Shown: positions 1-64,000 of the stretch, in pieces
How positions within the stretch are numbered: the first letter of the stretch is position 1
Layout: every line of letters begins with the position of its first letter
Source of the DNA: an uncultured Sulfolobales archaeon
GTDB taxonomy: Archaea; Thermoproteota; Thermoprotei_A; Sulfolobales; NBVN01
Reading direction: 5' to 3'
Length of the DNA stretch: 64,000 bases
Assembly (NCBI GenBank): GCA_937949785.1
Contig: CALEDH010000008.1
Span: 170,028 to 234,027, forward strand
Notes under the pieces: model-generated
Told to the model about the DNA's origin: nothing
The model's input: the letters and a program-made list of their open reading frames with translations, nothing else
Database searches by the model: none
Made by a program: the position numbers and the translations under genes

Positions 1-185
1 CCTTGTTAAACTTAGCGAAAGGTAAGCAGGTTTTAAATATAGACCTCCGAAGTATTTAATCTCTAAATAGAGTATTAAGGATTTAAGCAGTTTTAAATCT
101 CTACTAGTTTATTTAAGGTATGATTTGATGCTTAATAGAATTTAAAATTTTTATAGTAATCAGTGAGTAGGAGTGAGGAGATTTC

Positions 186-1244
186 ATGACTGAAGTAAGG
201 AAAGTTCAGAAATTCGGTAAGTCAACTTTAATGGTATCACTACCTGCTGGCTGGGTTAAAGGTATTGGCCTGAAATCCGGGGATGTTATCGGTATTGAAG
301 TCCTTGATGACGGTTCTTTAAGGATGGCGCCATTAGAAGTTCTGAATAAGGAGAAGGAGAAAGCTGTGAGGATAGTTCTTTGGGAGGAAGGTAATGAAGA
401 CCTACTTACGAGGTCTCTATACGGGTTTTACCTCCTAGGATATGATAGGATCATGGTGCAATCATCTGAAGGATTCCTATCTAGTAGTTATTTAAAGTGT
501 GTGAGGAACGCTATTAAGAATTTCATAGGTGTTGAGATAGTTGAGCACACACCTGAAAGTGTTACGATACACATATTCATAGATCCCTCTAAGTATTCTG
601 CCTTACTACTTATTGAGAGGATGGTGAATATCGTTAAGCTAATGATCCAGCATATAGAGGCGTCAATTCGTAATAAGCAATTAGGAATTCTTGAGGAGGT
701 CGTCGAACTGGAGGGTGAGTTAGACAGATTATACGGGCTTACTGTGAGGCAGCTCGTACTTGCGCAGGATAGTAAGAGCCAAGCCAAACATTTAGGAATT
801 AAAACATCCTTAATAACTGAGTACAGGTCTATTGTTAAGTCATTAGAGGACATAGGTGATTCGCTGGCTCAGATAGCCTTAATGCTATCGGAGATGAGTG
901 CTCAAGTACTTAACAATTTAAACATGCATAAAGAGGTCTTCAAGGAGTGCATGGATACCTTATCATTAATCGTTGAGAGGGTTCTAAAGGTGTTGGAAGG
1001 GCCTGATGTCTACCTATCAAACAGCGTTTTAAACCTAATTAACGAATTTAATAAGCATTTAAGTAAGTATAAGTTAATAATCTTTAAATCATTAGGTCTT
1101 GACGAGACCTACGTAGCTGTACGTGATATCATAGATAAGTTAAGCATTGTCAGTAAAAGACTTGAGGATGTGGCTGAAATAGTGTTTGATATCTCCATCG
1201 AGAGGTCCGGTCTGGAAATAGATTTAAGGAAAACTCAGTACTAG
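186..1244 (+). CDS. AbrB/SpoVT-type DNA-binding domain fused to PhoU-like helical repeats (phosphate-uptake-regulator-like transcription factor)
   Basis: The N-terminus 'VQKFGKSTLMVSLPAGWVKGIGLKSGDVIGIEV' is a typical swapped-hairpin AbrB/SpoVT motif. The remaining ~280 aa is helical and PhoU-like. A TATA-like 'aatttttatag' and a GGAG-rich stretch lie just upstream. Confidence 0.6.
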   Translation: MTEVRKVQKFGKSTLMVSLPAGWVKGIGLKSGDVIGIEVLDDGSLRMAPLEVLNKEKEKAVRIVLWEEGNEDLLTRSLYGFYLLGYDRIMVQSSEGFLSSSYLKCVRNAIKNFIGVEIVEHTPESVTIHIFIDPSKYSALLLIERMVNIVKLMIQHIEASIRNKQLGILEEVVELEGELDRLYGLTVRQLVLAQDSKSQAKHLGIKTSLITEYRSIVKSLEDIGDSLAQIALMLSEMSAQVLNNLNMHKEVFKECMDTLSLIVERVLKVLEGPDVYLSNSVLNLINEFNKHLSKYKLIIFKSLGLDETYVAVRDIIDKLSIVSKRLEDVAEIVFDISIERSGLEIDLRKTQY

Positions 1245-1261
1245 TTTAAGTGGTCTTAACC

Positions 1262-2527
1262 ATGTATACCTCTAGAATTGCTGGTTTCTACAAGTTAGGG
1301 GTTGATGAGAGGGCTAAGATCGTTAAGGAACTTGCTGGGTTAACAGATGATGAGTTAAACCTACTTAAGACCAGCAAAATAGGTTTAAGCATAGCGGATA
1401 GGATGATTGAGAACGTTATTGGGACGTTAGAACTGCCTTTAGGAATAGCTACTAATTTCTTGATTAACGGTAAGGACTATTTAATCCCCATGGCTATTGA
1501 GGAGCCGTCTGTAGTTGCAGCAGCATCTAATGCTGCTAGGATGTGTAGGGAGGGAGGTGGTTTACATGCCTTCAGCGCTGAACCACTTATGATCTCGCAG
1601 ATACAGTTAGTAGGTGTTACATCACCTCATACAGCTGCTGTGAAAGTCCTTCAAAACAAGGATGAAATCCTTAGAATAGCCAATGAGAAAGACCCGGTCT
1701 TAAATAGCTTAGGGGGAGGGGCTAAAGACCTAGAGGTTAGGGTTGTTCAGAGCCCTGTAGGACCTATGGTTGTAACCCATTTAATCGTCGACGTTAAAGA
1801 CGCTATGGGGGCAAACGTAGTGAACACCATGGCGGAGGCCGTAGCGCCGTTCATAGAGAATTTAACAGGGGGTAAAGTCCTTCTGAGAATAGTCTCAAAC
1901 CTAGCTGATAAGAGATTAGTGAGGGTGTGGACCAAGGTCCCTAAAGATGTTGTAGGAGGTGCTGAAGTGGTTGATGGGATAGTCTATGCATGGGCTCTCG
2001 CAGCTTCAGACCCGTATAGAGCTGCTACCCATAATAAGGGTATAATGAACGGTGTTGTGGCTGTAGGGCTGGCGACAGGTCAGGACATACGTGCATTGGA
2101 AGCAGGTGCGCATGCATACGCAGCTAGATTTGGCAGATATGCTGCCCTATCAACCTGGGAGAAAGATGAAGAAGGAGATCTGATAGGATATTTGGAGATG
2201 CCTATGGCTGTAGGGGTAGTTGGAGGTGCTACTAGGGTGAACCCAATAGCTAAGATATCGCTGAAGATATTAGGTGTTAAGACTGCTAAGGAGTTAGCCG
2301 AGGTAATGGGGTCTGTAGGCTTAGCTCAGAACTTAGCTGCTTTGAGAGCGCTTGTAAGCGAGGGAATTCAGAAAGGCCATATGAAACTACATGCTAGGCA
2401 GATAGCAATATCAGTAGGTGCTCAGGGGGAGGAAGTAGATAAGGTAGTTAGTGAGATGATCAGAGACGGTATTATAAGAATTGATAGGGCTAAGGAAATA
2501 CTAAGCAGATTGAGAACCGGGTATTGA
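1262..2527 (+). CDS. hmgA: Hydroxymethylglutaryl-CoA reductase, class II (Pseudomonas mevalonii-type)
   Basis: Near full-length colinearity with class II HMGR motifs: 'ENVIGTLELPLG', 'EEPSVVAAAS', 'DAMGANVVNTMAE', 'ATHNKGIMNG', 'GHMKLHAR'. The ORF track starts at GTG 1250; ATG 1262 (MYTSRIAGF...) aligns better with family N-termini. Confidence 0.9.
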   Translation: MYTSRIAGFYKLGVDERAKIVKELAGLTDDELNLLKTSKIGLSIADRMIENVIGTLELPLGIATNFLINGKDYLIPMAIEEPSVVAAASNAARMCREGGGLHAFSAEPLMISQIQLVGVTSPHTAAVKVLQNKDEILRIANEKDPVLNSLGGGAKDLEVRVVQSPVGPMVVTHLIVDVKDAMGANVVNTMAEAVAPFIENLTGGKVLLRIVSNLADKRLVRVWTKVPKDVVGGAEVVDGIVYAWALAASDPYRAATHNKGIMNGVVAVGLATGQDIRALEAGAHAYAARFGRYAALSTWEKDEEGDLIGYLEMPMAVGVVGGATRVNPIAKISLKILGVKTAKELAEVMGSVGLAQNLAALRALVSEGIQKGHMKLHARQIAISVGAQGEEVDKVVSEMIRDGIIRIDRAKEILSRLRTGY

Positions 2528-2714
2528 ATTACGATAGATTACACCCTATAATTAGGGATGGGGGTCTACGAACCCTACAATAGCCTTGAAATTAGCACTA
2601 CTAGCGAAGACCGCGGTTTCCATGCTTTCAAGGAAGACTTAAATAGTTTTAATGAGTTTACGTATTCTAGAACCAGGTAGTTGTCAGCATAACTGCGTGT
2701 TTCAGGTTAAGACC

Positions 2715-3677
2715 CTAAGATACGGTACGATTTTGTAGGAACTTCTTATATTTATCGATTGATAGGGTTTCCTCAGCCCTCACGTTGCGGAGCGTAGCTA
2801 GGTATGTGGTAGTCAGCCCTGCTATATGTGATCCTTGGAGTATTTTAGTGAGTAGGTCATCACCTAACGGTTTTAGAACGTACGTCTTTACCCCTAATTC
2901 CTTCAGATAATTTATTGCGAATTCTATTGTTGGGTCATCATCCCATATAACTAAAGCTCTGATAATATCTATGTTTACAGGTCTTTCCCATCCAACAATA
3001 TCGTTATGCGCCCACTCAGGTATTATCTCTACCTTAGCCATCATCTTAGAGTTTTCATTTAATTCATCTTTAAACCTAAGTGCTAGGGGGTAGTAGTTAA
3101 AGTTTGATATTATCACTGGTATTGAGTCCTTTAGGAAGTAAGAAAGTTCTCTTGAGGTAGCCGCGGTTACATCTTTAAATGTGAGAACTCCGATTAACTT
3201 ATTCAGGTCCTCATACACGTTAACTCCGTAGGTGTTTAAGACCTTAATAGTTGCTATCAGTAATTGTGGGAAGGCAGCCCTAGGCAGTAAGCCCTTATCA
3301 ACTACTACGTGGGGTAGACCTCTCTCCTTAGCTATCTCTACTAACTTACCGCCAGACGATACTACGCAGACCTCAGCGCCTAAATTTAATGACTTTATGA
3401 CGGTATTTAAGGTCTCTAAGGTGTTACCGGAATAGCTAATACTGCATACTAAGGTGTTTGAGTTAACCCAACCAGGTGGTTGGAAATCCTTAACTATAGT
3501 TATAGGTATCTTAGATTTCCTATATAGTGCTGTGTATATGGTATCGCATACTATTCCTGAACCACCCATCCCAGTAAGCACTAACCTCTCAAAATCCTTA
3601 GTCCGCGGCGATCCGGAAACCTCATAGTTGAGTACGCTTAAAGATAGTTCATACCAATTAAGGTAGGTGTTTTCCAT
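2715..3677 (-). CDS. Bifunctional phosphoglucose/phosphomannose isomerase (SIS domain, crenarchaeal PGI/PMI type)
   Basis: SIS motifs 'GMGGSGI' and 'SYSGNTLETL'. The ~320 aa length and overall pattern are typical of Aeropyrum/Pyrobaculum-type PGI/PMI. Confidence 0.7.
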   Translation of the reverse strand: MENTYLNWYELSLSVLNYEVSGSPRTKDFERLVLTGMGGSGIVCDTIYTALYRKSKIPITIVKDFQPPGWVNSNTLVCSISYSGNTLETLNTVIKSLNLGAEVCVVSSGGKLVEIAKERGLPHVVVDKGLLPRAAFPQLLIATIKVLNTYGVNVYEDLNKLIGVLTFKDVTAATSRELSYFLKDSIPVIISNFNYYPLALRFKDELNENSKMMAKVEIIPEWAHNDIVGWERPVNIDIIRALVIWDDDPTIEFAINYLKELGVKTYVLKPLGDDLLTKILQGSHIAGLTTTYLATLRNVRAEETLSIDKYKKFLQNRTVS

Positions 3678-3734
3678 GTCAAGAACTACCTGACTTCTAA
3701 TCGATGATGGTTAAGAATATAGGTTGTTGAGGTC

Positions 3735-4205
3735 TTAATCAACCCTCACCTTAGTAGTAGTTACTTTTTGTTTTACAACGCCTAAAGCCAATGCTACTCC
3801 GTAGATTATTGATTCCGGCTTTGGAGGACAACCTGGGATCTTAATCGTAGGTGGTTCAACTATCCCGTACTCCTCCTTTAAGATTCTATACAGTTCGTTG
3901 AGGCCGCCGATTGTTGAGTAGGTATCATACCAGATACCACCTCCACATGCGCATGAGCCTAACGCTATGACTAACTTAGGTTCTGGAACAGCTGTTAAGG
4001 CCTCAATAACTTTAGGCAATGTCTCCCTAGTTATAGGGCCTGTTAGGAGTAGTGCATCAGCATGTCTAGGTGATGCTACTAACTTAATCCCAAACCTCTC
4101 AACATCGTGGTAGGGGGTTAGTACGTCAAGTATCTCTATATCGCATGAGTTGCAACTACCTGTATTTAGGTGGAAAACCCAAATGCTCTTACCGTATACG
4201 CTCAT
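3735..4205 (-). CDS. Group 4 [NiFe]-hydrogenase small subunit (HycG/NuoB-like)
   Basis: Proximal-cluster cysteines are present in 'GSCNSCDIE', 'GSCACGGG' and 'PGCPP'. It overlaps the upstream ferredoxin subunit gene by 4 nt. Confidence 0.85.
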   Translation of the reverse strand: MSVYGKSIWVFHLNTGSCNSCDIEILDVLTPYHDVERFGIKLVASPRHADALLLTGPITRETLPKVIEALTAVPEPKLVIALGSCACGGGIWYDTYSTIGGLNELYRILKEEYGIVEPPTIKIPGCPPKPESIIYGVALALGVVKQKVTTTKVRVD

Positions 4206-4717
4206 CTCATAGCACCTGCAGACCTTATTATCGAGTTAACGTTATTTCGTCTCCTACAGTCCGGGCATAGGTTGATGTTCTCTAAAACCTCCTCATAAAT
4301 TTTTCCGGATACATGGGTAAGATGTCTTGAAGTTGTGAACGGTTTACCACATACTGGGCAGTTAGTAAGTCTGATCTCGATGATGTAGACTACTTCGTCC
4401 TTGTAGGCTAGTTCGAATTCCTTACTCATCTTAATGGCTGATGTTGGGCATACGTCAGCACATCTACCGCAGAATATGCATTTACCAACTCGGTACTCCA
4501 GCCTTCTAACACCTTCGTTAACATCCTCTACCACCCTTATAGCATCTGGAGTGCATACGTTAGCACATGCTGTACAACCCATACACTTACTTGGGTCGAA
4601 TTCCGGTAACCCTCTAAACGCTTCAGGAACTTCTACCCTCTCAAAGGGGTATTTCTTAGTTACCACACCTACCTCTAACGATGTTTTAATCCATGACAGT
4701 CTACTCAAGGCTTCCAC
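4202..4717 (-). CDS. 2x[4Fe-4S] ferredoxin subunit of hydrogenase (HycF/NuoI-like)
   Basis: Two CxxCxxCxxxCP motifs ('CMGCTACANVCTP', 'CIFCGRCADVCPT') plus a C-terminal Cys-rich tail. It is overlapped on both sides by hydrogenase genes. Confidence 0.8.
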   Translation of the reverse strand: MEALSRLSWIKTSLEVGVVTKKYPFERVEVPEAFRGLPEFDPSKCMGCTACANVCTPDAIRVVEDVNEGVRRLEYRVGKCIFCGRCADVCPTSAIKMSKEFELAYKDEVVYIIEIRLTNCPVCGKPFTTSRHLTHVSGKIYEEVLENINLCPDCRRRNNVNSIIRSAGAMR

Positions 4718-6354
4718 CCATTAGCTAGGGCTTTAAGACTTACTTTAAACTTCCTACCATTGCTGATATCAACAACTAGTAATCTATCCGTACAGGAGAA
4801 GCATGGGTCTACGCTAGCAATAGTTAGCGGTGCATCACTTAGCGGACACTCATATAGCATGGTCTTCAATGCGGGGATGTTATTATACGAAGGTGCCCTA
4901 ACCTTCCATCTGTAGACCTTGCTGTACTTACCCGTTAGGACGTAGTGGACATCCTCACCTCTAGGAGCTTCAACACCGCTGAAACCCTCCCTATACTCCG
5001 GAACCTCGATATCCTCAGCTAGTATCGGCCCGCCAGGCATTCTATCAATTAAATCCTCAACTATCTTAATGCTTTCGTAGACCTCCTCAACTCTTACCAT
5101 AAGCCTAGACATGTTGTCACCCTCACTAAATGTTGGGATATCGAAAGACACCTCCCCATACGCTGCGTATGGGTGGTCAACACGTACATCACGTTTAAGT
5201 TTTGAAGCCCTTGCCACAGGACCTACTACTCCGTAACTCACAGCATCAGGGCTTGGTAAGACCCCACTACCTTCAAGACGTTTAGTAAGTTCTCTTATAG
5301 CTATTAAACCGTTGACGAACTTACTATAATCTTCCTTAACTTTCTTAAGGATTTTAAAGACCTTCTCCGCAGAGTCCTTACTCACATCCCTCCTAACACC
5401 GCCTACTAAGTTAAGGCCGTAGTTCTTCCTATTACCTGTGAGGGCTTCAGCTAAGTTCATAATGGGTTCCCTAATCCGCCATGCATGCATAAACCCCGTA
5501 TCAAAGCCTAGGACATGGCATGCAACACCTAACCAAAGTAGGTGGCTATGCAGTCTCTCAACTTCCAATATTAAAGACCTTATGTATAGAGCTCTTTCAG
5601 GTACGTTAATCTTCGCCGCACCTTCAACGGCTTGGCAGTAGCAAACATTATGTACAAATCCGCATATACCGCATATCCTCTCAGCTACGAAAGGTACTTG
5701 ATTGTACGTAAGTCTTGACTCACCTAACTTCTCAATACCTCTATGTACGTGGAAACCCCTATACTCAACATCTACTACTGTCTCACCCTTAACATGTAGT
5801 TCGAAATACTCAGGCTCATGTAGTAGTGGGTGGTAGGGTCCGTAAGGCAGTGTGACAACGTCTTCAGACCTAGTCGGTACGTAACATGTAGAACTACTGG
5901 GCTGCGGCCTGCTCTGATAGTTAAACTCCTTTCTAAGAGGGGCCACACCATCAGGCCATACATCAGGTAGTATTAACTTACGGAGGTCAGGGTGGTTTAA
6001 AATATTAATACCTAGTAAGTCTTTTACCTCACGCTCACCCCAATTAGCTCCCTTAACGATAGGTGTTATTGAAGGTACTTCAGGTAATTCAGGTCTTAAC
6101 CTAACCCTAACTAGTAAGTATGTCTTCATAGAATCTAAGCTGAAGACATATATGCTGTGGAAGAAGCCGTCTAATTTACGGGCGTCATTCCCTACTATAA
6201 CCGTATATATCCCGCCTAACTCATCTGTGATCGCCTTAACTACATCTGCTAGATGCTCATGCTTCACATCCACTATGATATGCTTACCGTCAACTACCTT
6301 ATAACTATCTATTTTACCACTTAATACTCCTAACACCGTCCTCGCAGCTTCCAT
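4705..6354 (-). CDS. Group 4 [NiFe]-hydrogenase large subunit, fused NuoC-like + NuoD-like (HycE-like)
   Basis: N-terminal Ni-Fe ligand motif 'RICGICGFVH' and C-terminal 'DPCFSCTDR', followed by a 25-aa HycE-like pro-peptide tail. An N-terminal ~150 aa NuoC-like domain is present. Confidence 0.9.
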   Translation of the reverse strand: MEAARTVLGVLSGKIDSYKVVDGKHIIVDVKHEHLADVVKAITDELGGIYTVIVGNDARKLDGFFHSIYVFSLDSMKTYLLVRVRLRPELPEVPSITPIVKGANWGEREVKDLLGINILNHPDLRKLILPDVWPDGVAPLRKEFNYQSRPQPSSSTCYVPTRSEDVVTLPYGPYHPLLHEPEYFELHVKGETVVDVEYRGFHVHRGIEKLGESRLTYNQVPFVAERICGICGFVHNVCYCQAVEGAAKINVPERALYIRSLILEVERLHSHLLWLGVACHVLGFDTGFMHAWRIREPIMNLAEALTGNRKNYGLNLVGGVRRDVSKDSAEKVFKILKKVKEDYSKFVNGLIAIRELTKRLEGSGVLPSPDAVSYGVVGPVARASKLKRDVRVDHPYAAYGEVSFDIPTFSEGDNMSRLMVRVEEVYESIKIVEDLIDRMPGGPILAEDIEVPEYREGFSGVEAPRGEDVHYVLTGKYSKVYRWKVRAPSYNNIPALKTMLYECPLSDAPLTIASVDPCFSCTDRLLVVDISNGRKFKVSLKALANGWKP

Positions 6355-6387
6355 ACCACCACCATATATAATATTACTTAGCTGGTA

Positions 6388-7320
6388 TTAAAATCCAGCC
6401 ATAGCTAATATTAGTGCGAGGAGAGGTATGAGTGTGTACTTCCTAACAGACTCAATAGCGTGTTTAACCCTGTACCTACCATGAATAGCCGAGATCATGC
6501 CTAATAGTAAATATACTGAGGCGCTTAACGATATTGTTAGGAACGTGTTTACAGCATATTTAAATACCTCAACGCTTACTAATGAGGTCACCGTAGATAC
6601 TATCGGGCCGAACGCTACTAACACGAATAGCGATGAAACTAAGAACCTTCTAATTAAATTGCTTAGGATTAAGAACGCGAGTAAGGGGCCGCTGTACTCA
6701 AGCATATAGCCTGAGGCTATTTCAGGTTCTGCCTCAGCTATGTCGTAGGGTGTCCTAGCAGATTTTATGAATGCGTAGTAGAGGAGTGAGATACATGCGA
6801 ATAACATTGACGGCAGTAGTACTAGGTTAGTTGAAATGTTATATAGGCTTAAACTGCTATGCCTTAACGCTATTGCAGCTATGCTAATACCTAAGAAGAG
6901 TTCTGATGCTAGGATAAGTGATAGCTCCCTACTAGAACTTACCTCAGCGAATGGGTTTCCAGACGCGGAGCCTCCGAGGAGCGAGATCGTCGACGAGAAA
7001 ACGATTAAGTAGATAAGTAGTATTAGATCTCCTTCAAAGTTTAATATGCTGCTTAAGGTGTAAGGCAGTATTGAAATAGCTATTAAGTTGGTGATGAGGC
7101 TTATGGGTGGTGCTAGGAGGAATAATTCGGAGGCTGTAGAAGGTATGAGTAACTCCTTCTTAATGAGCTTAACTAAATCGTAGTATGTTTGAAGTACGGG
7201 GGGGCCGACCCTACTCTGAATCTTAGCTCTTACGAACTTACGTTCCACTCCGTCGAGAAGAGGTGTTAGTAGGACTACCAAACCAGCTATTAGTATGACT
7301 GCTAAGTATTGGATGACCAC
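6388..7320 (-). CDS. Hydrogenase membrane subunit (HycD/NuoH-like)
   Basis: A 310-aa polytopic membrane protein of about 8 TM with a NuoH/HycD-like pattern ('RKFVRAKIQSRVGPP'). It sits between the antiporter-like and large-subunit genes. Confidence 0.75.
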   Translation of the reverse strand: MVIQYLAVILIAGLVVLLTPLLDGVERKFVRAKIQSRVGPPVLQTYYDLVKLIKKELLIPSTASELFLLAPPISLITNLIAISILPYTLSSILNFEGDLILLIYLIVFSSTISLLGGSASGNPFAEVSSSRELSLILASELFLGISIAAIALRHSSLSLYNISTNLVLLPSMLFACISLLYYAFIKSARTPYDIAEAEPEIASGYMLEYSGPLLAFLILSNLIRRFLVSSLFVLVAFGPIVSTVTSLVSVEVFKYAVNTFLTISLSASVYLLLGMISAIHGRYRVKHAIESVRKYTLIPLLALILAMAGF

Positions 7321-7332
7321 TTAATCCACACC

Positions 7333-9249
7333 TCATATAATTAAAATAAACGCCAGCGCTACCACCACTGCTAAGAAGATACTTACAGTTACTAACGCTG
7401 TGTATAGGTAGGTATCTACTATATCATAAGTCTTAACTAGCCTCATAAAGTACTTGGTCAGAGGATCTATGATTAACCTATAGATGAGGTATCTTAACTC
7501 ATAACTGAGACTATAGGTATCCTCAAACTCGGTGTAGTATGAATGCGCATATAGGCCTAACCTCTCAGGCAGTAATTCCTTAGTGCCGAAAGTCCATAGA
7601 GACGTAAGTTTAACCCTACGCTTCCTTATTAAGTATGTAGTTATGAGCGATGAGATTAGAATGCCGATTACTATTAAGGCGAAGATCTGTAGCGCTGAAA
7701 TAACCTCAGACATTATAATGTTGGCACGGCTTACATCATACGTAACTACGTTATTAACCACCGAAGCTATGACGTTGAAAGGTATGTAGAAGAAAATCCC
7801 TAGTAGCAGGCATAGAGAGGCTAGTAGAATTTCAGCTAATACCATAGGTAGCGGTACCTCCCTAACCTCACCTAAGGTTATGTTACTTGGGTTGGATATG
7901 AAAGCTCTTGATATGTATTTGAAGAAGCTTGCTAAAGTTAACGCGCTGACGAATATTGCAATTGCTGCGTATAAGATGAGTATTGGATGCCCTGAAATAA
8001 GGAGTGATAGTATTATAAGCCACTTACTTACGAATCCGTTTAGCGGGGGTATGCCCGAGATGGCTAGCGACCCTATCAGCCCTGAAGCATATGTTACCGG
8101 CATTACCTTGGCTAGACCGCCTAAAACGTTTAAATCCCTACTACCAGTTCTGTATATTAAGCTTCCGGCAGTCAGGAAGAGTAATCCCTTAAAGATAGCG
8201 TGATTTAATGTGTGGAAAAGCCCTGCAGTCAACGCGATGAAGCCTAAGTAATTAGGATGTAGTGTTAGACCCCCTCCAATGCCTAGGAATATATAACCTA
8301 TTTGAGCAATACTAGAATAAGCCATTAACCTCTTAGAATCTGTTTGGATTAACGCCATTAAGTTGCCGTAAGCAGCTGACATAAGTCCTAAGGAGGCAAG
8401 TATTAAACCTAGAACGTAGTAGTTAAGACTTAATAATAATATCGAAAATCTTACAATACCGTAAACAGCGGTCTTAATCATAAACCCGCTTAAAAGAGCT
8501 GAAATATTTGAAGGCGCTTCTGGGTGGGCGTCAGGCAACCAACTATGCATAGGTACTAAAGCAGCTTTAATACCGAAGCCTATTAACAGTAACGTGATGA
8601 TTGAGTATTGAGTTATAGGTTCTAAGCTTAGAGACCTTAACGCTGCAAAACTAGTAGAACCGCTGATGACGTAGGTAAGTATTAACGCCATTATTAGTAG
8701 GCCTGAGCCAAGGTATGACATCAATATATATTTTAGTGCAGCCCTCCGCGCTACCTCATTAGCTCTTTCAAATGAGATGAGGAAGAACGCAGCAACGCTC
8801 ATTAACTCCCAAGAAATTATAAATAGGATTACATCATTGCTTATGAGGACTAAGTACATGGATAGTAAGAATAGGGGGTAGGACGTTGAGTACGACCTTA
8901 AACTATCAAAACCTGAGTAACGTTTAATGTAGGAAATACCGTAAATAGTAGATGCTAGGCTAATAATACCTAGAACTAAAATGAAGAAAGCAGATAGCAT
9001 ATCAATACCTAGGTTAAGAATTCCTGAAAATGGTTGTGAGAACCTTACAAGCGGTTGGAGCCAAATATTTAAACCGCCTGAGGTTAGGAATGTGGCAGAC
9101 ACATATATCATCAGGGCACTGGCTATGGTTGACAGAGATGATGTTATGTAGAGTGATGTAACGCTTCCGAAGATCGGAGAAATAAAACAGCTTAACAACA
9201 GCAAGTATATCGGTAGTAATGCCTCATTTAAAGCTGTAGTCAGAGCCAA
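7333..9249 (-). CDS. Hydrogenase antiporter-like membrane subunit (HycC/HyfB/NuoL-like, proton-conducting PF00361-type)
   Basis: A 638-aa protein with at least 14 TM and NuoL/M/N-family motifs ('WLPDAHPEAPSNISALLSG', 'LMAYSSIAQIGYI', 'HTLNHAIFKGLLFL'). It is the first gene of the hydrogenase cluster. Confidence 0.8.
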   Translation of the reverse strand: MALTTALNEALLPIYLLLLSCFISPIFGSVTSLYITSSLSTIASALMIYVSATFLTSGGLNIWLQPLVRFSQPFSGILNLGIDMLSAFFILVLGIISLASTIYGISYIKRYSGFDSLRSYSTSYPLFLLSMYLVLISNDVILFIISWELMSVAAFFLISFERANEVARRAALKYILMSYLGSGLLIMALILTYVISGSTSFAALRSLSLEPITQYSIITLLLIGFGIKAALVPMHSWLPDAHPEAPSNISALLSGFMIKTAVYGIVRFSILLLSLNYYVLGLILASLGLMSAAYGNLMALIQTDSKRLMAYSSIAQIGYIFLGIGGGLTLHPNYLGFIALTAGLFHTLNHAIFKGLLFLTAGSLIYRTGSRDLNVLGGLAKVMPVTYASGLIGSLAISGIPPLNGFVSKWLIILSLLISGHPILILYAAIAIFVSALTLASFFKYISRAFISNPSNITLGEVREVPLPMVLAEILLASLCLLLGIFFYIPFNVIASVVNNVVTYDVSRANIIMSEVISALQIFALIVIGILISSLITTYLIRKRRVKLTSLWTFGTKELLPERLGLYAHSYYTEFEDTYSLSYELRYLIYRLIIDPLTKYFMRLVKTYDIVDTYLYTALVTVSIFLAVVVALAFILII

Positions 9250-9318
9250 CTATGATTACCGTAGAGAATTACTAAAGTTAGAGTATAATAAACTTTACAT
9301 ATGTGATGAATTTTAATA

Positions 9319-9705
9319 TTGGCAAATATAGTAGTAATAGGTAATGTTTTGGAATTAAGAGATGTTGAAGAACCTCTATGGATAAAGGAGATGATTAAAA
9401 GTCTTAATAGGTTATTCGAGGTAGGAGAGTTAAGAGGTAAGCCTAAGGGTGTTTTAATTTACAACAAACTACCTCAGTATTTATGGAGTGTGTGGGGCGA
9501 TGAGTTAAAAAGACTTAATATTACGTGGCAAGACTTCCTGAAGATAATAAGTAAGAATTCTGACTTAATAGTTGATTGGGCTGTAAGGGAGGCAGTAGGT
9601 TGGGAGAAACTACTTAACGGTTTGAGGGAATCTATAATTTCTCAAAGTAGGGTGGTGGTGAGGCGGAAAAGCCTTACCCTAGATAGATTCTTGGAGAGGT
9701 ATTAG
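9319..9705 (+). CDS. Hypothetical protein
   Basis: The only evidence is the ORF itself (128 aa, TTG start), divergent from the hydrogenase operon. I recognise no motif. Confidence 0.3.
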   Translation: MANIVVIGNVLELRDVEEPLWIKEMIKSLNRLFEVGELRGKPKGVLIYNKLPQYLWSVWGDELKRLNITWQDFLKIISKNSDLIVDWAVREAVGWEKLLNGLRESIISQSRVVVRRKSLTLDRFLERY

Positions 9706-9721
9706 CCGTCTTCTAATTTTA

Positions 9722-10894
9722 CTACCCTACGTGTTTAACCGAATATTCTTTAATTAAGTATTCCGATACTACCTCATCTCTTAATTCTACACCTAAGCCA
9801 GGTTCTTTAGGAGGTATTATGTAGCCGTTTTCTAATTCTATAGGTGTCCTCACCATGATGTTATGCATCTCCATAACGTTATACTCCTGGATTAAGAAAT
9901 TTGGACTGCATACATCAAGCTGTATTGTTGCTGCTAGAAGTACTGGGCCGAAGTACATGTGGGGCGCTATCGATGCGTAGTATGCCTCAGCTATGGCGGC
10001 TATCTTCTTAGATTCTAATATCCCACCACAGCGACCTACATCCATCTGAATTATCCGCGCTGCACGTTTCTGAAGTAGTTCTAAGAATTCAAACTTAGTT
10101 ACCCTGCGTTCACCAGCTGCTATGGGGATTCTAGTATGTGCTGCTACATAAGCCATCTCATCAACATTTTCAGGAGGTACTGGTTCTTCAAACCATAGAG
10201 GGTTGAACTCCTCTAACATCCTAGCAACTCTGATAGCGCTGTAGGTTGTAAGCTGTCCATGGGTACCTATACATATTTCAATATCATTACCTACAACATC
10301 CCTTATACTCCTAAGGATTTTCGCAGCATGGTTTATCTCATCTATTGGGATATCCCTAGGACTTGGATATATTGGTGGGAATGGGTCGAGTTTCAGAGCT
10401 TTAAACCCTTTCTTCATAACCTCAACTGCCTTCTCAGCAGCTTCTTCAGGTCCTAACTTCCTCCAACCCTCACCCTCCGGGATGTATGAGTAAGCTTTAA
10501 GCCTATCATTATAGATACCGCCGAGGAGGTTATATACGGGCTGATTTAAGTACTTCCCTATAATATCCCAGCAAGCTATTTCAATAGCACTAATAGCGGA
10601 CATCACTGTTAGGTCTGGATGTCTGAAGTCATGATCATAAGTATACATTCGATGCGTCAAGGACTCAATCCTAAACGGATCGGAACCAAGAACATAACGT
10701 CTACATAGATCCTCTAACAACTTAACGTTAGAAGCTTCCCTACCAATAGCAGCTAATTCTGTAAGCTCACCTAAACCCTCAAAACCCTCATCAGTAATGA
10801 GTTTTAAGAACGTCCAATAACGCCCACCCCTATAAGGTGGGAGGGTTTTAACTACAAATATTTCGAAATCGTTAATTTTCAGAACAATCACCAT
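9722..10894 (-). CDS. Enolase-superfamily acid-sugar dehydratase (mandelate racemase/muconate lactonizing family, galactonate/gluconate-dehydratase-like)
   Basis: The N-terminal capping domain 'KINDFEIFVV...FLKLITDEGFEGLGE' and the barrel-domain metal-ligand pattern ('KLDPF', 'WFEEP', 'QMDVGRCGG') fit the family. I prefer the start at ATG 10894; the ORF-track start at 10957 adds an atypical leader. Confidence 0.75.
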   Translation of the reverse strand: MVIVLKINDFEIFVVKTLPPYRGGRYWTFLKLITDEGFEGLGELTELAAIGREASNVKLLEDLCRRYVLGSDPFRIESLTHRMYTYDHDFRHPDLTVMSAISAIEIACWDIIGKYLNQPVYNLLGGIYNDRLKAYSYIPEGEGWRKLGPEEAAEKAVEVMKKGFKALKLDPFPPIYPSPRDIPIDEINHAAKILRSIRDVVGNDIEICIGTHGQLTTYSAIRVARMLEEFNPLWFEEPVPPENVDEMAYVAAHTRIPIAAGERRVTKFEFLELLQKRAARIIQMDVGRCGGILESKKIAAIAEAYYASIAPHMYFGPVLLAATIQLDVCSPNFLIQEYNVMEMHNIMVRTPIELENGYIIPPKEPGLGVELRDEVVSEYLIKEYSVKHVG

Positions 10895-11130
10895 GATAGA
10901 GTATAATTTAAGAGTAATAACTATTTTGCTTGAAGATTGCTTGGAGATGGTTCTCACCTATTTAGATTAGTCATTTCTACGATTGGCTGTAGTAATTATT
11001 ATTTTGGTAGGTCTTAATCATTACTAACCTTGTAAACTTCTATTTTGTACAGTAAGTTCCTCTCCGATTTACGAGTAGTTAAGCGTTTTTAGTCACGTTT
11101 TTAAGTCTTAGTTATTTATTACTGTAGGTA

Positions 11131-11982
11131 TTGATTGTGATTATATGTGACCGTGTTAAGGTGATCGCCGTAGTAGGTGCTGGTAAGATAGGTTCTGCTA
11201 TAATTAAGGCTATTAAGGAATGTTATAGTGATGTTAATTTAATAGCTACCGGTCGTAGAGATGTAACCTTAGAAAACGCTAAGTTATTAGGTGCGGAAGC
11301 AACTAGGAATAATAAAGAGGCTATTAGTAGGGCTGACCTCATAATACTTAGCGTTAAACCTCATCACTTCCCTATAATCGTTAAGGAGGTCGGGAAGGAT
11401 GTATGGGATGGGAAGATAGTTATATCGGTAATGGCTGGTATTAAGCTTAAGACCTTAAGTTCTGTATTACCTGGCGCTAAGATTTTCAGAGCTATGACGA
11501 ATATCAACACATCTGTTAGGAAGGCATCTACTGCCATATCAACTTTAGATGGTGATGAAAGTGATAAGGAGGTAGTTGAGGAACTATTTAAATGTTTAGG
11601 AACTATCTACTGGGTCCCTGAAGAATACATAGACATATGGACTGCCTTAGTTGGGAGCGGACCTGCATTCATATCTGAAATCGTAGATGCGTTAGTACTT
11701 GGCGCAGTAGCTTCTGGAATGCCTAGAGATATAGCATATAAAGCAATATTAGACGTACTTGAAGGGACTGCAGTACTTCTTAAGAACAGAGACGTACACC
11801 CAGCTGAGGTTAGAGATGAGGTAACCACTCCAGGAGGGACGACCATCAGGGGCTTAGCGGTAATGGAGTCTAGAGGGATTAAATCAGCCTTAATAGAGAC
11901 GTTAGAAGCGGCATACAAGAGATCGCGTGAGATAGGCAATGATATAGAGTTAAATATAAGGAAGGAGTTAAACATCAATTAG
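11131..11982 (+). CDS. proC: Pyrroline-5-carboxylate reductase
   Basis: Rossmann motif 'VVGAGKIGSAI' and the P5CR signature 'VTTPGGTTIRGLAVME'. An in-frame GTG at 11161 (MIAVVGAG...) is an alternative start. Confidence 0.85.
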   Translation: MIVIICDRVKVIAVVGAGKIGSAIIKAIKECYSDVNLIATGRRDVTLENAKLLGAEATRNNKEAISRADLIILSVKPHHFPIIVKEVGKDVWDGKIVISVMAGIKLKTLSSVLPGAKIFRAMTNINTSVRKASTAISTLDGDESDKEVVEELFKCLGTIYWVPEEYIDIWTALVGSGPAFISEIVDALVLGAVASGMPRDIAYKAILDVLEGTAVLLKNRDVHPAEVRDEVTTPGGTTIRGLAVMESRGIKSALIETLEAAYKRSREIGNDIELNIRKELNIN

Positions 11983-12062
11983 CTACGAATTAAATAGAAT
12001 TCTAAAACATTTTCATTTAAAAGCTTATAAATAGGTTACCCTAAGAACAATAAGGGTAAATT

Positions 12063-13061
12063 TTGAGTAGCGTTAAAAGTAGAGGTAAATATATCATTGT
12101 ACTAGCAGCAGTCATAATAGTGATTGCTGGGATTGCCGCATATTACATGACTTCAACCCCAACAACCCCTCAGATATCTCATGTACGGTTTATGGCCGGT
12201 GTTTCAGGTGGTGGTGGCTATCAATTCGGTACCGCGTTAATTAAGATTTGGCAGGGTAGGATGCCAGGGGTCACATATACGCTCGAGGCAACTCAGGGAT
12301 TCATAGATAATGCTAAGAAGATGTGCGGAGGTGTTGGTGAATTTGGGGTTGTATCTGCTGGTGAGGCTTTGAAGATCTTACGTGGTGAAGGATCTTATAA
12401 GGATTGCGCTTCTAAGGTATATGCTATTCTTCCGTTATTACCTCTTACCTACTTCCATGTACTAGTCCCAGCAGACTCTCCGATCAACTCATTGTCAGAC
12501 CTTAACGGTAAGAGGGTAAACATATTGACTAGAGGGTCTCTCACCGAACAACTTGCAACCCAGATCTTCAGCATCTTAAACATCAATATAGTTCCAGCAT
12601 ATTTAACGCATACTGATGCCGCCATCGCCCTATCTAAGGGTGAGATAGAAGCTGCTGCAACAACGACTTTCGCATCTCAGTATAAGGAATTAGCACTTAG
12701 TAGGAAGTTGAAAGTATTATCACTAACCTCTGAAGAGGTAAGTAAGATTAAAAGCGCGTTACCACATCTAAGCTTTGAGACATTTAACTTCAGCACACAG
12801 TATGAAGGCACGAACCCTGCTTTAGTGCCGGTTGATTGGACCTTAGTAGTAGCCCGCTCAGACCTACCTGAAAGTTTCGTATATAACTCAGTTAAAGCTA
12901 TCTATGATAACATAGGGTCTTTAGTGGAGTCCTACCCAGCGGCTAAGGATTTAAAGCCTGAGTTATTATTGAAGGCCCCACTACCACTACATTCAGGTGT
13001 AGTTAGGTATTATAATGAAAGAGGTATTAAAGTACCTGATGAGCTAATTCCTAAAAGGTAG
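12063..13061 (+). CDS. TRAP transporter solute-binding protein, TAXI family
   Basis: An N-terminal membrane anchor, then a TAXI-type periplasmic-binding pattern ('GGGGYQFGTALIKIW', 'LHSGVVRYYNERGI'). It lies directly upstream of the fused TRAP permease. Confidence 0.75.
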   Translation: MSSVKSRGKYIIVLAAVIIVIAGIAAYYMTSTPTTPQISHVRFMAGVSGGGGYQFGTALIKIWQGRMPGVTYTLEATQGFIDNAKKMCGGVGEFGVVSAGEALKILRGEGSYKDCASKVYAILPLLPLTYFHVLVPADSPINSLSDLNGKRVNILTRGSLTEQLATQIFSILNINIVPAYLTHTDAAIALSKGEIEAAATTTFASQYKELALSRKLKVLSLTSEEVSKIKSALPHLSFETFNFSTQYEGTNPALVPVDWTLVVARSDLPESFVYNSVKAIYDNIGSLVESYPAAKDLKPELLLKAPLPLHSGVVRYYNERGIKVPDELIPKR

Positions 13062-13129
13062 CCCGATTGCCGGTTAAGGTAAAACCAAAAGCTTTTTTTC
13101 CATCTCAGTTCCAGTTCTACTAGGTCTGA

Positions 13130-15007
13130 TTGGGAATGGATCTCTTATGGTTAGTTAGCAGGACTATAGCGATAGTGTATGGCCTAATATTCCTCTACAG
13201 CTTTCTGACATACACTTTTGACCCATTCTTACAGAACAGCTTATTCCTTCAGATGGTGTTTATCTTCGCCTACCTAAGGCTTATTAAAAAAGCGAGGTTG
13301 CTTTATATGAAGGTAGCGCTAGCATTACTGGCCATAGTTTCATTTATACCTTTAGCTTATATATCATTAAACTATGTTGATGTCGCTTATAGGGCTGGCA
13401 TACCTACACAAATTGAATTCGTGTTCGGTGTGGTAACTATAACAGCCGTAATATCGCTTACGTGGGTGCTAATAGGTAGGTTATTAGCAATTATTACGCT
13501 AATATTTATCCTGTACTCATACTTAGGTTACTATATTCCGGGTATGTGGGGCCATGGTGGTTACCCACTGAATATGCTTATAGGTTATTTCTATATGACC
13601 AGAGAGGGTTTATGGAGCATCCCGATGAGCATAGCTGCGACTTACGTCGTAGCTTTTAACATAATGGGTTCGTTGCTACACAGAATTAAAACTACTAAGA
13701 TAATTATTGATGGTCTTTCACCGCTTTCTAAAGTTAAAGGAGGGCCGGGAGTAGTTGCAGTCTTAAGTAATATGTTGTTAGGGATGGTCTCAGGCAGCGC
13801 TCCTGAGAACGCTGCATTAACTGGCACCACCTTTAAACCGCTGCTTAGCTCATACGGGTATACCCCAGAGAGGTCTGCTGCCATAATATCTACAGGAGCT
13901 GCTGGAGCTTTAATAATGCCGCCTGTTATGGGTGCTGCCGCCTTCTTAATGGCCGACCTCCTCGGAATTACCTATAGGGATATAGTTATAGCTGCCTTCC
14001 TGCCTGGGTTCCTTTACTTCGCAGCGTTAATGATTTACGTATATTTAGATTCATCGTCGTTAATAGCTAAAGGGATCCTTAAAAGCACGCTTAAGGTGGA
14101 ACGTCAGAGCAACTTTAACTTAATTAAGGATTATGGCCATACTTTAATACCATTAGTTGTTGTGACCTACTTCATATTACTGGGCTACTCACCTACTAGG
14201 GCCGCTATGTATGCCATAATCGCGTCGATAGCTGTATCACTTATTAAGAGAACTACTAGGTTAAACTTTAAGGAGTTCGTAGAGGCTATTCATGAGGCCT
14301 TAGATAGGGTTGTGTTCTTAGGAGTAGCAATAGCAGCGGCTTCTCTCATATACTCCTCAGTAATGATGACTGGCTTAGGACTTAAACTCTCCCTAACTAT
14401 AGAGTCGCTCTCAGCGGGTAATATCTTCATAGCGTTAGTGTTAATAATGGCTTCATGTATTATACTAGGGATGGGTTTACCGGCAACAGTAGCATATTTA
14501 ATTGTCGCTATTACTATAGCATCAGCCGTAGTTAAGTTAGGAATACCGCCTATTGCTGCTCATATGTTCATATTCTACTTCGCTACGTTTTCAACTATAA
14601 CACCTCCTGTAGCTCTAGCCCTATACACCGCATGCGGAGTATTCAACTCAGATATAATGAGGAGTGGTTATCACGCTATTAGGATGGCTTTACCGGCATT
14701 TATAGTGCCTTTTGTATTTGCTTTAAGGCCTTCATTGCTGGCGTTAGGCACGCCGTTAGAAATTACTACTTCATTTATAGCATGTTTAGCAGGATTTGTT
14801 AGTGCTGCTATAGCGGTAACAGGTTATTTCTTCAGACACATCTCTGTATTTGAGAGAATGGTTTATGGAGTCATTAGCATCTTAATATTACTCCCAGAGA
14901 CTACGTATTTAACAGATGTTATTGGAATTTTAATGCTGATAGCGATATCTACTGCTAACGTAATCTTCTATAGAGGGGAATTGAAACGTAGCCCCCTTAA
15001 AATATAA
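13130..15007 (+). CDS. TRAP transporter fused small/large permease (TAXI-associated 4TM/12TM fusion)
   Basis: A 625-aa polytopic membrane protein with the size and pattern of TAXI-TRAP fused permeases. It is adjacent to the TAXI binding protein. Confidence 0.75.
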   Translation: MGMDLLWLVSRTIAIVYGLIFLYSFLTYTFDPFLQNSLFLQMVFIFAYLRLIKKARLLYMKVALALLAIVSFIPLAYISLNYVDVAYRAGIPTQIEFVFGVVTITAVISLTWVLIGRLLAIITLIFILYSYLGYYIPGMWGHGGYPLNMLIGYFYMTREGLWSIPMSIAATYVVAFNIMGSLLHRIKTTKIIIDGLSPLSKVKGGPGVVAVLSNMLLGMVSGSAPENAALTGTTFKPLLSSYGYTPERSAAIISTGAAGALIMPPVMGAAAFLMADLLGITYRDIVIAAFLPGFLYFAALMIYVYLDSSSLIAKGILKSTLKVERQSNFNLIKDYGHTLIPLVVVTYFILLGYSPTRAAMYAIIASIAVSLIKRTTRLNFKEFVEAIHEALDRVVFLGVAIAAASLIYSSVMMTGLGLKLSLTIESLSAGNIFIALVLIMASCIILGMGLPATVAYLIVAITIASAVVKLGIPPIAAHMFIFYFATFSTITPPVALALYTACGVFNSDIMRSGYHAIRMALPAFIVPFVFALRPSLLALGTPLEITTSFIACLAGFVSAAIAVTGYFFRHISVFERMVYGVISILILLPETTYLTDVIGILMLIAISTANVIFYRGELKRSPLKI

Positions 15008-15073
15008 TTGAATTAAGTATTTTCGGATAATTAATAAATATTTTTAAGATGGCGTCCAGCTAATTATTATAGG

Positions 15074-15940
15074 ATGTATATGGGTTCAGGAAAACCTTAC
15101 AATATACTTGAATGTAGTTTTGTGGAGGTTCAGGAATGGCTTAAGGAGAGCGATGTTGTTTTAATACCTATAGGGAGTTGCGAGAAGCACGGCCCCCACA
15201 TCCCATTAGGTACTGATAGCTTCATAACGTTAGCGGTTGTTGAGAAAGCCTCTGAAAAGGCTGACGTACCTCATACCCCTCTAATACCTTACGGCTACTC
15301 ACCACATCATATGGGTGAAGTCAATAGGGGTTTTGGTTCTATAACACTTAGAGGGACTACGTTCAGATATATCATCTACGACATAGCGTTAAGTCTGGTT
15401 TACCACGGTTTTAATAAGTTGTTGTTCGTATCTCATCATGGTTCTAACACTAAGGTTATAGATGATGTGTTGAGAGCTGTAAGGTATAAGACAGGTGCGC
15501 TACCAGTTTGGTATAAAGTACCAACAGAACGTGATATTAAGTTAATTAAAGACTTACTTAGATCTAGGCCTGAAGAAGCTCCTGGATGGCATTCAGGTGA
15601 GGAGGAAACTGCTATCCTAATGTACTACAGACCTGAGTTAGTTAAGATGGAGCGAGCTCAGCCAAGAAGTATTCACGCCCCTAAGTGGTTAGGTGAGAAA
15701 TTCGTAAAGACCGACGGCACACCAACAATTGAGTTTATGGGTAGCGAGAACATATGGATCCCATTAGAACATCATGAGTATAGTGATAATGCTACGATAG
15801 GGAATCCCTTCATAGCAACTCCTGAAACTGGGAAATTACTAGTTGAGAGAATCTCAACACATCTAGCCGAGTTCTGCAAAGAACTTAAGAAATTAGATAT
15901 CAAGGCGCATACCAGAGATTTCGAAGACAGAGCTTTCTAA
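15074..15940 (+). CDS. Creatininase-family amidohydrolase (creatinine amidohydrolase / ArfB-like cyclic-amide or formamide hydrolase)
   Basis: Family motifs 'LIPIGSCEKHGPHIPLGTDS', 'HHGSN' and 'GWHSGEEET' are present. Confidence 0.75.
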   Translation: MYMGSGKPYNILECSFVEVQEWLKESDVVLIPIGSCEKHGPHIPLGTDSFITLAVVEKASEKADVPHTPLIPYGYSPHHMGEVNRGFGSITLRGTTFRYIIYDIALSLVYHGFNKLLFVSHHGSNTKVIDDVLRAVRYKTGALPVWYKVPTERDIKLIKDLLRSRPEEAPGWHSGEEETAILMYYRPELVKMERAQPRSIHAPKWLGEKFVKTDGTPTIEFMGSENIWIPLEHHEYSDNATIGNPFIATPETGKLLVERISTHLAEFCKELKKLDIKAHTRDFEDRAF

Positions 15941-15993
15941 ATATTCTCAAAAATATTTTCTCGAAGTCTGTAAATTAAGTTAGGTATTAAGGT

Positions 15994-17235
15994 ATGGGTA
16001 AGAAGGTCGTAGTGCTAGCTACATTAGATACTAAAGGATCTGAAGCACTCTTTATAAAGAATTCGCTCTTAGACCATGGAATAGAAGCCCTAATAGTAGA
16101 CCTGGGAATACTTGAAGAACCATCAATAAAGCCTGATATACCAAGAGAAGAGGTATTAAGAGAGGTATCAGTAGACCCCACTGAGTTCACCTATAAGGTA
16201 CGCTTAGGTAGTATTAGACGTGATGAAGCTATTAGGATTATGGGTGTAGGAGCTGGTAGAATACTCGTTAAGATGCTTAAAGAACTCGGCGGTGTTATAG
16301 GGATTGGCGGGAACCAAGGAGCTGCTGCAGCTTCAATAGCTATGAAGGCATTACCTATAGGCATACCTAAACTACTAGTATCTACTATTGCTTCAGGTAA
16401 TATAAGGCCTTACATAGAATATAAGGATATAATGATGTTGTTCTCGATATCAGACCTTGAGTTCGGGCCTAATACTATTTCAAAGACTGTGCTGACTAAT
16501 GCTGTAAACGCTATGGTTGGTATGGTTAGAGGTTATAGGGGTTTCGAAATCGATGAAACAGTTAAAAGGGTTGCAATAACTACGCTTGGTTCTACAGGGA
16601 GATTAACTAGGGTATGTGTTGCTAAGCTTAAGGAATTAAAGTATGAACCTATAGTATTCCACGCATCGGGTTCTGGCGGGTCTGCTATGGAGGAATTGAT
16701 TGAGAACGGGTTCTTCCATGCGGTATTAGATTTAAACCTCCATGAGTTAGTTGGTGAGGTAATTCCAGACGATATATATAAACCTATGAAGCCTAGGATA
16801 GTTAATGCTATTAGAAGAGGGTTGCCGTTAATTATAACTCCGGGAAGTATTAACTACCTAGTCTTCGGCCCGCCTGAAACAATACCAAGCAAGTACTTAG
16901 GAAGGAAGACACATTACCATAACCCATATAATACTAATGTAAGACTTACGAGGGAGGAATTACTAGCGGTTGCTGAGCACTTATGTAAGAAGTTTTCCGA
17001 TGTAAGTGGTAATGCAGTCTTAGTACTCCCGTTAGGAGGTTTTTCGGTCTTAGATGTTGAGGGGGGACCTCTCTACGAACCTGGTGACGATAAAATGTTT
17101 ATTGATATGATTGTAAGGGAGCTTGGTAAATCAATAGATATAGTGAAGGTTGAGAAGAACATAAATGATGTTGAAGTAGCCTATAATGTTTTGAAAAGCT
17201 TTAAGAATATGATTAGCTCTGACCAGGGTTTATAA
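15994..17235 (+). CDS. UPF0261 family protein (Tm-1-like ATP-binding domain)
   Basis: The N-terminus 'KKVVVLATLDTKGSEALFIK' and the ~410 aa length are typical of UPF0261. Confidence 0.7.
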   Translation: MGKKVVVLATLDTKGSEALFIKNSLLDHGIEALIVDLGILEEPSIKPDIPREEVLREVSVDPTEFTYKVRLGSIRRDEAIRIMGVGAGRILVKMLKELGGVIGIGGNQGAAAASIAMKALPIGIPKLLVSTIASGNIRPYIEYKDIMMLFSISDLEFGPNTISKTVLTNAVNAMVGMVRGYRGFEIDETVKRVAITTLGSTGRLTRVCVAKLKELKYEPIVFHASGSGGSAMEELIENGFFHAVLDLNLHELVGEVIPDDIYKPMKPRIVNAIRRGLPLIITPGSINYLVFGPPETIPSKYLGRKTHYHNPYNTNVRLTREELLAVAEHLCKKFSDVSGNAVLVLPLGGFSVLDVEGGPLYEPGDDKMFIDMIVRELGKSIDIVKVEKNINDVEVAYNVLKSFKNMISSDQGL

Positions 17236-17284
17236 GGGTTGCTAGGATATTAGAATATTGTGGTGAGGTATTTTGGAAGGTAAA

Positions 17285-18328
17285 ATGAAGGCCCTAATTA
17301 TACGTAAGCCTAAGGAACTTAATGTTGAGGAAGTGCCTATCCCTAAAATAAGAGAGGATGAAATACTTGTTAAGGTTAGAGCTGTTGGGATATGCGGCTC
17401 TGATATAGAAATTAAGAATGGTACGTATCCTGATTACATTGCCTACCCGATCATTCCTGGGCATGAGACTGCGGGGGAAGTAGTTGAAGTAGGGTCTAAC
17501 GTGCTTGGATTTGATGTTGGGGATAGAGTTGCTGTTGAACCTCATGGGGGATGCGGTCAATGTAGAAACTGTAAAATAGGTTATTACTCATACTGTTTAA
17601 ATTATGGTAAGCCGGGGCATAGAACGCTAGGATTTACGGTTAATGGTGGGTTTGCAGAGTACGTTGCAGCCCCAGCTAGGAACGCACATAAATTACTAGA
17701 TAATTTAAGTTTTGAGGAAGGAGCTATGGCAGTTTCTGCCGGGACGTCTATGTTCGGTGTCATGGAGATAGGTCTAGATCCGGGGGAAACCGTGGTTATA
17801 GTAGGGCCTGGACCTATAGGGTTAACATCATTATCAATAACTAAGGCATTAGGTGCTGGAACTACTATAATGGTTGGGACTAGGTGGGCTAGGTTAAACC
17901 TAGCTAAGGAGTTAGGTGCTGATATCTTAGTGAATGTGAGGGAGGGGCAGGACCCGGTTAAGATAGCTATGGACGTATCTGATGGTTTAGGAGTTGACTT
18001 AGTTATAAATACAACGCCTTCCGCAGAATCAGTCATACAGAGCGTGAAGATGTTAAGGAGGGGTGGTAGGTTGTTAATGTTGGGGATTACTTGGGAGCCT
18101 ACGCCGTTAGTCTTAGGTGAGATAGTAACAAAAGGTCTAACTATTAAGGGTACTAGAGGTGAGGCACGTAACGCCTTGGAACGAGTAATTAATTTAGCCT
18201 CAAGCGGTAAGATAGATTTGAAGAAGATCATAACTAACATCTTCCCATTAAGCGATGTGATAGAGGCATTTGAAGTATTTGAGAAACGTATCGGTGATCC
18301 TATAAAGGTTGTTGTCAAGCCAACATAG
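17285..18328 (+). CDS. Zinc-dependent medium-chain dehydrogenase/reductase (threonine/sorbitol dehydrogenase-like)
   Basis: Motifs 'GICGSDIE', 'GHETAGEVVEVG', structural-Zn cysteines 'CGQCRNCKIGYYSYC' and the NAD fold 'IVGPGPIG'. ATG 17285 (MKALII...) is preferred over the TTG at 17273. Confidence 0.8.
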   Translation: MKALIIRKPKELNVEEVPIPKIREDEILVKVRAVGICGSDIEIKNGTYPDYIAYPIIPGHETAGEVVEVGSNVLGFDVGDRVAVEPHGGCGQCRNCKIGYYSYCLNYGKPGHRTLGFTVNGGFAEYVAAPARNAHKLLDNLSFEEGAMAVSAGTSMFGVMEIGLDPGETVVIVGPGPIGLTSLSITKALGAGTTIMVGTRWARLNLAKELGADILVNVREGQDPVKIAMDVSDGLGVDLVINTTPSAESVIQSVKMLRRGGRLLMLGITWEPTPLVLGEIVTKGLTIKGTRGEARNALERVINLASSGKIDLKKIITNIFPLSDVIEAFEVFEKRIGDPIKVVVKPT

Positions 18329-18343
18329 TTAGGTGTTAGAGCT

Positions 18344-19450
18344 TTGAAAATCTATGATATAGATGTAGTTACGTTGAATATTAGGATGAGACTACCATAT
18401 AGAAGTGCTAAGAGGTCTGAAGTCATTGCTCAGCAATACCTAACCACTAACATAGTAAGGATTAGAAGTGATGATGGACTTGTAGGTTATGGGGAAATAC
18501 CATCAATACCGAGGATGTTTGAAACACCTGAAGTGATAGGCACACTTACTATCAGTAGGTTAAAGAACTTACTAATCAACTTAGACCCGTTTAACATTAA
18601 CGACATCATAACTAGTATTAGTAAGAAGTTTAAGTTAGGTGAGCAGATTATAGCTGGAGTAGAGATAGCGTTACATGACTTAATCGCAAAATATCTTAAC
18701 GTACCGCTATACAAACTCTTAGGCGGTAGGTTAAAAGGGAAGGAGGCTCCGCCATCCTCATTAATACCTCTTCTACCGCCTGAAGAGGCAGCTTTAGTTG
18801 CGGAGGACTATCTTAGGAATGGAGTTAAAGTACTTAAAATGAAAGTCGGGGATGATCCCTCATTAGATGTAGAGAGGGTTAAGAGTATTAGAGAAGCTGT
18901 AGGTGATAAAGTAGTATTAAACTTAGACGTCGGTGAGAGTTGGGGTACTGCGAAGAGATCCTTAAAGATGATAAGAAGATTAGAAAGGTATGGTGTTGAA
19001 TACGTTGAGCAGCCAGTCTTAGCTCATGATATTGAAGGGTTGAAGGAGGTTACGAGAGGTACGGAAATCACTGTAGTTGCTGATGAAAGTGTTAGACCTG
19101 AATTCATACTTAAACTAGTATCTGAGAAGGCTGCAGATATGCTCGCATTAAAGCCATTAAATAGTGGTATAATAACTACTAAGAAATACGCTTTAATAGC
19201 CTATGAAGGGGGATTAGACTGTAATATAGGTACTTACGTAGCTCAGACAGGGGTCCTAGATGCTGCAGGGATGCATCTCTTCATATCAACACCTAATATC
19301 ACTGTCAGTGAAGTAGGTAGGTCTGAAATATTACTTGAGGAGAACCCAATAACCGGGATTAAGTTAGAGGGAGGGTTAGTTAACATATTTGAAGAACCCG
19401 GGTTAGGGGTGAAAGTTAGAGGTGACTTAGACAGCTATAAACATAGATAG
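18344..19450 (+). CDS. Enolase-superfamily enzyme (MR/MLE subgroup: dipeptide epimerase / racemase / dehydratase-like)
   Basis: Capping domain 'GLVGYGE' and barrel motifs 'LKMKVG', 'LNLDVGESW', 'YVEQP', 'VADES', 'ALKPLNSG'. Confidence 0.7.
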   Translation: MKIYDIDVVTLNIRMRLPYRSAKRSEVIAQQYLTTNIVRIRSDDGLVGYGEIPSIPRMFETPEVIGTLTISRLKNLLINLDPFNINDIITSISKKFKLGEQIIAGVEIALHDLIAKYLNVPLYKLLGGRLKGKEAPPSSLIPLLPPEEAALVAEDYLRNGVKVLKMKVGDDPSLDVERVKSIREAVGDKVVLNLDVGESWGTAKRSLKMIRRLERYGVEYVEQPVLAHDIEGLKEVTRGTEITVVADESVRPEFILKLVSEKAADMLALKPLNSGIITTKKYALIAYEGGLDCNIGTYVAQTGVLDAAGMHLFISTPNITVSEVGRSEILLEENPITGIKLEGGLVNIFEEPGLGVKVRGDLDSYKHR

Positions 19451-19547
19451 TGAGTGATATATCTGATGAAATTTTATGAGGTCTATTAACTATTGGTTTG
19501 ACTTAATATTCAAAAATAAAATATTTTAGTTTGATTATCATGCTGGC

Positions 19548-20156
19548 CTACTCAAGTTTTTCTAGAAATTCTTTATGGGTCATTACCTCAGCAATTAATG
19601 GGAATAGCTTTACCTCAGCATATCTTTGTTCTTCCCATGAAGTAGCTGCAGTGCAGTCTTTAATTATTATAACCTTATAGTTTAGGTCGAACGCAGTCCT
19701 AGCTGTTGATTCAACACATACGTTTGTTAAGAACCCAGCTATCGCCACGTTCTTAATGCCTAGATACCTTAGTATTACGTCTAGATTCGTGCCGTGGAAG
19801 CCGTCAAGCCCTCTCTTCCCTTCTACGTATATGTCTATGTACGGTTTTAACTCATCAATGAACTCAACTCCTTCGGTCCCCCTCCTAAATACGCCTAACT
19901 TCTTAACATTAGCTTTAATCCCGAATTCCTGTCCTAGGTCTCTGTAGTCGCTTTCAAATATTACTGGGCATCCAACTATTAGGACTCCCCTCTCCCTAGC
20001 CTTTCTAACCAGTTCTACAGTATTTTCTATGACTTTATACTCCTTAAGTATTGTCTCAATGCCGGGATATAGTGGGAATCCTGGCTTGCAAAAGTCATTT
20101 TGGAATTCTATAAGTATTATTGCAGTTTCCCCTGCTTTGAAACCTATGGAAACCAC
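19548..20156 (-). CDS. Isochorismatase-family cysteine hydrolase (amidase)
   Basis: The family pattern includes the nucleophile context 'IAGFLTNVCVESTAR' and the N-terminal 'ALILIEFQNDF'-type strand. Confidence 0.8.
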   Translation of the reverse strand: MVSIGFKAGETAIILIEFQNDFCKPGFPLYPGIETILKEYKVIENTVELVRKARERGVLIVGCPVIFESDYRDLGQEFGIKANVKKLGVFRRGTEGVEFIDELKPYIDIYVEGKRGLDGFHGTNLDVILRYLGIKNVAIAGFLTNVCVESTARTAFDLNYKVIIIKDCTAATSWEEQRYAEVKLFPLIAEVMTHKEFLEKLE

Positions 20157-20257
20157 CGAAGTCTTATTGCCGTGATAAAATTTAACTTTTAATCATAATA
20201 AGTTACGTGATGAATTCTAATATATGAGTATTTATTTAAGTTATTCTATGGTGTATA

Positions 20258-20848
20258 GTGCTGAGTATTAGAGGTATTAGTAAGAATTTAGTGATTATTA
20301 GCCTGGTACTACTATCATTAACGTTCACACCAATACAGTCTGATCGTTTAAACATGCTTAGAGTGATTAGCATTTTCTTAGGCCTTCTTCTATTTAGTTT
20401 TGGCCTCACTTTAACTGGATGGGTGTTAAGTAATAATATACTTGCGAAGTATTCTAAGGCTTTAGCTTTTTTAACGTTGATGACGGCGTTCTTACTCGTC
20501 TTAACTGCTTTGGGTCTTAGCTCTCACTACCTAATATATTTAAGTCAGGTAGCAATGGCTATCACTCTAACTACCTTCCTACTCCTACATACGTACTCGT
20601 ACTACGTACTTAAGAGGGTATTTAAATCTGCTGGAAGGCTTTCATTTACCATAACTTCCCTAGCGATTACTGGTGCTTTCGTCATCGCTACGTGCTTACT
20701 GCCAATGTTAGCTCTAACATTCATAGGTGGTGTTGAGTTATCCGACTCGTATGACTATTATTTAGGATTTTATTATTTAACTTCATTAATAGCATTCCCA
20801 GCACTACTGGCTCAATCACTGATATTACTAGCATTACCTGACTTCTAG
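20258..20848 (+). CDS. Hypothetical integral membrane protein (~6 TM)
   Basis: The ORF has repeated hydrophobic segments and no recognisable motif. Its 3' end overlaps the convergent epimerase gene by 15 nt. Confidence 0.35.
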   Translation: MLSIRGISKNLVIISLVLLSLTFTPIQSDRLNMLRVISIFLGLLLFSFGLTLTGWVLSNNILAKYSKALAFLTLMTAFLLVLTALGLSSHYLIYLSQVAMAITLTTFLLLHTYSYYVLKRVFKSAGRLSFTITSLAITGAFVIATCLLPMLALTFIGGVELSDSYDYYLGFYYLTSLIAFPALLAQSLILLALPDF

Positions 20849-21757
20849 TAGTTCTTTAATGCCTTCTTCAATAGTTATTGTTGGCTTAAACCCTAGGTAG
20901 GCATTAGCTTTAGACATATCCGCATAGCTATGTATGATATCGCCGGACCTGGGAGGCATGTAAACGGTACCTACCTTACAACCACTAATATTTAGGATTA
21001 AGTTAGCTAACTCATTAATGCTGATCGGCTTACCGCTTCCTACATTATATACCTCATTAACATACGGGCTCATCATCGATAGTTCTACAGCCCTACACAC
21101 ATCTATGACGTGTATGAAGTCTCTAGACTGCTCTCCACTCCCATAGATTGTAAGCGGTAAATTCTCCCTAACACTGCGTATAAATTTAAGAATTACTCCG
21201 GAGTATTGACTTAACTGCTGTCTAGGGCCGTATACGTTGAATAGTCTTAAGGTTATGGAGCTAAGGTCGTAAGCCCTGCAGTATAGCTTAACTACTTCCT
21301 CACCGAATAGCTTACTTAACCCGTACGGTGATTTTGGGCTTGTTGGATGGTTTTCATCGATAGGTAATTTTATTGGGTCGCCGTAAACTGCTGCAGAACT
21401 TACGTATATAAGCCTGGAAATCCTATGCCTAGCTGCAGACCTCACAACATTCAACGTACCTATGACGTTGTTGTTAACGTATTCTTCAGGTCTCTCCATA
21501 GATTCCTCCACACTTATTAGGGCTGCAGCATGTACGATGACGTCGGGACTAGCAGAACTTACCACACTATCTAACTGTTTATAGTTAGTTACGTCGCCGA
21601 CTAATAATTTAATGTTCTCACTACGTAACACTCTTAATGCCTCGTCTGAAGACCTACTTAAATTATCTAAGCATATCACATCATAGCCTAAGCTTTTAAG
21701 GTATATTGCCGTGTGATGTCCTATGAAGCCAGCGCCGCCTGTAATTAATACCTTCAA
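20834..21757 (-). CDS. NAD-dependent nucleotide-sugar epimerase/dehydratase (UDP-glucose 4-epimerase-like)
   Basis: Motifs 'ITGGAGFIGHH' and catalytic 'YGLSK'. It has a 4-nt overlap with the upstream Mrp/NBP35 gene. Confidence 0.85.
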   Translation of the reverse strand: MKVLITGGAGFIGHHTAIYLKSLGYDVICLDNLSRSSDEALRVLRSENIKLLVGDVTNYKQLDSVVSSASPDVIVHAAALISVEESMERPEEYVNNNVIGTLNVVRSAARHRISRLIYVSSAAVYGDPIKLPIDENHPTSPKSPYGLSKLFGEEVVKLYCRAYDLSSITLRLFNVYGPRQQLSQYSGVILKFIRSVRENLPLTIYGSGEQSRDFIHVIDVCRAVELSMMSPYVNEVYNVGSGKPISINELANLILNISGCKVGTVYMPPRSGDIIHSYADMSKANAYLGFKPTITIEEGIKELLEVR

Positions 21758-22584
21758 CCATTACCCTCAATTAACCTCATCATCTCGGAAAACATTGCTT
21801 TAAGAGATTTAGTTACTGGTGTGTCCGGGTATTTGAGGACGTATGGAATTCCACTATCAACGCATTCACTTACACGCGGGTCTAATGGAATCGTACCTAA
21901 GTAATTAATACCTAATTCCCTAGCTATTTCACTACCAGCGTTTCCGGGGAATACCGTGTAGGTTTCATTACATGTAGGGCATATAAGTTCCTTCATATTC
22001 TCGACAATACCTAATATAGGTATTTGCAACTCCATACAAAACCTCACAGCCTTCTTAACGACTAATTTTGAAAGTGATGTAGGTATTGTAACTATTAAGG
22101 CACCTGTTAATTTCTTAATGTACTGAGCAATGCTTAAAGCCTCATCACCTGTTCCAGGAGGTAGGTCTACGAATAGTATGTCGAGAGGTCCCCAATTAAC
22201 ACTTGATAGGAACTCACCTATTAGCCTCCCCTTCAACGGCCCTCTCCAAATCAGGGGTACGTCATCTCCAGGTAAGAAGAACTGAGTCGAGATGACCTTA
22301 ATGTCTAGAGGTCCTACAGCAGGTTCTAAGCCGCCTGCACTAATAGTTAATTGAGGGTTGTTAATGCCCAATGCCTTAGGGATTGAGGGACCGTGGATGT
22401 CTGCGTCAAGTACGCCTACGGTCCTACCTGCGGATGCTGCTAGAACTGCTAGGGAAGTAGTTATGAAGCTCTTACCGACCCCGCCCTTACCGCTTACCAC
22501 AGCAATTTTATGCTTGATTAACCCCATTTTCTCATCAATTAATTTTACGAGCTCCTCATGAGACCTACTATCCTTCGATGTCAA
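21754..22584 (-). CDS. Mrp/NBP35/ApbC-family Fe-S cluster carrier ATPase
   Basis: Deviant Walker A 'SGKGGVGKS', 'DLPPGTGD', and a CxxC pair 'CPTCNETY'. Confidence 0.85.
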   Translation of the reverse strand: MTSKDSRSHEELVKLIDEKMGLIKHKIAVVSGKGGVGKSFITTSLAVLAASAGRTVGVLDADIHGPSIPKALGINNPQLTISAGGLEPAVGPLDIKVISTQFFLPGDDVPLIWRGPLKGRLIGEFLSSVNWGPLDILFVDLPPGTGDEALSIAQYIKKLTGALIVTIPTSLSKLVVKKAVRFCMELQIPILGIVENMKELICPTCNETYTVFPGNAGSEIARELGINYLGTIPLDPRVSECVDSGIPYVLKYPDTPVTKSLKAMFSEMMRLIEGNG

Positions 22585-22669
22585 TACCTCTCACCAACTA
22601 GATAGGTTAGACGGTAGTTAAAAAATAATAAATAAAAAGTATTTAACGTTTAAATCGGCTATTGCTAAG

Positions 22670-23983
22670 CTACTCTATCAGGAGGTTTTCCATGGCTGTT
22701 TTAAGGTATTTCTTAGGCCTAAGCACTGATTCCCTTACCTCCTCCTCTAATCCAGCTCTGCTAATTAACCTCCTAGCAATTCCTTCCTCCACAGCCTTCT
22801 CAGCAACTTTAACAGCTTCATACACGTATAATTCTACCTCATCCATCGTCGGTAATATCCTATCTTCTGAAAGGCCTTCTCTCTCAGCGAATTCTGCTAT
22901 TGCGTACGCAGCTGCTAAGCACATACCATCGCTTACCTTCCTAGCCCTAACTGTTAAAGCACCCCTAAAAACTGCTGGGAAGGCTAAGCTATTATTTACT
23001 TGGTTAGGGAAGTCAGACCTAGCAGTCCCAACAATTCTAGCACCTGCTTCCTTAGCCTCCCACGGCCATATCTCAGGGACAGGGTTTGCCTCAGCAAATA
23101 CTATAGGGTTATCGTTCATCGTCTTAATCCACTCAGGCTTAATGACTCCAGGGCCCTGCGTGGATAGTCCTATGATTACGTCTGTTCCCTTAATGGCCTC
23201 AGCCATCCCACCAGTCCTACCCTCAGCATTAGTTATTTCAGCCATTTCCTTCTTCCACCTAACTGTGAAATCACCTGTCTTAATGTCAGGCCTATCCCTA
23301 TGTAGTATGCCCTTAGTATCCACCATATAGACGTTCCCACCCTTAACGCCAGCAGCTATTAAGTACTTAGCAGTTGCTATGCCAGCAGCCCCTGCACCGA
23401 TCACAGCTACCCTCACATCACTTAACTTCTTACCAACGACTTTCAACGCATTTACCACTGCAGCTACGTTCACCACCGCAGTCCCTTGCTGGTCGTCATG
23501 CCATACCGGTATCTCCAATAACTCCCTTAGCCTCTCTAAGATGTAGAAACATTTAGGCTGCTCAATATCCTCTAAGTTAATACCGCCGAAACTCGGCTCT
23601 AACAGCTTAACAACCTCAATGAATTTATCGGCATCGGTTGTTGCTAGGGCTAGCGGCACAGCATCAACACCTCCTAAATACTTAAACAGCAGTGACTTAC
23701 CCTCCATGACCGGCAGTCCTGCCTCAGGACCTATCCTACCTAAACCTAAAACCCTAGTTCCATCAGTAACTACAGCAACTAAATTCCACCTAAAAGTATA
23801 CTCTAATGATAGGTCCTTACCTCCTGCCTTAATCCTCCTACACGGCTCAGCAACACCTGGTGTATACCATATCGAGAAGTCCTCGAAACTCTTAATAGGT
23901 ACTTTAGGGACTACCTCTAACTTACCTTTATACTTACGGTGAAGCTCTTCAGAAATGGAGTACCAGTCCTTTCTCTCACTCAT
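22670..23983 (-). CDS. NAD(P)-dependent malic enzyme (oxaloacetate-decarboxylating malate dehydrogenase)
   Basis: Motifs 'VVTDGTRVLGLGRIGP', 'HDDQQGTA', 'IGAGAAGIA' and 'FAEANPVPEI' are typical of short prokaryotic malic enzymes. Confidence 0.9.
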   Translation of the reverse strand: MSERKDWYSISEELHRKYKGKLEVVPKVPIKSFEDFSIWYTPGVAEPCRRIKAGGKDLSLEYTFRWNLVAVVTDGTRVLGLGRIGPEAGLPVMEGKSLLFKYLGGVDAVPLALATTDADKFIEVVKLLEPSFGGINLEDIEQPKCFYILERLRELLEIPVWHDDQQGTAVVNVAAVVNALKVVGKKLSDVRVAVIGAGAAGIATAKYLIAAGVKGGNVYMVDTKGILHRDRPDIKTGDFTVRWKKEMAEITNAEGRTGGMAEAIKGTDVIIGLSTQGPGVIKPEWIKTMNDNPIVFAEANPVPEIWPWEAKEAGARIVGTARSDFPNQVNNSLAFPAVFRGALTVRARKVSDGMCLAAAYAIAEFAEREGLSEDRILPTMDEVELYVYEAVKVAEKAVEEGIARRLISRAGLEEEVRESVLRPKKYLKTAMENLLIE

Positions 23984-24072
23984 AAATTATGACCTCCTCC
24001 CTGGTCTTAACTTCAAAGTTAAAAAACATTTATTTATGATCATTACTATCTATACGTGGAGGTTTTAAATGT

Positions 24073-24858
24073 ATGCCTCTATCAGATGGGTTAATTAAGG
24101 AGATCGTAGGTAAGTTATTAACTGCTGAGGCTGAGGCAAAGCCTATTGAGTCGTTAACAACTGCATACCCAGAGATAACTTACTTAGATGCCCGTAAGAT
24201 AAATCAAGCTATAGTTAATGAGAGGGTTAGGAGGGGGGAGAGGGTAGTAGGATTTAAGATAGCGTTTACGTCGAAAGCTATGATGCAGTCATGGGGTGTT
24301 GATAGACCTGAGTGGGGGTACTTAACTAGCGGTATGTTAGTCCAAGACGGTGGTGAGGTAGTTACTAAGGAGTTAATTCAGCCTAGGGTCGAGCCTGAGA
24401 TAGCCTTCCTCCTTAAGGAGGATGTTAAAGGTCCTGGAGTATCAGTAGCTGATATCCTTAGAGCTACTGAGGGTGTGTTACCAGCAATTGAGATAATTGA
24501 TAGTAGGATTACAGGTAAGCGTAGGGTTGAGGACTTCGTAGCTGATAGTTCTGGGGCTAAGAAAGTGGTATTTGGAGGCACTATAAAGAGTGTTGAAGGA
24601 CTTGACCTAAGATTGATTGGATGTGTTGTTGAGATAAACGGTGATGTAGTAGCTACTTCAGCAGGTGCGGCGTCATTAGGTAATCCATTAAATTCTATGG
24701 TATTCCTAGCTAACTCATTAGCTGAGGTAGGTGAGTGTTTGAGGAGGGGGCAAGTAGTTATAAGTGGTTCGTTAGTTGCTGCAATACCTGTTAAGGCAGG
24801 GGACTTCGTTAAAGTCAGTTTTGATAGGTTAGGCTCAGTATCTGTTAGGTTTACATAG
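24073..24858 (+). CDS. 2-keto-4-pentenoate hydratase / 2-oxohepta-3-ene-1,7-dioate hydratase family (FAH fold, MhpD/HpcG-like)
   Basis: 'VGFKIAFTSKAMMQSWGVDRPEWGYL' matches the family N-terminal signature, and the ~260 aa length fits. Confidence 0.75.
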   Translation: MPLSDGLIKEIVGKLLTAEAEAKPIESLTTAYPEITYLDARKINQAIVNERVRRGERVVGFKIAFTSKAMMQSWGVDRPEWGYLTSGMLVQDGGEVVTKELIQPRVEPEIAFLLKEDVKGPGVSVADILRATEGVLPAIEIIDSRITGKRRVEDFVADSSGAKKVVFGGTIKSVEGLDLRLIGCVVEINGDVVATSAGAASLGNPLNSMVFLANSLAEVGECLRRGQVVISGSLVAAIPVKAGDFVKVSFDRLGSVSVRFT

Positions 24859-24881
24859 GTAAGGGCTGTCTCCTCTCATAC

Positions 24882-25742
24882 TTAATAATAATATTTTTTA
24901 TCTGTAGATGCTGTGAACATAGCTATTAAGATAAGTAGGGCGCCGAATAGTTGGTACGTAGCCATAACCTCGTTGAGTAATAGGTATGATAGGGTAGAAG
25001 CTACTACTGGTTCTAATAGGAAGAGCACAGCAGCTACAGCTGGGACTACGTGCCTCTGCCCGAAGACCTGTAGGGCGAAAGCCATATCACCGCATACCAA
25101 CGCTAAGTAAGCCATTACAATCAATACTTCAATGTTAGGTAGTTCTAAGCTATGTAGGGCTATATCCGGGATTACGAACGTTAAGGCAGGCACCATCTCA
25201 AATAAGGTGAATATTAGTGGGTCCCCACCACAATACCTACTAACCAGGATTATCTGAGCAGCCCACATAAAAGAACCTAGGAGGACTAGGAAATCACCTA
25301 AGTTAATACCTGAGGTAGGTGTGGTAAGCATGTAGAGACCTAGAACGGATAGAAGTAATGTAAGGCCTAATTTAAAACTATAACTACCTTTAACAAAAGC
25401 TACGTATATATGGACGAAAACGACGTTTAACCCAGTAATGAACGCAGAGTTAGACGCTGTAGTATACTTAGTTCCCCATCCCTGAAGCCAGAGACCTAAC
25501 GCATATGCAATACCGGCAAGTAAGCCGCCCTTAACTGAGGTAGTCGGGAAACCACCTCTACGTAAGACGTATATGAGGTAAGGTATTAAGCCGGCAATAG
25601 CTATTAAACTCCTCATCCACGTATACGTGTACTCATCAACTAACCCAACTACAAACTTAATAGCTGGGAATGAAGTCCCCCATAAGGTAGAGGTGAGTAG
25701 TAAGGCCGTTAAACCCCTAACACCACGACCCATAGATAACAT
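24882..25742 (-). CDS. EamA/DMT-family transporter
   Basis: A 10-TM protein with 'LLTSTLWGTSFPAIKFV', typical of EamA repeats. Confidence 0.7.
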   Translation of the reverse strand: MLSMGRGVRGLTALLLTSTLWGTSFPAIKFVVGLVDEYTYTWMRSLIAIAGLIPYLIYVLRRGGFPTTSVKGGLLAGIAYALGLWLQGWGTKYTTASNSAFITGLNVVFVHIYVAFVKGSYSFKLGLTLLLSVLGLYMLTTPTSGINLGDFLVLLGSFMWAAQIILVSRYCGGDPLIFTLFEMVPALTFVIPDIALHSLELPNIEVLIVMAYLALVCGDMAFALQVFGQRHVVPAVAAVLFLLEPVVASTLSYLLLNEVMATYQLFGALLILIAMFTASTDKKYYY

Positions 25743-26078
25743 ACCAACACATCACTAAAACGGATATGACGTTAAATTATTAAACGTTTAGCATAGCTAA
25801 CTACTATAAGACTCGGTAGGGGACGGTCACTTAATCCTAACGTCTTAAACATTTCAGATGGTTGGATAGGGCCCTCAAAACCTGCTTAGAAGTTACGGCA
25901 CTGCTGAGATATCTTGTAGGCATCGTAGCGAAGCACTACGTAGACCATACCTCGATGACGGCGTAGTTATCGAGGTAGAGTATCATCAATCATCGACATT
26001 ACCCAGCTTACAGTATTGGTTATGAGGTGAGTTACCAGTAAGTAGTTATTTAGGGGTACTTATCTTAGGTTTTCAGTC

Positions 26079-26927
26079 CTAATACGTCATTTCAATTATT
26101 AGTGCTAGGAAGCTGATCATCAATACCCATGTAAGTGTGATGATTAGTGAGAGGCTTACTGGTAGGAAGGTGGTTGTAATTGCTATAACTGCTGAGCCTA
26201 GGGAAAACATCAATGATAACCTCTTCAGCACTATTCTTGGGTGACCGCTAAGCGTTATTGTTCTAAGTATTGATGCTTTAAGGTCATTCTTATATTTAAC
26301 GTAGTCAGGCAGTCTGTGGTATATCTTAACCCCCTCATCATCTAACCTATATGTGATCCCCTTAGCACGGGTTAAGAACCCCCTACTAGGTGTAAGCCTC
26401 TTAAATACTCTTGAACGATTCTCTGCGTAGGGCTTTAAATAGTCGTCTAGTACTTCAGGGCTTAACTTAACTATGGATGCTAGGGTATTTATAGGTAGTT
26501 CGTATTTTCTTGAAGTACCTAAGGCAATTATAGCTTCGTATAGGTAGAACGACCTAGTTAGATATCTGTGGAGGTCTTCAGCAATGCTTAGAGTGCTTAC
26601 ATTCTCACTACTAGTTACAGGTGTGCCTACGATAATGCTTAATATACTGCTATATAGGTTCCTACCCTCATCACTTAAAGCTAAGTACATACCTTCATCA
26701 ACCTCAGTTATTAATGCCTTCAACCTCAACTTACGTAACGCATCTAACACAGCCTTCTTCCTCTCACCTAACAGCTTAGCTAAACCATCTACATCTAACT
26801 TCTTAAGATATCCTAAAACGACCACTATTCTAAGCTGAAGCCACCCACGGCTTAAGTCTATGACTGAGTCAACCTCACGTAAGGTGTTAAGCCTCTGAAG
26901 AGCTTCATTAATGCTCTCTAAACCCAA
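26079..26927 (-). CDS. Membrane-tethered winged-helix regulator, ArnR-like (putative archaellum regulator)
   Basis: It has an N-terminal wHTH-like region ('LVVLGYLKKLDVDGLAKLLGERKKAVLDALRKLRLKALI'), a helical linker and two C-terminal TM helices. It is divergent from arlB, and has the same size, topology and position as Sulfolobus ArnR. Confidence 0.45.
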   Translation of the reverse strand: MGLESINEALQRLNTLREVDSVIDLSRGWLQLRIVVVLGYLKKLDVDGLAKLLGERKKAVLDALRKLRLKALITEVDEGMYLALSDEGRNLYSSILSIIVGTPVTSSENVSTLSIAEDLHRYLTRSFYLYEAIIALGTSRKYELPINTLASIVKLSPEVLDDYLKPYAENRSRVFKRLTPSRGFLTRAKGITYRLDDEGVKIYHRLPDYVKYKNDLKASILRTITLSGHPRIVLKRLSLMFSLGSAVIAITTTFLPVSLSLIITLTWVLMISFLALIIEMTY

Positions 26928-27045
26928 CTACTCCAACCAGAAGTAAAGTAGGTAATAGAGATAATAAGAGTGACTGACAGTAGATATGAAGACCTAGACC
27001 GCGGTGAGTTACCATTTCGACCAGCAGTCGTAAAGTAAGTTAAGC

Positions 27046-27055
27046 ATTATAAAAA
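27046..27055 (+). promoter_or_regulatory. TATA box of the arlB promoter
   Basis: 'attataaaaa' is centred ~38 nt upstream of the GTG start at 27089. A Shine-Dalgarno-like 'gaggtga' lies between them. Confidence 0.5.
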
Positions 27056-27088
27056 CACTAACAACCCTCATCATGAGGTGAAGACCAG

Positions 27089-27763
27089 GTGTTAGGAAAA
27101 ACCCTCCTCAAGAAGAAGACTAGGAAAGGTATTGTAGGTATAGAAGCAGCTATAGTGCTAATAGCTTTCGTACTAGTAGCTAGTGCGTTAGCATTCGTAA
27201 CACTGAATATGGGTATGTTCGCGACTCAGAAAACTAAAGAGATAATTGCAAGAGCTTATGAGGAAAGCACCAGAGCTATAGACATAGCTGGTAACGTAAT
27301 AGCTAAGGTAGACATTAGTAGTAGGGTAGTTGATTTAGTAGCAATACCGATTAAACTGACATCAGGCTCCAGAGCCATAGACCTAAATAAGACAGCTGTA
27401 GCTATAACAATAATCAACTCATCTGGAAATGCTATCCACACAGATAACGGATACAACTACATTGATGAAACATTTAATGTAACTAAAGATTTCAACGATA
27501 CACTATCAGGTAAGCTTGACATACTTAATGCTACTTGGCTTTACGCAAGGACTGATGAAGACGCTGGGAAGGGTGATGAGCTATTAGAACCTGGTGAGAT
27601 AGTATTACTGGTATTCAACGCCACTGAATCAGGTAAGTTTAACACGACTCCCTATAGTAGGATAATAGTTGAGATTAAACCGCCTCAGGGAGCTTCAGTA
27701 ACTATTGAGAGGATTGTCCCAGCTAAGTTAGATAGTGAGTACGTTGACCTCGATATAGGGTAG
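27089..27763 (+). CDS. arlB: Archaellin (archaeal flagellin)
   Basis: Class III signal peptide 'KKKTRKG|IVGIEAAIVLIAFVLVASALAF', followed by a beta-rich domain with N-x-S/T sequons. It is the first gene of the arl operon. Confidence 0.85.
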   Translation: MLGKTLLKKKTRKGIVGIEAAIVLIAFVLVASALAFVTLNMGMFATQKTKEIIARAYEESTRAIDIAGNVIAKVDISSRVVDLVAIPIKLTSGSRAIDLNKTAVAITIINSSGNAIHTDNGYNYIDETFNVTKDFNDTLSGKLDILNATWLYARTDEDAGKGDELLEPGEIVLLVFNATESGKFNTTPYSRIIVEIKPPQGASVTIERIVPAKLDSEYVDLDIG

Positions 27764-27816
27764 TGAAGTAGGTAATACTTAAATAAATGTAAGGCAATAT
27801 ATGTAGGGGTGGTTAA

Positions 27817-28746
27817 ATGAAATTTCTTTTTTATCTTAAAATTATTAGACGTGGTTTAATTAGTAAGGAGTCAGCTGTTGTACTTCTCGCATTTACGTTA
27901 ACTACTTGTGCTTACGGCTTCATAATACTTTCTTATATCCCATCTATCACCCCACGTACTCAAACAGCTCCGTACGTTGTTGAGTCTGTCTTTCTTAACT
28001 ATCAGGACGGCTTTATTTGGAGGGTTGTAGTTCAGTTAAGTAGTAGGAGTAGTGTAAGTCTTAACCTATCTAGCATTAGTGTTAGGTTGGTGTCTGGAGG
28101 TGAGTTGATCCCAATTTTTAGCAGTGGTTTTACTCAGGTTGTAGATGGTAGGTTTGTGTTGGGGAGTTTAGTCTACTCACTGACTTCTGGGAGGGTATTG
28201 ATTAGTGAGATGGTTGGCGGCTCAGTTAATTTAAGGTACGTTGATTTATTCGCATATCTAGACCAGTTAGGTAGGTTAAATGTGGTGATCGATGATGACC
28301 AAGATAACTTCCTAGACAGTACTTACTTAATTAGGTTTACATCTGATACACCATCAACTTATGGGTTAGACATATATGGTGAGGTTGTCTTAGAGGTCGG
28401 TAAGGGTTCATCACTACCGATTAAGTATTTAGACCTAATAGCACTGCTTTCGGTAAGGCCTAACGTAAACATTAAGGTAGTTGATAGTGTTACTAATTAC
28501 TTAATAAGCCTTCCTGAAATTCTAGCTAACTTAAGGGGTGGTGTCATCATGGCTTGGTTGTCAGGTAATGATATTAACTTAGATGTTAACGAACGTGCCT
28601 ACATAACGATCTTAATTCCTCCGAGGAAGGTCGTGGAGGGTAGTAGGTTATGTGTTGATTTAGTAGTCGAAGGTAAGGTCTTATTAAGTAAGGAATACGA
28701 CGTACCTAAAGGCCTTACAGGTTCAGGTACCCTAGTAATGCCTTAG
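27817..28746 (+). CDS. Divergent archaellin-like / type IV pilin-like protein (309 aa)
   Basis: The N-terminus 'KIIRRG|LISKESAVVLLAFTLTT' aligns position by position with the arlB signal/hydrophobic core 'TRKG|IVGIEAAIVLIAFVLVA'. The rest has no recognisable similarity. Confidence 0.5.
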   Translation: MKFLFYLKIIRRGLISKESAVVLLAFTLTTCAYGFIILSYIPSITPRTQTAPYVVESVFLNYQDGFIWRVVVQLSSRSSVSLNLSSISVRLVSGGELIPIFSSGFTQVVDGRFVLGSLVYSLTSGRVLISEMVGGSVNLRYVDLFAYLDQLGRLNVVIDDDQDNFLDSTYLIRFTSDTPSTYGLDIYGEVVLEVGKGSSLPIKYLDLIALLSVRPNVNIKVVDSVTNYLISLPEILANLRGGVIMAWLSGNDINLDVNERAYITILIPPRKVVEGSRLCVDLVVEGKVLLSKEYDVPKGLTGSGTLVMP

Positions 28747-28754
28747 GTGGTTAG

Positions 28755-28976
28755 ATGGTTAGTAGGGTTAGGTTAGTGATCATCCTCTACATATTATCAG
28801 GTATTCTAACCGTCCTGATAGGCTTCCTAGTAATATTACTAGTTAATACAGGGGTTTTACTTCAGGATACGTTAATAAGGTATGTAGTGATCGCGTTAGC
28901 GTTGATATCTATGCTTATCGGAACGCATTTAGCCGTAGCAGGAGTAGCTAGCTTAAGAAATACTCAACATTTTTAA
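28755..28976 (+). CDS. Small 2-TM membrane protein
   Basis: A 73-aa ORF with two clear hydrophobic helices, 8 nt after the archaellin-like gene. Confidence 0.3.
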   Translation: MVSRVRLVIILYILSGILTVLIGFLVILLVNTGVLLQDTLIRYVVIALALISMLIGTHLAVAGVASLRNTQHF

Positions 28977-29009
28977 TATTAGCTTAATGTTAAATTCTAT
29001 AGAGGGAAA

Positions 29010-29018
29010 TTTTATAAA
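29010..29018 (+). promoter_or_regulatory. Internal TATA box upstream of the arlX-like gene (secondary promoter of arlX-G-F-H-I-J)
   Basis: 'ttttataaa' ends ~23 nt upstream of the GTG at 29041, in the 64-nt gap after the small membrane ORF. Confidence 0.4.
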
Positions 29019-29040
29019 CTAGGAATTAGAACGTAATGAT

Positions 29041-29826
29041 GTGTGGAAGTGTAGATGTATTATATGTAGAGCGTTAGTACATCCCATAATTAGTAGGGTT
29101 AGTCCAGTAATTAGCTATCAGACCGACCTAGAAGTTATGAAGACCTCCCCACCTGAGGTTGAGGAGGTTAGTAAGGTTGTTCAGGTTACCACACCTTCTG
29201 AGCAGTTGAAGGTGAGACCCACCTCCGAAGAAGTTATTCCTTCCAAGCCTCAGGAAGTCCCTCAGCAAGGTCAGCAGCCCTCCGTAGTTGAGGTTAAGAT
29301 ACCTCCAGAACTCGTAGAGCAGATGAGTAAGTTAGAAAGTGAGATAAACACGTTAAGAGGTGAGATAGCATCGTTAAACGACGGTATTAAATCTGTAATA
29401 CTTGAGTTTAAGGAAGTGATTGCTGAGATTTCCTCACCTTTTAATTTGTTGAGGGGCAGTACCCACAGCAGTAGGAATGGTAACGGTAATGGTACGAAGA
29501 AGGCGGAAGCTTCTATACACCATAAGCTCACACCTACCTCGTTTTTCGAACTGCTTAACGTAGTTTACTCTATGTTGAGTAGGTTAAGTAAGGACCAGGT
29601 CCGTATGTTGGTTGAGGGTTATGTTAAGTCAGGTATGGTGGGGGAGGACGTGGGTAGGGCATTAGTAGGTATTGTTGAGTTAGCTGATGATATGCGTAGA
29701 GCAGGGTTAAGCTTAGAGGAACACCTACCATACCTCTTCTCAATGCTCACCGCATTAAACGTTAAAGATCAATCACTTAACGACTACGTGTTAAGGGAGT
29801 TGATACGTCGTGGGAAGATTGGTTAG
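29041..29826 (+). CDS. arlX: ArlX-like archaellum accessory protein (coiled-coil, FlaC/FlaX-like)
   Basis: It occupies the position between archaellin(s) and arlG. It has a P/E/Q-rich linker, then the coiled coil 'ELVEQMSKLESEINTLRGEIASLNDGIKSVILEFKEVIAE', then a helical C-terminal domain. ATG 29137 is an alternative start. Confidence 0.45.
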   Translation: MWKCRCIICRALVHPIISRVSPVISYQTDLEVMKTSPPEVEEVSKVVQVTTPSEQLKVRPTSEEVIPSKPQEVPQQGQQPSVVEVKIPPELVEQMSKLESEINTLRGEIASLNDGIKSVILEFKEVIAEISSPFNLLRGSTHSSRNGNGNGTKKAEASIHHKLTPTSFFELLNVVYSMLSRLSKDQVRMLVEGYVKSGMVGEDVGRALVGIVELADDMRRAGLSLEEHLPYLFSMLTALNVKDQSLNDYVLRELIRRGKIG

Positions 29827-30322
29827 GAACGGTGTTTCAGGCATAATAGTTGAGGCATTACTGCTAGTGGTTGGTGTGTCGTTAGCCATACTTTTTAGTT
29901 CGACGGTGATGTCTAAGTTATCTGAATTTCAAAGTAGGTTTACAGTGATTTCCTCGCAGACTATTCAAAGCTTTAGTGAGAAGTTAACCTACGTACACGC
30001 TACTTACAACTCAAGTGAGGGCTGCTTCTTAATATACATTAAGAATGCTGGTAGCTACGCTATAAGCTCATTAGATAGGGCTACTACTATATTCGGACCT
30101 ATAGGTGCTGCGACCTACATACCATTTAGTAACTCACCGGCTGCTGGGTGTGGTTGTTGGAACTACGTTGAATATGAAATAGTTAATAACGCCTTAGACC
30201 CTTATGAAACGATAGCTATAAAGATATATAACTCAACACCTCTAACACCTCCATACTATTTCAAATTCGTAACGAGTAGGGGGACCTCCTTAGAGGCTGA
30301 GTTCAGCTCGCTCCTAAGGTGA
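29810..30322 (+). CDS. arlG: Archaellum protein ArlG (FlaG)
   Basis: It has an N-terminal pilin-like hydrophobic helix 'GVSGIIVEALLLVVGVSLAILF' followed by a beta-rich domain. Its operon position (X-G-F-H-I-J) fits, and it overlaps both neighbours. Confidence 0.6.
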   Translation: MGRLVRNGVSGIIVEALLLVVGVSLAILFSSTVMSKLSEFQSRFTVISSQTIQSFSEKLTYVHATYNSSEGCFLIYIKNAGSYAISSLDRATTIFGPIGAATYIPFSNSPAAGCGCWNYVEYEIVNNALDPYETIAIKIYNSTPLTPPYYFKFVTSRGTSLEAEFSSLLR

Positions 30323-30834
30323 TGTGGATGTCCGCATCATTGGTTGTAACCTCATTCATAATAATTGGTATGATGTTCTTCTTTCTAATATACATAGCTA
30401 ATACGGTGGTAACAGGCTTAGGTCTTATAAGTAAAGCTGTAGAACTAAGGAGGGATGCAGAGCTCTCTAAACCTATGTTAAGAGTTCAATCAGCTAAGTG
30501 CTTAAGTAATTATGTAGAGGTTAACTTAAGTAACGTCGGCTCATCATCAACGTTCATAGACCGCTCAACAACAGTAATTATTGAGTACCTAGTTAATGGA
30601 AGTTCGGAACACGTCGTTGAGGTCTTAAGGTATGGGGAGTCATGGTTTATCACCGGGTACTACATAGGCAGTAAGTTCTATCAGAATTCCAACGACTTCG
30701 TAGAGTTAAAGCCTGGTATGGTAGTGGTTATTAATATGCTGCCTTCGAAAACACCTTCCACAGATAACCCGATTTTATTAGTAATTACAACCGCTAACGG
30801 TGAGAGGGTTGAGTATATCTTCACCCCCAATTAA
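30319..30834 (+). CDS. arlF: Archaellum protein ArlF (FlaF)
   Basis: An N-terminal TM helix plus a beta-sandwich-sized domain, in the expected operon position, with a 4-nt overlap with arlG. Confidence 0.6.
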   Translation: MMWMSASLVVTSFIIIGMMFFFLIYIANTVVTGLGLISKAVELRRDAELSKPMLRVQSAKCLSNYVEVNLSNVGSSSTFIDRSTTVIIEYLVNGSSEHVVEVLRYGESWFITGYYIGSKFYQNSNDFVELKPGMVVVINMLPSKTPSTDNPILLVITTANGERVEYIFTPN

Positions 30835-31543
30835 GTCTGCCTTAACGGTGCTTAGTACAGGTAATGAAGAGCTAGATAATAGATTAGGTGGCGGGCTCCC
30901 ACTACCATCGTTAATAGTTCTAGAGGGTGATAGCGGAACCGGTAAGACAGTAATATGTAATCAGATATCCTACGGTTTAACATCTGCTGGTAGGAAAGTC
31001 CTATACGTAACTACTGAGAATACTGTTAAGAACTTCTTAGAGCAGGCAATTAATGTGAGGTACGATTTAACAACACCTTACGTTAAGGGATTACTGGCTA
31101 TAGTGCCGGCACATCTTGAAGGTATTAAATGGTGTGAGGAGGGAGTAAATAAGGTTGTAGAAGCTTTAACTAATTTCTTAAAGTTAAGGAGTAAGAAGTA
31201 TGACTGCATAATAGTAGACTCAGTGAGTATGTTAGCAAGATATTTAAGCATATCTAACTTTTATAACTTCCTAACAGAGTTGAGGGTCCTGGCTAGGGAT
31301 GGGAAATTAGTTCTAATTACAATACATCCAGAGATTGTTAGTAAGGAGGTCATGAAGGTAGCTACATCAACTTCTGATGTCTATCTAAGATTAGCTCATG
31401 CGGAAATCGGTGGGAGGGCTGTGAAGGTAATCAATGTAGTTAAGATTAGAGGTGCTCCTACACTGGCTGAATCAGCTATAGCCTTCGACGTCGACCCAGC
31501 ATTCGGTATTAAGATAATACCTTTGGCGTTAGCTAAGGCTTAG
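30800..31543 (+). CDS. arlH: Archaellum protein ArlH (FlaH), RecA/KaiC-like ATP-binding protein
   Basis: 'LSTGNEELDNRLGGGLPLPSLIVLEGDSGTGKT' (Walker A) and the ~230-aa KaiC-like pattern. The true start may lie slightly downstream of 30800. Confidence 0.85.
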   Translation: MRGLSISSPPIKSALTVLSTGNEELDNRLGGGLPLPSLIVLEGDSGTGKTVICNQISYGLTSAGRKVLYVTTENTVKNFLEQAINVRYDLTTPYVKGLLAIVPAHLEGIKWCEEGVNKVVEALTNFLKLRSKKYDCIIVDSVSMLARYLSISNFYNFLTELRVLARDGKLVLITIHPEIVSKEVMKVATSTSDVYLRLAHAEIGGRAVKVINVVKIRGAPTLAESAIAFDVDPAFGIKIIPLALAKA

Positions 31544-31555
31544 TAGGCGGTTGAT

Positions 31556-33313
31556 ATGAATGCTCAAGTAGGTGTTGAAGGCCTTCAAGAATTAAATACG
31601 GCTATGAGGAAGTACGGGTATTTAGCTAGGTACGTCATAGAGGTATCTAAGACTTTAGGTATTCCTAAATATCAGCAGGACCTTACAGGCGCTTTAAAGA
31701 AAGCTGTTAATATAAACGTTATATACTCTGTTGATGAAGGGATCTTCATCCACATATTCATGCCTCCCGGAGGTACTTCATCAGGTTATAGGAAATACGT
31801 TATTATAGAGCCTCCTAAGCCGCCTAGGGAGCTCTTCACATTAGTTGAGGAGAAATTAGCTGAGGTCCTAACCGATAAGGACATAGCTGAGGACATGAAC
31901 TCTAGGAAGAACATATTAATCAAGTACGTTGGGAAGATTGTTGAGGTTAGCAATTCTAATTCGCAGATTAATTATAAGGAATTACTGCTAAGGAAGAATA
32001 AAAATAAATTAAGTAAGGTCCCCGTATTGAGGAGCGACTACGATAACTTAATATACTACTTAATTAGGGATAAGGTAGGCTTAGGTGTTCTCGAGCCGTT
32101 GCTTAAGGACCGCTACATAGAGGATGTGTACTGCAACGGTATTGGATACGTGCACGTGGTCCATAAAATCTTCGGACCTTTAGAAACCAATATATACTTC
32201 AACACTTCAGAGGATTTAGATAGGTTCGTTATAGAGTTAAGTGAGAGGATAGGTAAGCCAGTAAGTCATGCAAGACCTATAGTTGATGCTACACTACCTG
32301 ATGGGAGTAGGATAAACATAGTCTACGGCGTTGACGTCAGCTTAAGGGGTAGTAATTTCACTATAAGGAAGTTTAGTAAGGTACCTATGAGCATTCTTGA
32401 GCTAGTAAATTTAGGGACTCTTAACAGTTACGTAGCTGCCTATATCTGGATGCTCCTTCTTGAAGGGATGAGCGGATTCGTATCAGGTGAGACAGCATCA
32501 GGTAAGACCACAACTCTTAACGCTATAATACCTTTTATTAGACCCAGCGCTAAGATCGTATCAATAGAGGATACAGCTGAGATTCAAGCACCGCATGAGA
32601 ATTGGACTAGGGAGTTAACCAGAGACACAGGTAGTGTTGAGACCAGCATCACGTTGTTCGACCTACTTAAGGCCGCTTTAAGGCAGAGACCTAATTACAT
32701 AATAGTTGGTGAGATTAGAGGTGCTGAAGGTAACGTAGCTTTTCAGGCAATGCAGACAGGGCATCCAGTACTCGCTACATTCCACGCAAGTAGTGTTGAA
32801 AGGCTAATACAGAGAATTACGTCACCGCCTATAAACGTACCTAAAACTCAGTTAGATAATCTTAACTTCATCTTAATTCAGAGCGCTGTATATAAGGAGG
32901 GCATTTTAATGAGGAGGGTTATAAGCGTTAACGAAGTGATAGGTTACGATCCTAGAAGTAATTCAGTTATCTACGTACCGATATTTACATGGGACCCGGT
33001 GAGGGATGTATTCACCTTTAGGGGTAAGGGTACGAGTTACCTACTTGAGGAGAAGTTAGCGCTTGCTAGGGGTATTTCAAGGAGGAACATGTACCTAATA
33101 TATGAGGAGTTAGAGCTGAGAGCTAAGATATTAGAGGAATTAAGGGTTAAGAACATATTGAATTACTACGACATATTTAGAGTTATTGCGAGGATATACG
33201 GTCTGATCGATTCAAGGCTTAAAGGGGCTTCTAAGGAGGAGACAGCTCAAACCATGATTCAGGGGTTAGAGGAATCGCTGATTAGATTGAGGAAGGGTGA
33301 GTTAACCCGGTAG
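31556..33313 (+). CDS. arlI: Archaellum motor ATPase ArlI (FlaI), type II/IV secretion ATPase family
   Basis: Walker A 'GETASGKTT', Walker B/Asp box 'PNYIIVGEIRGAEG', and His box 'GHPVLATFHA'. Confidence 0.92.
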   Translation: MNAQVGVEGLQELNTAMRKYGYLARYVIEVSKTLGIPKYQQDLTGALKKAVNINVIYSVDEGIFIHIFMPPGGTSSGYRKYVIIEPPKPPRELFTLVEEKLAEVLTDKDIAEDMNSRKNILIKYVGKIVEVSNSNSQINYKELLLRKNKNKLSKVPVLRSDYDNLIYYLIRDKVGLGVLEPLLKDRYIEDVYCNGIGYVHVVHKIFGPLETNIYFNTSEDLDRFVIELSERIGKPVSHARPIVDATLPDGSRINIVYGVDVSLRGSNFTIRKFSKVPMSILELVNLGTLNSYVAAYIWMLLLEGMSGFVSGETASGKTTTLNAIIPFIRPSAKIVSIEDTAEIQAPHENWTRELTRDTGSVETSITLFDLLKAALRQRPNYIIVGEIRGAEGNVAFQAMQTGHPVLATFHASSVERLIQRITSPPINVPKTQLDNLNFILIQSAVYKEGILMRRVISVNEVIGYDPRSNSVIYVPIFTWDPVRDVFTFRGKGTSYLLEEKLALARGISRRNMYLIYEELELRAKILEELRVKNILNYYDIFRVIARIYGLIDSRLKGASKEETAQTMIQGLEESLIRLRKGELTR

Positions 33314-33321
33314 TGAATTAG

Positions 33322-34965
33322 ATGAGTGCTAGGTCTAGTAAGAAGTTATTCCTCGATAAATACTTCGTAATCTCATCGCTATCCACTGCTGCAGTATTAA
33401 TTTACTTTAGAGACCTCCAATTCCTACCACTGATGTTCATACCGGTTGCGGTGTGGTTGGTTAGGGTCTTACTACCGTATTTTAGACGTAGGTTGGGTAC
33501 AGATGTTATTGACTTAAACCTCCTCTACCTCCTACTGCATATGTATGCAGTATCTACTGGTAGGCCTGACCGTAGGAGGGTTTTCCAACTGAATAACGTC
33601 TTAGGTAGTTATGGGGATTACGAAGTAATGTTAAATCGAATAGCTTCCTTAGCTATTGACTGGGGTTACGGTTTTGTGAGGTCTATTAGGTTAGTAGCTA
33701 AGGATGTGAGGAATAGGGTGTTTAGGGAATTCCTACTTAGGTTTAGTGAGGTTTTAAGAACTGGTGAGGATATAGTTAGATTCTTAGATGTTGAATACGC
33801 AGCTGTTAGGAGGAATTACCAGGCCCAGTATAGTAGGGCTATGGATTTAATGAGGATAATACTAGGTATGCATACGACTTTAATGAGTTCTACGGGATTC
33901 GTACTTACGGTTATGGCCATCTTCATGGTCTTCACCGGTAGTAATATCGTAACATACTCACTAACTTTAATAGGCTCTATAACCATCATAGTGTTGTTTA
34001 CCGTAGTCACGTATTTAGTGGTGCCTAAGGAGTGGATAACACCTAATATAAAGCCAAGGCCTAAACGTATTTACCGGAAGTATAACCTATCAGTAATAGC
34101 GGCTTTGTTGATCGCATTCCCAACCAGCTACTTAATCTATAATAACTACGGTAGCCTAGAATTAGCGATAATGATCGGCGGGGGTTTAACCCTCCTTCCA
34201 GGGTTAACAGCCACTGTAATAGAAAATAACATTAAGAAGGTCGAGTCTTTCTATCCGATATTCATCCGTAGTTTCGGGTTAACGTATTCAGTACTGCCTA
34301 ACTACGTGAAGACGCTCTCATCATTGCTTATGAGCGATTTCGGCTTCCTAACTAAACACATCAAATTACTCTACGCTAAGCTGACTAACGGTATAGATGC
34401 TAGGATTTCCTGGAGGCATTTCGTAGAGGGGATATGGAGTGACCTAATTATGAGGACCACAAACATAGTAGTAGATGCTGTTGATGTTGGAGGTGATTTA
34501 AGGAATGTAGGTATTTCTCTAAACGATTTGATGATAAGGCTTAGAGACCTTAGAAGTGGTAGGGAGAGGGTTGCTAGAACGTTTGAAGCGACTACCTACA
34601 TACTTCAAATGCTTGTAACAGCTGTATCTATAAGCATAGTCAACATCCTCGAGATGTTCTCTAAATTCATGAAGTCCCTAGAAGTAGGTCTTGAAATAAC
34701 CGAATACTACGGAGTAATACCGTTCTATATAACGCCGGAGATAATATCATTTATATATAATGCTACGCTGCTCTACCTAGTTTTCTTAGTAGTTATTAAT
34801 GCTCTGGCCATAAAGCTAGCGTACGGTGGTGTCCTAGAAACTTTTTGGATTCAAATATCGCTGCTCTCAATAATGACTGCCTCAGCAGCATTTGCGATGA
34901 AGATGTTGATAAACTACGTGTTCGGTCAACTACTATTCCCGGAGTTAGTGCCAATCCCTACGTAG
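33322..34965 (+). CDS. arlJ: Archaellum platform membrane protein ArlJ (FlaJ)
   Basis: A 547-aa polytopic protein with two T2SS-F-like halves, immediately after arlI. Confidence 0.85.
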   Translation: MSARSSKKLFLDKYFVISSLSTAAVLIYFRDLQFLPLMFIPVAVWLVRVLLPYFRRRLGTDVIDLNLLYLLLHMYAVSTGRPDRRRVFQLNNVLGSYGDYEVMLNRIASLAIDWGYGFVRSIRLVAKDVRNRVFREFLLRFSEVLRTGEDIVRFLDVEYAAVRRNYQAQYSRAMDLMRIILGMHTTLMSSTGFVLTVMAIFMVFTGSNIVTYSLTLIGSITIIVLFTVVTYLVVPKEWITPNIKPRPKRIYRKYNLSVIAALLIAFPTSYLIYNNYGSLELAIMIGGGLTLLPGLTATVIENNIKKVESFYPIFIRSFGLTYSVLPNYVKTLSSLLMSDFGFLTKHIKLLYAKLTNGIDARISWRHFVEGIWSDLIMRTTNIVVDAVDVGGDLRNVGISLNDLMIRLRDLRSGRERVARTFEATTYILQMLVTAVSISIVNILEMFSKFMKSLEVGLEITEYYGVIPFYITPEIISFIYNATLLYLVFLVVINALAIKLAYGGVLETFWIQISLLSIMTASAAFAMKMLINYVFGQLLFPELVPIPT

Positions 34966-35009
34966 TGTTTAATATTTTCTAAATTAGATTAAATTAATGA
35001 GGTTATATA

Positions 35010-37382
35010 ATGTTGCTAAGAGCGTTCAGCCGGGGGGTCGTGAAGCCCTTACTCCTACTAACACTTATAACCTCATTAATTAGTCCGTATGCTGTAGTTT
35101 TAGAAGGATCAACACCCTCAGTTAAGTATCAGACAATTACTTGGGTAGATGTAGATGGTGTTTGGATAATTGATGTTTCAATATCTACGGAACTTCCATG
35201 GGTTATAGGTCAGGTGACGGCTTTATACGTAAATGCTATGTTGAAGAACACCCCTTCCAACGATTCTATGGACATCGTTGTTAGGGTCTTACTCAACACT
35301 GCTGAGGTATCATCTAAACACTTAGGTAGGATATCAAGCAGTTCTAGAAGTGTTAGCGGGGCGTTATACTTAATACCGGCTAGTATCTTCGATAAAACTC
35401 CTTTAGAACCCCCCTTTACCTATCAGCTTGGGGTAGTTGTTGAGGGATTTAGAGGTGGTAAGGCATTTAAATACTCCTTCAACTACCCAGTGACGCTCAC
35501 ACCTAGTAGGGGTTTGGTTAGAGCTGATATGCTTATCAACGATGAGGTAGGCTATTACTATATCTTCGAATCGCTAAGTAGTATTAACATATCAGTAGTG
35601 TTGAGAAATCAGGGAGGTAAGAACGTAGCGTGGGCTATGGTTGAGACCTACTTAGGTGATAGACTTATTGGTAGGAGGTATTTAGAGTTGATAAGACCTG
35701 GTGAAGTTAAGTTAGTTAGCTTCCTAGTATTCGATTACTTTACCCCCAACATATACAGCGTTAGATCGGTAGTTAGTTATATGGATGTTGAAGGTGTTAG
35801 AGAGGAAGTAACTGTATCAGGGATTATTGAGGTTTTCAAGAATATTAACGTGATGTTAAGCAGTGATAAGGCCTCAGTTATCGAAGGCTCTCCGATAACG
35901 CTCCGCGGTAAGGTATCTGTAAGTGATGAAATCTATGTAGTTCTTGAGAAGTTAGTTGGTAGGTCATGGATACCTATCAACATTACCTTATCTCGTAACG
36001 GTGTATTCACGTTTAACTGGGTTGCTGAGGATGTAGACCCTGCAAAAGAGCATGTCGAACATGTCTTTAGGGCTAGAATACCTCTATCGGGTGTAGGGAG
36101 TAATGCCAGCGTTGTCAGTAATTCAGCATCTGTAGTAGTGTATAATGTTAGGAGGGTTAGCGATTTCATAGCCGACCTAACCATAGGTTTAGAACCTAAT
36201 GTAGTGTTTAGAGGTTTTAATACATCGATTACTGTTAAGGTCGTTCCATACTTACCTGTCTGCATACCGGTTAAGATAACGTATTTCGAGCAGTCAATTA
36301 ATACGTGGCTCGAACTAAGTAGTATGTACGTATGTGGTGAGGGTGGTGGGGTAGTTAACATTAACTTACCTCCCGGTAAGTACCCGGTTAAGGCTTTAAT
36401 CACGTCAATGTATAGAAGTGTTGAAAGCCTACCTAAACTACTCACAGTCTTGGAAATACCTAAGCTATTAATCAACGCCCCTAAGAAGTTAATATATGGC
36501 AGTGACATACCGATATCATTAACCACCGACCCAGCGGTGAATGAATCACTCAGCGGGTACGTATACCTGATGAGGGGTGAGGACGTGGTTATTAACACGT
36601 CGTTAAGTATTTTAGGAATAGGTGAGGTAGTATTTAAGAACGTAAGTTATGAAGGTGTCCTAACGGTTAATGCCTGCGTGAAACTTCATAACGTTAACAT
36701 ATGTAATAAGAGCAGTGTTGAGGTTTTAAAACCCACGTTAACTATAACACCTACATCTGCAAAGGTTGAGGTAGGCTCACCGGTTAAGTACTCTATTAAA
36801 GTATCACCGCCTGATAAGTATGACATGCTGTTTAACGTAGTGAGTGATTCCGTAGTGATACATAGTAGTAGGGTTAAGACAGATGAGTTCGGTAATGTGG
36901 TAGCGGAGTTTTCAGCCCCTAATAAAACAGGTAGTTACTCAGTTATAGCATCGATCTACGGCACAGCGTTATCAGTTAGTGGTAGGTTAGACGTCATAGA
37001 ATTCATTAAATCTATAACGTTGGAGTTGCTAAATAAATCTGTTCAAATATCGGATAAGGTTTATGCTAAGGTGACAGTATATCCAACACCTTCTAGGCCG
37101 AGTCAAGTAATTATCAGCTTAGGCATAGGTAGTAGGTGGGATCCGGTAGCTTACCACATGATGACTACTGGTTCCTCTACCATCACGTTTACAGCACCTA
37201 GTTCTGAAGGTCGCTACGTTGTGAAGGCTGTCATACCTGAATTAAATGTTGAGAGTAATAGTGAGGTGTTGGAGGTGCTTCCAAGGACAACTACTTTAAT
37301 ACCTACTGAGTACCTCTACGTAGTTATAGGTTCCGTTGTAGTTGGGGGTGTGCTTATATACGTTGTAGGTAGGAGGAGGTGA
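35010..37382 (+). CDS. Large secreted, C-terminally membrane-anchored surface protein with multiple Ig-like/CARDB-like beta domains
   Basis: It has the N-terminal signal 'LLLLTLITSLISPYAVVLEG' and the C-terminal TM plus basic stop-transfer 'YLYVVIGSVVVGGVLIYVVGRRR'. The repeated ~90-100-aa beta-rich modules include 'NISVVLRNQGGKNVAWAMVETYLGD...' (CARDB-like). It starts 44 nt after arlJ. Confidence 0.5.
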   Translation: MLLRAFSRGVVKPLLLLTLITSLISPYAVVLEGSTPSVKYQTITWVDVDGVWIIDVSISTELPWVIGQVTALYVNAMLKNTPSNDSMDIVVRVLLNTAEVSSKHLGRISSSSRSVSGALYLIPASIFDKTPLEPPFTYQLGVVVEGFRGGKAFKYSFNYPVTLTPSRGLVRADMLINDEVGYYYIFESLSSINISVVLRNQGGKNVAWAMVETYLGDRLIGRRYLELIRPGEVKLVSFLVFDYFTPNIYSVRSVVSYMDVEGVREEVTVSGIIEVFKNINVMLSSDKASVIEGSPITLRGKVSVSDEIYVVLEKLVGRSWIPINITLSRNGVFTFNWVAEDVDPAKEHVEHVFRARIPLSGVGSNASVVSNSASVVVYNVRRVSDFIADLTIGLEPNVVFRGFNTSITVKVVPYLPVCIPVKITYFEQSINTWLELSSMYVCGEGGGVVNINLPPGKYPVKALITSMYRSVESLPKLLTVLEIPKLLINAPKKLIYGSDIPISLTTDPAVNESLSGYVYLMRGEDVVINTSLSILGIGEVVFKNVSYEGVLTVNACVKLHNVNICNKSSVEVLKPTLTITPTSAKVEVGSPVKYSIKVSPPDKYDMLFNVVSDSVVIHSSRVKTDEFGNVVAEFSAPNKTGSYSVIASIYGTALSVSGRLDVIEFIKSITLELLNKSVQISDKVYAKVTVYPTPSRPSQVIISLGIGSRWDPVAYHMMTTGSSTITFTAPSSEGRYVVKAVIPELNVESNSEVLEVLPRTTTLIPTEYLYVVIGSVVVGGVLIYVVGRRR

Positions 37383-37391
37383 GGAATGTAA

Positions 37392-37805
37392 ATGGATATA
37401 ACGGCAATATACGGCAATCTAAATAACCTGATTACCTTACTGGCGGTATTTTTAATAGCTTCTATAATACTAATACTGATTCTAACAACTACTAGAACCT
37501 TTGGTGGAAGCACGCGTGAGGAGCCACCGCCTACAGGTGTTGTTGGTGTAGAGGATGAGGAAAGACCTCCTACTCCAGCGCCTTTAAGTAATATTAGCTT
37601 AGACTTGATGAGGAGGCTTGACGAACTTGAATTAATGAATTTCAACAACCTAGTTGAAGAGTTAAATATAAGCCGTGAGGAGTTAAGTAAAGTATTAAAC
37701 AACTTAGTAAGCCAGAGATATGTAGAGGTGAGCGGGGACTTAGTGATGTTGACTGATAGAGGGAGGAAGATGATTTTGTTAATGAGGGAGAAGAGTCAGC
37801 TTTAA
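37392..37805 (+). CDS. Single-pass membrane-tethered winged-helix protein
   Basis: It has an N-terminal TM 'LITLLAVFLIASIILILILTTT', a Pro/Glu-rich linker, and a C-terminal wHTH 'LNISREELSKVLNNLVSQRYVEVSGDLVMLTDRGRKMI'. It starts 9 nt after the surface-protein gene. Confidence 0.45.
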   Translation: MDITAIYGNLNNLITLLAVFLIASIILILILTTTRTFGGSTREEPPPTGVVGVEDEERPPTPAPLSNISLDLMRRLDELELMNFNNLVEELNISREELSKVLNNLVSQRYVEVSGDLVMLTDRGRKMILLMREKSQL

Positions 37806-37901
37806 ATTTATCGTGTATCACCCTACTTCTCTCTATAGTGCTTACGGTTTAAACATGGGGAGGGAGTTTCAGTAAGCCCACGTAAATTATTTAAGGTAGG
37901 T

Positions 37902-39506
37902 ATGAGTTTCTCTGGGGTGTTAACGATTATCGGGAACGTACTTAAGGTTGATGTGGTTGTAGTTGGCTCCGGATTAGCTGGCCTATCAACTACTTACTTC
38001 TTAGGTAAGTATTTAAGCGGTAGGCAACGTCTAAGGGCTGCTATCATATCTAAGTCATCTCTAGGTTATGGAACCTCAACGTATTATTCTGCAGGAGCCT
38101 TCAGATGTCCTGTAGGCGGTTATTCTGAGGAGGACTACGTTAGGGAGGTCTTAGATGGGGGGAGGTATATTAATAACGAGTTATTAGTTAGGCTATTAGC
38201 TGAGAGGTCTGTTGAGGCGGTAACCTCCTTAGAGGCTTTAGGGGTTAGGTTTAACATCTCTAGAGGTATGTTAAGAGTTGTTAGTAATGATAGGTTATTC
38301 CCAGGTAAGGAGTTAGTATTAGCGCTTAGGAATTACGTACTTAGTAGGGATTGGATTAAAATACTAGATAATACTCACGTGTTAGATGTTATCTTAGGTA
38401 GTGACGGTAGTTTCTATACGTTATGCTTAAGCAGTAGTAATTACACATTAATTAACAGTAAGGTAGTAGTCCTAGGTACTGGAGGGGCTTCAAACATATT
38501 CATAAGGAGTGATAACCCGCAACAACTTACATGTGATGGTCATAGAATATCGTTGAGGATAGGGCTTCCTTTAATTGATATGGAGTTCGTTCAGTTCTTC
38601 CCATTAGGGATTGCTGAGGAAGGTAAGCCAAGCTTTATGATACCATTTACTAATGGGAAGTTAGTTAATAGGCTAGGTGAGGACTTAATATCTAAGTACC
38701 AGCTTGAAAGTCTAGGTAAAGCAATAATCTACTATAGAGATAGACTATCTAGAAGTATGATGTTAGAAGTTAGAGTAGGTAATGATGTTAAGGGAGCATT
38801 AGCACTATACCCAGAGACAGTAGAAGGTGAGTTAACATCATTTGCATACGAATTAATGAAGAAACTTAGACTAGGAAAACCGGTTAAAGTACTCCCAACA
38901 GCTCATTTCTCGATGGGTGGTGTGGAGGTAAGTGCTGACCTAAACACGTTGATTGATGGATTATACGTAGTTGGTGAGTTAGTAGGTGGTATTCACGGAG
39001 CTAATAGGTTAGGCGGTAATGCGTTAACAGGCTGTGTAGTCACATCTATGAAGGTAGCTGAGAACGTCGTAAAGTACTTAGGGGAGAAATTTAACGACCG
39101 CCTCACAGATGGTGTTGATGTTAGAGAGGTTAAGCATATAGTTGAGAGGTACTCTTTAAGGGAGGGGGTATACGTAGCTGAGAGGCTTAAGGATGATATA
39201 AGGAAATTGATGTGGGCTAATGTAGGGGTATTAAGGAGTGATGAGTCTATTAGGAAATGTATTGATTGGTTAAATGATGTGTATGAGAACTTAAGTAGGG
39301 TGAGGATAGGTAATTACTCCGACATAGTAAGGTATTCAGAGCTAGAAAACATACTGCTAACCTCACTAGCAGTATCTCATTCCGCACTCTTAAGAACTGA
39401 GAGTAGGGGGAGTCATTTCAGAACAGACTACCCAGAGGAGGATGTTAAGTGGAGGAAGAATATAAGAATTACATATCATGATGGGAAACTCAGATACAGT
39501 ATTTAG
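37902..39506 (+). CDS. FAD-dependent oxidoreductase of the L-aspartate oxidase / succinate dehydrogenase flavoprotein family
   Basis: Motifs 'VVVVGSGLAGLS', 'HFSMGGV', 'GANRLGGNAL' and 'ESRGSHFRTDYPE'. The His of the covalent-FAD motif is not apparent, so it is more NadB-like than SdhA-like. Confidence 0.75.
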   Translation: MSFSGVLTIIGNVLKVDVVVVGSGLAGLSTTYFLGKYLSGRQRLRAAIISKSSLGYGTSTYYSAGAFRCPVGGYSEEDYVREVLDGGRYINNELLVRLLAERSVEAVTSLEALGVRFNISRGMLRVVSNDRLFPGKELVLALRNYVLSRDWIKILDNTHVLDVILGSDGSFYTLCLSSSNYTLINSKVVVLGTGGASNIFIRSDNPQQLTCDGHRISLRIGLPLIDMEFVQFFPLGIAEEGKPSFMIPFTNGKLVNRLGEDLISKYQLESLGKAIIYYRDRLSRSMMLEVRVGNDVKGALALYPETVEGELTSFAYELMKKLRLGKPVKVLPTAHFSMGGVEVSADLNTLIDGLYVVGELVGGIHGANRLGGNALTGCVVTSMKVAENVVKYLGEKFNDRLTDGVDVREVKHIVERYSLREGVYVAERLKDDIRKLMWANVGVLRSDESIRKCIDWLNDVYENLSRVRIGNYSDIVRYSELENILLTSLAVSHSALLRTESRGSHFRTDYPEEDVKWRKNIRITYHDGKLRYSI

Positions 39507-39595
39507 GGTCATATTAATTTAGGTTAAAAATAGAGTGGAGTTTAAATTAAATTAATTAGGTAGGGTTAGAAGATTTAATGTAGATTATTATTTAA

Positions 39596-41065
39596 TTAAA
39601 CTTTACTAACCGCTACGTCGGCAAGAATTAAACCACTACCTATAGCATCCTCCCCCCAAATATGATAACTCCAGCCATTAATTATCGGTTCATACACTAA
39701 TGCCGTACCTGAGCTTACTTTAAATGTAGAGTTCTTAATTATCTTCTCAGCAGTAGTCTGATTTAGGTATAAACTTCCATCAATCATATCTGCTTGAAGC
39801 ATTAATGCTAGTACCCCGCTAACATGTGGTGCTGCTAAAGACGTACCGCTTAAGTAGTAGTACTGGCCTGGGACGTTACCACTTGTCCGGAATGCCTTAA
39901 GTGGTGGGTGGGCTGTCCCATAAGGTGTGTACGGTGTGACTACGTATGCCCCGGGTGCTAATACATCTAATTCCTGGTCTTCAAGAGCTCTACTACTAAA
40001 GTTAGGTATGTAGATCTGATTTACGAGTTCTTCAGGGACATCTAAGAGTCTCCACCAACCAGGTACTTCAAACTGCTTTACCCAACCTACTGCACCGACT
40101 GAGATGACATCCCTATACGCTGCTGGGTAGACCATCCCATTACTTCCCTCATTACCTGCTGCAGCAACTATGAAGACACCTATATTAATGGCATACATTA
40201 TAACCTCATAGAGGAGACCTGAATGAGGTCCACCAACACTTAAACTTATTATTACTGGGTTTACCTCCCCTACTGGTGGTAGGACATCCCCACCTGAACT
40301 TACTTCACTTTCATATAGTTTAACTATGTAGTAGATCCCGGCTATGAGGTCTGAGGTAAATCCCCATCCCTGATTACCTATTACCTTAACTGGGATTATC
40401 TTAACGCCTGGGGCTACACCATCAATACTATGCAAGCCGTAGACTTTATAGCCAAGTATTATCGATATGACTGCCATACCATGCCCGTCACTATCTGCTT
40501 CCCAAGCATTTCTGTTTAGAACCTTACCTGTTACTGGGTATGAGGTAGCCATGGCTCCTAGGAAAGCTGCGGCGCCTTCCACATATATGCTTTCCTCAGC
40601 GAAGTAATCCTTCCAATGCGGTTCGAGGCCCGTATCTAAGACCGCTACATATACTCCTGAACCGCTATATCCTTCCTCATGAACTGTTGGGACGTTGATC
40701 ATATCTAAATTCCATGTAAAGTTACTGCTGTGTTTTAGGCAGGTGCTTGGTAGTACCTCACTTAATGGTCTTACTATGCCGGCTTCATTAATAGATTTAA
40801 TATCATTTAAGGATTTAACGAGTCTGCTAACCGACTCCTTACCTATATGTATGACTAATCCTTTAATATCGTCAAATCTGTAGATGATCCTACCCCCTAA
40901 CTTAGAAATGATGTTTATGTCTTCATCTACTATGTTGCGGTTTAGAACTACTTCTAATACCGTGTATTCTCTACGAGCACTTACTACGTAGGTTAGAGGT
41001 GATAATGCTGTTGTTATAATCATCAGAATGAGGGTTACTTTAATTAGAGCTATCCCTAACCTCAA
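39596..41065 (-). CDS. Secreted subtilisin-like serine protease (peptidase S8)
   Basis: A signal/anchor N-terminus and the catalytic triad contexts 'VAVLDTGL' (Asp), 'DGHGMAV' (His) and 'SGTSLAAPHVSG' (Ser). Confidence 0.85.
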   Translation of the reverse strand: MRLGIALIKVTLILMIITTALSPLTYVVSARREYTVLEVVLNRNIVDEDINIISKLGGRIIYRFDDIKGLVIHIGKESVSRLVKSLNDIKSINEAGIVRPLSEVLPSTCLKHSSNFTWNLDMINVPTVHEEGYSGSGVYVAVLDTGLEPHWKDYFAEESIYVEGAAAFLGAMATSYPVTGKVLNRNAWEADSDGHGMAVISIILGYKVYGLHSIDGVAPGVKIIPVKVIGNQGWGFTSDLIAGIYYIVKLYESEVSSGGDVLPPVGEVNPVIISLSVGGPHSGLLYEVIMYAINIGVFIVAAAGNEGSNGMVYPAAYRDVISVGAVGWVKQFEVPGWWRLLDVPEELVNQIYIPNFSSRALEDQELDVLAPGAYVVTPYTPYGTAHPPLKAFRTSGNVPGQYYYLSGTSLAAPHVSGVLALMLQADMIDGSLYLNQTTAEKIIKNSTFKVSSGTALVYEPIINGWSYHIWGEDAIGSGLILADVAVSKV

Positions 41066-41140
41066 TTAATACACCGATCAACATACTGCGTACGACTTAA
41101 AATTTATTATGTTAGGGGATCTCCATATATAGGTATTGTA

Positions 41141-41431
41141 ATGAGTGTTAGGAGTTATTGTGCTGATAATGTAGTGTATATCGGTAGGAAGTTCTTTATG
41201 AGGTATGTCATCGCTATCTTATTTAAATTTAACCTTCTTAACTGTGGTGAGGTGGTTATCAGAGCTCGTGGGAATAACATATCTAAGGCTGTACTGGTTG
41301 TTGAGTCCTTAAGAGAGTTAATTAAGGATATCCACTACATATCAATTGTTCTGGGGTCTACTAACCTTGAGTCAGGTGGTTTTAGGAGGAGGTTATCAAC
41401 CGTTAAGATAGTTATTTCGAAGGTTAGCTGA
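41141..41431 (+). CDS. albA: Alba-family DNA/RNA-binding protein (divergent, Alba2-like)
   Basis: 'NVVYIGRKFFMRYVIAILFKFN...VVIRARGNNISKAVLVVESLRE...STVKIVISK' follows the Alba/Sso10b pattern. Confidence 0.75.
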   Translation: MSVRSYCADNVVYIGRKFFMRYVIAILFKFNLLNCGEVVIRARGNNISKAVLVVESLRELIKDIHYISIVLGSTNLESGGFRRRLSTVKIVISKVS

Positions 41432-44128
41432 ACTCATAAGCTCTCTTAGATTACTAGTTAACTTGGTGAGTAGTTCTTCCTCGCTGGGTAGGCCTAACGC
41501 TATGAGCCATGCATCAATCTGCTTCTCAACAGGTATTGCCATTATGTCGTTCTCCTCTAACACCTTAATCTCATCATGCGACCTAATGTAATTCCACTTA
41601 GGCATTAAGAACTTCCTTATCTTAACCTTCTTAGTCCTAATCGCAGCAAGTATCTTACCTGAGCCACGCCAGTCTAAACCACCTACAGGCCCTACATTAC
41701 CTTTAATATCACATTTACCAGTCATCACTATATCAGGACTTACTGGGATCTTAGTTAGTTCAGATATTGTTGCAATGCTTAACGCTAGACCTAAGCTCGG
41801 CCCGCTCACACCAGTTCCGGGAACCCCCTCCATAGGGCTTATGACTTGGTATCTAAAGTCAAAGTTCCTTATGTCGAAGCCTCCTTTCAGCATTACATAA
41901 TGCTTTATGTAGTCAACTACGTTTGCTGCACTCTCAACAACGCTTAAATCCTCAACAGATGTTCCAGGGCCTATTATAATCGATTTAGCGACCCCGGTAA
42001 TGTTTACCTTCCCAGCGCCGAAGGGGTTAACACCACACTCAACTATTAATGGGATCCCCCTCCTACCATGAACGTCTGTTCCTAAGCCGATGGCAACTCC
42101 TGAGCGGCACTCATCTGAGATTAGACTTTCCTGAACATCTATTAACTCCTTATCTATGTCTTGCTCAAGCGATTCAGCAGCTTTCTCGAAGTGGTATAGT
42201 CTTAACTTATAATCCTCAATACGTATTTTTAGAACCTCATTAATGTCTGATATTTTTAGAACCTCCTTAACCCTAGTTAACTCATCTTCGTAGAACCTAA
42301 CTAACTCATCATACCTCATAGTGTTTAACGCGTCTTTAATATCTTTTATAGCTGTTATTTCCTGAGCTCTCAACCTATTCGCATCTCTAATGACCTCAGC
42401 TATTACTCTAGGCGACACGGTTCTAAACCTCTTTAAAATGCTTAAAACCTTCTCAGGCGTCACTTCGGGGTGTAGGTGTTGGACGTACTGCCTGAGATGT
42501 ACCTTAATAATATCTAACCGTTCAGCATCGTTTCTAGGTAGCGGTATCTCAATCACATATGGTTCAAACCTATTAATGACTGCATCGTCAATAGCTTCAA
42601 TCCTATTAGTCGCAGCAATTATGAGGACCCCCTCCAGTGGTTGGAGGCCGTCTAACTCAGTAAGTATTTGAGCTGTTAACCTATCGCCTACTGGGTCCCC
42701 CCTCCTCTTAGTAGCTATTACATCGAATTCGTCGAAGAACACTATGCTGGGTGAGTGCTTCCTAGCCAGTGAGAAGAGGTCCTTAATATTCTTCTCAGGC
42801 TCCCCAACCCACTTAGCGTTAATTAATAGCTGAGATGCCGGTACGTAGAAGAAGGTAGCGTTTGCCTCCTTAGCAATTGCTTTAGTTAGATACGTCTTAC
42901 CGCATCCAGGTTCGCCGTAGAGTAAAACACCTTTAGGTGGGACCCAACCGAGTTTGCCGGAGAGCTCAGGTCTTAGACTAAGCATTACTAACTTAAATAA
43001 CTTATCCTTAATGTTGAATAAACCGCCTATATCTGAGTAGTTAACCGCCGGTTTAATCTGCAGTATAGTTCCTAAGACCTCCACGCTCTTCTCCTGCTCT
43101 ACATAACCTCTCAACTCCCTTGAAATAAGTTTGAAGTCATCTAAACCCACATTACTTTTAATTATGTCCTCAACCTTACCTATTCCGAAGAACCTACTTA
43201 ATAGCTTACCTCTAAGCGGTTCGACTTTCTTTAAGTAGACCTTAGTGCATGCATCTATTATGTCGAAGGGCGTTAGCTGTGTCTGCCTATAAGCACTTAC
43301 GGATTTCTCAAGCACCTTCATGACTTCCTCCGCCTTCAGATGGGTCCAACCAAACTTCTTCAGCTGTGAGTCTAATACAGCTAGTAACATCTCCCAAGAT
43401 ATGTTTTGGTCTAAGTCTATTACATATGCCCTTCTCCTAATATCCTCCCTAATAGTTTCGTACTTATTAGTAGCTGCGATTATTACTACCCTCCTATCGC
43501 TATCTACTATCTTGTTAATATGCTCTATGAATAGGTCCTGTACCTTAACATCCTCCCTCTCAGCACCGTACAGAGGCTTCTCAACCTTCATACCTATGGA
43601 GTGAAACTCATCTAAGAAGATTACCGTAGGGGTTTCTTCAGCCTTCCTGAAGATCGCTGTTAAGTTCTTCAACGACTGACCGTAGAGTGGGTGGAAGATC
43701 TCATCACACTGGATAATCATTGGCTGTACGTTCACGTTCTTCTTCAAGCCGTAGAGAACTGCTTCCCTCAAACAAACCTCAGCAAGGAAGGACTTACCAG
43801 TACCTGTATTACCTTTAAGTAGGAAGAACTTCGGCGGCCGCATAGCCTTAAGCAGGCTAATGATAGCATCATCCCTAATGACGTGGTAGGCTATTGCCGA
43901 CATAATCATTTCGAATTCCCTATCCCTACCAACTATATCTTCCTTCTTCTTAGGGAATTCCCTATCAACCTCCCGTAACTTCTTCTTAATCTTAGCTGGG
44001 GATAACCTAGCGTTTCTCCACTTCCTAAAATCCTTATTTACTAGGGATAACGGTAGGTAGAGGACCTTCCTAAGCATGGAGTTCCTCAGCCACCAGTAAC
44101 CCCTCTCCTCACTCTTCATCGATGACAT
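41396..44128 (-). CDS. Tandem AAA+ ATPase (two modules) fused to a C-terminal Lon (S16) protease domain
   Basis: D1 has Walker A 'GNTGTGKS' and Walker B 'VIFLDEFH'. D2 has the classical-clade 'GEPGCGKT', 'IVFFDEFD' and 'IIAATNRIEAIDDAVINRF'. The C-terminal Lon fold has the Ser context 'SGPSLGLALSIA', 'VMTGKCDIKGNVGPVGGL' and the Lys context 'GKILAA'. Confidence 0.8.
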   Translation of the reverse strand: MSSMKSEERGYWWLRNSMLRKVLYLPLSLVNKDFRKWRNARLSPAKIKKKLREVDREFPKKKEDIVGRDREFEMIMSAIAYHVIRDDAIISLLKAMRPPKFFLLKGNTGTGKSFLAEVCLREAVLYGLKKNVNVQPMIIQCDEIFHPLYGQSLKNLTAIFRKAEETPTVIFLDEFHSIGMKVEKPLYGAEREDVKVQDLFIEHINKIVDSDRRVVIIAATNKYETIREDIRRRAYVIDLDQNISWEMLLAVLDSQLKKFGWTHLKAEEVMKVLEKSVSAYRQTQLTPFDIIDACTKVYLKKVEPLRGKLLSRFFGIGKVEDIIKSNVGLDDFKLISRELRGYVEQEKSVEVLGTILQIKPAVNYSDIGGLFNIKDKLFKLVMLSLRPELSGKLGWVPPKGVLLYGEPGCGKTYLTKAIAKEANATFFYVPASQLLINAKWVGEPEKNIKDLFSLARKHSPSIVFFDEFDVIATKRRGDPVGDRLTAQILTELDGLQPLEGVLIIAATNRIEAIDDAVINRFEPYVIEIPLPRNDAERLDIIKVHLRQYVQHLHPEVTPEKVLSILKRFRTVSPRVIAEVIRDANRLRAQEITAIKDIKDALNTMRYDELVRFYEDELTRVKEVLKISDINEVLKIRIEDYKLRLYHFEKAAESLEQDIDKELIDVQESLISDECRSGVAIGLGTDVHGRRGIPLIVECGVNPFGAGKVNITGVAKSIIIGPGTSVEDLSVVESAANVVDYIKHYVMLKGGFDIRNFDFRYQVISPMEGVPGTGVSGPSLGLALSIATISELTKIPVSPDIVMTGKCDIKGNVGPVGGLDWRGSGKILAAIRTKKVKIRKFLMPKWNYIRSHDEIKVLEENDIMAIPVEKQIDAWLIALGLPSEEELLTKLTSNLRELMSSANLRNNYLNG

Positions 44129-44918
44129 CGTACCACCCCCTCCACTTACATAAGTAGTAGGTCACGGCGTTTATGACTAAGATTAGGAAAGGCGTTAATA
44201 ACCACGACACCTCAAAGTTGAAGGTATAGTACACTAAACTACTATACATTGCTAGGCCGAACGTAACTATGGCAGCCCCTAAGAAGGCTATTAAAGAACC
44301 GTATGTCAGATACCTAACTACTAACGCTATTGATTCCCCAATACCCCACCTATCCTTCTTAACCTGTGAATAATCCCTAACATCGAGTACTGCGGTAGCT
44401 GTAAACATAATCAACGAAGCTATTATTATAGCTATATTCCAAAGAGGTGCTTTTAAGTAGGGCGGAATCTGAATCCTTTGAGAGCCGTAAACCCCTGATA
44501 AGTTATTCACCAACCTAAACATGAGCTGTAGGCTCACATTACCAGGGCTTTTAAGTATATCTACTAAGACGTTGTTTGAGCTCACCCTAGATACGTTAAT
44601 TACGTACGGACTCACAGAGTAGAGAACTACGATGAAGGAGGTATCGGTTAGGTTAACTACATACTTAGTTAACTTCATATAGACCCTACCCCTATACTGC
44701 TCACTGCTTGAACCGCTAAACACATCAACTGAGAACGCGTCTGACAGACCTGATGTTAGGACATGTATGTAGTCATTCCCATAATACTCGATGAGAACTC
44801 CGTCGTTCAGCCCCGTAAGTACGACATCTAATTGAACTGTCATGACGTTAGCTAGATTAATCAATGTAAGTACGTATAATGTTAGACCCAAACACTTTAT
44901 TAGTACTGACGCTAACAT
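44109..44918 (-). CDS. Membrane protein (signal anchor, ~130-aa extracytoplasmic beta-rich domain, 4 C-terminal TM helices, acidic tail)
   Basis: The call rests on the hydrophobicity pattern. Its stop overlaps the start of the AAA-AAA-Lon gene by 20 nt on the same strand. Confidence 0.4.
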   Translation of the reverse strand: MLASVLIKCLGLTLYVLTLINLANVMTVQLDVVLTGLNDGVLIEYYGNDYIHVLTSGLSDAFSVDVFSGSSSEQYRGRVYMKLTKYVVNLTDTSFIVVLYSVSPYVINVSRVSSNNVLVDILKSPGNVSLQLMFRLVNNLSGVYGSQRIQIPPYLKAPLWNIAIIIASLIMFTATAVLDVRDYSQVKKDRWGIGESIALVVRYLTYGSLIAFLGAAIVTFGLAMYSSLVYYTFNFEVSWLLTPFLILVINAVTYYLCKWRGWYDVIDEE

Positions 44919-45155
44919 TGAAGTAGCTCTACCAATAATACTTAAGAATTAAAGATTAATTAAGCTATTACATCATTACAAAAAATTAAATAGTAGGAAG
45001 ACGGCTATAAGGATTAATTATCTGATAATGGTTAAGTTTTAGTAGGGTGCTCTACACTTGCCTTCAGGTAGGATGACTTCCGTCCTAACCTAGCATAACG
45101 GGGGTTACTGGTGGTTGAAGAACTCCATGCTTAGCGTTCAAGTTTTGTAAGCACT

Positions 45156-46610
45156 TCAAATAGGGATTACACCTATTAGGAGTTCTAGTAGTATGTGGGG
45201 TATTAACCAAGTAATTACTAACATCACAATTATAATTATTAGGCTGAAACGCATAGATAGTGGTAATTCAATAGATACGATGTCCTCCGGCTTTAAAGAT
45301 CCGAAGACCACGTTCTTAATGACCCTAATCCCATAGGCGATCGTGAACATCATTGATATCAGCGCAGCTATGGATAATACGTAGAACTCTGTAGGCATTT
45401 CCGGAGCTGTTTTAAGCACTGTAAGAATTATGAGTAACTTCGATATAAATCCAGCGAAGGGAGGTAATCCAGCTAGGCTGAGGAACCCGACGATGAAGCC
45501 CAACCCACATAACCTATATTTATGTAGGATCCCACTAACTAATCTGATGTTCCTTATATTTAGTGAATATATGAGTATTCCTGAAGATAGGAATAGTATT
45601 GCCTTAGCGTAGGCATGTGCTAGGTAGTGATATGAGAATGCCATAACATTAAATACTGGGTCCTGCATTGAAAGTGTTAAAGCTAAATAACCCATATGGC
45701 TTATACTTGAATAAGCTAAGATCCTCTTAATATCTACCTCTAATAAAGCTCCTAACCCTCCGTAAATTATTGATGCTAACCCTAAGACTAGAATTATTAC
45801 GGATAGCTCATAATAGTTAACTACGGGGCCGATAAACCTTAAAACTCCGTAACCGCCTATCCCTATAATCAGAGGGCTGAGCACCGCGCTGAACGGAGTT
45901 GGCGCTTCAGCATGTGCGGGCGGTAGCCAGAAATGCATTCCGAAGAGCCCCATCTTTATCCCAAACCCTATTAGGAGTATGTAGTATATCCAAGGAGGAA
46001 GTACTGCGGTATCTAAGACGTTGAATTGAAAAGTACCTGCGTAAACGTAGATAGATGAGAGGCCTACGATGATGAATAGAGAACCTATTAGAGACCATGC
46101 TAGGTAAGTAAATGACACGCTTACACGGTTTCCATAACCGTAGAAATATATCAACGCCCAAGAAGTTAGTACGACTAACTCGTAGAATACTATGAAGGTG
46201 ACGACGTTATAGGAAACCACCACACCTATAATACCTGAGGTATTTAACAGCATTAGACCGTAGAATAGGTTGAGCAAGGTTTTACCTAACTCCTCAACTC
46301 TATGCTTCATATACTCATACGAGTAAAGGTATATTGAAGGCAGTAAGGTCAGCACTGTTATTAAGACCAATACGTTAAGTCCGTCAATACCTAAGGAGAA
46401 GGAATACTCTAGGTGCCCACCAATAGCTACCTCAATATAGTTTTCAACGATAGGTAACCTCTTAAATAAGTAGGTTGAGATTAGGTAGGCTAACGTAGTG
46501 ACTGCTGAGGCAGTACTTGCTACGTACGCTAACCTATCGTTACGGATGTTAAATACAGCTACTGCAGTCACTACAGGTATCACTACTAGTTCTACTACAA
46601 TCGTAATCAC
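45156..46610 (-). CDS. NuoM/NuoN/MrpD-like antiporter-type membrane subunit
   Basis: PF00361-type motifs 'HFWLPPAHAEAPTPFSAVLSP', 'ILAYSSISHMGYL' and 'HAYAKAILFLSSG'. It has a 4-nt overlap with the upstream NuoL-like gene. Confidence 0.8.
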   Translation of the reverse strand: MITIVVELVVIPVVTAVAVFNIRNDRLAYVASTASAVTTLAYLISTYLFKRLPIVENYIEVAIGGHLEYSFSLGIDGLNVLVLITVLTLLPSIYLYSYEYMKHRVEELGKTLLNLFYGLMLLNTSGIIGVVVSYNVVTFIVFYELVVLTSWALIYFYGYGNRVSVSFTYLAWSLIGSLFIIVGLSSIYVYAGTFQFNVLDTAVLPPWIYYILLIGFGIKMGLFGMHFWLPPAHAEAPTPFSAVLSPLIIGIGGYGVLRFIGPVVNYYELSVIILVLGLASIIYGGLGALLEVDIKRILAYSSISHMGYLALTLSMQDPVFNVMAFSYHYLAHAYAKAILFLSSGILIYSLNIRNIRLVSGILHKYRLCGLGFIVGFLSLAGLPPFAGFISKLLIILTVLKTAPEMPTEFYVLSIAALISMMFTIAYGIRVIKNVVFGSLKPEDIVSIELPLSMRFSLIIIIVMLVITWLIPHILLELLIGVIPI

Positions 46611-48787
46611 CCAATAGTAATAGCTAGGATGTATATTAAAAGAATAGCTAATGTAATAACATAAGTGGTTAGGAAGGTATCCATGTCAGCAGAGCCCACA
46701 GCGTTTAATAACAATGTTAAGTGTTTTAAGAAGAACCTCCCTATACTTCCAAACACCAAGCTGAATAGGTAATTCACACCGGTGAAAACTGCTTCACCAA
46801 CCCTCACACCAACTACCTTAATACTTATTTGATGTCTCTTAAAGAAGGCCTTAGCAGATAGAAAAGCCCTTACTAAGTCAAGTAGGTAATTCACACCGGT
46901 AGAAATTACTTCGATAAACCCCTTACCAGCTCCTCTAACGATTACCTGTTGTCTTCTAAGAGAATTCTTAATGATTAGAAAAGCTTTCTTCGAACGTGGC
47001 GCCTGCAACAGTAAGAACTGCCTCACCGACTTAAGCTTAACTACCATTTCAGTAGATACTTCCCATAACCTCCGCGTACTTACCATCTCTCTAAACCTAG
47101 GTCTAGATGTTATTTCAGCTAGGATGGGTGAGATATGTAGGAGACGTTGTTCGTATACGAGTACCGCCAGTAGTACGCCGGAGAATATAGCTGTAATCGT
47201 TGAGCCGATGAGGATAGAGTTATCATGAACCATATGAATTTCCTCAATCACAGTTACCAACCTTATTAAATATCCCTTAACGTCAAAACCTATAACCCCA
47301 ATTATTAATGAAGTTAAAGCGAGTAGGAGGGGTGGGTAGTACATTAACCTACTTACAGCATGATGCTCGTGGAGGACGTTACTGGACGTGCTGAACGTTA
47401 TGATAAGCATTCTGGTCATATAGAAGGCCGTTAGGAAGTTTCCTATAATTATAGCTAGAAATAACGTGTAATACCCATTACCAACTATTACTTCAATTAA
47501 GAACTCCTTACTCCAAAAACCTATTAATGGGGGAACACCTATTAGGCTTAGAGAGGATATTAAGGCAATTACGAATAAATGCCTAAAATCTTTGAGGTAT
47601 ACCCTCATCTCATCTATATATAGCGTACCGGTTACATGTATTAAAACTCCGGCGACTAGGAAGAGCGCAGACTTAGATAGTGCATGACTAATTAGGTGGT
47701 ACATAGTTGCAGTTCCAGCTATTAAAGGCATTTCCATAAAGCCGGCAACACCTAAGATAACGAACATAAGACCTATCTGACTGATCGTTGAGTATGCTAA
47801 TATCCTCTTCAACTCAACACCTCGCCCAGCATTAACAGCACCACCGATCATTGATATAACCCCGGAGAGTATGAGTATGTAGAATATTATCAACACGTTA
47901 CTGTATGTTTGAGTTATTGCTGTTAGATGTGGAAGTAGGCGGAGTATTATGTAGACACCGGCCTTAACCATAGTTGCTGAGTGTAGAAGTGCTGATACAG
48001 GTGTTGGGCCAGCCATAGCGTATGGTAACCATACGTGTAGGGGGAATTGAGCTGATTTAGACATAGGGCCTATGAGGAATAGGAGTAGTGAGAGAATTAC
48101 TAACCACTCAGGTATGCCCCTACCGGCCAACATAATTGCTAGGTCTTCATAGTAAGGCGATCCTACTAATGTTACAAGCATTAAGATACCTAACAACATT
48201 AGAGCATCTGCACAGCCTACGATTAAGAACGTGATGAAGGAAGAATAGCTTGGCCTGTAAAGCGGTGCCTTATTAGGAGGCCCCCCAATCCAGTACTCCC
48301 TCTCATCACCGTAGTAGTAACCAATTAATAAATAACTACATAGGCTCATACCCTCCCAACCTACGAACATTAGGATGAAGTTATCTGAGTTAATGACAAC
48401 TAACATACTTGCCATGAAGACTAACATTAAAATCCAATACCTTCTAGTATCGCTGTATTTTCCATCCATCCTCATATAGCTAATAGAATATGTGAGAATT
48501 AGAGCTGTTAACCCGCATACTAGAGAACTTACCAACCCACTTAGGGGGTCTAATGTGAAGGAAATGTCTATAGGCTTAATATACGGTAATCTTAACCATT
48601 CACTAACTAATTCAACGTTCACAGGGCCTACGTGAATCACCTCAAACAGTAGGATTAGGGAAGCAGTTAGAGATGTGAGGGAAGTTATAAGTGAGATAAC
48701 CCCTAGTAGTAGGCTATCCCTCATAGTAAGTAGTAGTAGTGCTATTAGTACAGGTAAGACAAACTCGACGGCCAGTAATTCCCTCAT
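46607..48787 (-). CDS. NuoL/MrpA-like antiporter-type membrane subunit with a long C-terminal amphipathic arm and terminal TM
   Basis: Motifs 'HVWLPYAMAGPTPVSALLHSATMVKAG', 'ILAYSTISQIGLM' and 'HALSKSALFLVAG'. The C-terminal ~200 aa is basic and amphipathic, ends in a TM helix, and resembles the NuoL lateral-helix architecture. Confidence 0.8.
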   Translation of the reverse strand: MRELLAVEFVLPVLIALLLLTMRDSLLLGVISLITSLTSLTASLILLFEVIHVGPVNVELVSEWLRLPYIKPIDISFTLDPLSGLVSSLVCGLTALILTYSISYMRMDGKYSDTRRYWILMLVFMASMLVVINSDNFILMFVGWEGMSLCSYLLIGYYYGDEREYWIGGPPNKAPLYRPSYSSFITFLIVGCADALMLLGILMLVTLVGSPYYEDLAIMLAGRGIPEWLVILSLLLFLIGPMSKSAQFPLHVWLPYAMAGPTPVSALLHSATMVKAGVYIILRLLPHLTAITQTYSNVLIIFYILILSGVISMIGGAVNAGRGVELKRILAYSTISQIGLMFVILGVAGFMEMPLIAGTATMYHLISHALSKSALFLVAGVLIHVTGTLYIDEMRVYLKDFRHLFVIALISSLSLIGVPPLIGFWSKEFLIEVIVGNGYYTLFLAIIIGNFLTAFYMTRMLIITFSTSSNVLHEHHAVSRLMYYPPLLLALTSLIIGVIGFDVKGYLIRLVTVIEEIHMVHDNSILIGSTITAIFSGVLLAVLVYEQRLLHISPILAEITSRPRFREMVSTRRLWEVSTEMVVKLKSVRQFLLLQAPRSKKAFLIIKNSLRRQQVIVRGAGKGFIEVISTGVNYLLDLVRAFLSAKAFFKRHQISIKVVGVRVGEAVFTGVNYLFSLVFGSIGRFFLKHLTLLLNAVGSADMDTFLTTYVITLAILLIYILAITIG
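46766..46999 (-). repeat. Intragenic tandem duplication, 2 x 117 bp (39 codons), inside the C-terminal arm of the NuoL-like gene
   Basis: The units are 46766-46882 and 46883-46999. They share an identical 18-nt core 'taggtaattcacaccggt' (at 46766 and 46883) and 'tagaaaagc' (at 46859 and 46976), exactly 117 nt apart. The peptides 'AFLIIKNSLRRQQVIVRGAGKGFIEVISTGVNYLLDLV' and 'AFLSAKAFFKRHQISIKVVGVRVGEAVFTGVNYLFSLV' align. Confidence 0.8.
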
Positions 48788-48816
48788 CTCTACTCCTTGC
48801 CTAAATTCTGAATCAG

Positions 48817-48825
48817 TATTTAAAT
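48817..48825 (-). promoter_or_regulatory. TATA box of the NuoL-like/NuoM-like two-gene unit
   Basis: 'atttaaata' on the coding strand is centred ~34 nt upstream of the ATG (48787), with a 'ggag' just before the start. Confidence 0.4.
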
Positions 48826-48896
48826 CTTAGAAGAGAGTAGGTAAATTTCCTAAGACCTGGTAGACATTCTTACTCGGTTAAATGTCTTGAAGACGT

Positions 48897-49949
48897 TTAA
48901 ATACTGGTTAGGTAATTCCCTATAGACCTTCCAGCTATTAAGCCGTCTCTTAAAGCTAAGCCGATCTTAGAAGGACCTAAGACTACGTCACCAGCTGCGT
49001 AAACCCCTTTTCGAGTGGTTTCCCTTAACTCATTTACTAATATCCTCCCATCCCTACCTAGCCTTATCCCTAATTCGTTATCAAGAACCGGAGGTGTAGG
49101 TGTCTCACCGATGCTGTTGATGATTATGTCAACCTCTAATTCGAAGTCACTACCATCTATAGGTATTGGCTTAGGTCTACCGCTTTCATCAGGTTCTCCC
49201 AACTTACACCTAATAAGCCCTACAGACCTTACTAAGCCACTACTAGTATTTATCTTAGTAGGTATGACTAAATCCACCAATAACACCCCCATATTAACTA
49301 GCTTCATTAACTCCTTCTCACCTGCCGGTGCCTCCTTTACAGTCCTCCTGTAGAGCATGTAGACCTTATAGGCCCCCATTCTCAACGCCTCCATAGCAGC
49401 ATCTACTGCTGAGAGTCCAGCCCCTATTACTGCAACCTTCTTACCGCTTAACTCTGGAATCGCAGACCTATCTAAGTAGCCTAACTCATACGCCTTAACC
49501 CTGAAGAGGAAGTCTAACGCCTTAAATACATTACTACTCCCCTCTCCATGAATACCTAAAGACTTAGACCTCCAGGCCCCCGTAGATATTAACACAGCGT
49601 GATAACTACTTACTAACTCGCTGAACTCTATCTTAGACCTCGCGAATTCATCCCCCTCATCGACGTCTCCCTTAGAACTCACCACCTTAGTAGAACCTAT
49701 GAAGTTAACGTTATATGACGTAAGCACTTCTTTAACCCCCTCCCTAATCCTCCCAGCATCGATTCTAACGTTAGGTATGGCGAATAACGGCAACCCGCCT
49801 GGCTCAGGAAGTTTATCGTACATATCTACCTCAGCACCGCTACACCCTAAATAGCTAGCTGCTACCAAGCCCGCAGGGCCGGAACCAACTACCGCCACCT
49901 TCCTACCGCCTAACTTCCTCTCCGGCATGCATGCTAGGTTAAACCTCAT
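48897..49949 (-). CDS. FAD/NAD(P)-dependent oxidoreductase, glutamate synthase small-subunit (GltD)-like, lacking the N-terminal Fe-S domain
   Basis: Two dinucleotide folds, 'VAVVGSGPAGLVAASYL' and 'KVAVIGAGLSAVDAA', and the C-terminal 'VYAAGDVV'. Confidence 0.7.
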   Translation of the reverse strand: MRFNLACMPERKLGGRKVAVVGSGPAGLVAASYLGCSGAEVDMYDKLPEPGGLPLFAIPNVRIDAGRIREGVKEVLTSYNVNFIGSTKVVSSKGDVDEGDEFARSKIEFSELVSSYHAVLISTGAWRSKSLGIHGEGSSNVFKALDFLFRVKAYELGYLDRSAIPELSGKKVAVIGAGLSAVDAAMEALRMGAYKVYMLYRRTVKEAPAGEKELMKLVNMGVLLVDLVIPTKINTSSGLVRSVGLIRCKLGEPDESGRPKPIPIDGSDFELEVDIIINSIGETPTPPVLDNELGIRLGRDGRILVNELRETTRKGVYAAGDVVLGPSKIGLALRDGLIAGRSIGNYLTSI

Positions 49950-50018
49950 CTAAATCCCTAATCCTTTAACTCTCACTATTAATAAATAATTCCATAATAA
50001 TGTATAGAGGGTTTAACG

Positions 50019-50831
50019 ATGTGGGCCGGTATTTACGTCATAGCTGCGTCAATGCTGTGGTCTACGATAGGTGTAGCAGTACTGCTTAGCAGTGATGTAA
50101 TTGCCATGCTCATCACACGTTCACTGCTGATCGCCTTAGTAGGTTTAGCGTTCTTTAGATCTCTGTCAAGGGCATCAGTACTTAGTGGTACGGTGTTAGG
50201 GGTGCTCTTCATATCCTATACGGTTTCAGTTATTTTAACTGGTGTAGGGCCTGCAGCTTACCTACTCTACACAGCACCTCTATGGAGTTCCTTAATAGCG
50301 CTTAAATACGGGGAGAGGATTAGTAGTACATCGTTGTTAGGGATGGCCTTAGTATTAATTTCAGTGTTCTTAATGTATCTTGAAAGCCTGGTAAGTAGTA
50401 CTGTGAGTTTCTACGGACTTTTACTAGGACTTTTAACAGGTCTTATCTACGGCTCATACATCTCAATCGTTAGGTATTTCTCGTCGAAGGGTTTTGATAA
50501 GGAGGTTTCCTTAGGTGCTATGCCGTACGTCTCATTAGTAGTACTACCTCTAATACTCTACTACTTAATGAATCCCAATACTCAGGGTGTAGTTAATTCG
50601 GTAGTCGCTGGCTCCTACCTAGCTGTCTTCTGTACGTTAATACCTTATAGACTCTTCGCTAAAGGCGCTAAATACTTAAAAGCATCAACAACATCTGTAA
50701 TCGCCTCCATAGAACCTGTATTTGCATCGGTATGGGACTACCTCATATTCGGCAGAACTCCTACAGAACTCCTACTTACCGCATACGTATTGATGACCCT
50801 TGCACTACTCTTAGTGTCGGTTAAGAAGTAA
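50019..50831 (+). CDS. EamA/DMT-family transporter
   Basis: A ~10-TM protein with an EamA-like repeat pattern. Confidence 0.55.
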   Translation: MWAGIYVIAASMLWSTIGVAVLLSSDVIAMLITRSLLIALVGLAFFRSLSRASVLSGTVLGVLFISYTVSVILTGVGPAAYLLYTAPLWSSLIALKYGERISSTSLLGMALVLISVFLMYLESLVSSTVSFYGLLLGLLTGLIYGSYISIVRYFSSKGFDKEVSLGAMPYVSLVVLPLILYYLMNPNTQGVVNSVVAGSYLAVFCTLIPYRLFAKGAKYLKASTTSVIASIEPVFASVWDYLIFGRTPTELLLTAYVLMTLALLLVSVKK

Positions 50832-51037
50832 ACAGCATTAGGCTCGGACACTCTAACCCTTTTTAAGTGGGGGGAAAGCGTAAAGCATATGATGGTTGAG
50901 GGTCTGAAGTAGGTGTTAATGCAATGGAATTTTCACTTAACTTCATAACCCTTAATCCCTTCAGAACTCGTCGAAGTCTTTATTATGGTACCTGTATCTG
51001 GGCAGACCTCCCAGCACACAATCATAAATATCAACGC

Positions 51038-51406
51038 TTAAACCTCCCTACCATGAATTTGATGACGGTGGTTCCTCCTCTTATCCAATGAGAGTTTATG
51101 GTAGTATCCGAATTCCCTCCTCTCACCGAAGGCTTCCACACCTTTGGCTCTCAGCTCTTCCCTTAACTTATCCGCTAATTCCTTACTTATCTCCCCTCTC
51201 TTCTCTAGATAGTTAATGACCTCTAAGCCTTCCTCGACGTTCTTAGCCCTACCTAAGAAGTCATAAACGTTCGGGGAGTAATTTGTTAGGGGGTCTTTAG
51301 ATAGTTCGTAGATGTTAGACGTGGATTTCCTATCATCTAATATTTCCTTCGACAGCTTAGGGAAAAGCTTCCGAAATTCCTCAACATCGAATTCAGGCAA
51401 TATCAC
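51038..51406 (-). CDS. Conserved archaeal protein (DUF2095-like)
   Basis: 'EEGLEVINYLEKRGEISKELADKLREELRAKG' resembles, from my memory, the conserved core of the archaeal DUF2095 family. Confidence 0.4.
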   Translation of the reverse strand: MILPEFDVEEFRKLFPKLSKEILDDRKSTSNIYELSKDPLTNYSPNVYDFLGRAKNVEEGLEVINYLEKRGEISKELADKLREELRAKGVEAFGERREFGYYHKLSLDKRRNHRHQIHGREV

Positions 51407-51509
51407 TACCGAGTATTAAATCTTTATTACGTTTTTAAAAGTATATTTTATTGGTTTGATGACGCCTTCGATCGCTGATTACCGTGATGACGGCAGGGTT
51501 TAGCTGAAC

Positions 51510-51719
51510 TTAAACCTCAACAACCTTACATTTAAGCTTGCTTAGAAAGTCATCAAGTCTTTCTAAAGGTATTTTATAGGTGAGTAGGTATTTCTTAGTC
51601 CTAAACTTGATCTTAGCTACTCCCCCCTTCTCTAACCTCTTAACCCTACATTCTACCGCTACACTACCTAACTTTATCGCTTGTTCCTCATCTTTTACCT
51701 CGAGAGGCATACTTACCAC
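51510..51719 (-). CDS. rpl38e: Large-subunit ribosomal protein L38e
   Basis: At 69 aa, 'VAKIKFRTKKYLLTYKIP-LERLDDFLSKLK' aligns with eukaryotic L38 '[30 protein letters not shown]'. Confidence 0.55.
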   Translation of the reverse strand: MVSMPLEVKDEEQAIKLGSVAVECRVKRLEKGGVAKIKFRTKKYLLTYKIPLERLDDFLSKLKCKVVEV

Positions 51720-51765
51720 ATAATATCTACGATTTACACAGGCTTTTAAGCATTTAAACTCCCTT

Positions 51766-52329
51766 CTACGTAGAATATAAGTCCTTATTAACCCTCGGTA
51801 CTAACGCCATTAAGACTGAGTAGAAAACTAAGTCATCTCTCAACACATGTCCATTGGTTAGGAGTTTGATGAAGCCGCCATACTCACCTATACTCTTAGT
51901 TTTAAAGTAGTTGTCAACCAACATTTCTAACTCATTAGCACCCCCACCTAACAACTCCTTAACAAATCTTGACGGGACCTCAAACGCGGGGCTTAACCCG
52001 TAGGTGATCAATCCACACCTATCAGCTATTACCGCTACGTGGACATCAAACCAAGTACCATGTAGGTTAAACAGACCTGCTTCAATACCTACTCCATGCT
52101 CAGCACTACTCGTTAATTCTAAGGACTTCCTCGCCCTAATTAACGCACCTCTAAACACCGTCTCTAGATCTAGGGGTTGCGGTGTAACCTCCGAAGAAAT
52201 CTTAAGTCCGACTACCTGTAATTCCCTTACGAATAACTTATATGCTCTCTCAACACCTTTTAACTTAGATCTGTTCTCACTCCCCACACATACTAACATT
52301 CGCTGATTCCTTATTGAATTTAACATCAT
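51766..52329 (-). CDS. Inosine/xanthosine triphosphatase (YjjX/DUF84 non-canonical NTPase)
   Basis: It aligns with E. coli YjjX: 'VCVGSENRSKLKGVERAY', 'GVGIEAGL' and the C-terminal 'VLRDDLVFYSVLMALVP'. The start is probably the internal Met (MLVCVGS..., ~52299). Confidence 0.7.
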   Translation of the reverse strand: MMLNSIRNQRMLVCVGSENRSKLKGVERAYKLFVRELQVVGLKISSEVTPQPLDLETVFRGALIRARKSLELTSSAEHGVGIEAGLFNLHGTWFDVHVAVIADRCGLITYGLSPAFEVPSRFVKELLGGGANELEMLVDNYFKTKSIGEYGGFIKLLTNGHVLRDDLVFYSVLMALVPRVNKDLYST

Positions 52330-52472
52330 AATATCTAATAAAACTTGTTATTAGCGTGTGGTTTAAGTAATAACATATGGGTTACGTAGTTCGAAGGACG
52401 GCTTTAATCTACGGCCATCAAACACCGTGAAGATATCCGCAGTATTTAAATATCACATTTCCCTAAACAGTC

Positions 52473-52739
52473 TTGGTGGCATTGGTAATGAGTTCAAGAA
52501 CCGACGTTATAGAGCAGATTAAAGACTTGTATAGCATTACCTTATTCTTTAGAGATAACGCCGTAGACGATGACTTCTACAACGCGTTAGATAGCGTACT
52601 ACAAATGATTGAGGAGTTCCTTGGAAGGGGTGAGGTAAGTGAGGAATTAATTAAAGAATTTGTAAATAGGTTGTATAGTTATGTTAGGTCGAATCCGTTA
52701 ACTAAGTTCTTAGCCATATATGTTAGGGATTATCTGTAA
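52473..52739 (+). CDS. Hypothetical small helical protein
   Basis: The only evidence is the ORF. A TATA-like 'gtatttaaatat' lies ~25 nt upstream. ATG 52488 is an alternative start. Confidence 0.3.
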   Translation: MVALVMSSRTDVIEQIKDLYSITLFFRDNAVDDDFYNALDSVLQMIEEFLGRGEVSEELIKEFVNRLYSYVRSNPLTKFLAIYVRDYL

Positions 52740-52741
52740 GG

Positions 52742-53734
52742 TTATTTAAGTATCTGCGGATTTACAGGATTTAACGGCGGCAGCCCCTTAAACCTGCGGA
52801 CTATCTCCTCAGCAGCTGTTAGTGATACCCTCCTCCAACTCTCATATGTTGAGCCACCTATATGCGGTGTTATAACTACGTTAGGGAGCTTGTAGAGCGG
52901 GTGTTCCTTAGGCAGGGGTTCTGGGTCAGTTACATCTAATGCAGCTCCTGCAATCCAACCATCTCTTAAAGCCTTGTAGAGAGCTTCGTTATCTATCAAC
53001 CCACCACGCGCTGTATTCACTATTATTGCTGTTGGCTTCATTAACTTAAGCTTCTCCTCACCGATTATGTGGTAGGTCTCCTTTGTTAGGGGGGCATGTA
53101 CTGATATTATATCTGATTGCTTAAGCAGTGTGTCTAGGTCTACCAACTTAACACCTAATTCCTTAGCTCTAGCCTCAGATACGTACGGGTCGTAGGCTAA
53201 GACGTCAGCTACCTCCATAGCTCTAACTATCCTAGCAACTCTCCCCCCAATATTACCTATACCGACTAACCCTACTACCTTCCCATATACCTCATTACCC
53301 ACTCCGTAGGCCATGGCCTCATCCCACCTACCGTCGAGCATCTTATCGATGACTAAGTGGAGCTTCCTTAAGATCGCGATCATTAAACCTATGGTTAACT
53401 CAGCAACTGCCTGAGCATTAGCCCCAGGTGTGTAGGTAACTAACACACCCCTCCTACTAGCCTCCTCTACATCAACTCTATCGAAGCCAACACCGTGAAC
53501 TGAAACTATCTTAAGGTTAGGGCATACATCCATCACTGCCTTATCAACACGGCCAATCCTAACCAATATTGCATCAGAACCTCTAACTTCCTTCACTACA
53601 TCTTCATCAGCAACCCAACCTTTAGTGATAATGTGCTTTACGGTGAAGCCCTCCCTAACTAGAAGTTCTACAGCATTCTCATGTATTGGGGCACTCCTAG
53701 TTGAGAGTAAGGCTACAACATACTCTTTACCCAT
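52742..53734 (-). CDS. D-isomer-specific 2-hydroxyacid dehydrogenase (glyoxylate/hydroxypyruvate reductase or phosphoglycerate dehydrogenase-like)
   Basis: NAD fold 'GLVGIGNIGGRVARI', 'NTARGGLID', 'LDVTDPEP' and 'TPHIGGST'. Confidence 0.85.
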   Translation of the reverse strand: MGKEYVVALLSTRSAPIHENAVELLVREGFTVKHIITKGWVADEDVVKEVRGSDAILVRIGRVDKAVMDVCPNLKIVSVHGVGFDRVDVEEASRRGVLVTYTPGANAQAVAELTIGLMIAILRKLHLVIDKMLDGRWDEAMAYGVGNEVYGKVVGLVGIGNIGGRVARIVRAMEVADVLAYDPYVSEARAKELGVKLVDLDTLLKQSDIISVHAPLTKETYHIIGEEKLKLMKPTAIIVNTARGGLIDNEALYKALRDGWIAGAALDVTDPEPLPKEHPLYKLPNVVITPHIGGSTYESWRRVSLTAAEEIVRRFKGLPPLNPVNPQILK

Positions 53735-53782
53735 TCAACTCACCGTGAGGAATGGTATGGACGCCGTTAAAATACTTTACAA

Positions 53783-53901
53783 TGGTAGCCGGGCGGGGAT
53801 TCGAACCCCGGTCGCGGGGGTTCTTCCAGCCGAGGACCAAACTCGGGGGTAGTCATAGCTAGCTACCTGCCCCGCATCCTTGGCCGCTAGACGACCCGGC
53901 T
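53783..53901 (-). tRNA. tRNA-Gln (anticodon UUG) with two introns (27 nt at 32/33, genomic 53842-53868; 16 nt at 37/38, genomic 53821-53836); CCA encoded
   Basis: The acceptor is AGCCGGG/CCCGGCU (A1-U72), discriminator A, with CCA. The D-arm is GUCU-AGCGGCCAA-GGAU and the T-arm is CGGGG-UUCGAAU-CCCCG. The variable loop is 4 nt (CGAC) and the anticodon stem is CGGGG/CCCCG, the same architecture as archaeal tRNA-Gln. Both introns are flanked by bulge-helix-bulge motifs with symmetric cleavage positions. The spliced loop is CUUUGGC. Confidence 0.8.
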
Positions 53902-53926
53902 TCAGTGAAATATTTAAATAAGTGTA

Positions 53927-53935
53927 AATTTAAAT
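53927..53935 (-). promoter_or_regulatory. TATA box of the tRNA-Gln promoter
   Basis: 'atttaaatt' on the tRNA strand lies ~26-34 nt upstream of the mature 5' end (53901). Confidence 0.45.
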
Positions 53936-54043
53936 GTTTACGGTTTTGAGGTATTACCAGGATATTACCTAACTGATATGGCTACCTGATTAAACTCTAA
54001 TACAGTATCTCTTATAACCTACGTTATACGATATAGTTTTCAG

Positions 54044-54514
54044 GTGTTAGGAATGTTGAAGAGCTGCTGTATCACTAAGTTATTAATGGATGTAGGCATA
54101 AATTCTGACTTCAGGTTGTTTAAGGATAGATTACTAGCCCAGAAGGTGGTGTACATAGCTCAAACGCTCTTCAACATTAATTTCGGATATAGGTTTATAT
54201 GGCATATTAGAGGTCCTTACTCAAAGGCGTTAAGCAAGGACTTAAGAGCTCCTGAGGGGTATAGCATGTGTAGGTGTCCAGAACTAGATAATAACTCGGT
54301 TTTAAGGCTTAAATCTCTGATAAACGAGTTAAGAGGTTTGAACGTAGATTTAAGCCTATCACTTGAGATAATCGCTAGTTATTTAATGCTCTCTAAGGAT
54401 GTCTATCCAAGACCTGAAGACCCTGCTAAGGAGTTACTTCTGAGAAAACCATATATAGGTCATGAAAATATTAGCGCTATTTTAAATGTTTTCAGTAAGT
54501 ACTCCCATACCTAA
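54044..54514 (+). CDS. Hypothetical protein, weak resemblance to Panacea/DUF4065 (SocA-like antitoxin) domain
   Basis: 'LLAQKVVYIAQTLFNINFGYRFIWHIRGPYSKALSKDL' resembles the Panacea core (K-l-l-Y-x-a-q ... W-x-x-GP-y-s). This is a motif-level call only. Confidence 0.3.
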   Translation: MLGMLKSCCITKLLMDVGINSDFRLFKDRLLAQKVVYIAQTLFNINFGYRFIWHIRGPYSKALSKDLRAPEGYSMCRCPELDNNSVLRLKSLINELRGLNVDLSLSLEIIASYLMLSKDVYPRPEDPAKELLLRKPYIGHENISAILNVFSKYSHT

Positions 54515-55478
54515 TGTCTACATCGTTATTTACCAACCTATTAATAGCCTCTGCAGCTGCTTCACCATCCATAGACTTTAAGTACTCGACTTCATGACCT
54601 AAAGCGCTTTCAGGGTCCTTTAAAGCGCTTCCTGTAGCTATAGCTACGACTAGCTCATCTGCTTTGATGATCCCTAAATCAACAGCCTTCTTTACCCCGG
54701 CAATAGATGCCGCACTAGCTGGTTCGACACCCAGACCTTCCGCCCTTGCAAGCATTTTCTGAGCCTCACATATCTCTAAATCACTAACCGCTAACGCATT
54801 ACCACCACTTTCCTTAAGCACTTTCAACGCCCTCTCCCAATGTACCGGGCTACCGATCTTAATGGCTGATGCTATGGTTTCAACACTAACCTGCGGTACG
54901 TATCTACCGTTGTGGAATGCCTTAACTATCGGTGAGGCCCCATCCGCCTGAACTGCTAATATCTTAGGCAGCTTGCTGATAAGTCCAGCCATCATAAGTT
55001 CTTTAAGCCCCTTCCATAAGGAAGTGATGTTACCTGCATTCCCTACGGGTATTGAAATCCAGTCGGGAACTCCTAACTCATCAACTATCTCATAACCTAC
55101 AGTCTTCTGGCCTTCAAGCCTCCACGGATTTATAGAGTTTAGCGGGTAGACCTTCAAATCCTTCGCTAGATTTATAACTAACTTCATTGCTAGGTCGAAA
55201 TTACCGTTCACCTCAATAACAGTGGCGCCGTAGAGCACTGCCTGAGCCATCTTACCACTAGCAACTCCGTTCTTAGGGACTACTAAGACCGGTTTGAGTC
55301 CAGCCTTCCTCGCATAAGCTGCCATGCTAGATGAGGTATTACCTGTGGATGCGCATACAACTGCCTTAGCACCTAAGTACTTCGCCATTGAGATAGCTAC
55401 TGTCATACCTCTATCCTTAAAACTGCCTGTTGGGTTACTCCCCTCATACTTTACGTAGAGGTTATTAACCCCTAACAT
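54492..55478 (-). CDS. thrC: Threonine synthase (coordinates are for the portion with a canonical start; conserved N-terminal ~90 codons continue in frame upstream to 55757 without ATG/GTG/TTG)
   Basis: PLP-lysine motif 'GSFKDRGMT', 'ASTGNTS' and 'PVGNAGN'. The upstream in-frame translation 'LVCDKCGKTYDILSYKVVCDCGGLLRVEL...STWRYRELIPLP...ITLQEGGTPLI' is the normal ThrC zinc-ribbon and N-domain. Confidence 0.85.
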   Translation of the reverse strand: MLGVNNLYVKYEGSNPTGSFKDRGMTVAISMAKYLGAKAVVCASTGNTSSSMAAYARKAGLKPVLVVPKNGVASGKMAQAVLYGATVIEVNGNFDLAMKLVINLAKDLKVYPLNSINPWRLEGQKTVGYEIVDELGVPDWISIPVGNAGNITSLWKGLKELMMAGLISKLPKILAVQADGASPIVKAFHNGRYVPQVSVETIASAIKIGSPVHWERALKVLKESGGNALAVSDLEICEAQKMLARAEGLGVEPASAASIAGVKKAVDLGIIKADELVVAIATGSALKDPESALGHEVEYLKSMDGEAAAEAINRLVNNDVDIRYGSTY

Positions 55479-55766
55479 CCTTCCTAGATTCCTAGCATAG
55501 ATTAAAGGTGTCCCACCCTCCTGAAGCGTTATTACTTCAGCATCTTTAGGTAATGGGATTAACTCCCTATACCTCCAAGTAGAGATCTTCCTACTTCTGA
55601 ATAGCTCCCAACTTAGGTTTGGGGGGATATCGTTTAACTCTACCCTGAGCAGGCCGCCGCAGTCGCAGACTACCTTATAACTTAGAATATCGTAGGTCTT
55701 CCCGCACTTATCACAAACTAACTGGTTTGGAGTATGGTAATCACCTGGTAAATTACTTACCTAGGG

Positions 55767-55774
55767 TTTAAATA
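55767..55774 (-). promoter_or_regulatory. TATA box of the thrC promoter (predicts a leaderless transcript starting at GTG 55744)
   Basis: 'tatttaaa' on the thrC strand. There are 22 nt between its 3' end and the GTG at 55744-55742, which places the box centre at about -27. Confidence 0.45.
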
Positions 55775-55833
55775 GTTAACTACAAAAACGTTAATAATGA
55801 GTTAATCTACTGATGTATTAGTAGGCGGGGTTT

Positions 55834-57117
55834 ATGGTTGGGTTGAGGAATACTTTAAGCGTTGGTAGGGGTGTTAAGAGCATATACGATGAAATCTACG
55901 GTTACATACCTGTATCAGATCTTGAACTTAAGGTTATTGAAACACCGACAGTCCAGAGGTTAAGGAGGGTTAAGCAATTAGCTCTTGCATGGTATGTTTA
56001 CCCAGGAGCTGTACATACTAGGTTTTCCCACTCGTTAGGAGTAATGCACATCATAGGGCTTATTACCGATAAGTTAATCAATGAAGGGTTCATAAGGAGG
56101 GATGACTACGAACTACTTAGAATTGCTAGCATACTCCACGACGTAGGTCACACACCATATAGTCATGCCATAGAGCTTCATATGACTCAGACGTTTAGGA
56201 TAAGACATGAAGAGCTAGCTACGTACATAATTGAGAACGACCCATACATAAACGACGTGTTCTCAGAGTATGGTGTGAGTTCTAAGGAAGTCTCATCAAT
56301 AATTAGGGGTACTCATAAAGAACCTCTGTATAACATGCTACTCTCAAGCGACTTAGATGCTGATAGGATTGACTACTTGCTAAGAGACTCCCTACATACT
56401 GGGGTAGCATACGGTATGATAGATGTGGATAGGATCCTACACACAATAACTGTGGATAAGGAGGGGGAGTTAGCCGTACCTACAAAATCCGTGCAGGCAA
56501 TAGAGAACTTCTACCTTGCTAGGATGCATATGTACAGAGCTGTTTACCACCATAAGACCATCGCCGCATTTCAAGTGATGATGAAGTCTATATATGAGGT
56601 AATGCTTAACGAGTTGAGGGGGTACCTCGAACCCTACACGACGATGTCAAACATACTTTCAACTATTAAGAAGGGGATGTTCTACTTATGGGATGATAAC
56701 TTCATAGCAGGGCTTATGAACCTAACTTTAGTGAAGAACCTAGGTAGTGATGAGTTAAGAGACCTTATAAGGCTCCTCCTAAATAGAGTAGGCTATAAAG
56801 CAATATATGATAGGATTAAGCTATCTCAGAAATCTCTATCTTTGATGGATAGTGAGGAGGCAGAGTCACTAAGTAGTTTAAGAGGGTTGATAACAGATAG
56901 CCTAGGCTATAAGGACTACATGGCCATTCCCTATGTCGAGGAGTTAAACCTGGTAGACGAGGATTTATGCGTTAAGATAGTAGACGGCGATACAACCGTT
57001 AGGATAACAGAGTTCGAATCATCCATCATTAACTCCATACCTAGGTACATAGCTATATCTAGACTGTACGTACATCCATACATACTTGATAAGGTTAAAG
57101 ACATGATTAAGAAGTAG
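55834..57117 (+). CDS. HD-domain phosphohydrolase (SAMHD1/dGTPase-like dNTP triphosphohydrolase family)
   Basis: Motifs 'RFSHSLGVMHI', 'LHDVGHTPYSHA' and 'DADRIDYLLRDS'. Confidence 0.8.
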   Translation: MVGLRNTLSVGRGVKSIYDEIYGYIPVSDLELKVIETPTVQRLRRVKQLALAWYVYPGAVHTRFSHSLGVMHIIGLITDKLINEGFIRRDDYELLRIASILHDVGHTPYSHAIELHMTQTFRIRHEELATYIIENDPYINDVFSEYGVSSKEVSSIIRGTHKEPLYNMLLSSDLDADRIDYLLRDSLHTGVAYGMIDVDRILHTITVDKEGELAVPTKSVQAIENFYLARMHMYRAVYHHKTIAAFQVMMKSIYEVMLNELRGYLEPYTTMSNILSTIKKGMFYLWDDNFIAGLMNLTLVKNLGSDELRDLIRLLLNRVGYKAIYDRIKLSQKSLSLMDSEEAESLSSLRGLITDSLGYKDYMAIPYVEELNLVDEDLCVKIVDGDTTVRITEFESSIINSIPRYIAISRLYVHPYILDKVKDMIKK

Positions 57118-57119
57118 CT

Positions 57120-57602
57120 TTAATGTGGGAGGACCTCCTTAAACATTAAATAAGCATCCTCACCATCAGGGTAATATCTCTTCAGAACCTTAGAAATCTT
57201 ATAGCCTAGCAATTCATACATCTTAATGGCAATGCTGTTACTTACGGCGACCTCCAACCTGAATTTATTAATCCCGTCCTGAAGGAGTCTAGATTCAACG
57301 GACATCATCAACAATTTACCGAGGCCGTACCCTCTATATTCAGGGTCTACGGCGATGGAGATTATATGTCCTGAAGAATCCTTATCAACGGCTGCTAATA
57401 CATAGCTAATAACTCTACCGCAGTGCTCACCTACTAGGAAGTACTTTGGATACAACGTCATAAACGTGATGAAGGCTATTGGCGGGTAAGGATATTTAAA
57501 TGACTTCCCCTCTATCTCAACTACGTACTTGATATCATCAATACTAGCATTCCTAATAACTAACTGGCACTTACTTTGGGTTAAGCCAACTTCAGATGAC
57601 AT
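57120..57602 (-). CDS. GNAT N-acetyltransferase (RimI / archaeal N-terminal acetyltransferase-like)
   Basis: Acetyl-CoA binding motif 'VDPEYRGYGLGKLLM' and the ~160 aa length. Confidence 0.8.
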   Translation of the reverse strand: MSSEVGLTQSKCQLVIRNASIDDIKYVVEIEGKSFKYPYPPIAFITFMTLYPKYFLVGEHCGRVISYVLAAVDKDSSGHIISIAVDPEYRGYGLGKLLMMSVESRLLQDGINKFRLEVAVSNSIAIKMYELLGYKISKVLKRYYPDGEDAYLMFKEVLPH

Positions 57603-57710
57603 TGTGGGTCATCAGGTTAACTCCTACACTATTACTCGTTAAATATGTTTAACTAGGTTAGTTATTAATAACTTATATTGTTTGATTGAGAGTGATATCG
57701 GGTATGTCTT

Positions 57711-58043
57711 ATGCAGTTTAGTAGTAAGGAACTAGCTCCATACTTTGAGTCTGAGAATAGGAGGAGGTGGGTCTTCATAGTTGGTGAGAGGCTTATGCTT
57801 ATAATGGTTGAGTTAGACCCAGGTGCGAGTGTTCCATGGCACTCCCACCAACAGGAACAAATAAGCTTTATCTTGAAGGGTAGAGCTGAAGTTAGGACGT
57901 CAGATGGTGTATACTTGATTAATGAGGGCTCTGCGTACGGTTTTAAACCAGATGAACCCCATGAGACCCGTAATCCAGGTCCTGATAAGTTAGTAGTTAT
58001 TGAGGTTTTCTCACCGCCCCGTGAAGACTTACTAAAAAAATGA
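57711..58043 (+). CDS. Cupin-domain protein
   Basis: 'PWHSHQQEQISFILKGRAEV' and 'PHETRNPG' match the two cupin motifs. Confidence 0.7.
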   Translation: MQFSSKELAPYFESENRRRWVFIVGERLMLIMVELDPGASVPWHSHQQEQISFILKGRAEVRTSDGVYLINEGSAYGFKPDEPHETRNPGPDKLVVIEVFSPPREDLLKK

Positions 58044-58065
58044 CGATGTTTTACTTATTTTTAAA

Positions 58066-58494
58066 TTAGGCTTGCTCAGGTTCTAATGGTGAGGAATCTG
58101 TTTCAGCATCATACTTCCTAACTATCCTAACACCATTTAACTCAACTATAACTACGTCTGAGGTTACAAGTATTAAGTTACCTCCCTTCACTAAATGCCC
58201 GCCATGTACGTGTCCCCACTGATCGCATACCGCTCCATGCATGTGGGTGAACCTACCGCCTTTCTCATCCCTACCTACAACTCCTGAACCGCCTAGGAAG
58301 GACAACGGCCCTACTATCTCCTTAGGCGGGCCGTAACTAGCTCCTAACTTAACGTTTGGGTTAGGTATGAAGTACATTATAGTGGCCTTAGATAGGGTTC
58401 CAGTACCTACATCAACGTATGCGTATTCGATGTTCAACTCATCACATAACTTCTCAACACCCTCTATGATGTCTGTACCTGGTTGGAGCCTCAC
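58066..58494 (-). CDS. PPC/DUF296 domain protein
   Basis: 'MRLQPGTDIIEGVEKLCDELNIEYAYV...HMHGAVCD..GHVHGGHLVKG' follows the PPC (DUF296) pattern. Confidence 0.65.
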   Translation of the reverse strand: MRLQPGTDIIEGVEKLCDELNIEYAYVDVGTGTLSKATIMYFIPNPNVKLGASYGPPKEIVGPLSFLGGSGVVGRDEKGGRFTHMHGAVCDQWGHVHGGHLVKGGNLILVTSDVVIVELNGVRIVRKYDAETDSSPLEPEQA

Positions 58495-58617
58495 TACAAC
58501 TACTCTACCTTGAGCTCCTACCGCATATTTAAACCTTACAGGAATTGAGTAACACCGATATTATATTCTTAAGATCAACATTTTAAGGTTTTAATGATTT
58601 TAGTACTGGGTTAATCA

Positions 58618-60201
58618 TTGGTAGTCAGGGGATTTATTAACTGTAAGGTCTACTCTAAATTCAAGCCTTTAAGGGTTTACGGAGGACTCGCAGTATTTGG
58701 AGGTAAGGTCGCCTACTTAGGTAGTGAGGAGGAGATAACCTCACTCATCAATAGGCTGGGAGGGGATCTAGTAGACCTTAGAGGACGTATAGTAATGCCT
58801 GGATTTATTGACAGCCATCTACACCTAACTAGCTTAGGGAGGGGTTTGAAATCCCTTGATTTAAGGGGTGTTAAGTCTATTAAGGAGGTTAAAGACCTCC
58901 TTAGAGAATTTGCCTTGAAAAGCAATAATTACTGGTTAGTAGGGCATGGATGGGATCATGAGCTCTTCGAGGAGAGGAGGTTGATTAATAGGTCTGACCT
59001 AGATGAAGTAGTTAGTGATAGACCTACAGTTCTTACTAGGATATGCCTCCACTTAGCAGTTCTTAATAGTAAGGCGTTAGAGATGTTGAGGGTTAATGAA
59101 AGATTCGGTAGCTCACCGAACTTAGTACGTGATAGTAACGGTGTTCCGACAGGTGTTGTGAGGGAGGAAGTGCTTGAGGAGGTCATCAACGATTTAAGAG
59201 GTGATGTAAACTCACTCATAGATGACTTAATTGAGGGGATTAAACACCTACTAAGTAATGGTATTACTTCGGTAGGCTTTATGAACTGCCACATAGATGA
59301 GTTCTACGCGTTACAGCTAATTAAGTTAAAGTACGGCTTACCTATTAGGATTGGGGTTTACTTAAGCGGTAAGTATGTTGACCTAATAAGTAACTTAGGA
59401 ATTGTTAGAGGGTTAGGTGATGACCATTTAAAGATATTGGGTATTAAAGTCTTTATTGATGGTTCCTTAGGTGCTCGTACAGCCTTACTCAGCGAGCCCT
59501 ACTACGACGAACCCAATACCTATGGGGTGCAGGTAACATCTGAAGAAGAGTTAAGTAAGGTCTTAAAAGTGATTACTGGTCATAAACTTCAGGTGGCAGC
59601 ACATGCGATTGGGGATAGAGCTGTTGACATGGCGTTGAAGTTCTACTCATCCCTAAGCAGTGATGATGTGGGGGAGTGTAGGCATAGGATCGAGCATATG
59701 TCCTTAGTTAAGGATGAACAGATTGTTCAGGCAAGTAGGTTAGGTGTTGTAGCTGTAGTACAGCCCAGGTTCGTGATAAGTGATTGGTGGGTAGTTGATA
59801 GAGTAGGGTTAAGTAGGGTTAAATACGTCTACGCGTTCAATAAGATAAGTAGTAACTTACCGACAGGGTTCTCAAGTGATGCACCTGTAGAGCCTGCTAA
59901 TCCTTGGGAGACTATATATGCGGCTATAACGAGGGGTGAGTACGAAGCAGTACCTCTAAGTAAGTACACCGGTGGTGAGTCCTTAAACCTATTAGATGCC
60001 CTACATATCCATACCTACGGCTCTGCCTACACGTTATTCCTAGATGATATAGCTGGTACGTTAGATGTGGGGAAGCAGGCTGACTTCATAGTAGTTGATA
60101 GGAACCCATTAGAACTAGATGTTAAGGAGGTTAGAAAAATAAGGATTTTAGAGACCTACGTTAACGGTGTTAAGGTATACCCACATCAGAACTTTAACTA
60201 G
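58618..60201 (+). CDS. Metal-dependent amidohydrolase (amidohydrolase-3 / YtcJ-like TIM-barrel hydrolase)
   Basis: 'PGFIDSHLHL' (HxH), 'FIDGSLGARTA', 'AAHAIGDRA', 'IEHMS' and 'SSDAPVEP'. Confidence 0.8.
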   Translation: MVVRGFINCKVYSKFKPLRVYGGLAVFGGKVAYLGSEEEITSLINRLGGDLVDLRGRIVMPGFIDSHLHLTSLGRGLKSLDLRGVKSIKEVKDLLREFALKSNNYWLVGHGWDHELFEERRLINRSDLDEVVSDRPTVLTRICLHLAVLNSKALEMLRVNERFGSSPNLVRDSNGVPTGVVREEVLEEVINDLRGDVNSLIDDLIEGIKHLLSNGITSVGFMNCHIDEFYALQLIKLKYGLPIRIGVYLSGKYVDLISNLGIVRGLGDDHLKILGIKVFIDGSLGARTALLSEPYYDEPNTYGVQVTSEEELSKVLKVITGHKLQVAAHAIGDRAVDMALKFYSSLSSDDVGECRHRIEHMSLVKDEQIVQASRLGVVAVVQPRFVISDWWVVDRVGLSRVKYVYAFNKISSNLPTGFSSDAPVEPANPWETIYAAITRGEYEAVPLSKYTGGESLNLLDALHIHTYGSAYTLFLDDIAGTLDVGKQADFIVVDRNPLELDVKEVRKIRILETYVNGVKVYPHQNFN

Positions 60202-60893
60202 AAGTTAAGTGACTCACCAGGCTTTAATATAATTACCTTAGTCGGTAGGTTTAAATTCTCCACACCCATCCTAAATTCCTCAGGATCCGCTCTTATTACG
60301 TCGAAGGTGTTGTAATGTATTGGGATTACGTACTTAGGCCTTATAAGCTCTACAGCCTTAACCGCTTCCCTCACACCCATAGTGAAGTGACCCCCTATAG
60401 GTAGTAGGGCTACTGAGATGTTGTATAGCTCCCCGATGAGTGCCATCTCACTAATTAAGCCAGTATCACCTGCATGGTAAACACCCCCCTCAGCACCTAT
60501 GAGTACCACCCCTGTGGGGTAGCCCTTACCTGATGAGTGATGTGCTGGTGTTAGCACAGCCGCTATCCTACCTAGCTTTACAGGCCCTCCTATATTAGCC
60601 CCTATAACCCTCTCCGAGGCGTTTGCTTGAACCCCTAAATCATTTGCAACCTCATATATGCTGAGTAATTTAACATCCTTAAGCTGTCGAAGTAATTCAG
60701 CTGCCTCCCCTACGTGGTCGAAGTGGTCGTGAGTTACTACTATATAGTTAATACTGCCTACATCCCTAACGAAGTCTTCAGCAGATTTGTAAGGTGATAG
60801 TGGATTAGTAATCCAAGGGTCTACTAATACCTTAACACCATCTAATTCTATTAAAGTAGATCCATGTCCGTACCAGGTAACCCTACCCATCAT
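60198..60893 (-). CDS. UPF0173 metal-dependent hydrolase (metallo-beta-lactamase fold)
   Basis: 'VTWYGHGSTLIELDGVKVLVDPW' and 'VTHDHFDH'. It has a 4-nt convergent overlap with the amidohydrolase gene. Confidence 0.8.
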   Translation of the reverse strand: MMGRVTWYGHGSTLIELDGVKVLVDPWITNPLSPYKSAEDFVRDVGSINYIVVTHDHFDHVGEAAELLRQLKDVKLLSIYEVANDLGVQANASERVIGANIGGPVKLGRIAAVLTPAHHSSGKGYPTGVVLIGAEGGVYHAGDTGLISEMALIGELYNISVALLPIGGHFTMGVREAVKAVELIRPKYVIPIHYNTFDVIRADPEEFRMGVENLNLPTKVIILKPGESLNF

Positions 60894-60963
60894 AAACCCC
60901 TTAACTATTTAGGGATTTTAAACTTATTAATATATCCTTCGAGGAAGTTTACGAGGTGATGGT

Positions 60964-62235
60964 ATGGGTGTTGTCATCCCGTTAGCATCAAGGATTCACG
61001 GACCTGACTACTATAGATCCCTTCTCAGGTCTGTAGAGGACTTCTTTAGAAATCATAATATTAGAGTTCTCGACGTCTTAGATTCAGACGAACTCGTAAC
61101 TAGTGATGTTGTAGATGCTGTGAGAGACCCACTGCCAATACTCCTAATACTTACAGGGGGTACTAGTAGGCTTGCGTGGAGGTTATTAAGCCTCAGTAAT
61201 GTTAGGAGAGCTGTAATAATTGCTCACAGCAGGCATAATAGCTTACCATCTGCTATATCAGTTAAGAGTAGAGCTGATGTAGAAGGCATACCTACGCGGA
61301 TATACTTCTGTAGGGATGTCGTTAGTAGTGACTGTAGTAGTCACCTCAACGAAGTAGTTGAGTTGAGTAATAGTGTTACACAACTATCCAGTATACGTGT
61401 AGCAGTAGTAAGTAATGCTGTGGATGAGTCGTACAACCTCTTCGAAGGTGTCTTAGGCATTAAAACCTCATCAGTAAGCTATGAAGAGTTAGAGAAGTTA
61501 TTCAGTGAGGTTGGTGTTGAGGAGGTAGGCCTCATAGGCAGTAAGTTAAAGATGAAGTTAGACCTGGTAGGTGTTGAGGAGGAATCATTTAAGGATGCCT
61601 TAAAGGTATACCTAGCTTTAAAGAGATTAGTAGAGCTAAATAACTTCAACGCCTTAGCCTTAGACTGCTTCCCCTTCCTAATCAAGTATAGGATTACTCC
61701 ATGCCTAGCTGTATCCCTACTTAACGATGATGGCATACCGGTAGCATGTGAAGGTGATTTAAGGTCATTGTTATCCATGCTTATTGCTAAGGCTGTAGGT
61801 AGTTGGCCTGTATGGATTGCTAATATCTCATCCGTTGAGGGTAACCGCATGGTATTAGCTCACTGTACGGTAGCGACTAAACTAGCACGTCAATGTAGGC
61901 TTATAACTCACTTCGAGTCTAACTACCCCTACTCACTCTCATGTAGTTTACCGTCAAATACGTACACCCTAGTAGGTATTGACCGGGAGTTTACGACTAT
62001 GGCAACCCTTACTGTTAGGTTAGTAGATAGTGGCTCACTATTTGATAGGATGTGTAGGACTCAGGCCGTAGTTGAATCCGATGTCGATTTAAGCTACTTC
62101 CCAAACATAGCTTTAAGTAACCACCACGTGTTAATACCGGGTAATTTAAACTTAAGACTTAAGGATATAGGGTATATGCTCGGCTTAGAAGTTATTACCT
62201 ACGAATCAGTAATTAAATACTTGATGGAGGGTTAG
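60964..62235 (+). CDS. Putative sugar isomerase (L-fucose/L-arabinose isomerase-like), otherwise hypothetical
   Basis: The size (423 aa), the 'ACEGDLRSLLSML' segment and the 6-nt spacing to rpiB suggest a COG2407-like isomerase. This is weak motif-level evidence. Confidence 0.3.
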   Translation: MGVVIPLASRIHGPDYYRSLLRSVEDFFRNHNIRVLDVLDSDELVTSDVVDAVRDPLPILLILTGGTSRLAWRLLSLSNVRRAVIIAHSRHNSLPSAISVKSRADVEGIPTRIYFCRDVVSSDCSSHLNEVVELSNSVTQLSSIRVAVVSNAVDESYNLFEGVLGIKTSSVSYEELEKLFSEVGVEEVGLIGSKLKMKLDLVGVEEESFKDALKVYLALKRLVELNNFNALALDCFPFLIKYRITPCLAVSLLNDDGIPVACEGDLRSLLSMLIAKAVGSWPVWIANISSVEGNRMVLAHCTVATKLARQCRLITHFESNYPYSLSCSLPSNTYTLVGIDREFTTMATLTVRLVDSGSLFDRMCRTQAVVESDVDLSYFPNIALSNHHVLIPGNLNLRLKDIGYMLGLEVITYESVIKYLMEG

Positions 62236-62241
62236 ACCTGT

Positions 62242-62682
62242 ATGAAGGTAGTTATAGGTGCTGATGATAATTACTACATAGCTAATTACGTAGTTAACTA
62301 CGTGAGGTCTAAGGGCTTCGACGTAGTATTAATAGGTAGTCTTAAGAGCGGTAGGCAAGAGCCTTGGCCTAAGGTAGGTTATGAGGTCGGTAAGTTAGTT
62401 GCTTCAGGCACGGCTAACTACGGCATAGTGATATGCTATACAGGTACTGGTGTCTCAATAGCTGCTAATAAGGTTAGAGGGGTTAGAGCTGCTCTATGTG
62501 TTGATGCTAAGACAGCGCAGGGTGCTAGGTTATGGAACGATGCTAACGTATTAGCTCTAAGCGCTAGACTACTCTCAGAGGAGGTTGCTAAGGAGATATT
62601 AGATGCTTGGTTCTCAGTAGAGAAGCCGGACCAGTCAGAACTGCCTAACATAAAACAGCTTAACGAGCTCCCTAACGAGTGA
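62242..62682 (+). CDS. rpiB: Ribose-5-phosphate isomerase B / sugar-phosphate isomerase RpiB-LacAB family
   Basis: 'GIVICYTGTGVSIAANKVRGVRAA' and 'ARLWNDANVLAL' match the RpiB/LacA/LacB signature. Confidence 0.8.
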   Translation: MKVVIGADDNYYIANYVVNYVRSKGFDVVLIGSLKSGRQEPWPKVGYEVGKLVASGTANYGIVICYTGTGVSIAANKVRGVRAALCVDAKTAQGARLWNDANVLALSARLLSEEVAKEILDAWFSVEKPDQSELPNIKQLNELPNE

Positions 62683-62715
62683 GGAATTAAAATGAAAAAA
62701 TTTAAGTTACCGAAC

Positions 62716-63879
62716 CTACAACTCCCTCCTTAATATGATTAGCAGCGGTATGCCTAAAGCTGATGTTAGTGTGAGGAGCTGTAGGCCGACATCATAGCTA
62801 TTCGTTAGATCGTAGGATAAGCCGCCGATCAACGGCCCAACCAACATCGAGACCGTAGCGGACGTTAGCAGTAAACCGTAATTACTCCCCAAGTACTTTG
62901 AACCACCCATCGATGCCGCTATTAAAGGTGTTAGAGCCACGTTAGTGCCGTGGACTAAACCAACTATAGATGATCCTAGGTATACTGAGGTTAAAGTCCT
63001 GTAGGTCGGGAATAAGATGGTATTTAACGTAGATACAGCGTATACCGCCATTAATATTTTAGAAATTCCTAGGTTTTGTGAGAGACCGCCTAATACTATC
63101 CTACTCATTAAGTTTACCACAGAGTAAATGCTGATAGCTAATGAGGCGGTCAGCGCTGTAGCTCCTACGTACTGTATCATAAAGGGAGTTAGGTGTGATA
63201 TTGTAAAACCATCTATTAAGCTTGTGAAGAATATCATTAACCATCCGACGTAGAAGTACTTACTCTTAAGTAGGTCTACAGGACTGATGTTCCTAACGGA
63301 TCTATCCTCATTACATGAAGGTTCATCAATTATTAGCGTAGCTACTACCATTACAGCCAGCGATGTCAGACCTATTACTAACGTAGATGTTCTCCATCCA
63401 AAGCAGTATATTAAGTAGGACATTAGGGGGGCTAATACTAAAGTCCCCAAGCTATAACCACCTGATGTGAGGCCGGCTGCTAATCCCCTACGGGTGTTGT
63501 AGTACAGCTTAACGCTTAATGTTACTGCTAAGACGTAGCCTAAGGCATGACCTATACCGTAAATACCTGCGTATGAGATGGTAAGCATTAATATGTCCTG
63601 AGATAGGGACGTTATGATCAGACCGAGACTTGATGTGGTTGTGATTACCGCTAAGGTCTGACGAAGTCCTATTTTAAACCTAACGTAATCGATGCCTAAG
63701 AACCCAACTATGTTAGTAAGGGACATCATGCTGAATGGAAGTACTGCTAGGGATCTAGGAACGTTAAACTCGCTTTCAATATGTGGTACTAAGAGAGACC
63801 AAGTATGTTTAAATCCTAGTAGGAAGTTGATTAACACGCAAAACGTGAGGGTTAGGAGGGGGTTAAATCTTAACTTCAT
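62716..63879 (-). CDS. MFS transporter
   Basis: A 387-aa protein of ~12 TM in a two-halves organisation, with a central loop and a 'TRRGLAAGLTSGG'-type motif between TM2/3-equivalents. Confidence 0.65.
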   Translation of the reverse strand: MKLRFNPLLTLTFCVLINFLLGFKHTWSLLVPHIESEFNVPRSLAVLPFSMMSLTNIVGFLGIDYVRFKIGLRQTLAVITTTSSLGLIITSLSQDILMLTISYAGIYGIGHALGYVLAVTLSVKLYYNTRRGLAAGLTSGGYSLGTLVLAPLMSYLIYCFGWRTSTLVIGLTSLAVMVVATLIIDEPSCNEDRSVRNISPVDLLKSKYFYVGWLMIFFTSLIDGFTISHLTPFMIQYVGATALTASLAISIYSVVNLMSRIVLGGLSQNLGISKILMAVYAVSTLNTILFPTYRTLTSVYLGSSIVGLVHGTNVALTPLIAASMGGSKYLGSNYGLLLTSATVSMLVGPLIGGLSYDLTNSYDVGLQLLTLTSALGIPLLIILRREL

Positions 63880-63898
63880 AGACGTCCTTCAAAACCAT

Positions 63899-64000
63899 CT
63901 ATCTTACTAGGAAGCCGAGCTTACTTAGAGTGAGTTTGAGTTCCTCAACATCTTCAGCTGTTAGGGAGGGGAGGGGTCTACGTACAGGGCCTGCCGGAAG
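63899..64000 (-). CDS. Partial CDS (C-terminal 33 codons): DapA/KD(P)G-aldolase family lyase, truncated by the window edge
   Basis: The minus-strand translation '...LPAGPVRRPLPSLTAEDVEELKLTLSKLGFLVR*' matches the typical C-terminus of DHDPS/N-acetylneuraminate-lyase family proteins ('PxRxPLxxLxxEexxxLxxxLxxlGll'). Confidence 0.4.
   Translation of the reverse strand, partial: LPAGPVRRPLPSLTAEDVEELKLTLSKLGFLVR

What the first reader, a model, noticed from the sequence alone, without database searches (positions are those of the whole stretch)
41396..44918. Two-gene module: tandem AAA+ ATPase fused to a Lon protease domain, translationally coupled to a membrane protein
The 910-aa protein combines two complete AAA+ modules with a C-terminal Lon S16 fold. 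D1 has 'GNTGTGKS' and 'FLDEFH'. D2 is CDC48/FtsH-like with 'GEPGCGKT', 'FFDEFD' and 'ATNRIEAIDDAVINRF'. The Lon Ser context ('GPSLG') and Lys context ('GKILAA') both align with the E. coli Lon S679/K722 dyad, allowing for a 4-residue insertion. Canonical archaeal LonB has one AAA+ module with TM helices inserted into it, whereas this protein has two modules and no TM. Instead, a 269-aa protein is encoded immediately upstream, and its stop overlaps the ATPase start by 20 nt. That protein has a signal anchor, an extracytoplasmic beta-rich domain, 4 TM helices and the acidic tail 'WYDVIDEE'. This suggests a split, membrane-docked unfoldase-protease, possibly a quality-control or regulated-proteolysis machine. 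It could conceivably release the membrane-tethered wHTH regulators encoded 4-15 kb away. Lon-like domains also occur in defence systems (BrxL, CalpL), so a defence role cannot be excluded. I do not know of a characterised protein with this architecture.
Basis: partly seen in the sequence, partly recalled or inferred. Interest (0 to 1): 0.6.

Follow-up and report, generated by a model that had tools for sequence, protein, structure and literature searches.

The report
Membrane-anchored Cdc48-like/Lon hybrid protease
Two overlapping archaeal genes encode a small membrane protein and a large enzyme that joins two Cdc48-type ATP motors to a Lon protease; the pair is always found together (and is fused in Asgard archaea), so it is most likely an undescribed membrane-bound ATP-dependent protease.

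Summary
ORF 41396-44128 (-) encodes a 910-aa protein with two classical AAA modules and a C-terminal Lon (S16) protease domain. ORF 44109-44918 (-) encodes a 269-aa membrane protein whose stop overlaps the ATPase start by 20 nt.

Walker A and B, pore-loop and Ser778/Lys825 residues are conserved in all 73 aligned family members, apart from one K411R change and one C-terminally incomplete sequence. The pairing is conserved too. In 77 of 77 related loci, from Sulfolobales, Nezhaarchaeales, Methanomethylicia, two Bathyarchaeia clades, Hecatellales and Asgard MAGs, a membrane module lies directly upstream (70 loci) or is fused to the ATPase N-terminus (7 loci, six Asgard-labelled). No third gene is shared across clades, and no defence context appears.

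The best reading is a membrane-anchored, self-compartmentalised unfoldase-protease built on the FtsH or LonB design logic, but from Cdc48/VAT-like tandem rings plus a Lon chamber and a separate anchor subunit.

It fails the tested definitions of LonA, LonB, Cdc48, FtsH and IetA. All database names are generic ("AAA family ATPase"), every genome hit is a MAG, and nine literature searches found no description.

Substrates are unknown, and a membrane-protein quality-control role is inferred. The link to wHTH regulators is unsupported.

The parts
44109..44918 (-). Gene for the 269-aa membrane subunit (anchor)
   Evidence: ORF. It is conserved upstream of, or fused to, the ATPase-Lon gene in 77 of 77 loci. 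No Pfam, NCBIfam or PADLOC family matches it.
44853..44912 (-). N-terminal signal anchor or signal peptide (aa 3-22)
   Evidence: Hydrophobic segment; AF2 helix 3-22; coordinates checked.
44505..44846 (-). Predicted extracytoplasmic beta-sandwich domain (aa 25-138)
   Evidence: Nine strands in the AF2 model, pLDDT about 75-87. Foldseek gives only weak matches to Ig-like or cohesin-like folds, none with E below 0.001. The domain is absent from the 124-127 aa Bathyarchaeia partners and from the Asgard fusions.
44139..44459 (-). Conserved three-TM module (aa 154-260) with a basic cytoplasmic loop KKDRW..ESIALVVRYL
   Evidence: Hydrophobicity; AF2 helices 157-186, 193-230 and 237-260. It aligns across phyla and with the N-terminus of the Odinarchaeum fusion.
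44112..44135 (-). Cytoplasmic acidic tail WYDVIDEE
   Evidence: A [YF][DE]x[ILV]D[EAG][EDQY]-type tail occurs in all loci of the 54-88% identity clade. It is kept as YEIIDEQ or YDLADEE inside the fused Asgard proteins.
44109..44128 (-). 20-nt overlap of the two ORFs (dual-coding junction)
   Evidence: The IDEE codons ATCGATGAAGA contain a second in-frame ATG of the ATPase (Met4, 44117-44119) in the +1 frame. The same frame relation holds in Nezhaarchaeales, Methanomethylicia and Bathyarchaeia.
44136..44143 (-). Shine-Dalgarno-like GGAGGGGG, 7 nt upstream of the ATPase ATG, inside the W-R-G codons of the membrane gene
   Evidence: Sequence read. A role in translational coupling is inferred.
41396..44128 (-). 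Gene for the 910-aa AAA-AAA-Lon protein
   Evidence: AF2 mean pLDDT is 82.3.
43943..44128 (-). Basic helical N-terminal region (aa 1-62; invariant W12 W13), the proposed docking surface for the membrane subunit
   Evidence: 19 K/R against 6 D/E; short helices at pLDDT about 80; W12 and W13 invariant. In Asgard fusions it follows the tail directly (...IDEQVYDFTPWW). The docking role is inferred.
43109..43846 (-). AAA module D1 (aa about 95-340): Walker A K112, Walker B D173/E174, pore loop Y149-G150, R231-R233
   Evidence: All of these residues are invariant in the family alignments. The best solved match is VAT/Cdc48 D1 (E 3.5e-20).
42413..43066 (-). AAA module D2 (aa about 355-572): Walker A K411, Walker B D466/E467, pore loop W440-V441-G442, sensor-1 N508, Arg finger R520
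   Evidence: PF00004 at 401-523. D466, E467, G442, N508 and R520 are invariant; K411 is K in 72 of 73 and W440 in 68 of 73. The best solved matches are VAT and p97 D2 (E 8e-78).
42128..42412 (-). Family-specific helical linker between D2 and the protease (aa 573-667)
   Evidence: AF2 helices 573-667; invariant R585, E590, R619, H646 and E667; no family match.
41489..42127 (-). Lon (S16) proteolytic domain (aa 668-880)
   Evidence: Lon_C scores 44.3 bits against a 21.1 cut-off. A family profile hits only Lon P domains in the PDB (41 sequences, best AfLonB at E 5e-15).
41795..41797 (-). Codon of catalytic Ser778 (GPS*LG; Pro before Ser, an A-type centre)
   Evidence: Aligned to EcLon S679 and AfLonB S509. 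Present in 72 of 73 sequences, the other being gapped there. Codon checked.
41654..41656 (-). Codon of catalytic Lys825 (GK*ILAA)
   Evidence: Aligned to EcLon K722. Present in 72 of 73 sequences, the other being gapped there. The Ser-to-Lys offset is 47 instead of the canonical 43.
44919..45155 (-). AT-rich 237-nt intergenic region upstream of the membrane gene, the likely promoter of the two-gene unit
   Evidence: Sequence read (TTTAATT-type stretches within about 70 nt of the ATG). This is inferred; no archaeal promoter scan is available.

Best explanation
The two genes encode the subunits of a membrane-anchored, ATP-dependent, self-compartmentalised protease.

The 910-aa protein is predicted to form a ring, by analogy with Cdc48/VAT and Lon, in which two stacked classical AAA tiers (D1 and D2) sit above a Lon Ser-Lys proteolytic chamber. 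Both tiers keep intact Walker A and B, pore-loop and Arg-finger residues. The 269-aa protein supplies the membrane anchor. It has three TM helices whose cytoplasmic acidic tail and basic loop bind the basic, Trp-rich N-terminal helical region of the ATPase, which would place the D1 pore against the membrane.

Substrates would be pulled through D1 and D2 and cleaved in the Lon chamber. They are most likely membrane or membrane-proximal proteins, as for FtsH and LonB. The overlapping junction, with a Shine-Dalgarno-like element and the start codon embedded in the tail codons, would couple translation and so favour 1:1 assembly. The extracytoplasmic beta-sandwich domain is a lineage-variable accessory, not part of the core.

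Shown here:
- the domain composition;
- conservation of the catalytic residues;
- absence of a TM segment in the ATPase;
- obligate co-occurrence of the two genes, and their fusion in Asgard MAGs.

Inferred:
- hexamer formation;
- the docking interface;
- the direction of threading;
- translational coupling;
- substrate class.
For: Domain calls: AAA twice plus Lon_C.

D1 and D2 are closest to VAT/Cdc48 D1 and D2.

The Ser-Lys dyad aligns to solved Lon P domains.

In 73 aligned family sequences the checked catalytic residues are conserved. K112, D173/E174, Y149-G150, D466/E467, G442 and R520 are invariant. K411 is R in one sequence. S778 and K825 are present in all 72 sequences aligned there.

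77 of 77 loci carry the membrane module: 70 as a gene ending 26 nt inside to a few nt before the ATPase start, and 7 as an N-terminal fusion of 126-128 aa with three TM helices.

The membrane modules align across phyla, including the fused Odinarchaeum N-terminus.

No other neighbour is shared between clades.

The ATPase N-terminus carries a net charge of +13, opposite an acidic tail.

Neighbouring genes are housekeeping genes.

Background: LonB is the known membrane AAA+ protease of archaea and FtsH is absent there (PMC4343526).
Against: There is no experimental data for any member, and every genome that holds it is a MAG.

The membrane subunit has no recognisable fold relative.

The Ser-Lys spacing is 4-6 residues longer than in all described Lon subfamilies (PMC9569914). 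Activity is therefore plausible but unproven.

The substrate class rests purely on analogy.

The conserved tail could partly reflect nucleotide-level constraints of the overlap (Shine-Dalgarno element and start codon), although it persists in the fused Asgard proteins, where no overlap exists.
Confidence: 0.65

Rival explanations
1. A regulated-proteolysis (signalling) machine. The extracytoplasmic beta-sandwich domain senses an external cue, and the protease then degrades or releases a specific regulator.
For: Sulfolobales, Nezhaarchaeales, Methanomethylicia and the 36% Bathyarchaeia clade all have a surface-exposed domain between the anchor and the three-TM module. Lon and FtsH also carry out regulated proteolysis (general knowledge).
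Against: The outer domain is missing from the 124-127 aa Bathyarchaeia partners and from all Asgard fusions, so it is not part of the conserved core. No regulator gene, or any other gene, is conserved next to the module across clades. The domain has no specific structural relative. None of the 20 neighbouring window ORFs scanned is a regulator.
Confidence: 0.15
2. A soluble cytoplasmic protease. The upstream membrane protein would be a co-regulated substrate, adaptor or unrelated operon partner, not an anchor.
For: The 910-aa protein has no TM segment. No interaction was modelled.
Against: Seven loci (six labelled Asgard) encode the three-TM module and the ATPase-Lon protein as one polypeptide, with the tail motif placed exactly at the junction. 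Co-occurrence is 77 of 77, with a tight or overlapping junction in every case.
Confidence: 0.1
3. An anti-phage defence module, of the IetAS, BrxL or CalpL kind, that uses an AAA ATPase and a protease.
For: PADLOC IetA models hit D2 (E 4.8e-43). An S8 subtilase gene lies 330 nt downstream on the same strand in this window. Lon-like domains do occur in defence systems (general knowledge).
Against: The NCBIfam IteA model scores 133.6 against a cut-off of 510, and Cdc48 and PAN models score higher, so the hit reflects generic AAA similarity. The subtilase is absent from the closest relatives' loci and from all other clades. Neighbouring genes are housekeeping genes. Sequence identity falls in step with taxonomic distance, which suggests mainly vertical inheritance.
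Confidence: 0.05
4. The Lon-like domain is non-catalytic, as in RadA/Sms or LonC-type degenerate modules, and the protein is only an unfoldase or segregase.
For: The Ser-to-Lys offset is 47-49 instead of the strictly conserved 43 (PMC9569914).
Against: Ser778, Lys825, the preceding Gly-Pro and the MTG Thr are invariant or nearly so across clades down to 36% identity. This pattern is typical of selection on an active site.
Confidence: 0.05

Closest known systems
Archaeal LonB (MEROPS S16.005; e.g. A. fulgidus AF0364, T. onnurineus TON_0529)
   Same: Membrane-bound ATP-dependent protease of archaea with a C-terminal Lon Ser-Lys P domain. The AfLonB P domain is the best solved match to this family's P domain (E 5e-15).
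   Different: LonB has a single AAA+ module, not a tandem of classical AAA modules. Its TM anchor is inserted inside that module, whereas here it is a separate or N-terminally fused subunit. LonB has Asp before the catalytic Ser and 42 residues between Ser and Lys (PMC9569914). Here Pro precedes the Ser and 46-48 residues lie between. The TIGR00764 model scores 62 against a cut-off of 517.
Cdc48 / VAT / p97
   Same: Tandem classical AAA modules D1 and D2. VAT and p97 are the best sequence and fold matches over about 620 residues. The D2 pore loop is aromatic-hydrophobic-Gly.
   Different: There are no CDC48_N or CDC48_2 N-domains, and the extreme C-terminus (LNG) has no HbYX motif. The protein carries its own protease and is membrane-tethered. 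TIGR01243 scores 215 against a cut-off of 803.
FtsH (bacteria and organelles)
   Same: The same design logic: TM helices flank an extracytoplasmic domain, followed by a classical AAA motor and a fused protease chamber on the cytoplasmic side. FtsH is absent from archaea (PMC4343526), so this family could fill a similar niche.
   Different: FtsH is one polypeptide with one AAA module and an M41 zinc metalloprotease. Here there are two AAA modules, a serine-lysine Lon protease and, usually, a separate anchor subunit. TIGR01241 scores 148 against a cut-off of 600.
LonA and LonBA
   Same: A-type catalytic centre, with Gly-Pro-Ser as in LonA and LonBA (PMC9569914).
   Different: There is no LonA N-terminal domain or HI(CC) domain. 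The ATPase part is not of the Lon type. TIGR00763 scores 57.6 against a cut-off of 608.
MBA (membrane-bound AAA) proteins of Sulfolobus (Serek-Heuberger et al. 2009, listed as ref. 40 in PMC3493965)
   Same: Archaeal classical-AAA proteins attached to the membrane.
   Different: They were not compared by sequence here.

Membership tests
Lon protease family (MEROPS S16), P domain | Lon_C fold homology above the curated threshold | tested here: met
   PF05362 scores 44.3 bits against a cut-off of 21.1. A family profile hits only Lon P domains in the PDB.
Lon protease family (MEROPS S16), P domain | Catalytic Ser-Lys dyad at the aligned positions | tested here: met
   S778 and K825 align to EcLon S679 and K722 and to AfLonB S509. 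Both are present in all 72 sequences aligned there.
Lon protease family (MEROPS S16), P domain | Exactly 42 residues between the catalytic Ser and Lys (PMC9569914) | tested here: not met
   46 residues lie between in 51 sequences and 48 in 5 (offsets 47 and 49).
LonA | Large N-terminal substrate-binding region plus a single Lon-type AAA+ module; the equivalog model | tested here: not met
   No LON_substr_bdg hit. TIGR00763 scores 57.6 against 608, and PRK10787 scores 38 against 891.
LonA | Pro immediately before the catalytic Ser (A-type centre) | tested here: met
   GPS*LG; P777 is present in 71 of 73 sequences.
LonB (archaeal) | Single AAA+ module with an inserted membrane-anchoring TM domain | tested here: not met
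   Two AAA modules and no hydrophobic segment anywhere in the 910 aa.
LonB (archaeal) | Asp before the catalytic Ser (B-type centre); the equivalog model | tested here: not met
   Pro, not Asp. TIGR00764 scores 62.3 against 516.6.
Cdc48/VAT/p97 | Tandem classical AAA modules D1 and D2 | tested here: met
Cdc48/VAT/p97 | N-terminal double-psi barrel plus beta-clam domains (PF02359, PF02933); the subfamily model | tested here: not met
   Neither domain is found, whereas true Cdc48 hits carry both. TIGR01243 scores 215 against 803.
FtsH | M41 zinc-metalloprotease domain after a single AAA module | tested here: not met
   No Peptidase_M41 hit. TIGR01241 scores 148.5 against 600.
IetA / IteA anti-phage ATPase | Equivalog score and a conserved IetS protease partner | tested here: not met
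   NF042959 scores 133.6 against 510. The downstream S8 subtilase is not conserved in related loci.
MBA membrane-bound AAA (Sulfolobus) | Sequence membership in the MBA cluster | not tested
It is known only from the reference list of PMC3493965.
Hexameric self-compartmentalised AAA+ protease (functional class) | Ring assembly, ATP-dependent unfolding and degradation | not testable with these tools
   Only a monomer model was possible. Biochemistry or cryo-EM is required.

The most novel reading that the evidence does not exclude
Many uncultivated archaea possess a third kind of ATP-dependent protease, beside the 20S proteasome and LonB. It is a two-subunit machine in Thermoproteota and a single chain in Asgard. 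A membrane anchor holds a Cdc48-like double AAA ring directly over a Lon chamber, and the machine extracts proteins from the membrane and degrades them in one complex. That would make it a self-contained prokaryotic counterpart of Cdc48-driven membrane-protein dislocation (ERAD-like) and of FtsH.
Probability: 0.4. Interest if true: 0.75.

Novelty: new variant of a known kind. Interest (0 to 1): 0.66.

Why it matters
[quoted passage not shown] This family would add a third, and its architecture is absent from the Lon subfamilies described to date (A, B, C and BA; PMC9569914).

Three features set it apart:
- the Lon chamber is driven by classical-clade, Cdc48-like tandem rings rather than a Lon-type AAA+ module;
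- it has an A-type catalytic centre but a lengthened Ser-Lys spacing;
- the membrane anchor is a separate, probably translationally coupled subunit that is fused in Asgard MAGs.

The family therefore gives a natural split-versus-fused pair for studying how AAA+ proteases are tethered to membranes. It links Cdc48-type motors to membrane-protein degradation in the lineages nearest to eukaryotes. It is also highly conserved, at 54-88% identity across classes. It has stayed unnoticed probably because no cultured archaeon was found to carry it.

Tried and rejected
1. Defence reading. PADLOC IetA and TRIP13 hits turned out to be generic AAA similarity. The curated IteA cut-off is missed by a wide margin, and no protease or defence neighbour is conserved.

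2. Direct sequence search for the membrane partner. Both the single-sequence and the profile search found only 10-11 close relatives. The partner was recognised in other phyla only through synteny and hand alignment.

3. Programmed +1 frameshifting to make a fused product. In the 54-88% clade the two frames always have the same relation, and the Asgard fusion differs from the split junction by about 2 nt of spacing. However, the Shine-Dalgarno-like element lies about 25 nt from the stop, so it is not prfB-like, and a start codon is present. Ordinary translational coupling explains the data. I keep this idea at about 5%.

5. Source of the window. The exact membrane protein (P0121) could not be located on a contig, so I could not check for a canonical lonB elsewhere in the same genome. 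None lies in the 64-kb window among the large ORFs scanned.

6. Literature. Nine full-text searches and four papers read found no description of a tandem-AAA/Lon architecture. One search was swamped by "Lond." abbreviations but showed no occurrence of names such as Cdc48-Lon. The MBA paper could not be read.

Full report
**1. Observation**

One encodes 910 aa (41396-44128) and the other 269 aa (44109-44918). They overlap by 20 nt.

Pfam finds two AAA (PF00004) stretches in the 910-aa protein, with a whole-protein E-value of 2.4e-56. It also finds a Lon_C domain at residues 694-864, scoring 44.3 bits against a gathering score of 21.1.

The 269-aa protein matches no Pfam, NCBIfam or PADLOC family. 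It has the following parts:
- an N-terminal hydrophobic anchor (aa 3-22);
- a nine-strand beta domain (aa 25-138);
- three long hydrophobic helices (157-186, 193-230 and 237-260);
- the tail WYDVIDEE.

So the count is a signal anchor plus three TM helices, not four further helices. Three is also the only number that leaves the tail in the cytoplasm if the beta domain is outside.

**2. The protease domain**

I compared the C-terminal 242 residues with all PDB sequences using phmmer. This aligned GPS(778)LG with the catalytic Ser of E. coli Lon (S679, an Ala mutant in 1rr9) and of A. fulgidus LonB (S509). It aligned GK(825)ILAA with E. coli K722, with a 4-residue insertion (DWRG) before the Lys.

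A profile built from 12 diverse family members hit 41 distinct PDB sequences. All were Lon P domains, and the best was AfLonB at E 5e-15. The LonA matches cover nearly the whole P domain.

According to PMC9569914, all described Lon subfamilies have exactly 42 residues between Ser and Lys. LonA has Pro before the Ser and LonB has Asp. Here the centre is A-type (Pro), but 46 residues lie between Ser and Lys in 51 sequences and 48 in 5 sequences of the divergent clade. The insertion is therefore a family signature (consensus GGLGWRGxGK).

**3. The motor**

D2 is closest to the D2 of VAT, p97 and Cdc48 (E about 1e-77). D1 on its own is closest to VAT D1 (E 3.5e-20). The AlphaFold2 model (mean pLDDT 82.3) matches p97 and CDC48 chains over about 620 columns in Foldseek.

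In 73 aligned full-length family members the following residues are invariant:
- Walker A K112;
- Walker B D173/E174 and D466/E467;
- the D1 pore loop Y149-G150 and G442 of the D2 pore loop;
- R231-R233 and R520.

K411 is Lys in 72 of 73, W440 is Trp in 68 of 73 (otherwise Tyr or Phe), and V441 is Val in 69 of 73. Both rings therefore look catalytically competent.

The Cdc48 N-domains are absent, and no curated model reaches its cut-off:

| Model | Score (bits) | Cut-off (bits) |
|---|---|---|
| CDC48 (TIGR01243) | 215 | 803 |
| PAN (TIGR01242) | 209 | 500 |
| FtsH (TIGR01241) | 148 | 600 |
| LonB (TIGR00764) | 62 | 517 |
| LonA (TIGR00763) | 58 | 608 |
| IteA (NF042959) | 134 | 510 |

The 910-aa protein has no hydrophobic segment; its maximum 19-residue Kyte-Doolittle mean is 1.26. 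Its first 62 residues are strongly basic, with 19 K/R against 6 D/E.

**4. The family**

The big protein database returns about 80 full-length or partial relatives, with the following identity to the window protein:

| Lineage (as labelled by the source) | Identity |
|---|---|
| Sulfolobales / Desulfurococcaceae MAGs | 83-88% |
| Nezhaarchaeota | about 65% |
| Methanomethylicia | 60-65% |
| Hecatellales | 60% |
| Bathyarchaeia | 54-58% |
| Odin-, Hod- and Promethearchaeota (about 990-1015 aa) | 55-58% |
| A second, soil Bathyarchaeia clade | 35-38% |

Every source name is generic: "AAA family ATPase", "SpoVK/Ycf46/Vps4 family", or "hypothetical".

The scan of one genome per GTDB species found the family in 73 loci, all from MAGs and none from a cultured organism.

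An exhaustive HMMER search used the C-terminal 341 residues against 1.84 billion cluster representatives. It found 32 clusters at E up to 1e-10. Most full-length hits have the same two-Walker-A plus GPSxG layout. Those that carry a name are labelled Marsarchaeota, "archaeon" or, doubtfully, Nealsonbacteria, and again only as "AAA family ATPase".

**5. The partner**

By sequence the membrane protein has only 10-11 detectable relatives. Synteny shows more.

- In Nezhaarchaeales and Methanomethylicaceae, a 267-273 aa gene overlaps the ATPase start by 26 nt.
- In Bathyarchaeia the overlapping gene encodes only about 125 aa, which is just the three-TM module.
- In Odinarchaeum yellowstonii the ATPase-Lon protein is 1012 aa. 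Its extra 126 N-terminal residues are the three-TM module, ending ...KHIYEIIDEQVYDFTPWW. This runs straight into the invariant WW of the ATPase N-terminus.

The modules align with one another, sharing the basic loop K..RW...S(I/L)A and the tail Y-[DE]-x-I-D-E.

I scripted the survey over all fetched loci. Of 77 loci, 70 have a same-strand upstream membrane gene. In the 54-88% clade it overlaps the ATPase ORF start, by 17-31 nt where ORF starts were determined. In the 36% clade it ranges from an 8-nt overlap to a 5-nt gap in most loci examined, and that clade's tail is FDLKPMMED. The other 7 loci have the fusion: three Odin, one Hod and one Prometh locus, plus one contig binned as "Methylarchaceae" that looks like Hod or Prometh. 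That is 77 of 77.

All-against-all clustering of every neighbouring ORF showed that no other gene family is shared between clades. The neighbours are ordinary metabolic and transport genes.

**6. The junction**

In the 54-88% clade the ATPase frame is always +1 relative to the membrane frame. In this window the W-R-G codons read TGGAGGGGG. This is a Shine-Dalgarno-like GGAGGGGG at 44136-44143, 7 nt upstream of the ATPase ATG. The I-D-E-E codons ATCGATGAAGA contain a further ATG in the ATPase frame.

I read this as translational coupling, which is an inference. Part of the conservation of the tail could come from this dual coding. However, the Y-[DE]-x-[IA]-D-E motif persists in the fused Asgard proteins, which have no overlap, so it is also selected at the protein level.

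The split and fused junctions differ by about 2 nt of spacing. A single frameshifting indel could therefore have interconverted them. Which state is ancestral is open.

**7. Mechanism proposed**

Two proteins that are always adjacent and are fused in one lineage are expected to act in one complex. I propose the following, all by inference:
- The membrane subunit tethers a ring of the AAA-AAA-Lon protein to the cytoplasmic face of the membrane.
- Tethering works through its acidic tail and basic loop, which bind the basic, Trp-rich N-terminal helices of the ATPase.
- D1 faces the membrane. Substrates are threaded through D1 and D2 into the Lon chamber.

This is the design logic of FtsH, which is TM - outer domain - TM - AAA - protease, and of LonB. 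Archaea lack FtsH, and LonB has been regarded as its functional stand-in (PMC4343526).

Membrane-protein quality control is therefore the most likely role. It rests on analogy only.

**8. Rivals**

- **Signalling protease using the outer domain as a sensor.** This is possible. But the domain is dispensable in two lineages and no regulator is co-conserved.
- **Soluble enzyme with an unrelated membrane neighbour.** The fusions contradict this.
- **Defence role.** It is unsupported, because the similarity is generic AAA similarity, the S8 subtilase downstream in this window is not conserved, and the context is housekeeping.
- **Inactive Lon-like domain.** It is unlikely, given a conserved dyad across clades down to 36% identity. 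The longer Ser-Lys spacing does leave some doubt.

**9. Comparison and novelty**

The protein works like a Lon or FtsH-type AAA+ protease. It is a member of the Lon family only at the level of the P domain. It fails the tested definitions of LonA, LonB, Cdc48, FtsH and IetA (see the membership table).

The current Lon classification has subfamilies A, B, C and BA (PMC9569914). All of them have one Lon-type AAA+ module.

A 2012 census of archaeal AAA proteins listed Vps4, MBA, Mm0854, AMA, PAN and CDC48 groups, drawn from 81 genomes of cultured species (PMC3493965). None of these is described in the passages I read as a tandem AAA with a Lon domain. I could not read the MBA paper itself.

I found no description of this architecture in nine full-text searches. 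I rate it a new variant of a known kind: a new Lon-type AAA+ protease architecture with a separate anchor subunit. Absence from the open-access literature I could search is not proof that it has never been noted.

**10. Limits**

- There is no multimer modelling, no experimental data and no complete-genome census.
- The source genome of the window was not identified, so I could not check whether it also encodes LonB.
- TM predictions are from hydropathy and AlphaFold helices, not from a dedicated predictor.

Noticed in passing
window 41141-41431 (+): A 96-aa Alba-family ORF (PF01918, E 5.8e-10) is convergent with the ATPase-Lon gene and overlaps its last 36 nt. A 96-aa ORF in the same position and orientation recurs in 6 related Sulfolobales loci (for example L007 6698-6988).
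   Followed up: partly
window 39596-41065 (-): A 489-aa S8 subtilase with an N-terminal hydrophobic anchor lies 330 nt downstream on the same strand. It is not conserved next to the module in the closest relatives or in other clades, so it is probably unrelated to it.
   Followed up: partly
window 45156-48787 (-): Two Mrp/Nuo-type antiporter-like subunits (484 and 726 aa; Proton_antipo_M/N) lie directly upstream, followed by a Pyr_redox_2 oxidoreductase at 48897-49949. This gene order is shared with the 88%-identical Sulfolobales MAG loci L001 and L002 but with no other clade.
   Followed up: partly
L052, L055-L057, L059, L060, L063, L071, L074, L076 (soil Bathyarchaeia clade), about 78 nt upstream of the tblastn match start: In these loci the membrane gene and the ATPase-Lon gene are in the same reading frame. 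Where checked (L055, L059), only a stop codon and one further codon separate them (...KPIMED* x M...). Stop-codon readthrough would give a fused protein like the Asgard one. This was not tested.
   Followed up: no
L041, L048, L053, L067 (record titles): Contigs binned as Methylomirabilota, Dormiibacterota, 'bacterium' and Acidiferrales carry modules indistinguishable from the Bathyarchaeia types, with the same partner gene and tail. They are probably mis-binned archaeal contigs. L069, binned as 'Methylarchaceae', carries a Hod- or Prometh-type fusion.
   Followed up: partly
L005 9371-13597: In one Bathyarchaeia contig, an S2P (Peptidase_M50), a TatA and a rhomboid gene lie within 5 kb downstream of the module, forming a local cluster of membrane-protein processing genes. 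This is not seen in other clades.
   Followed up: no
window 29041-34965 (+): A run of same-strand genes includes a weak ArlX-like ORF, a T2SSE/ArlI-type secretion ATPase (31556-33313, E 3.2e-37) and a 547-aa ORF with no Pfam hit. This is probably an archaellum or type IV pilus operon.
   Followed up: no
P0039 (994 aa) and P0145, P0146, P0161 (about 1007-1036 aa): Some family members have N-terminal extensions without TM segments. These are charged, helical-looking regions in place of the WW region, which suggests further architectural variants of the family whose partners are unknown.
   Followed up: no
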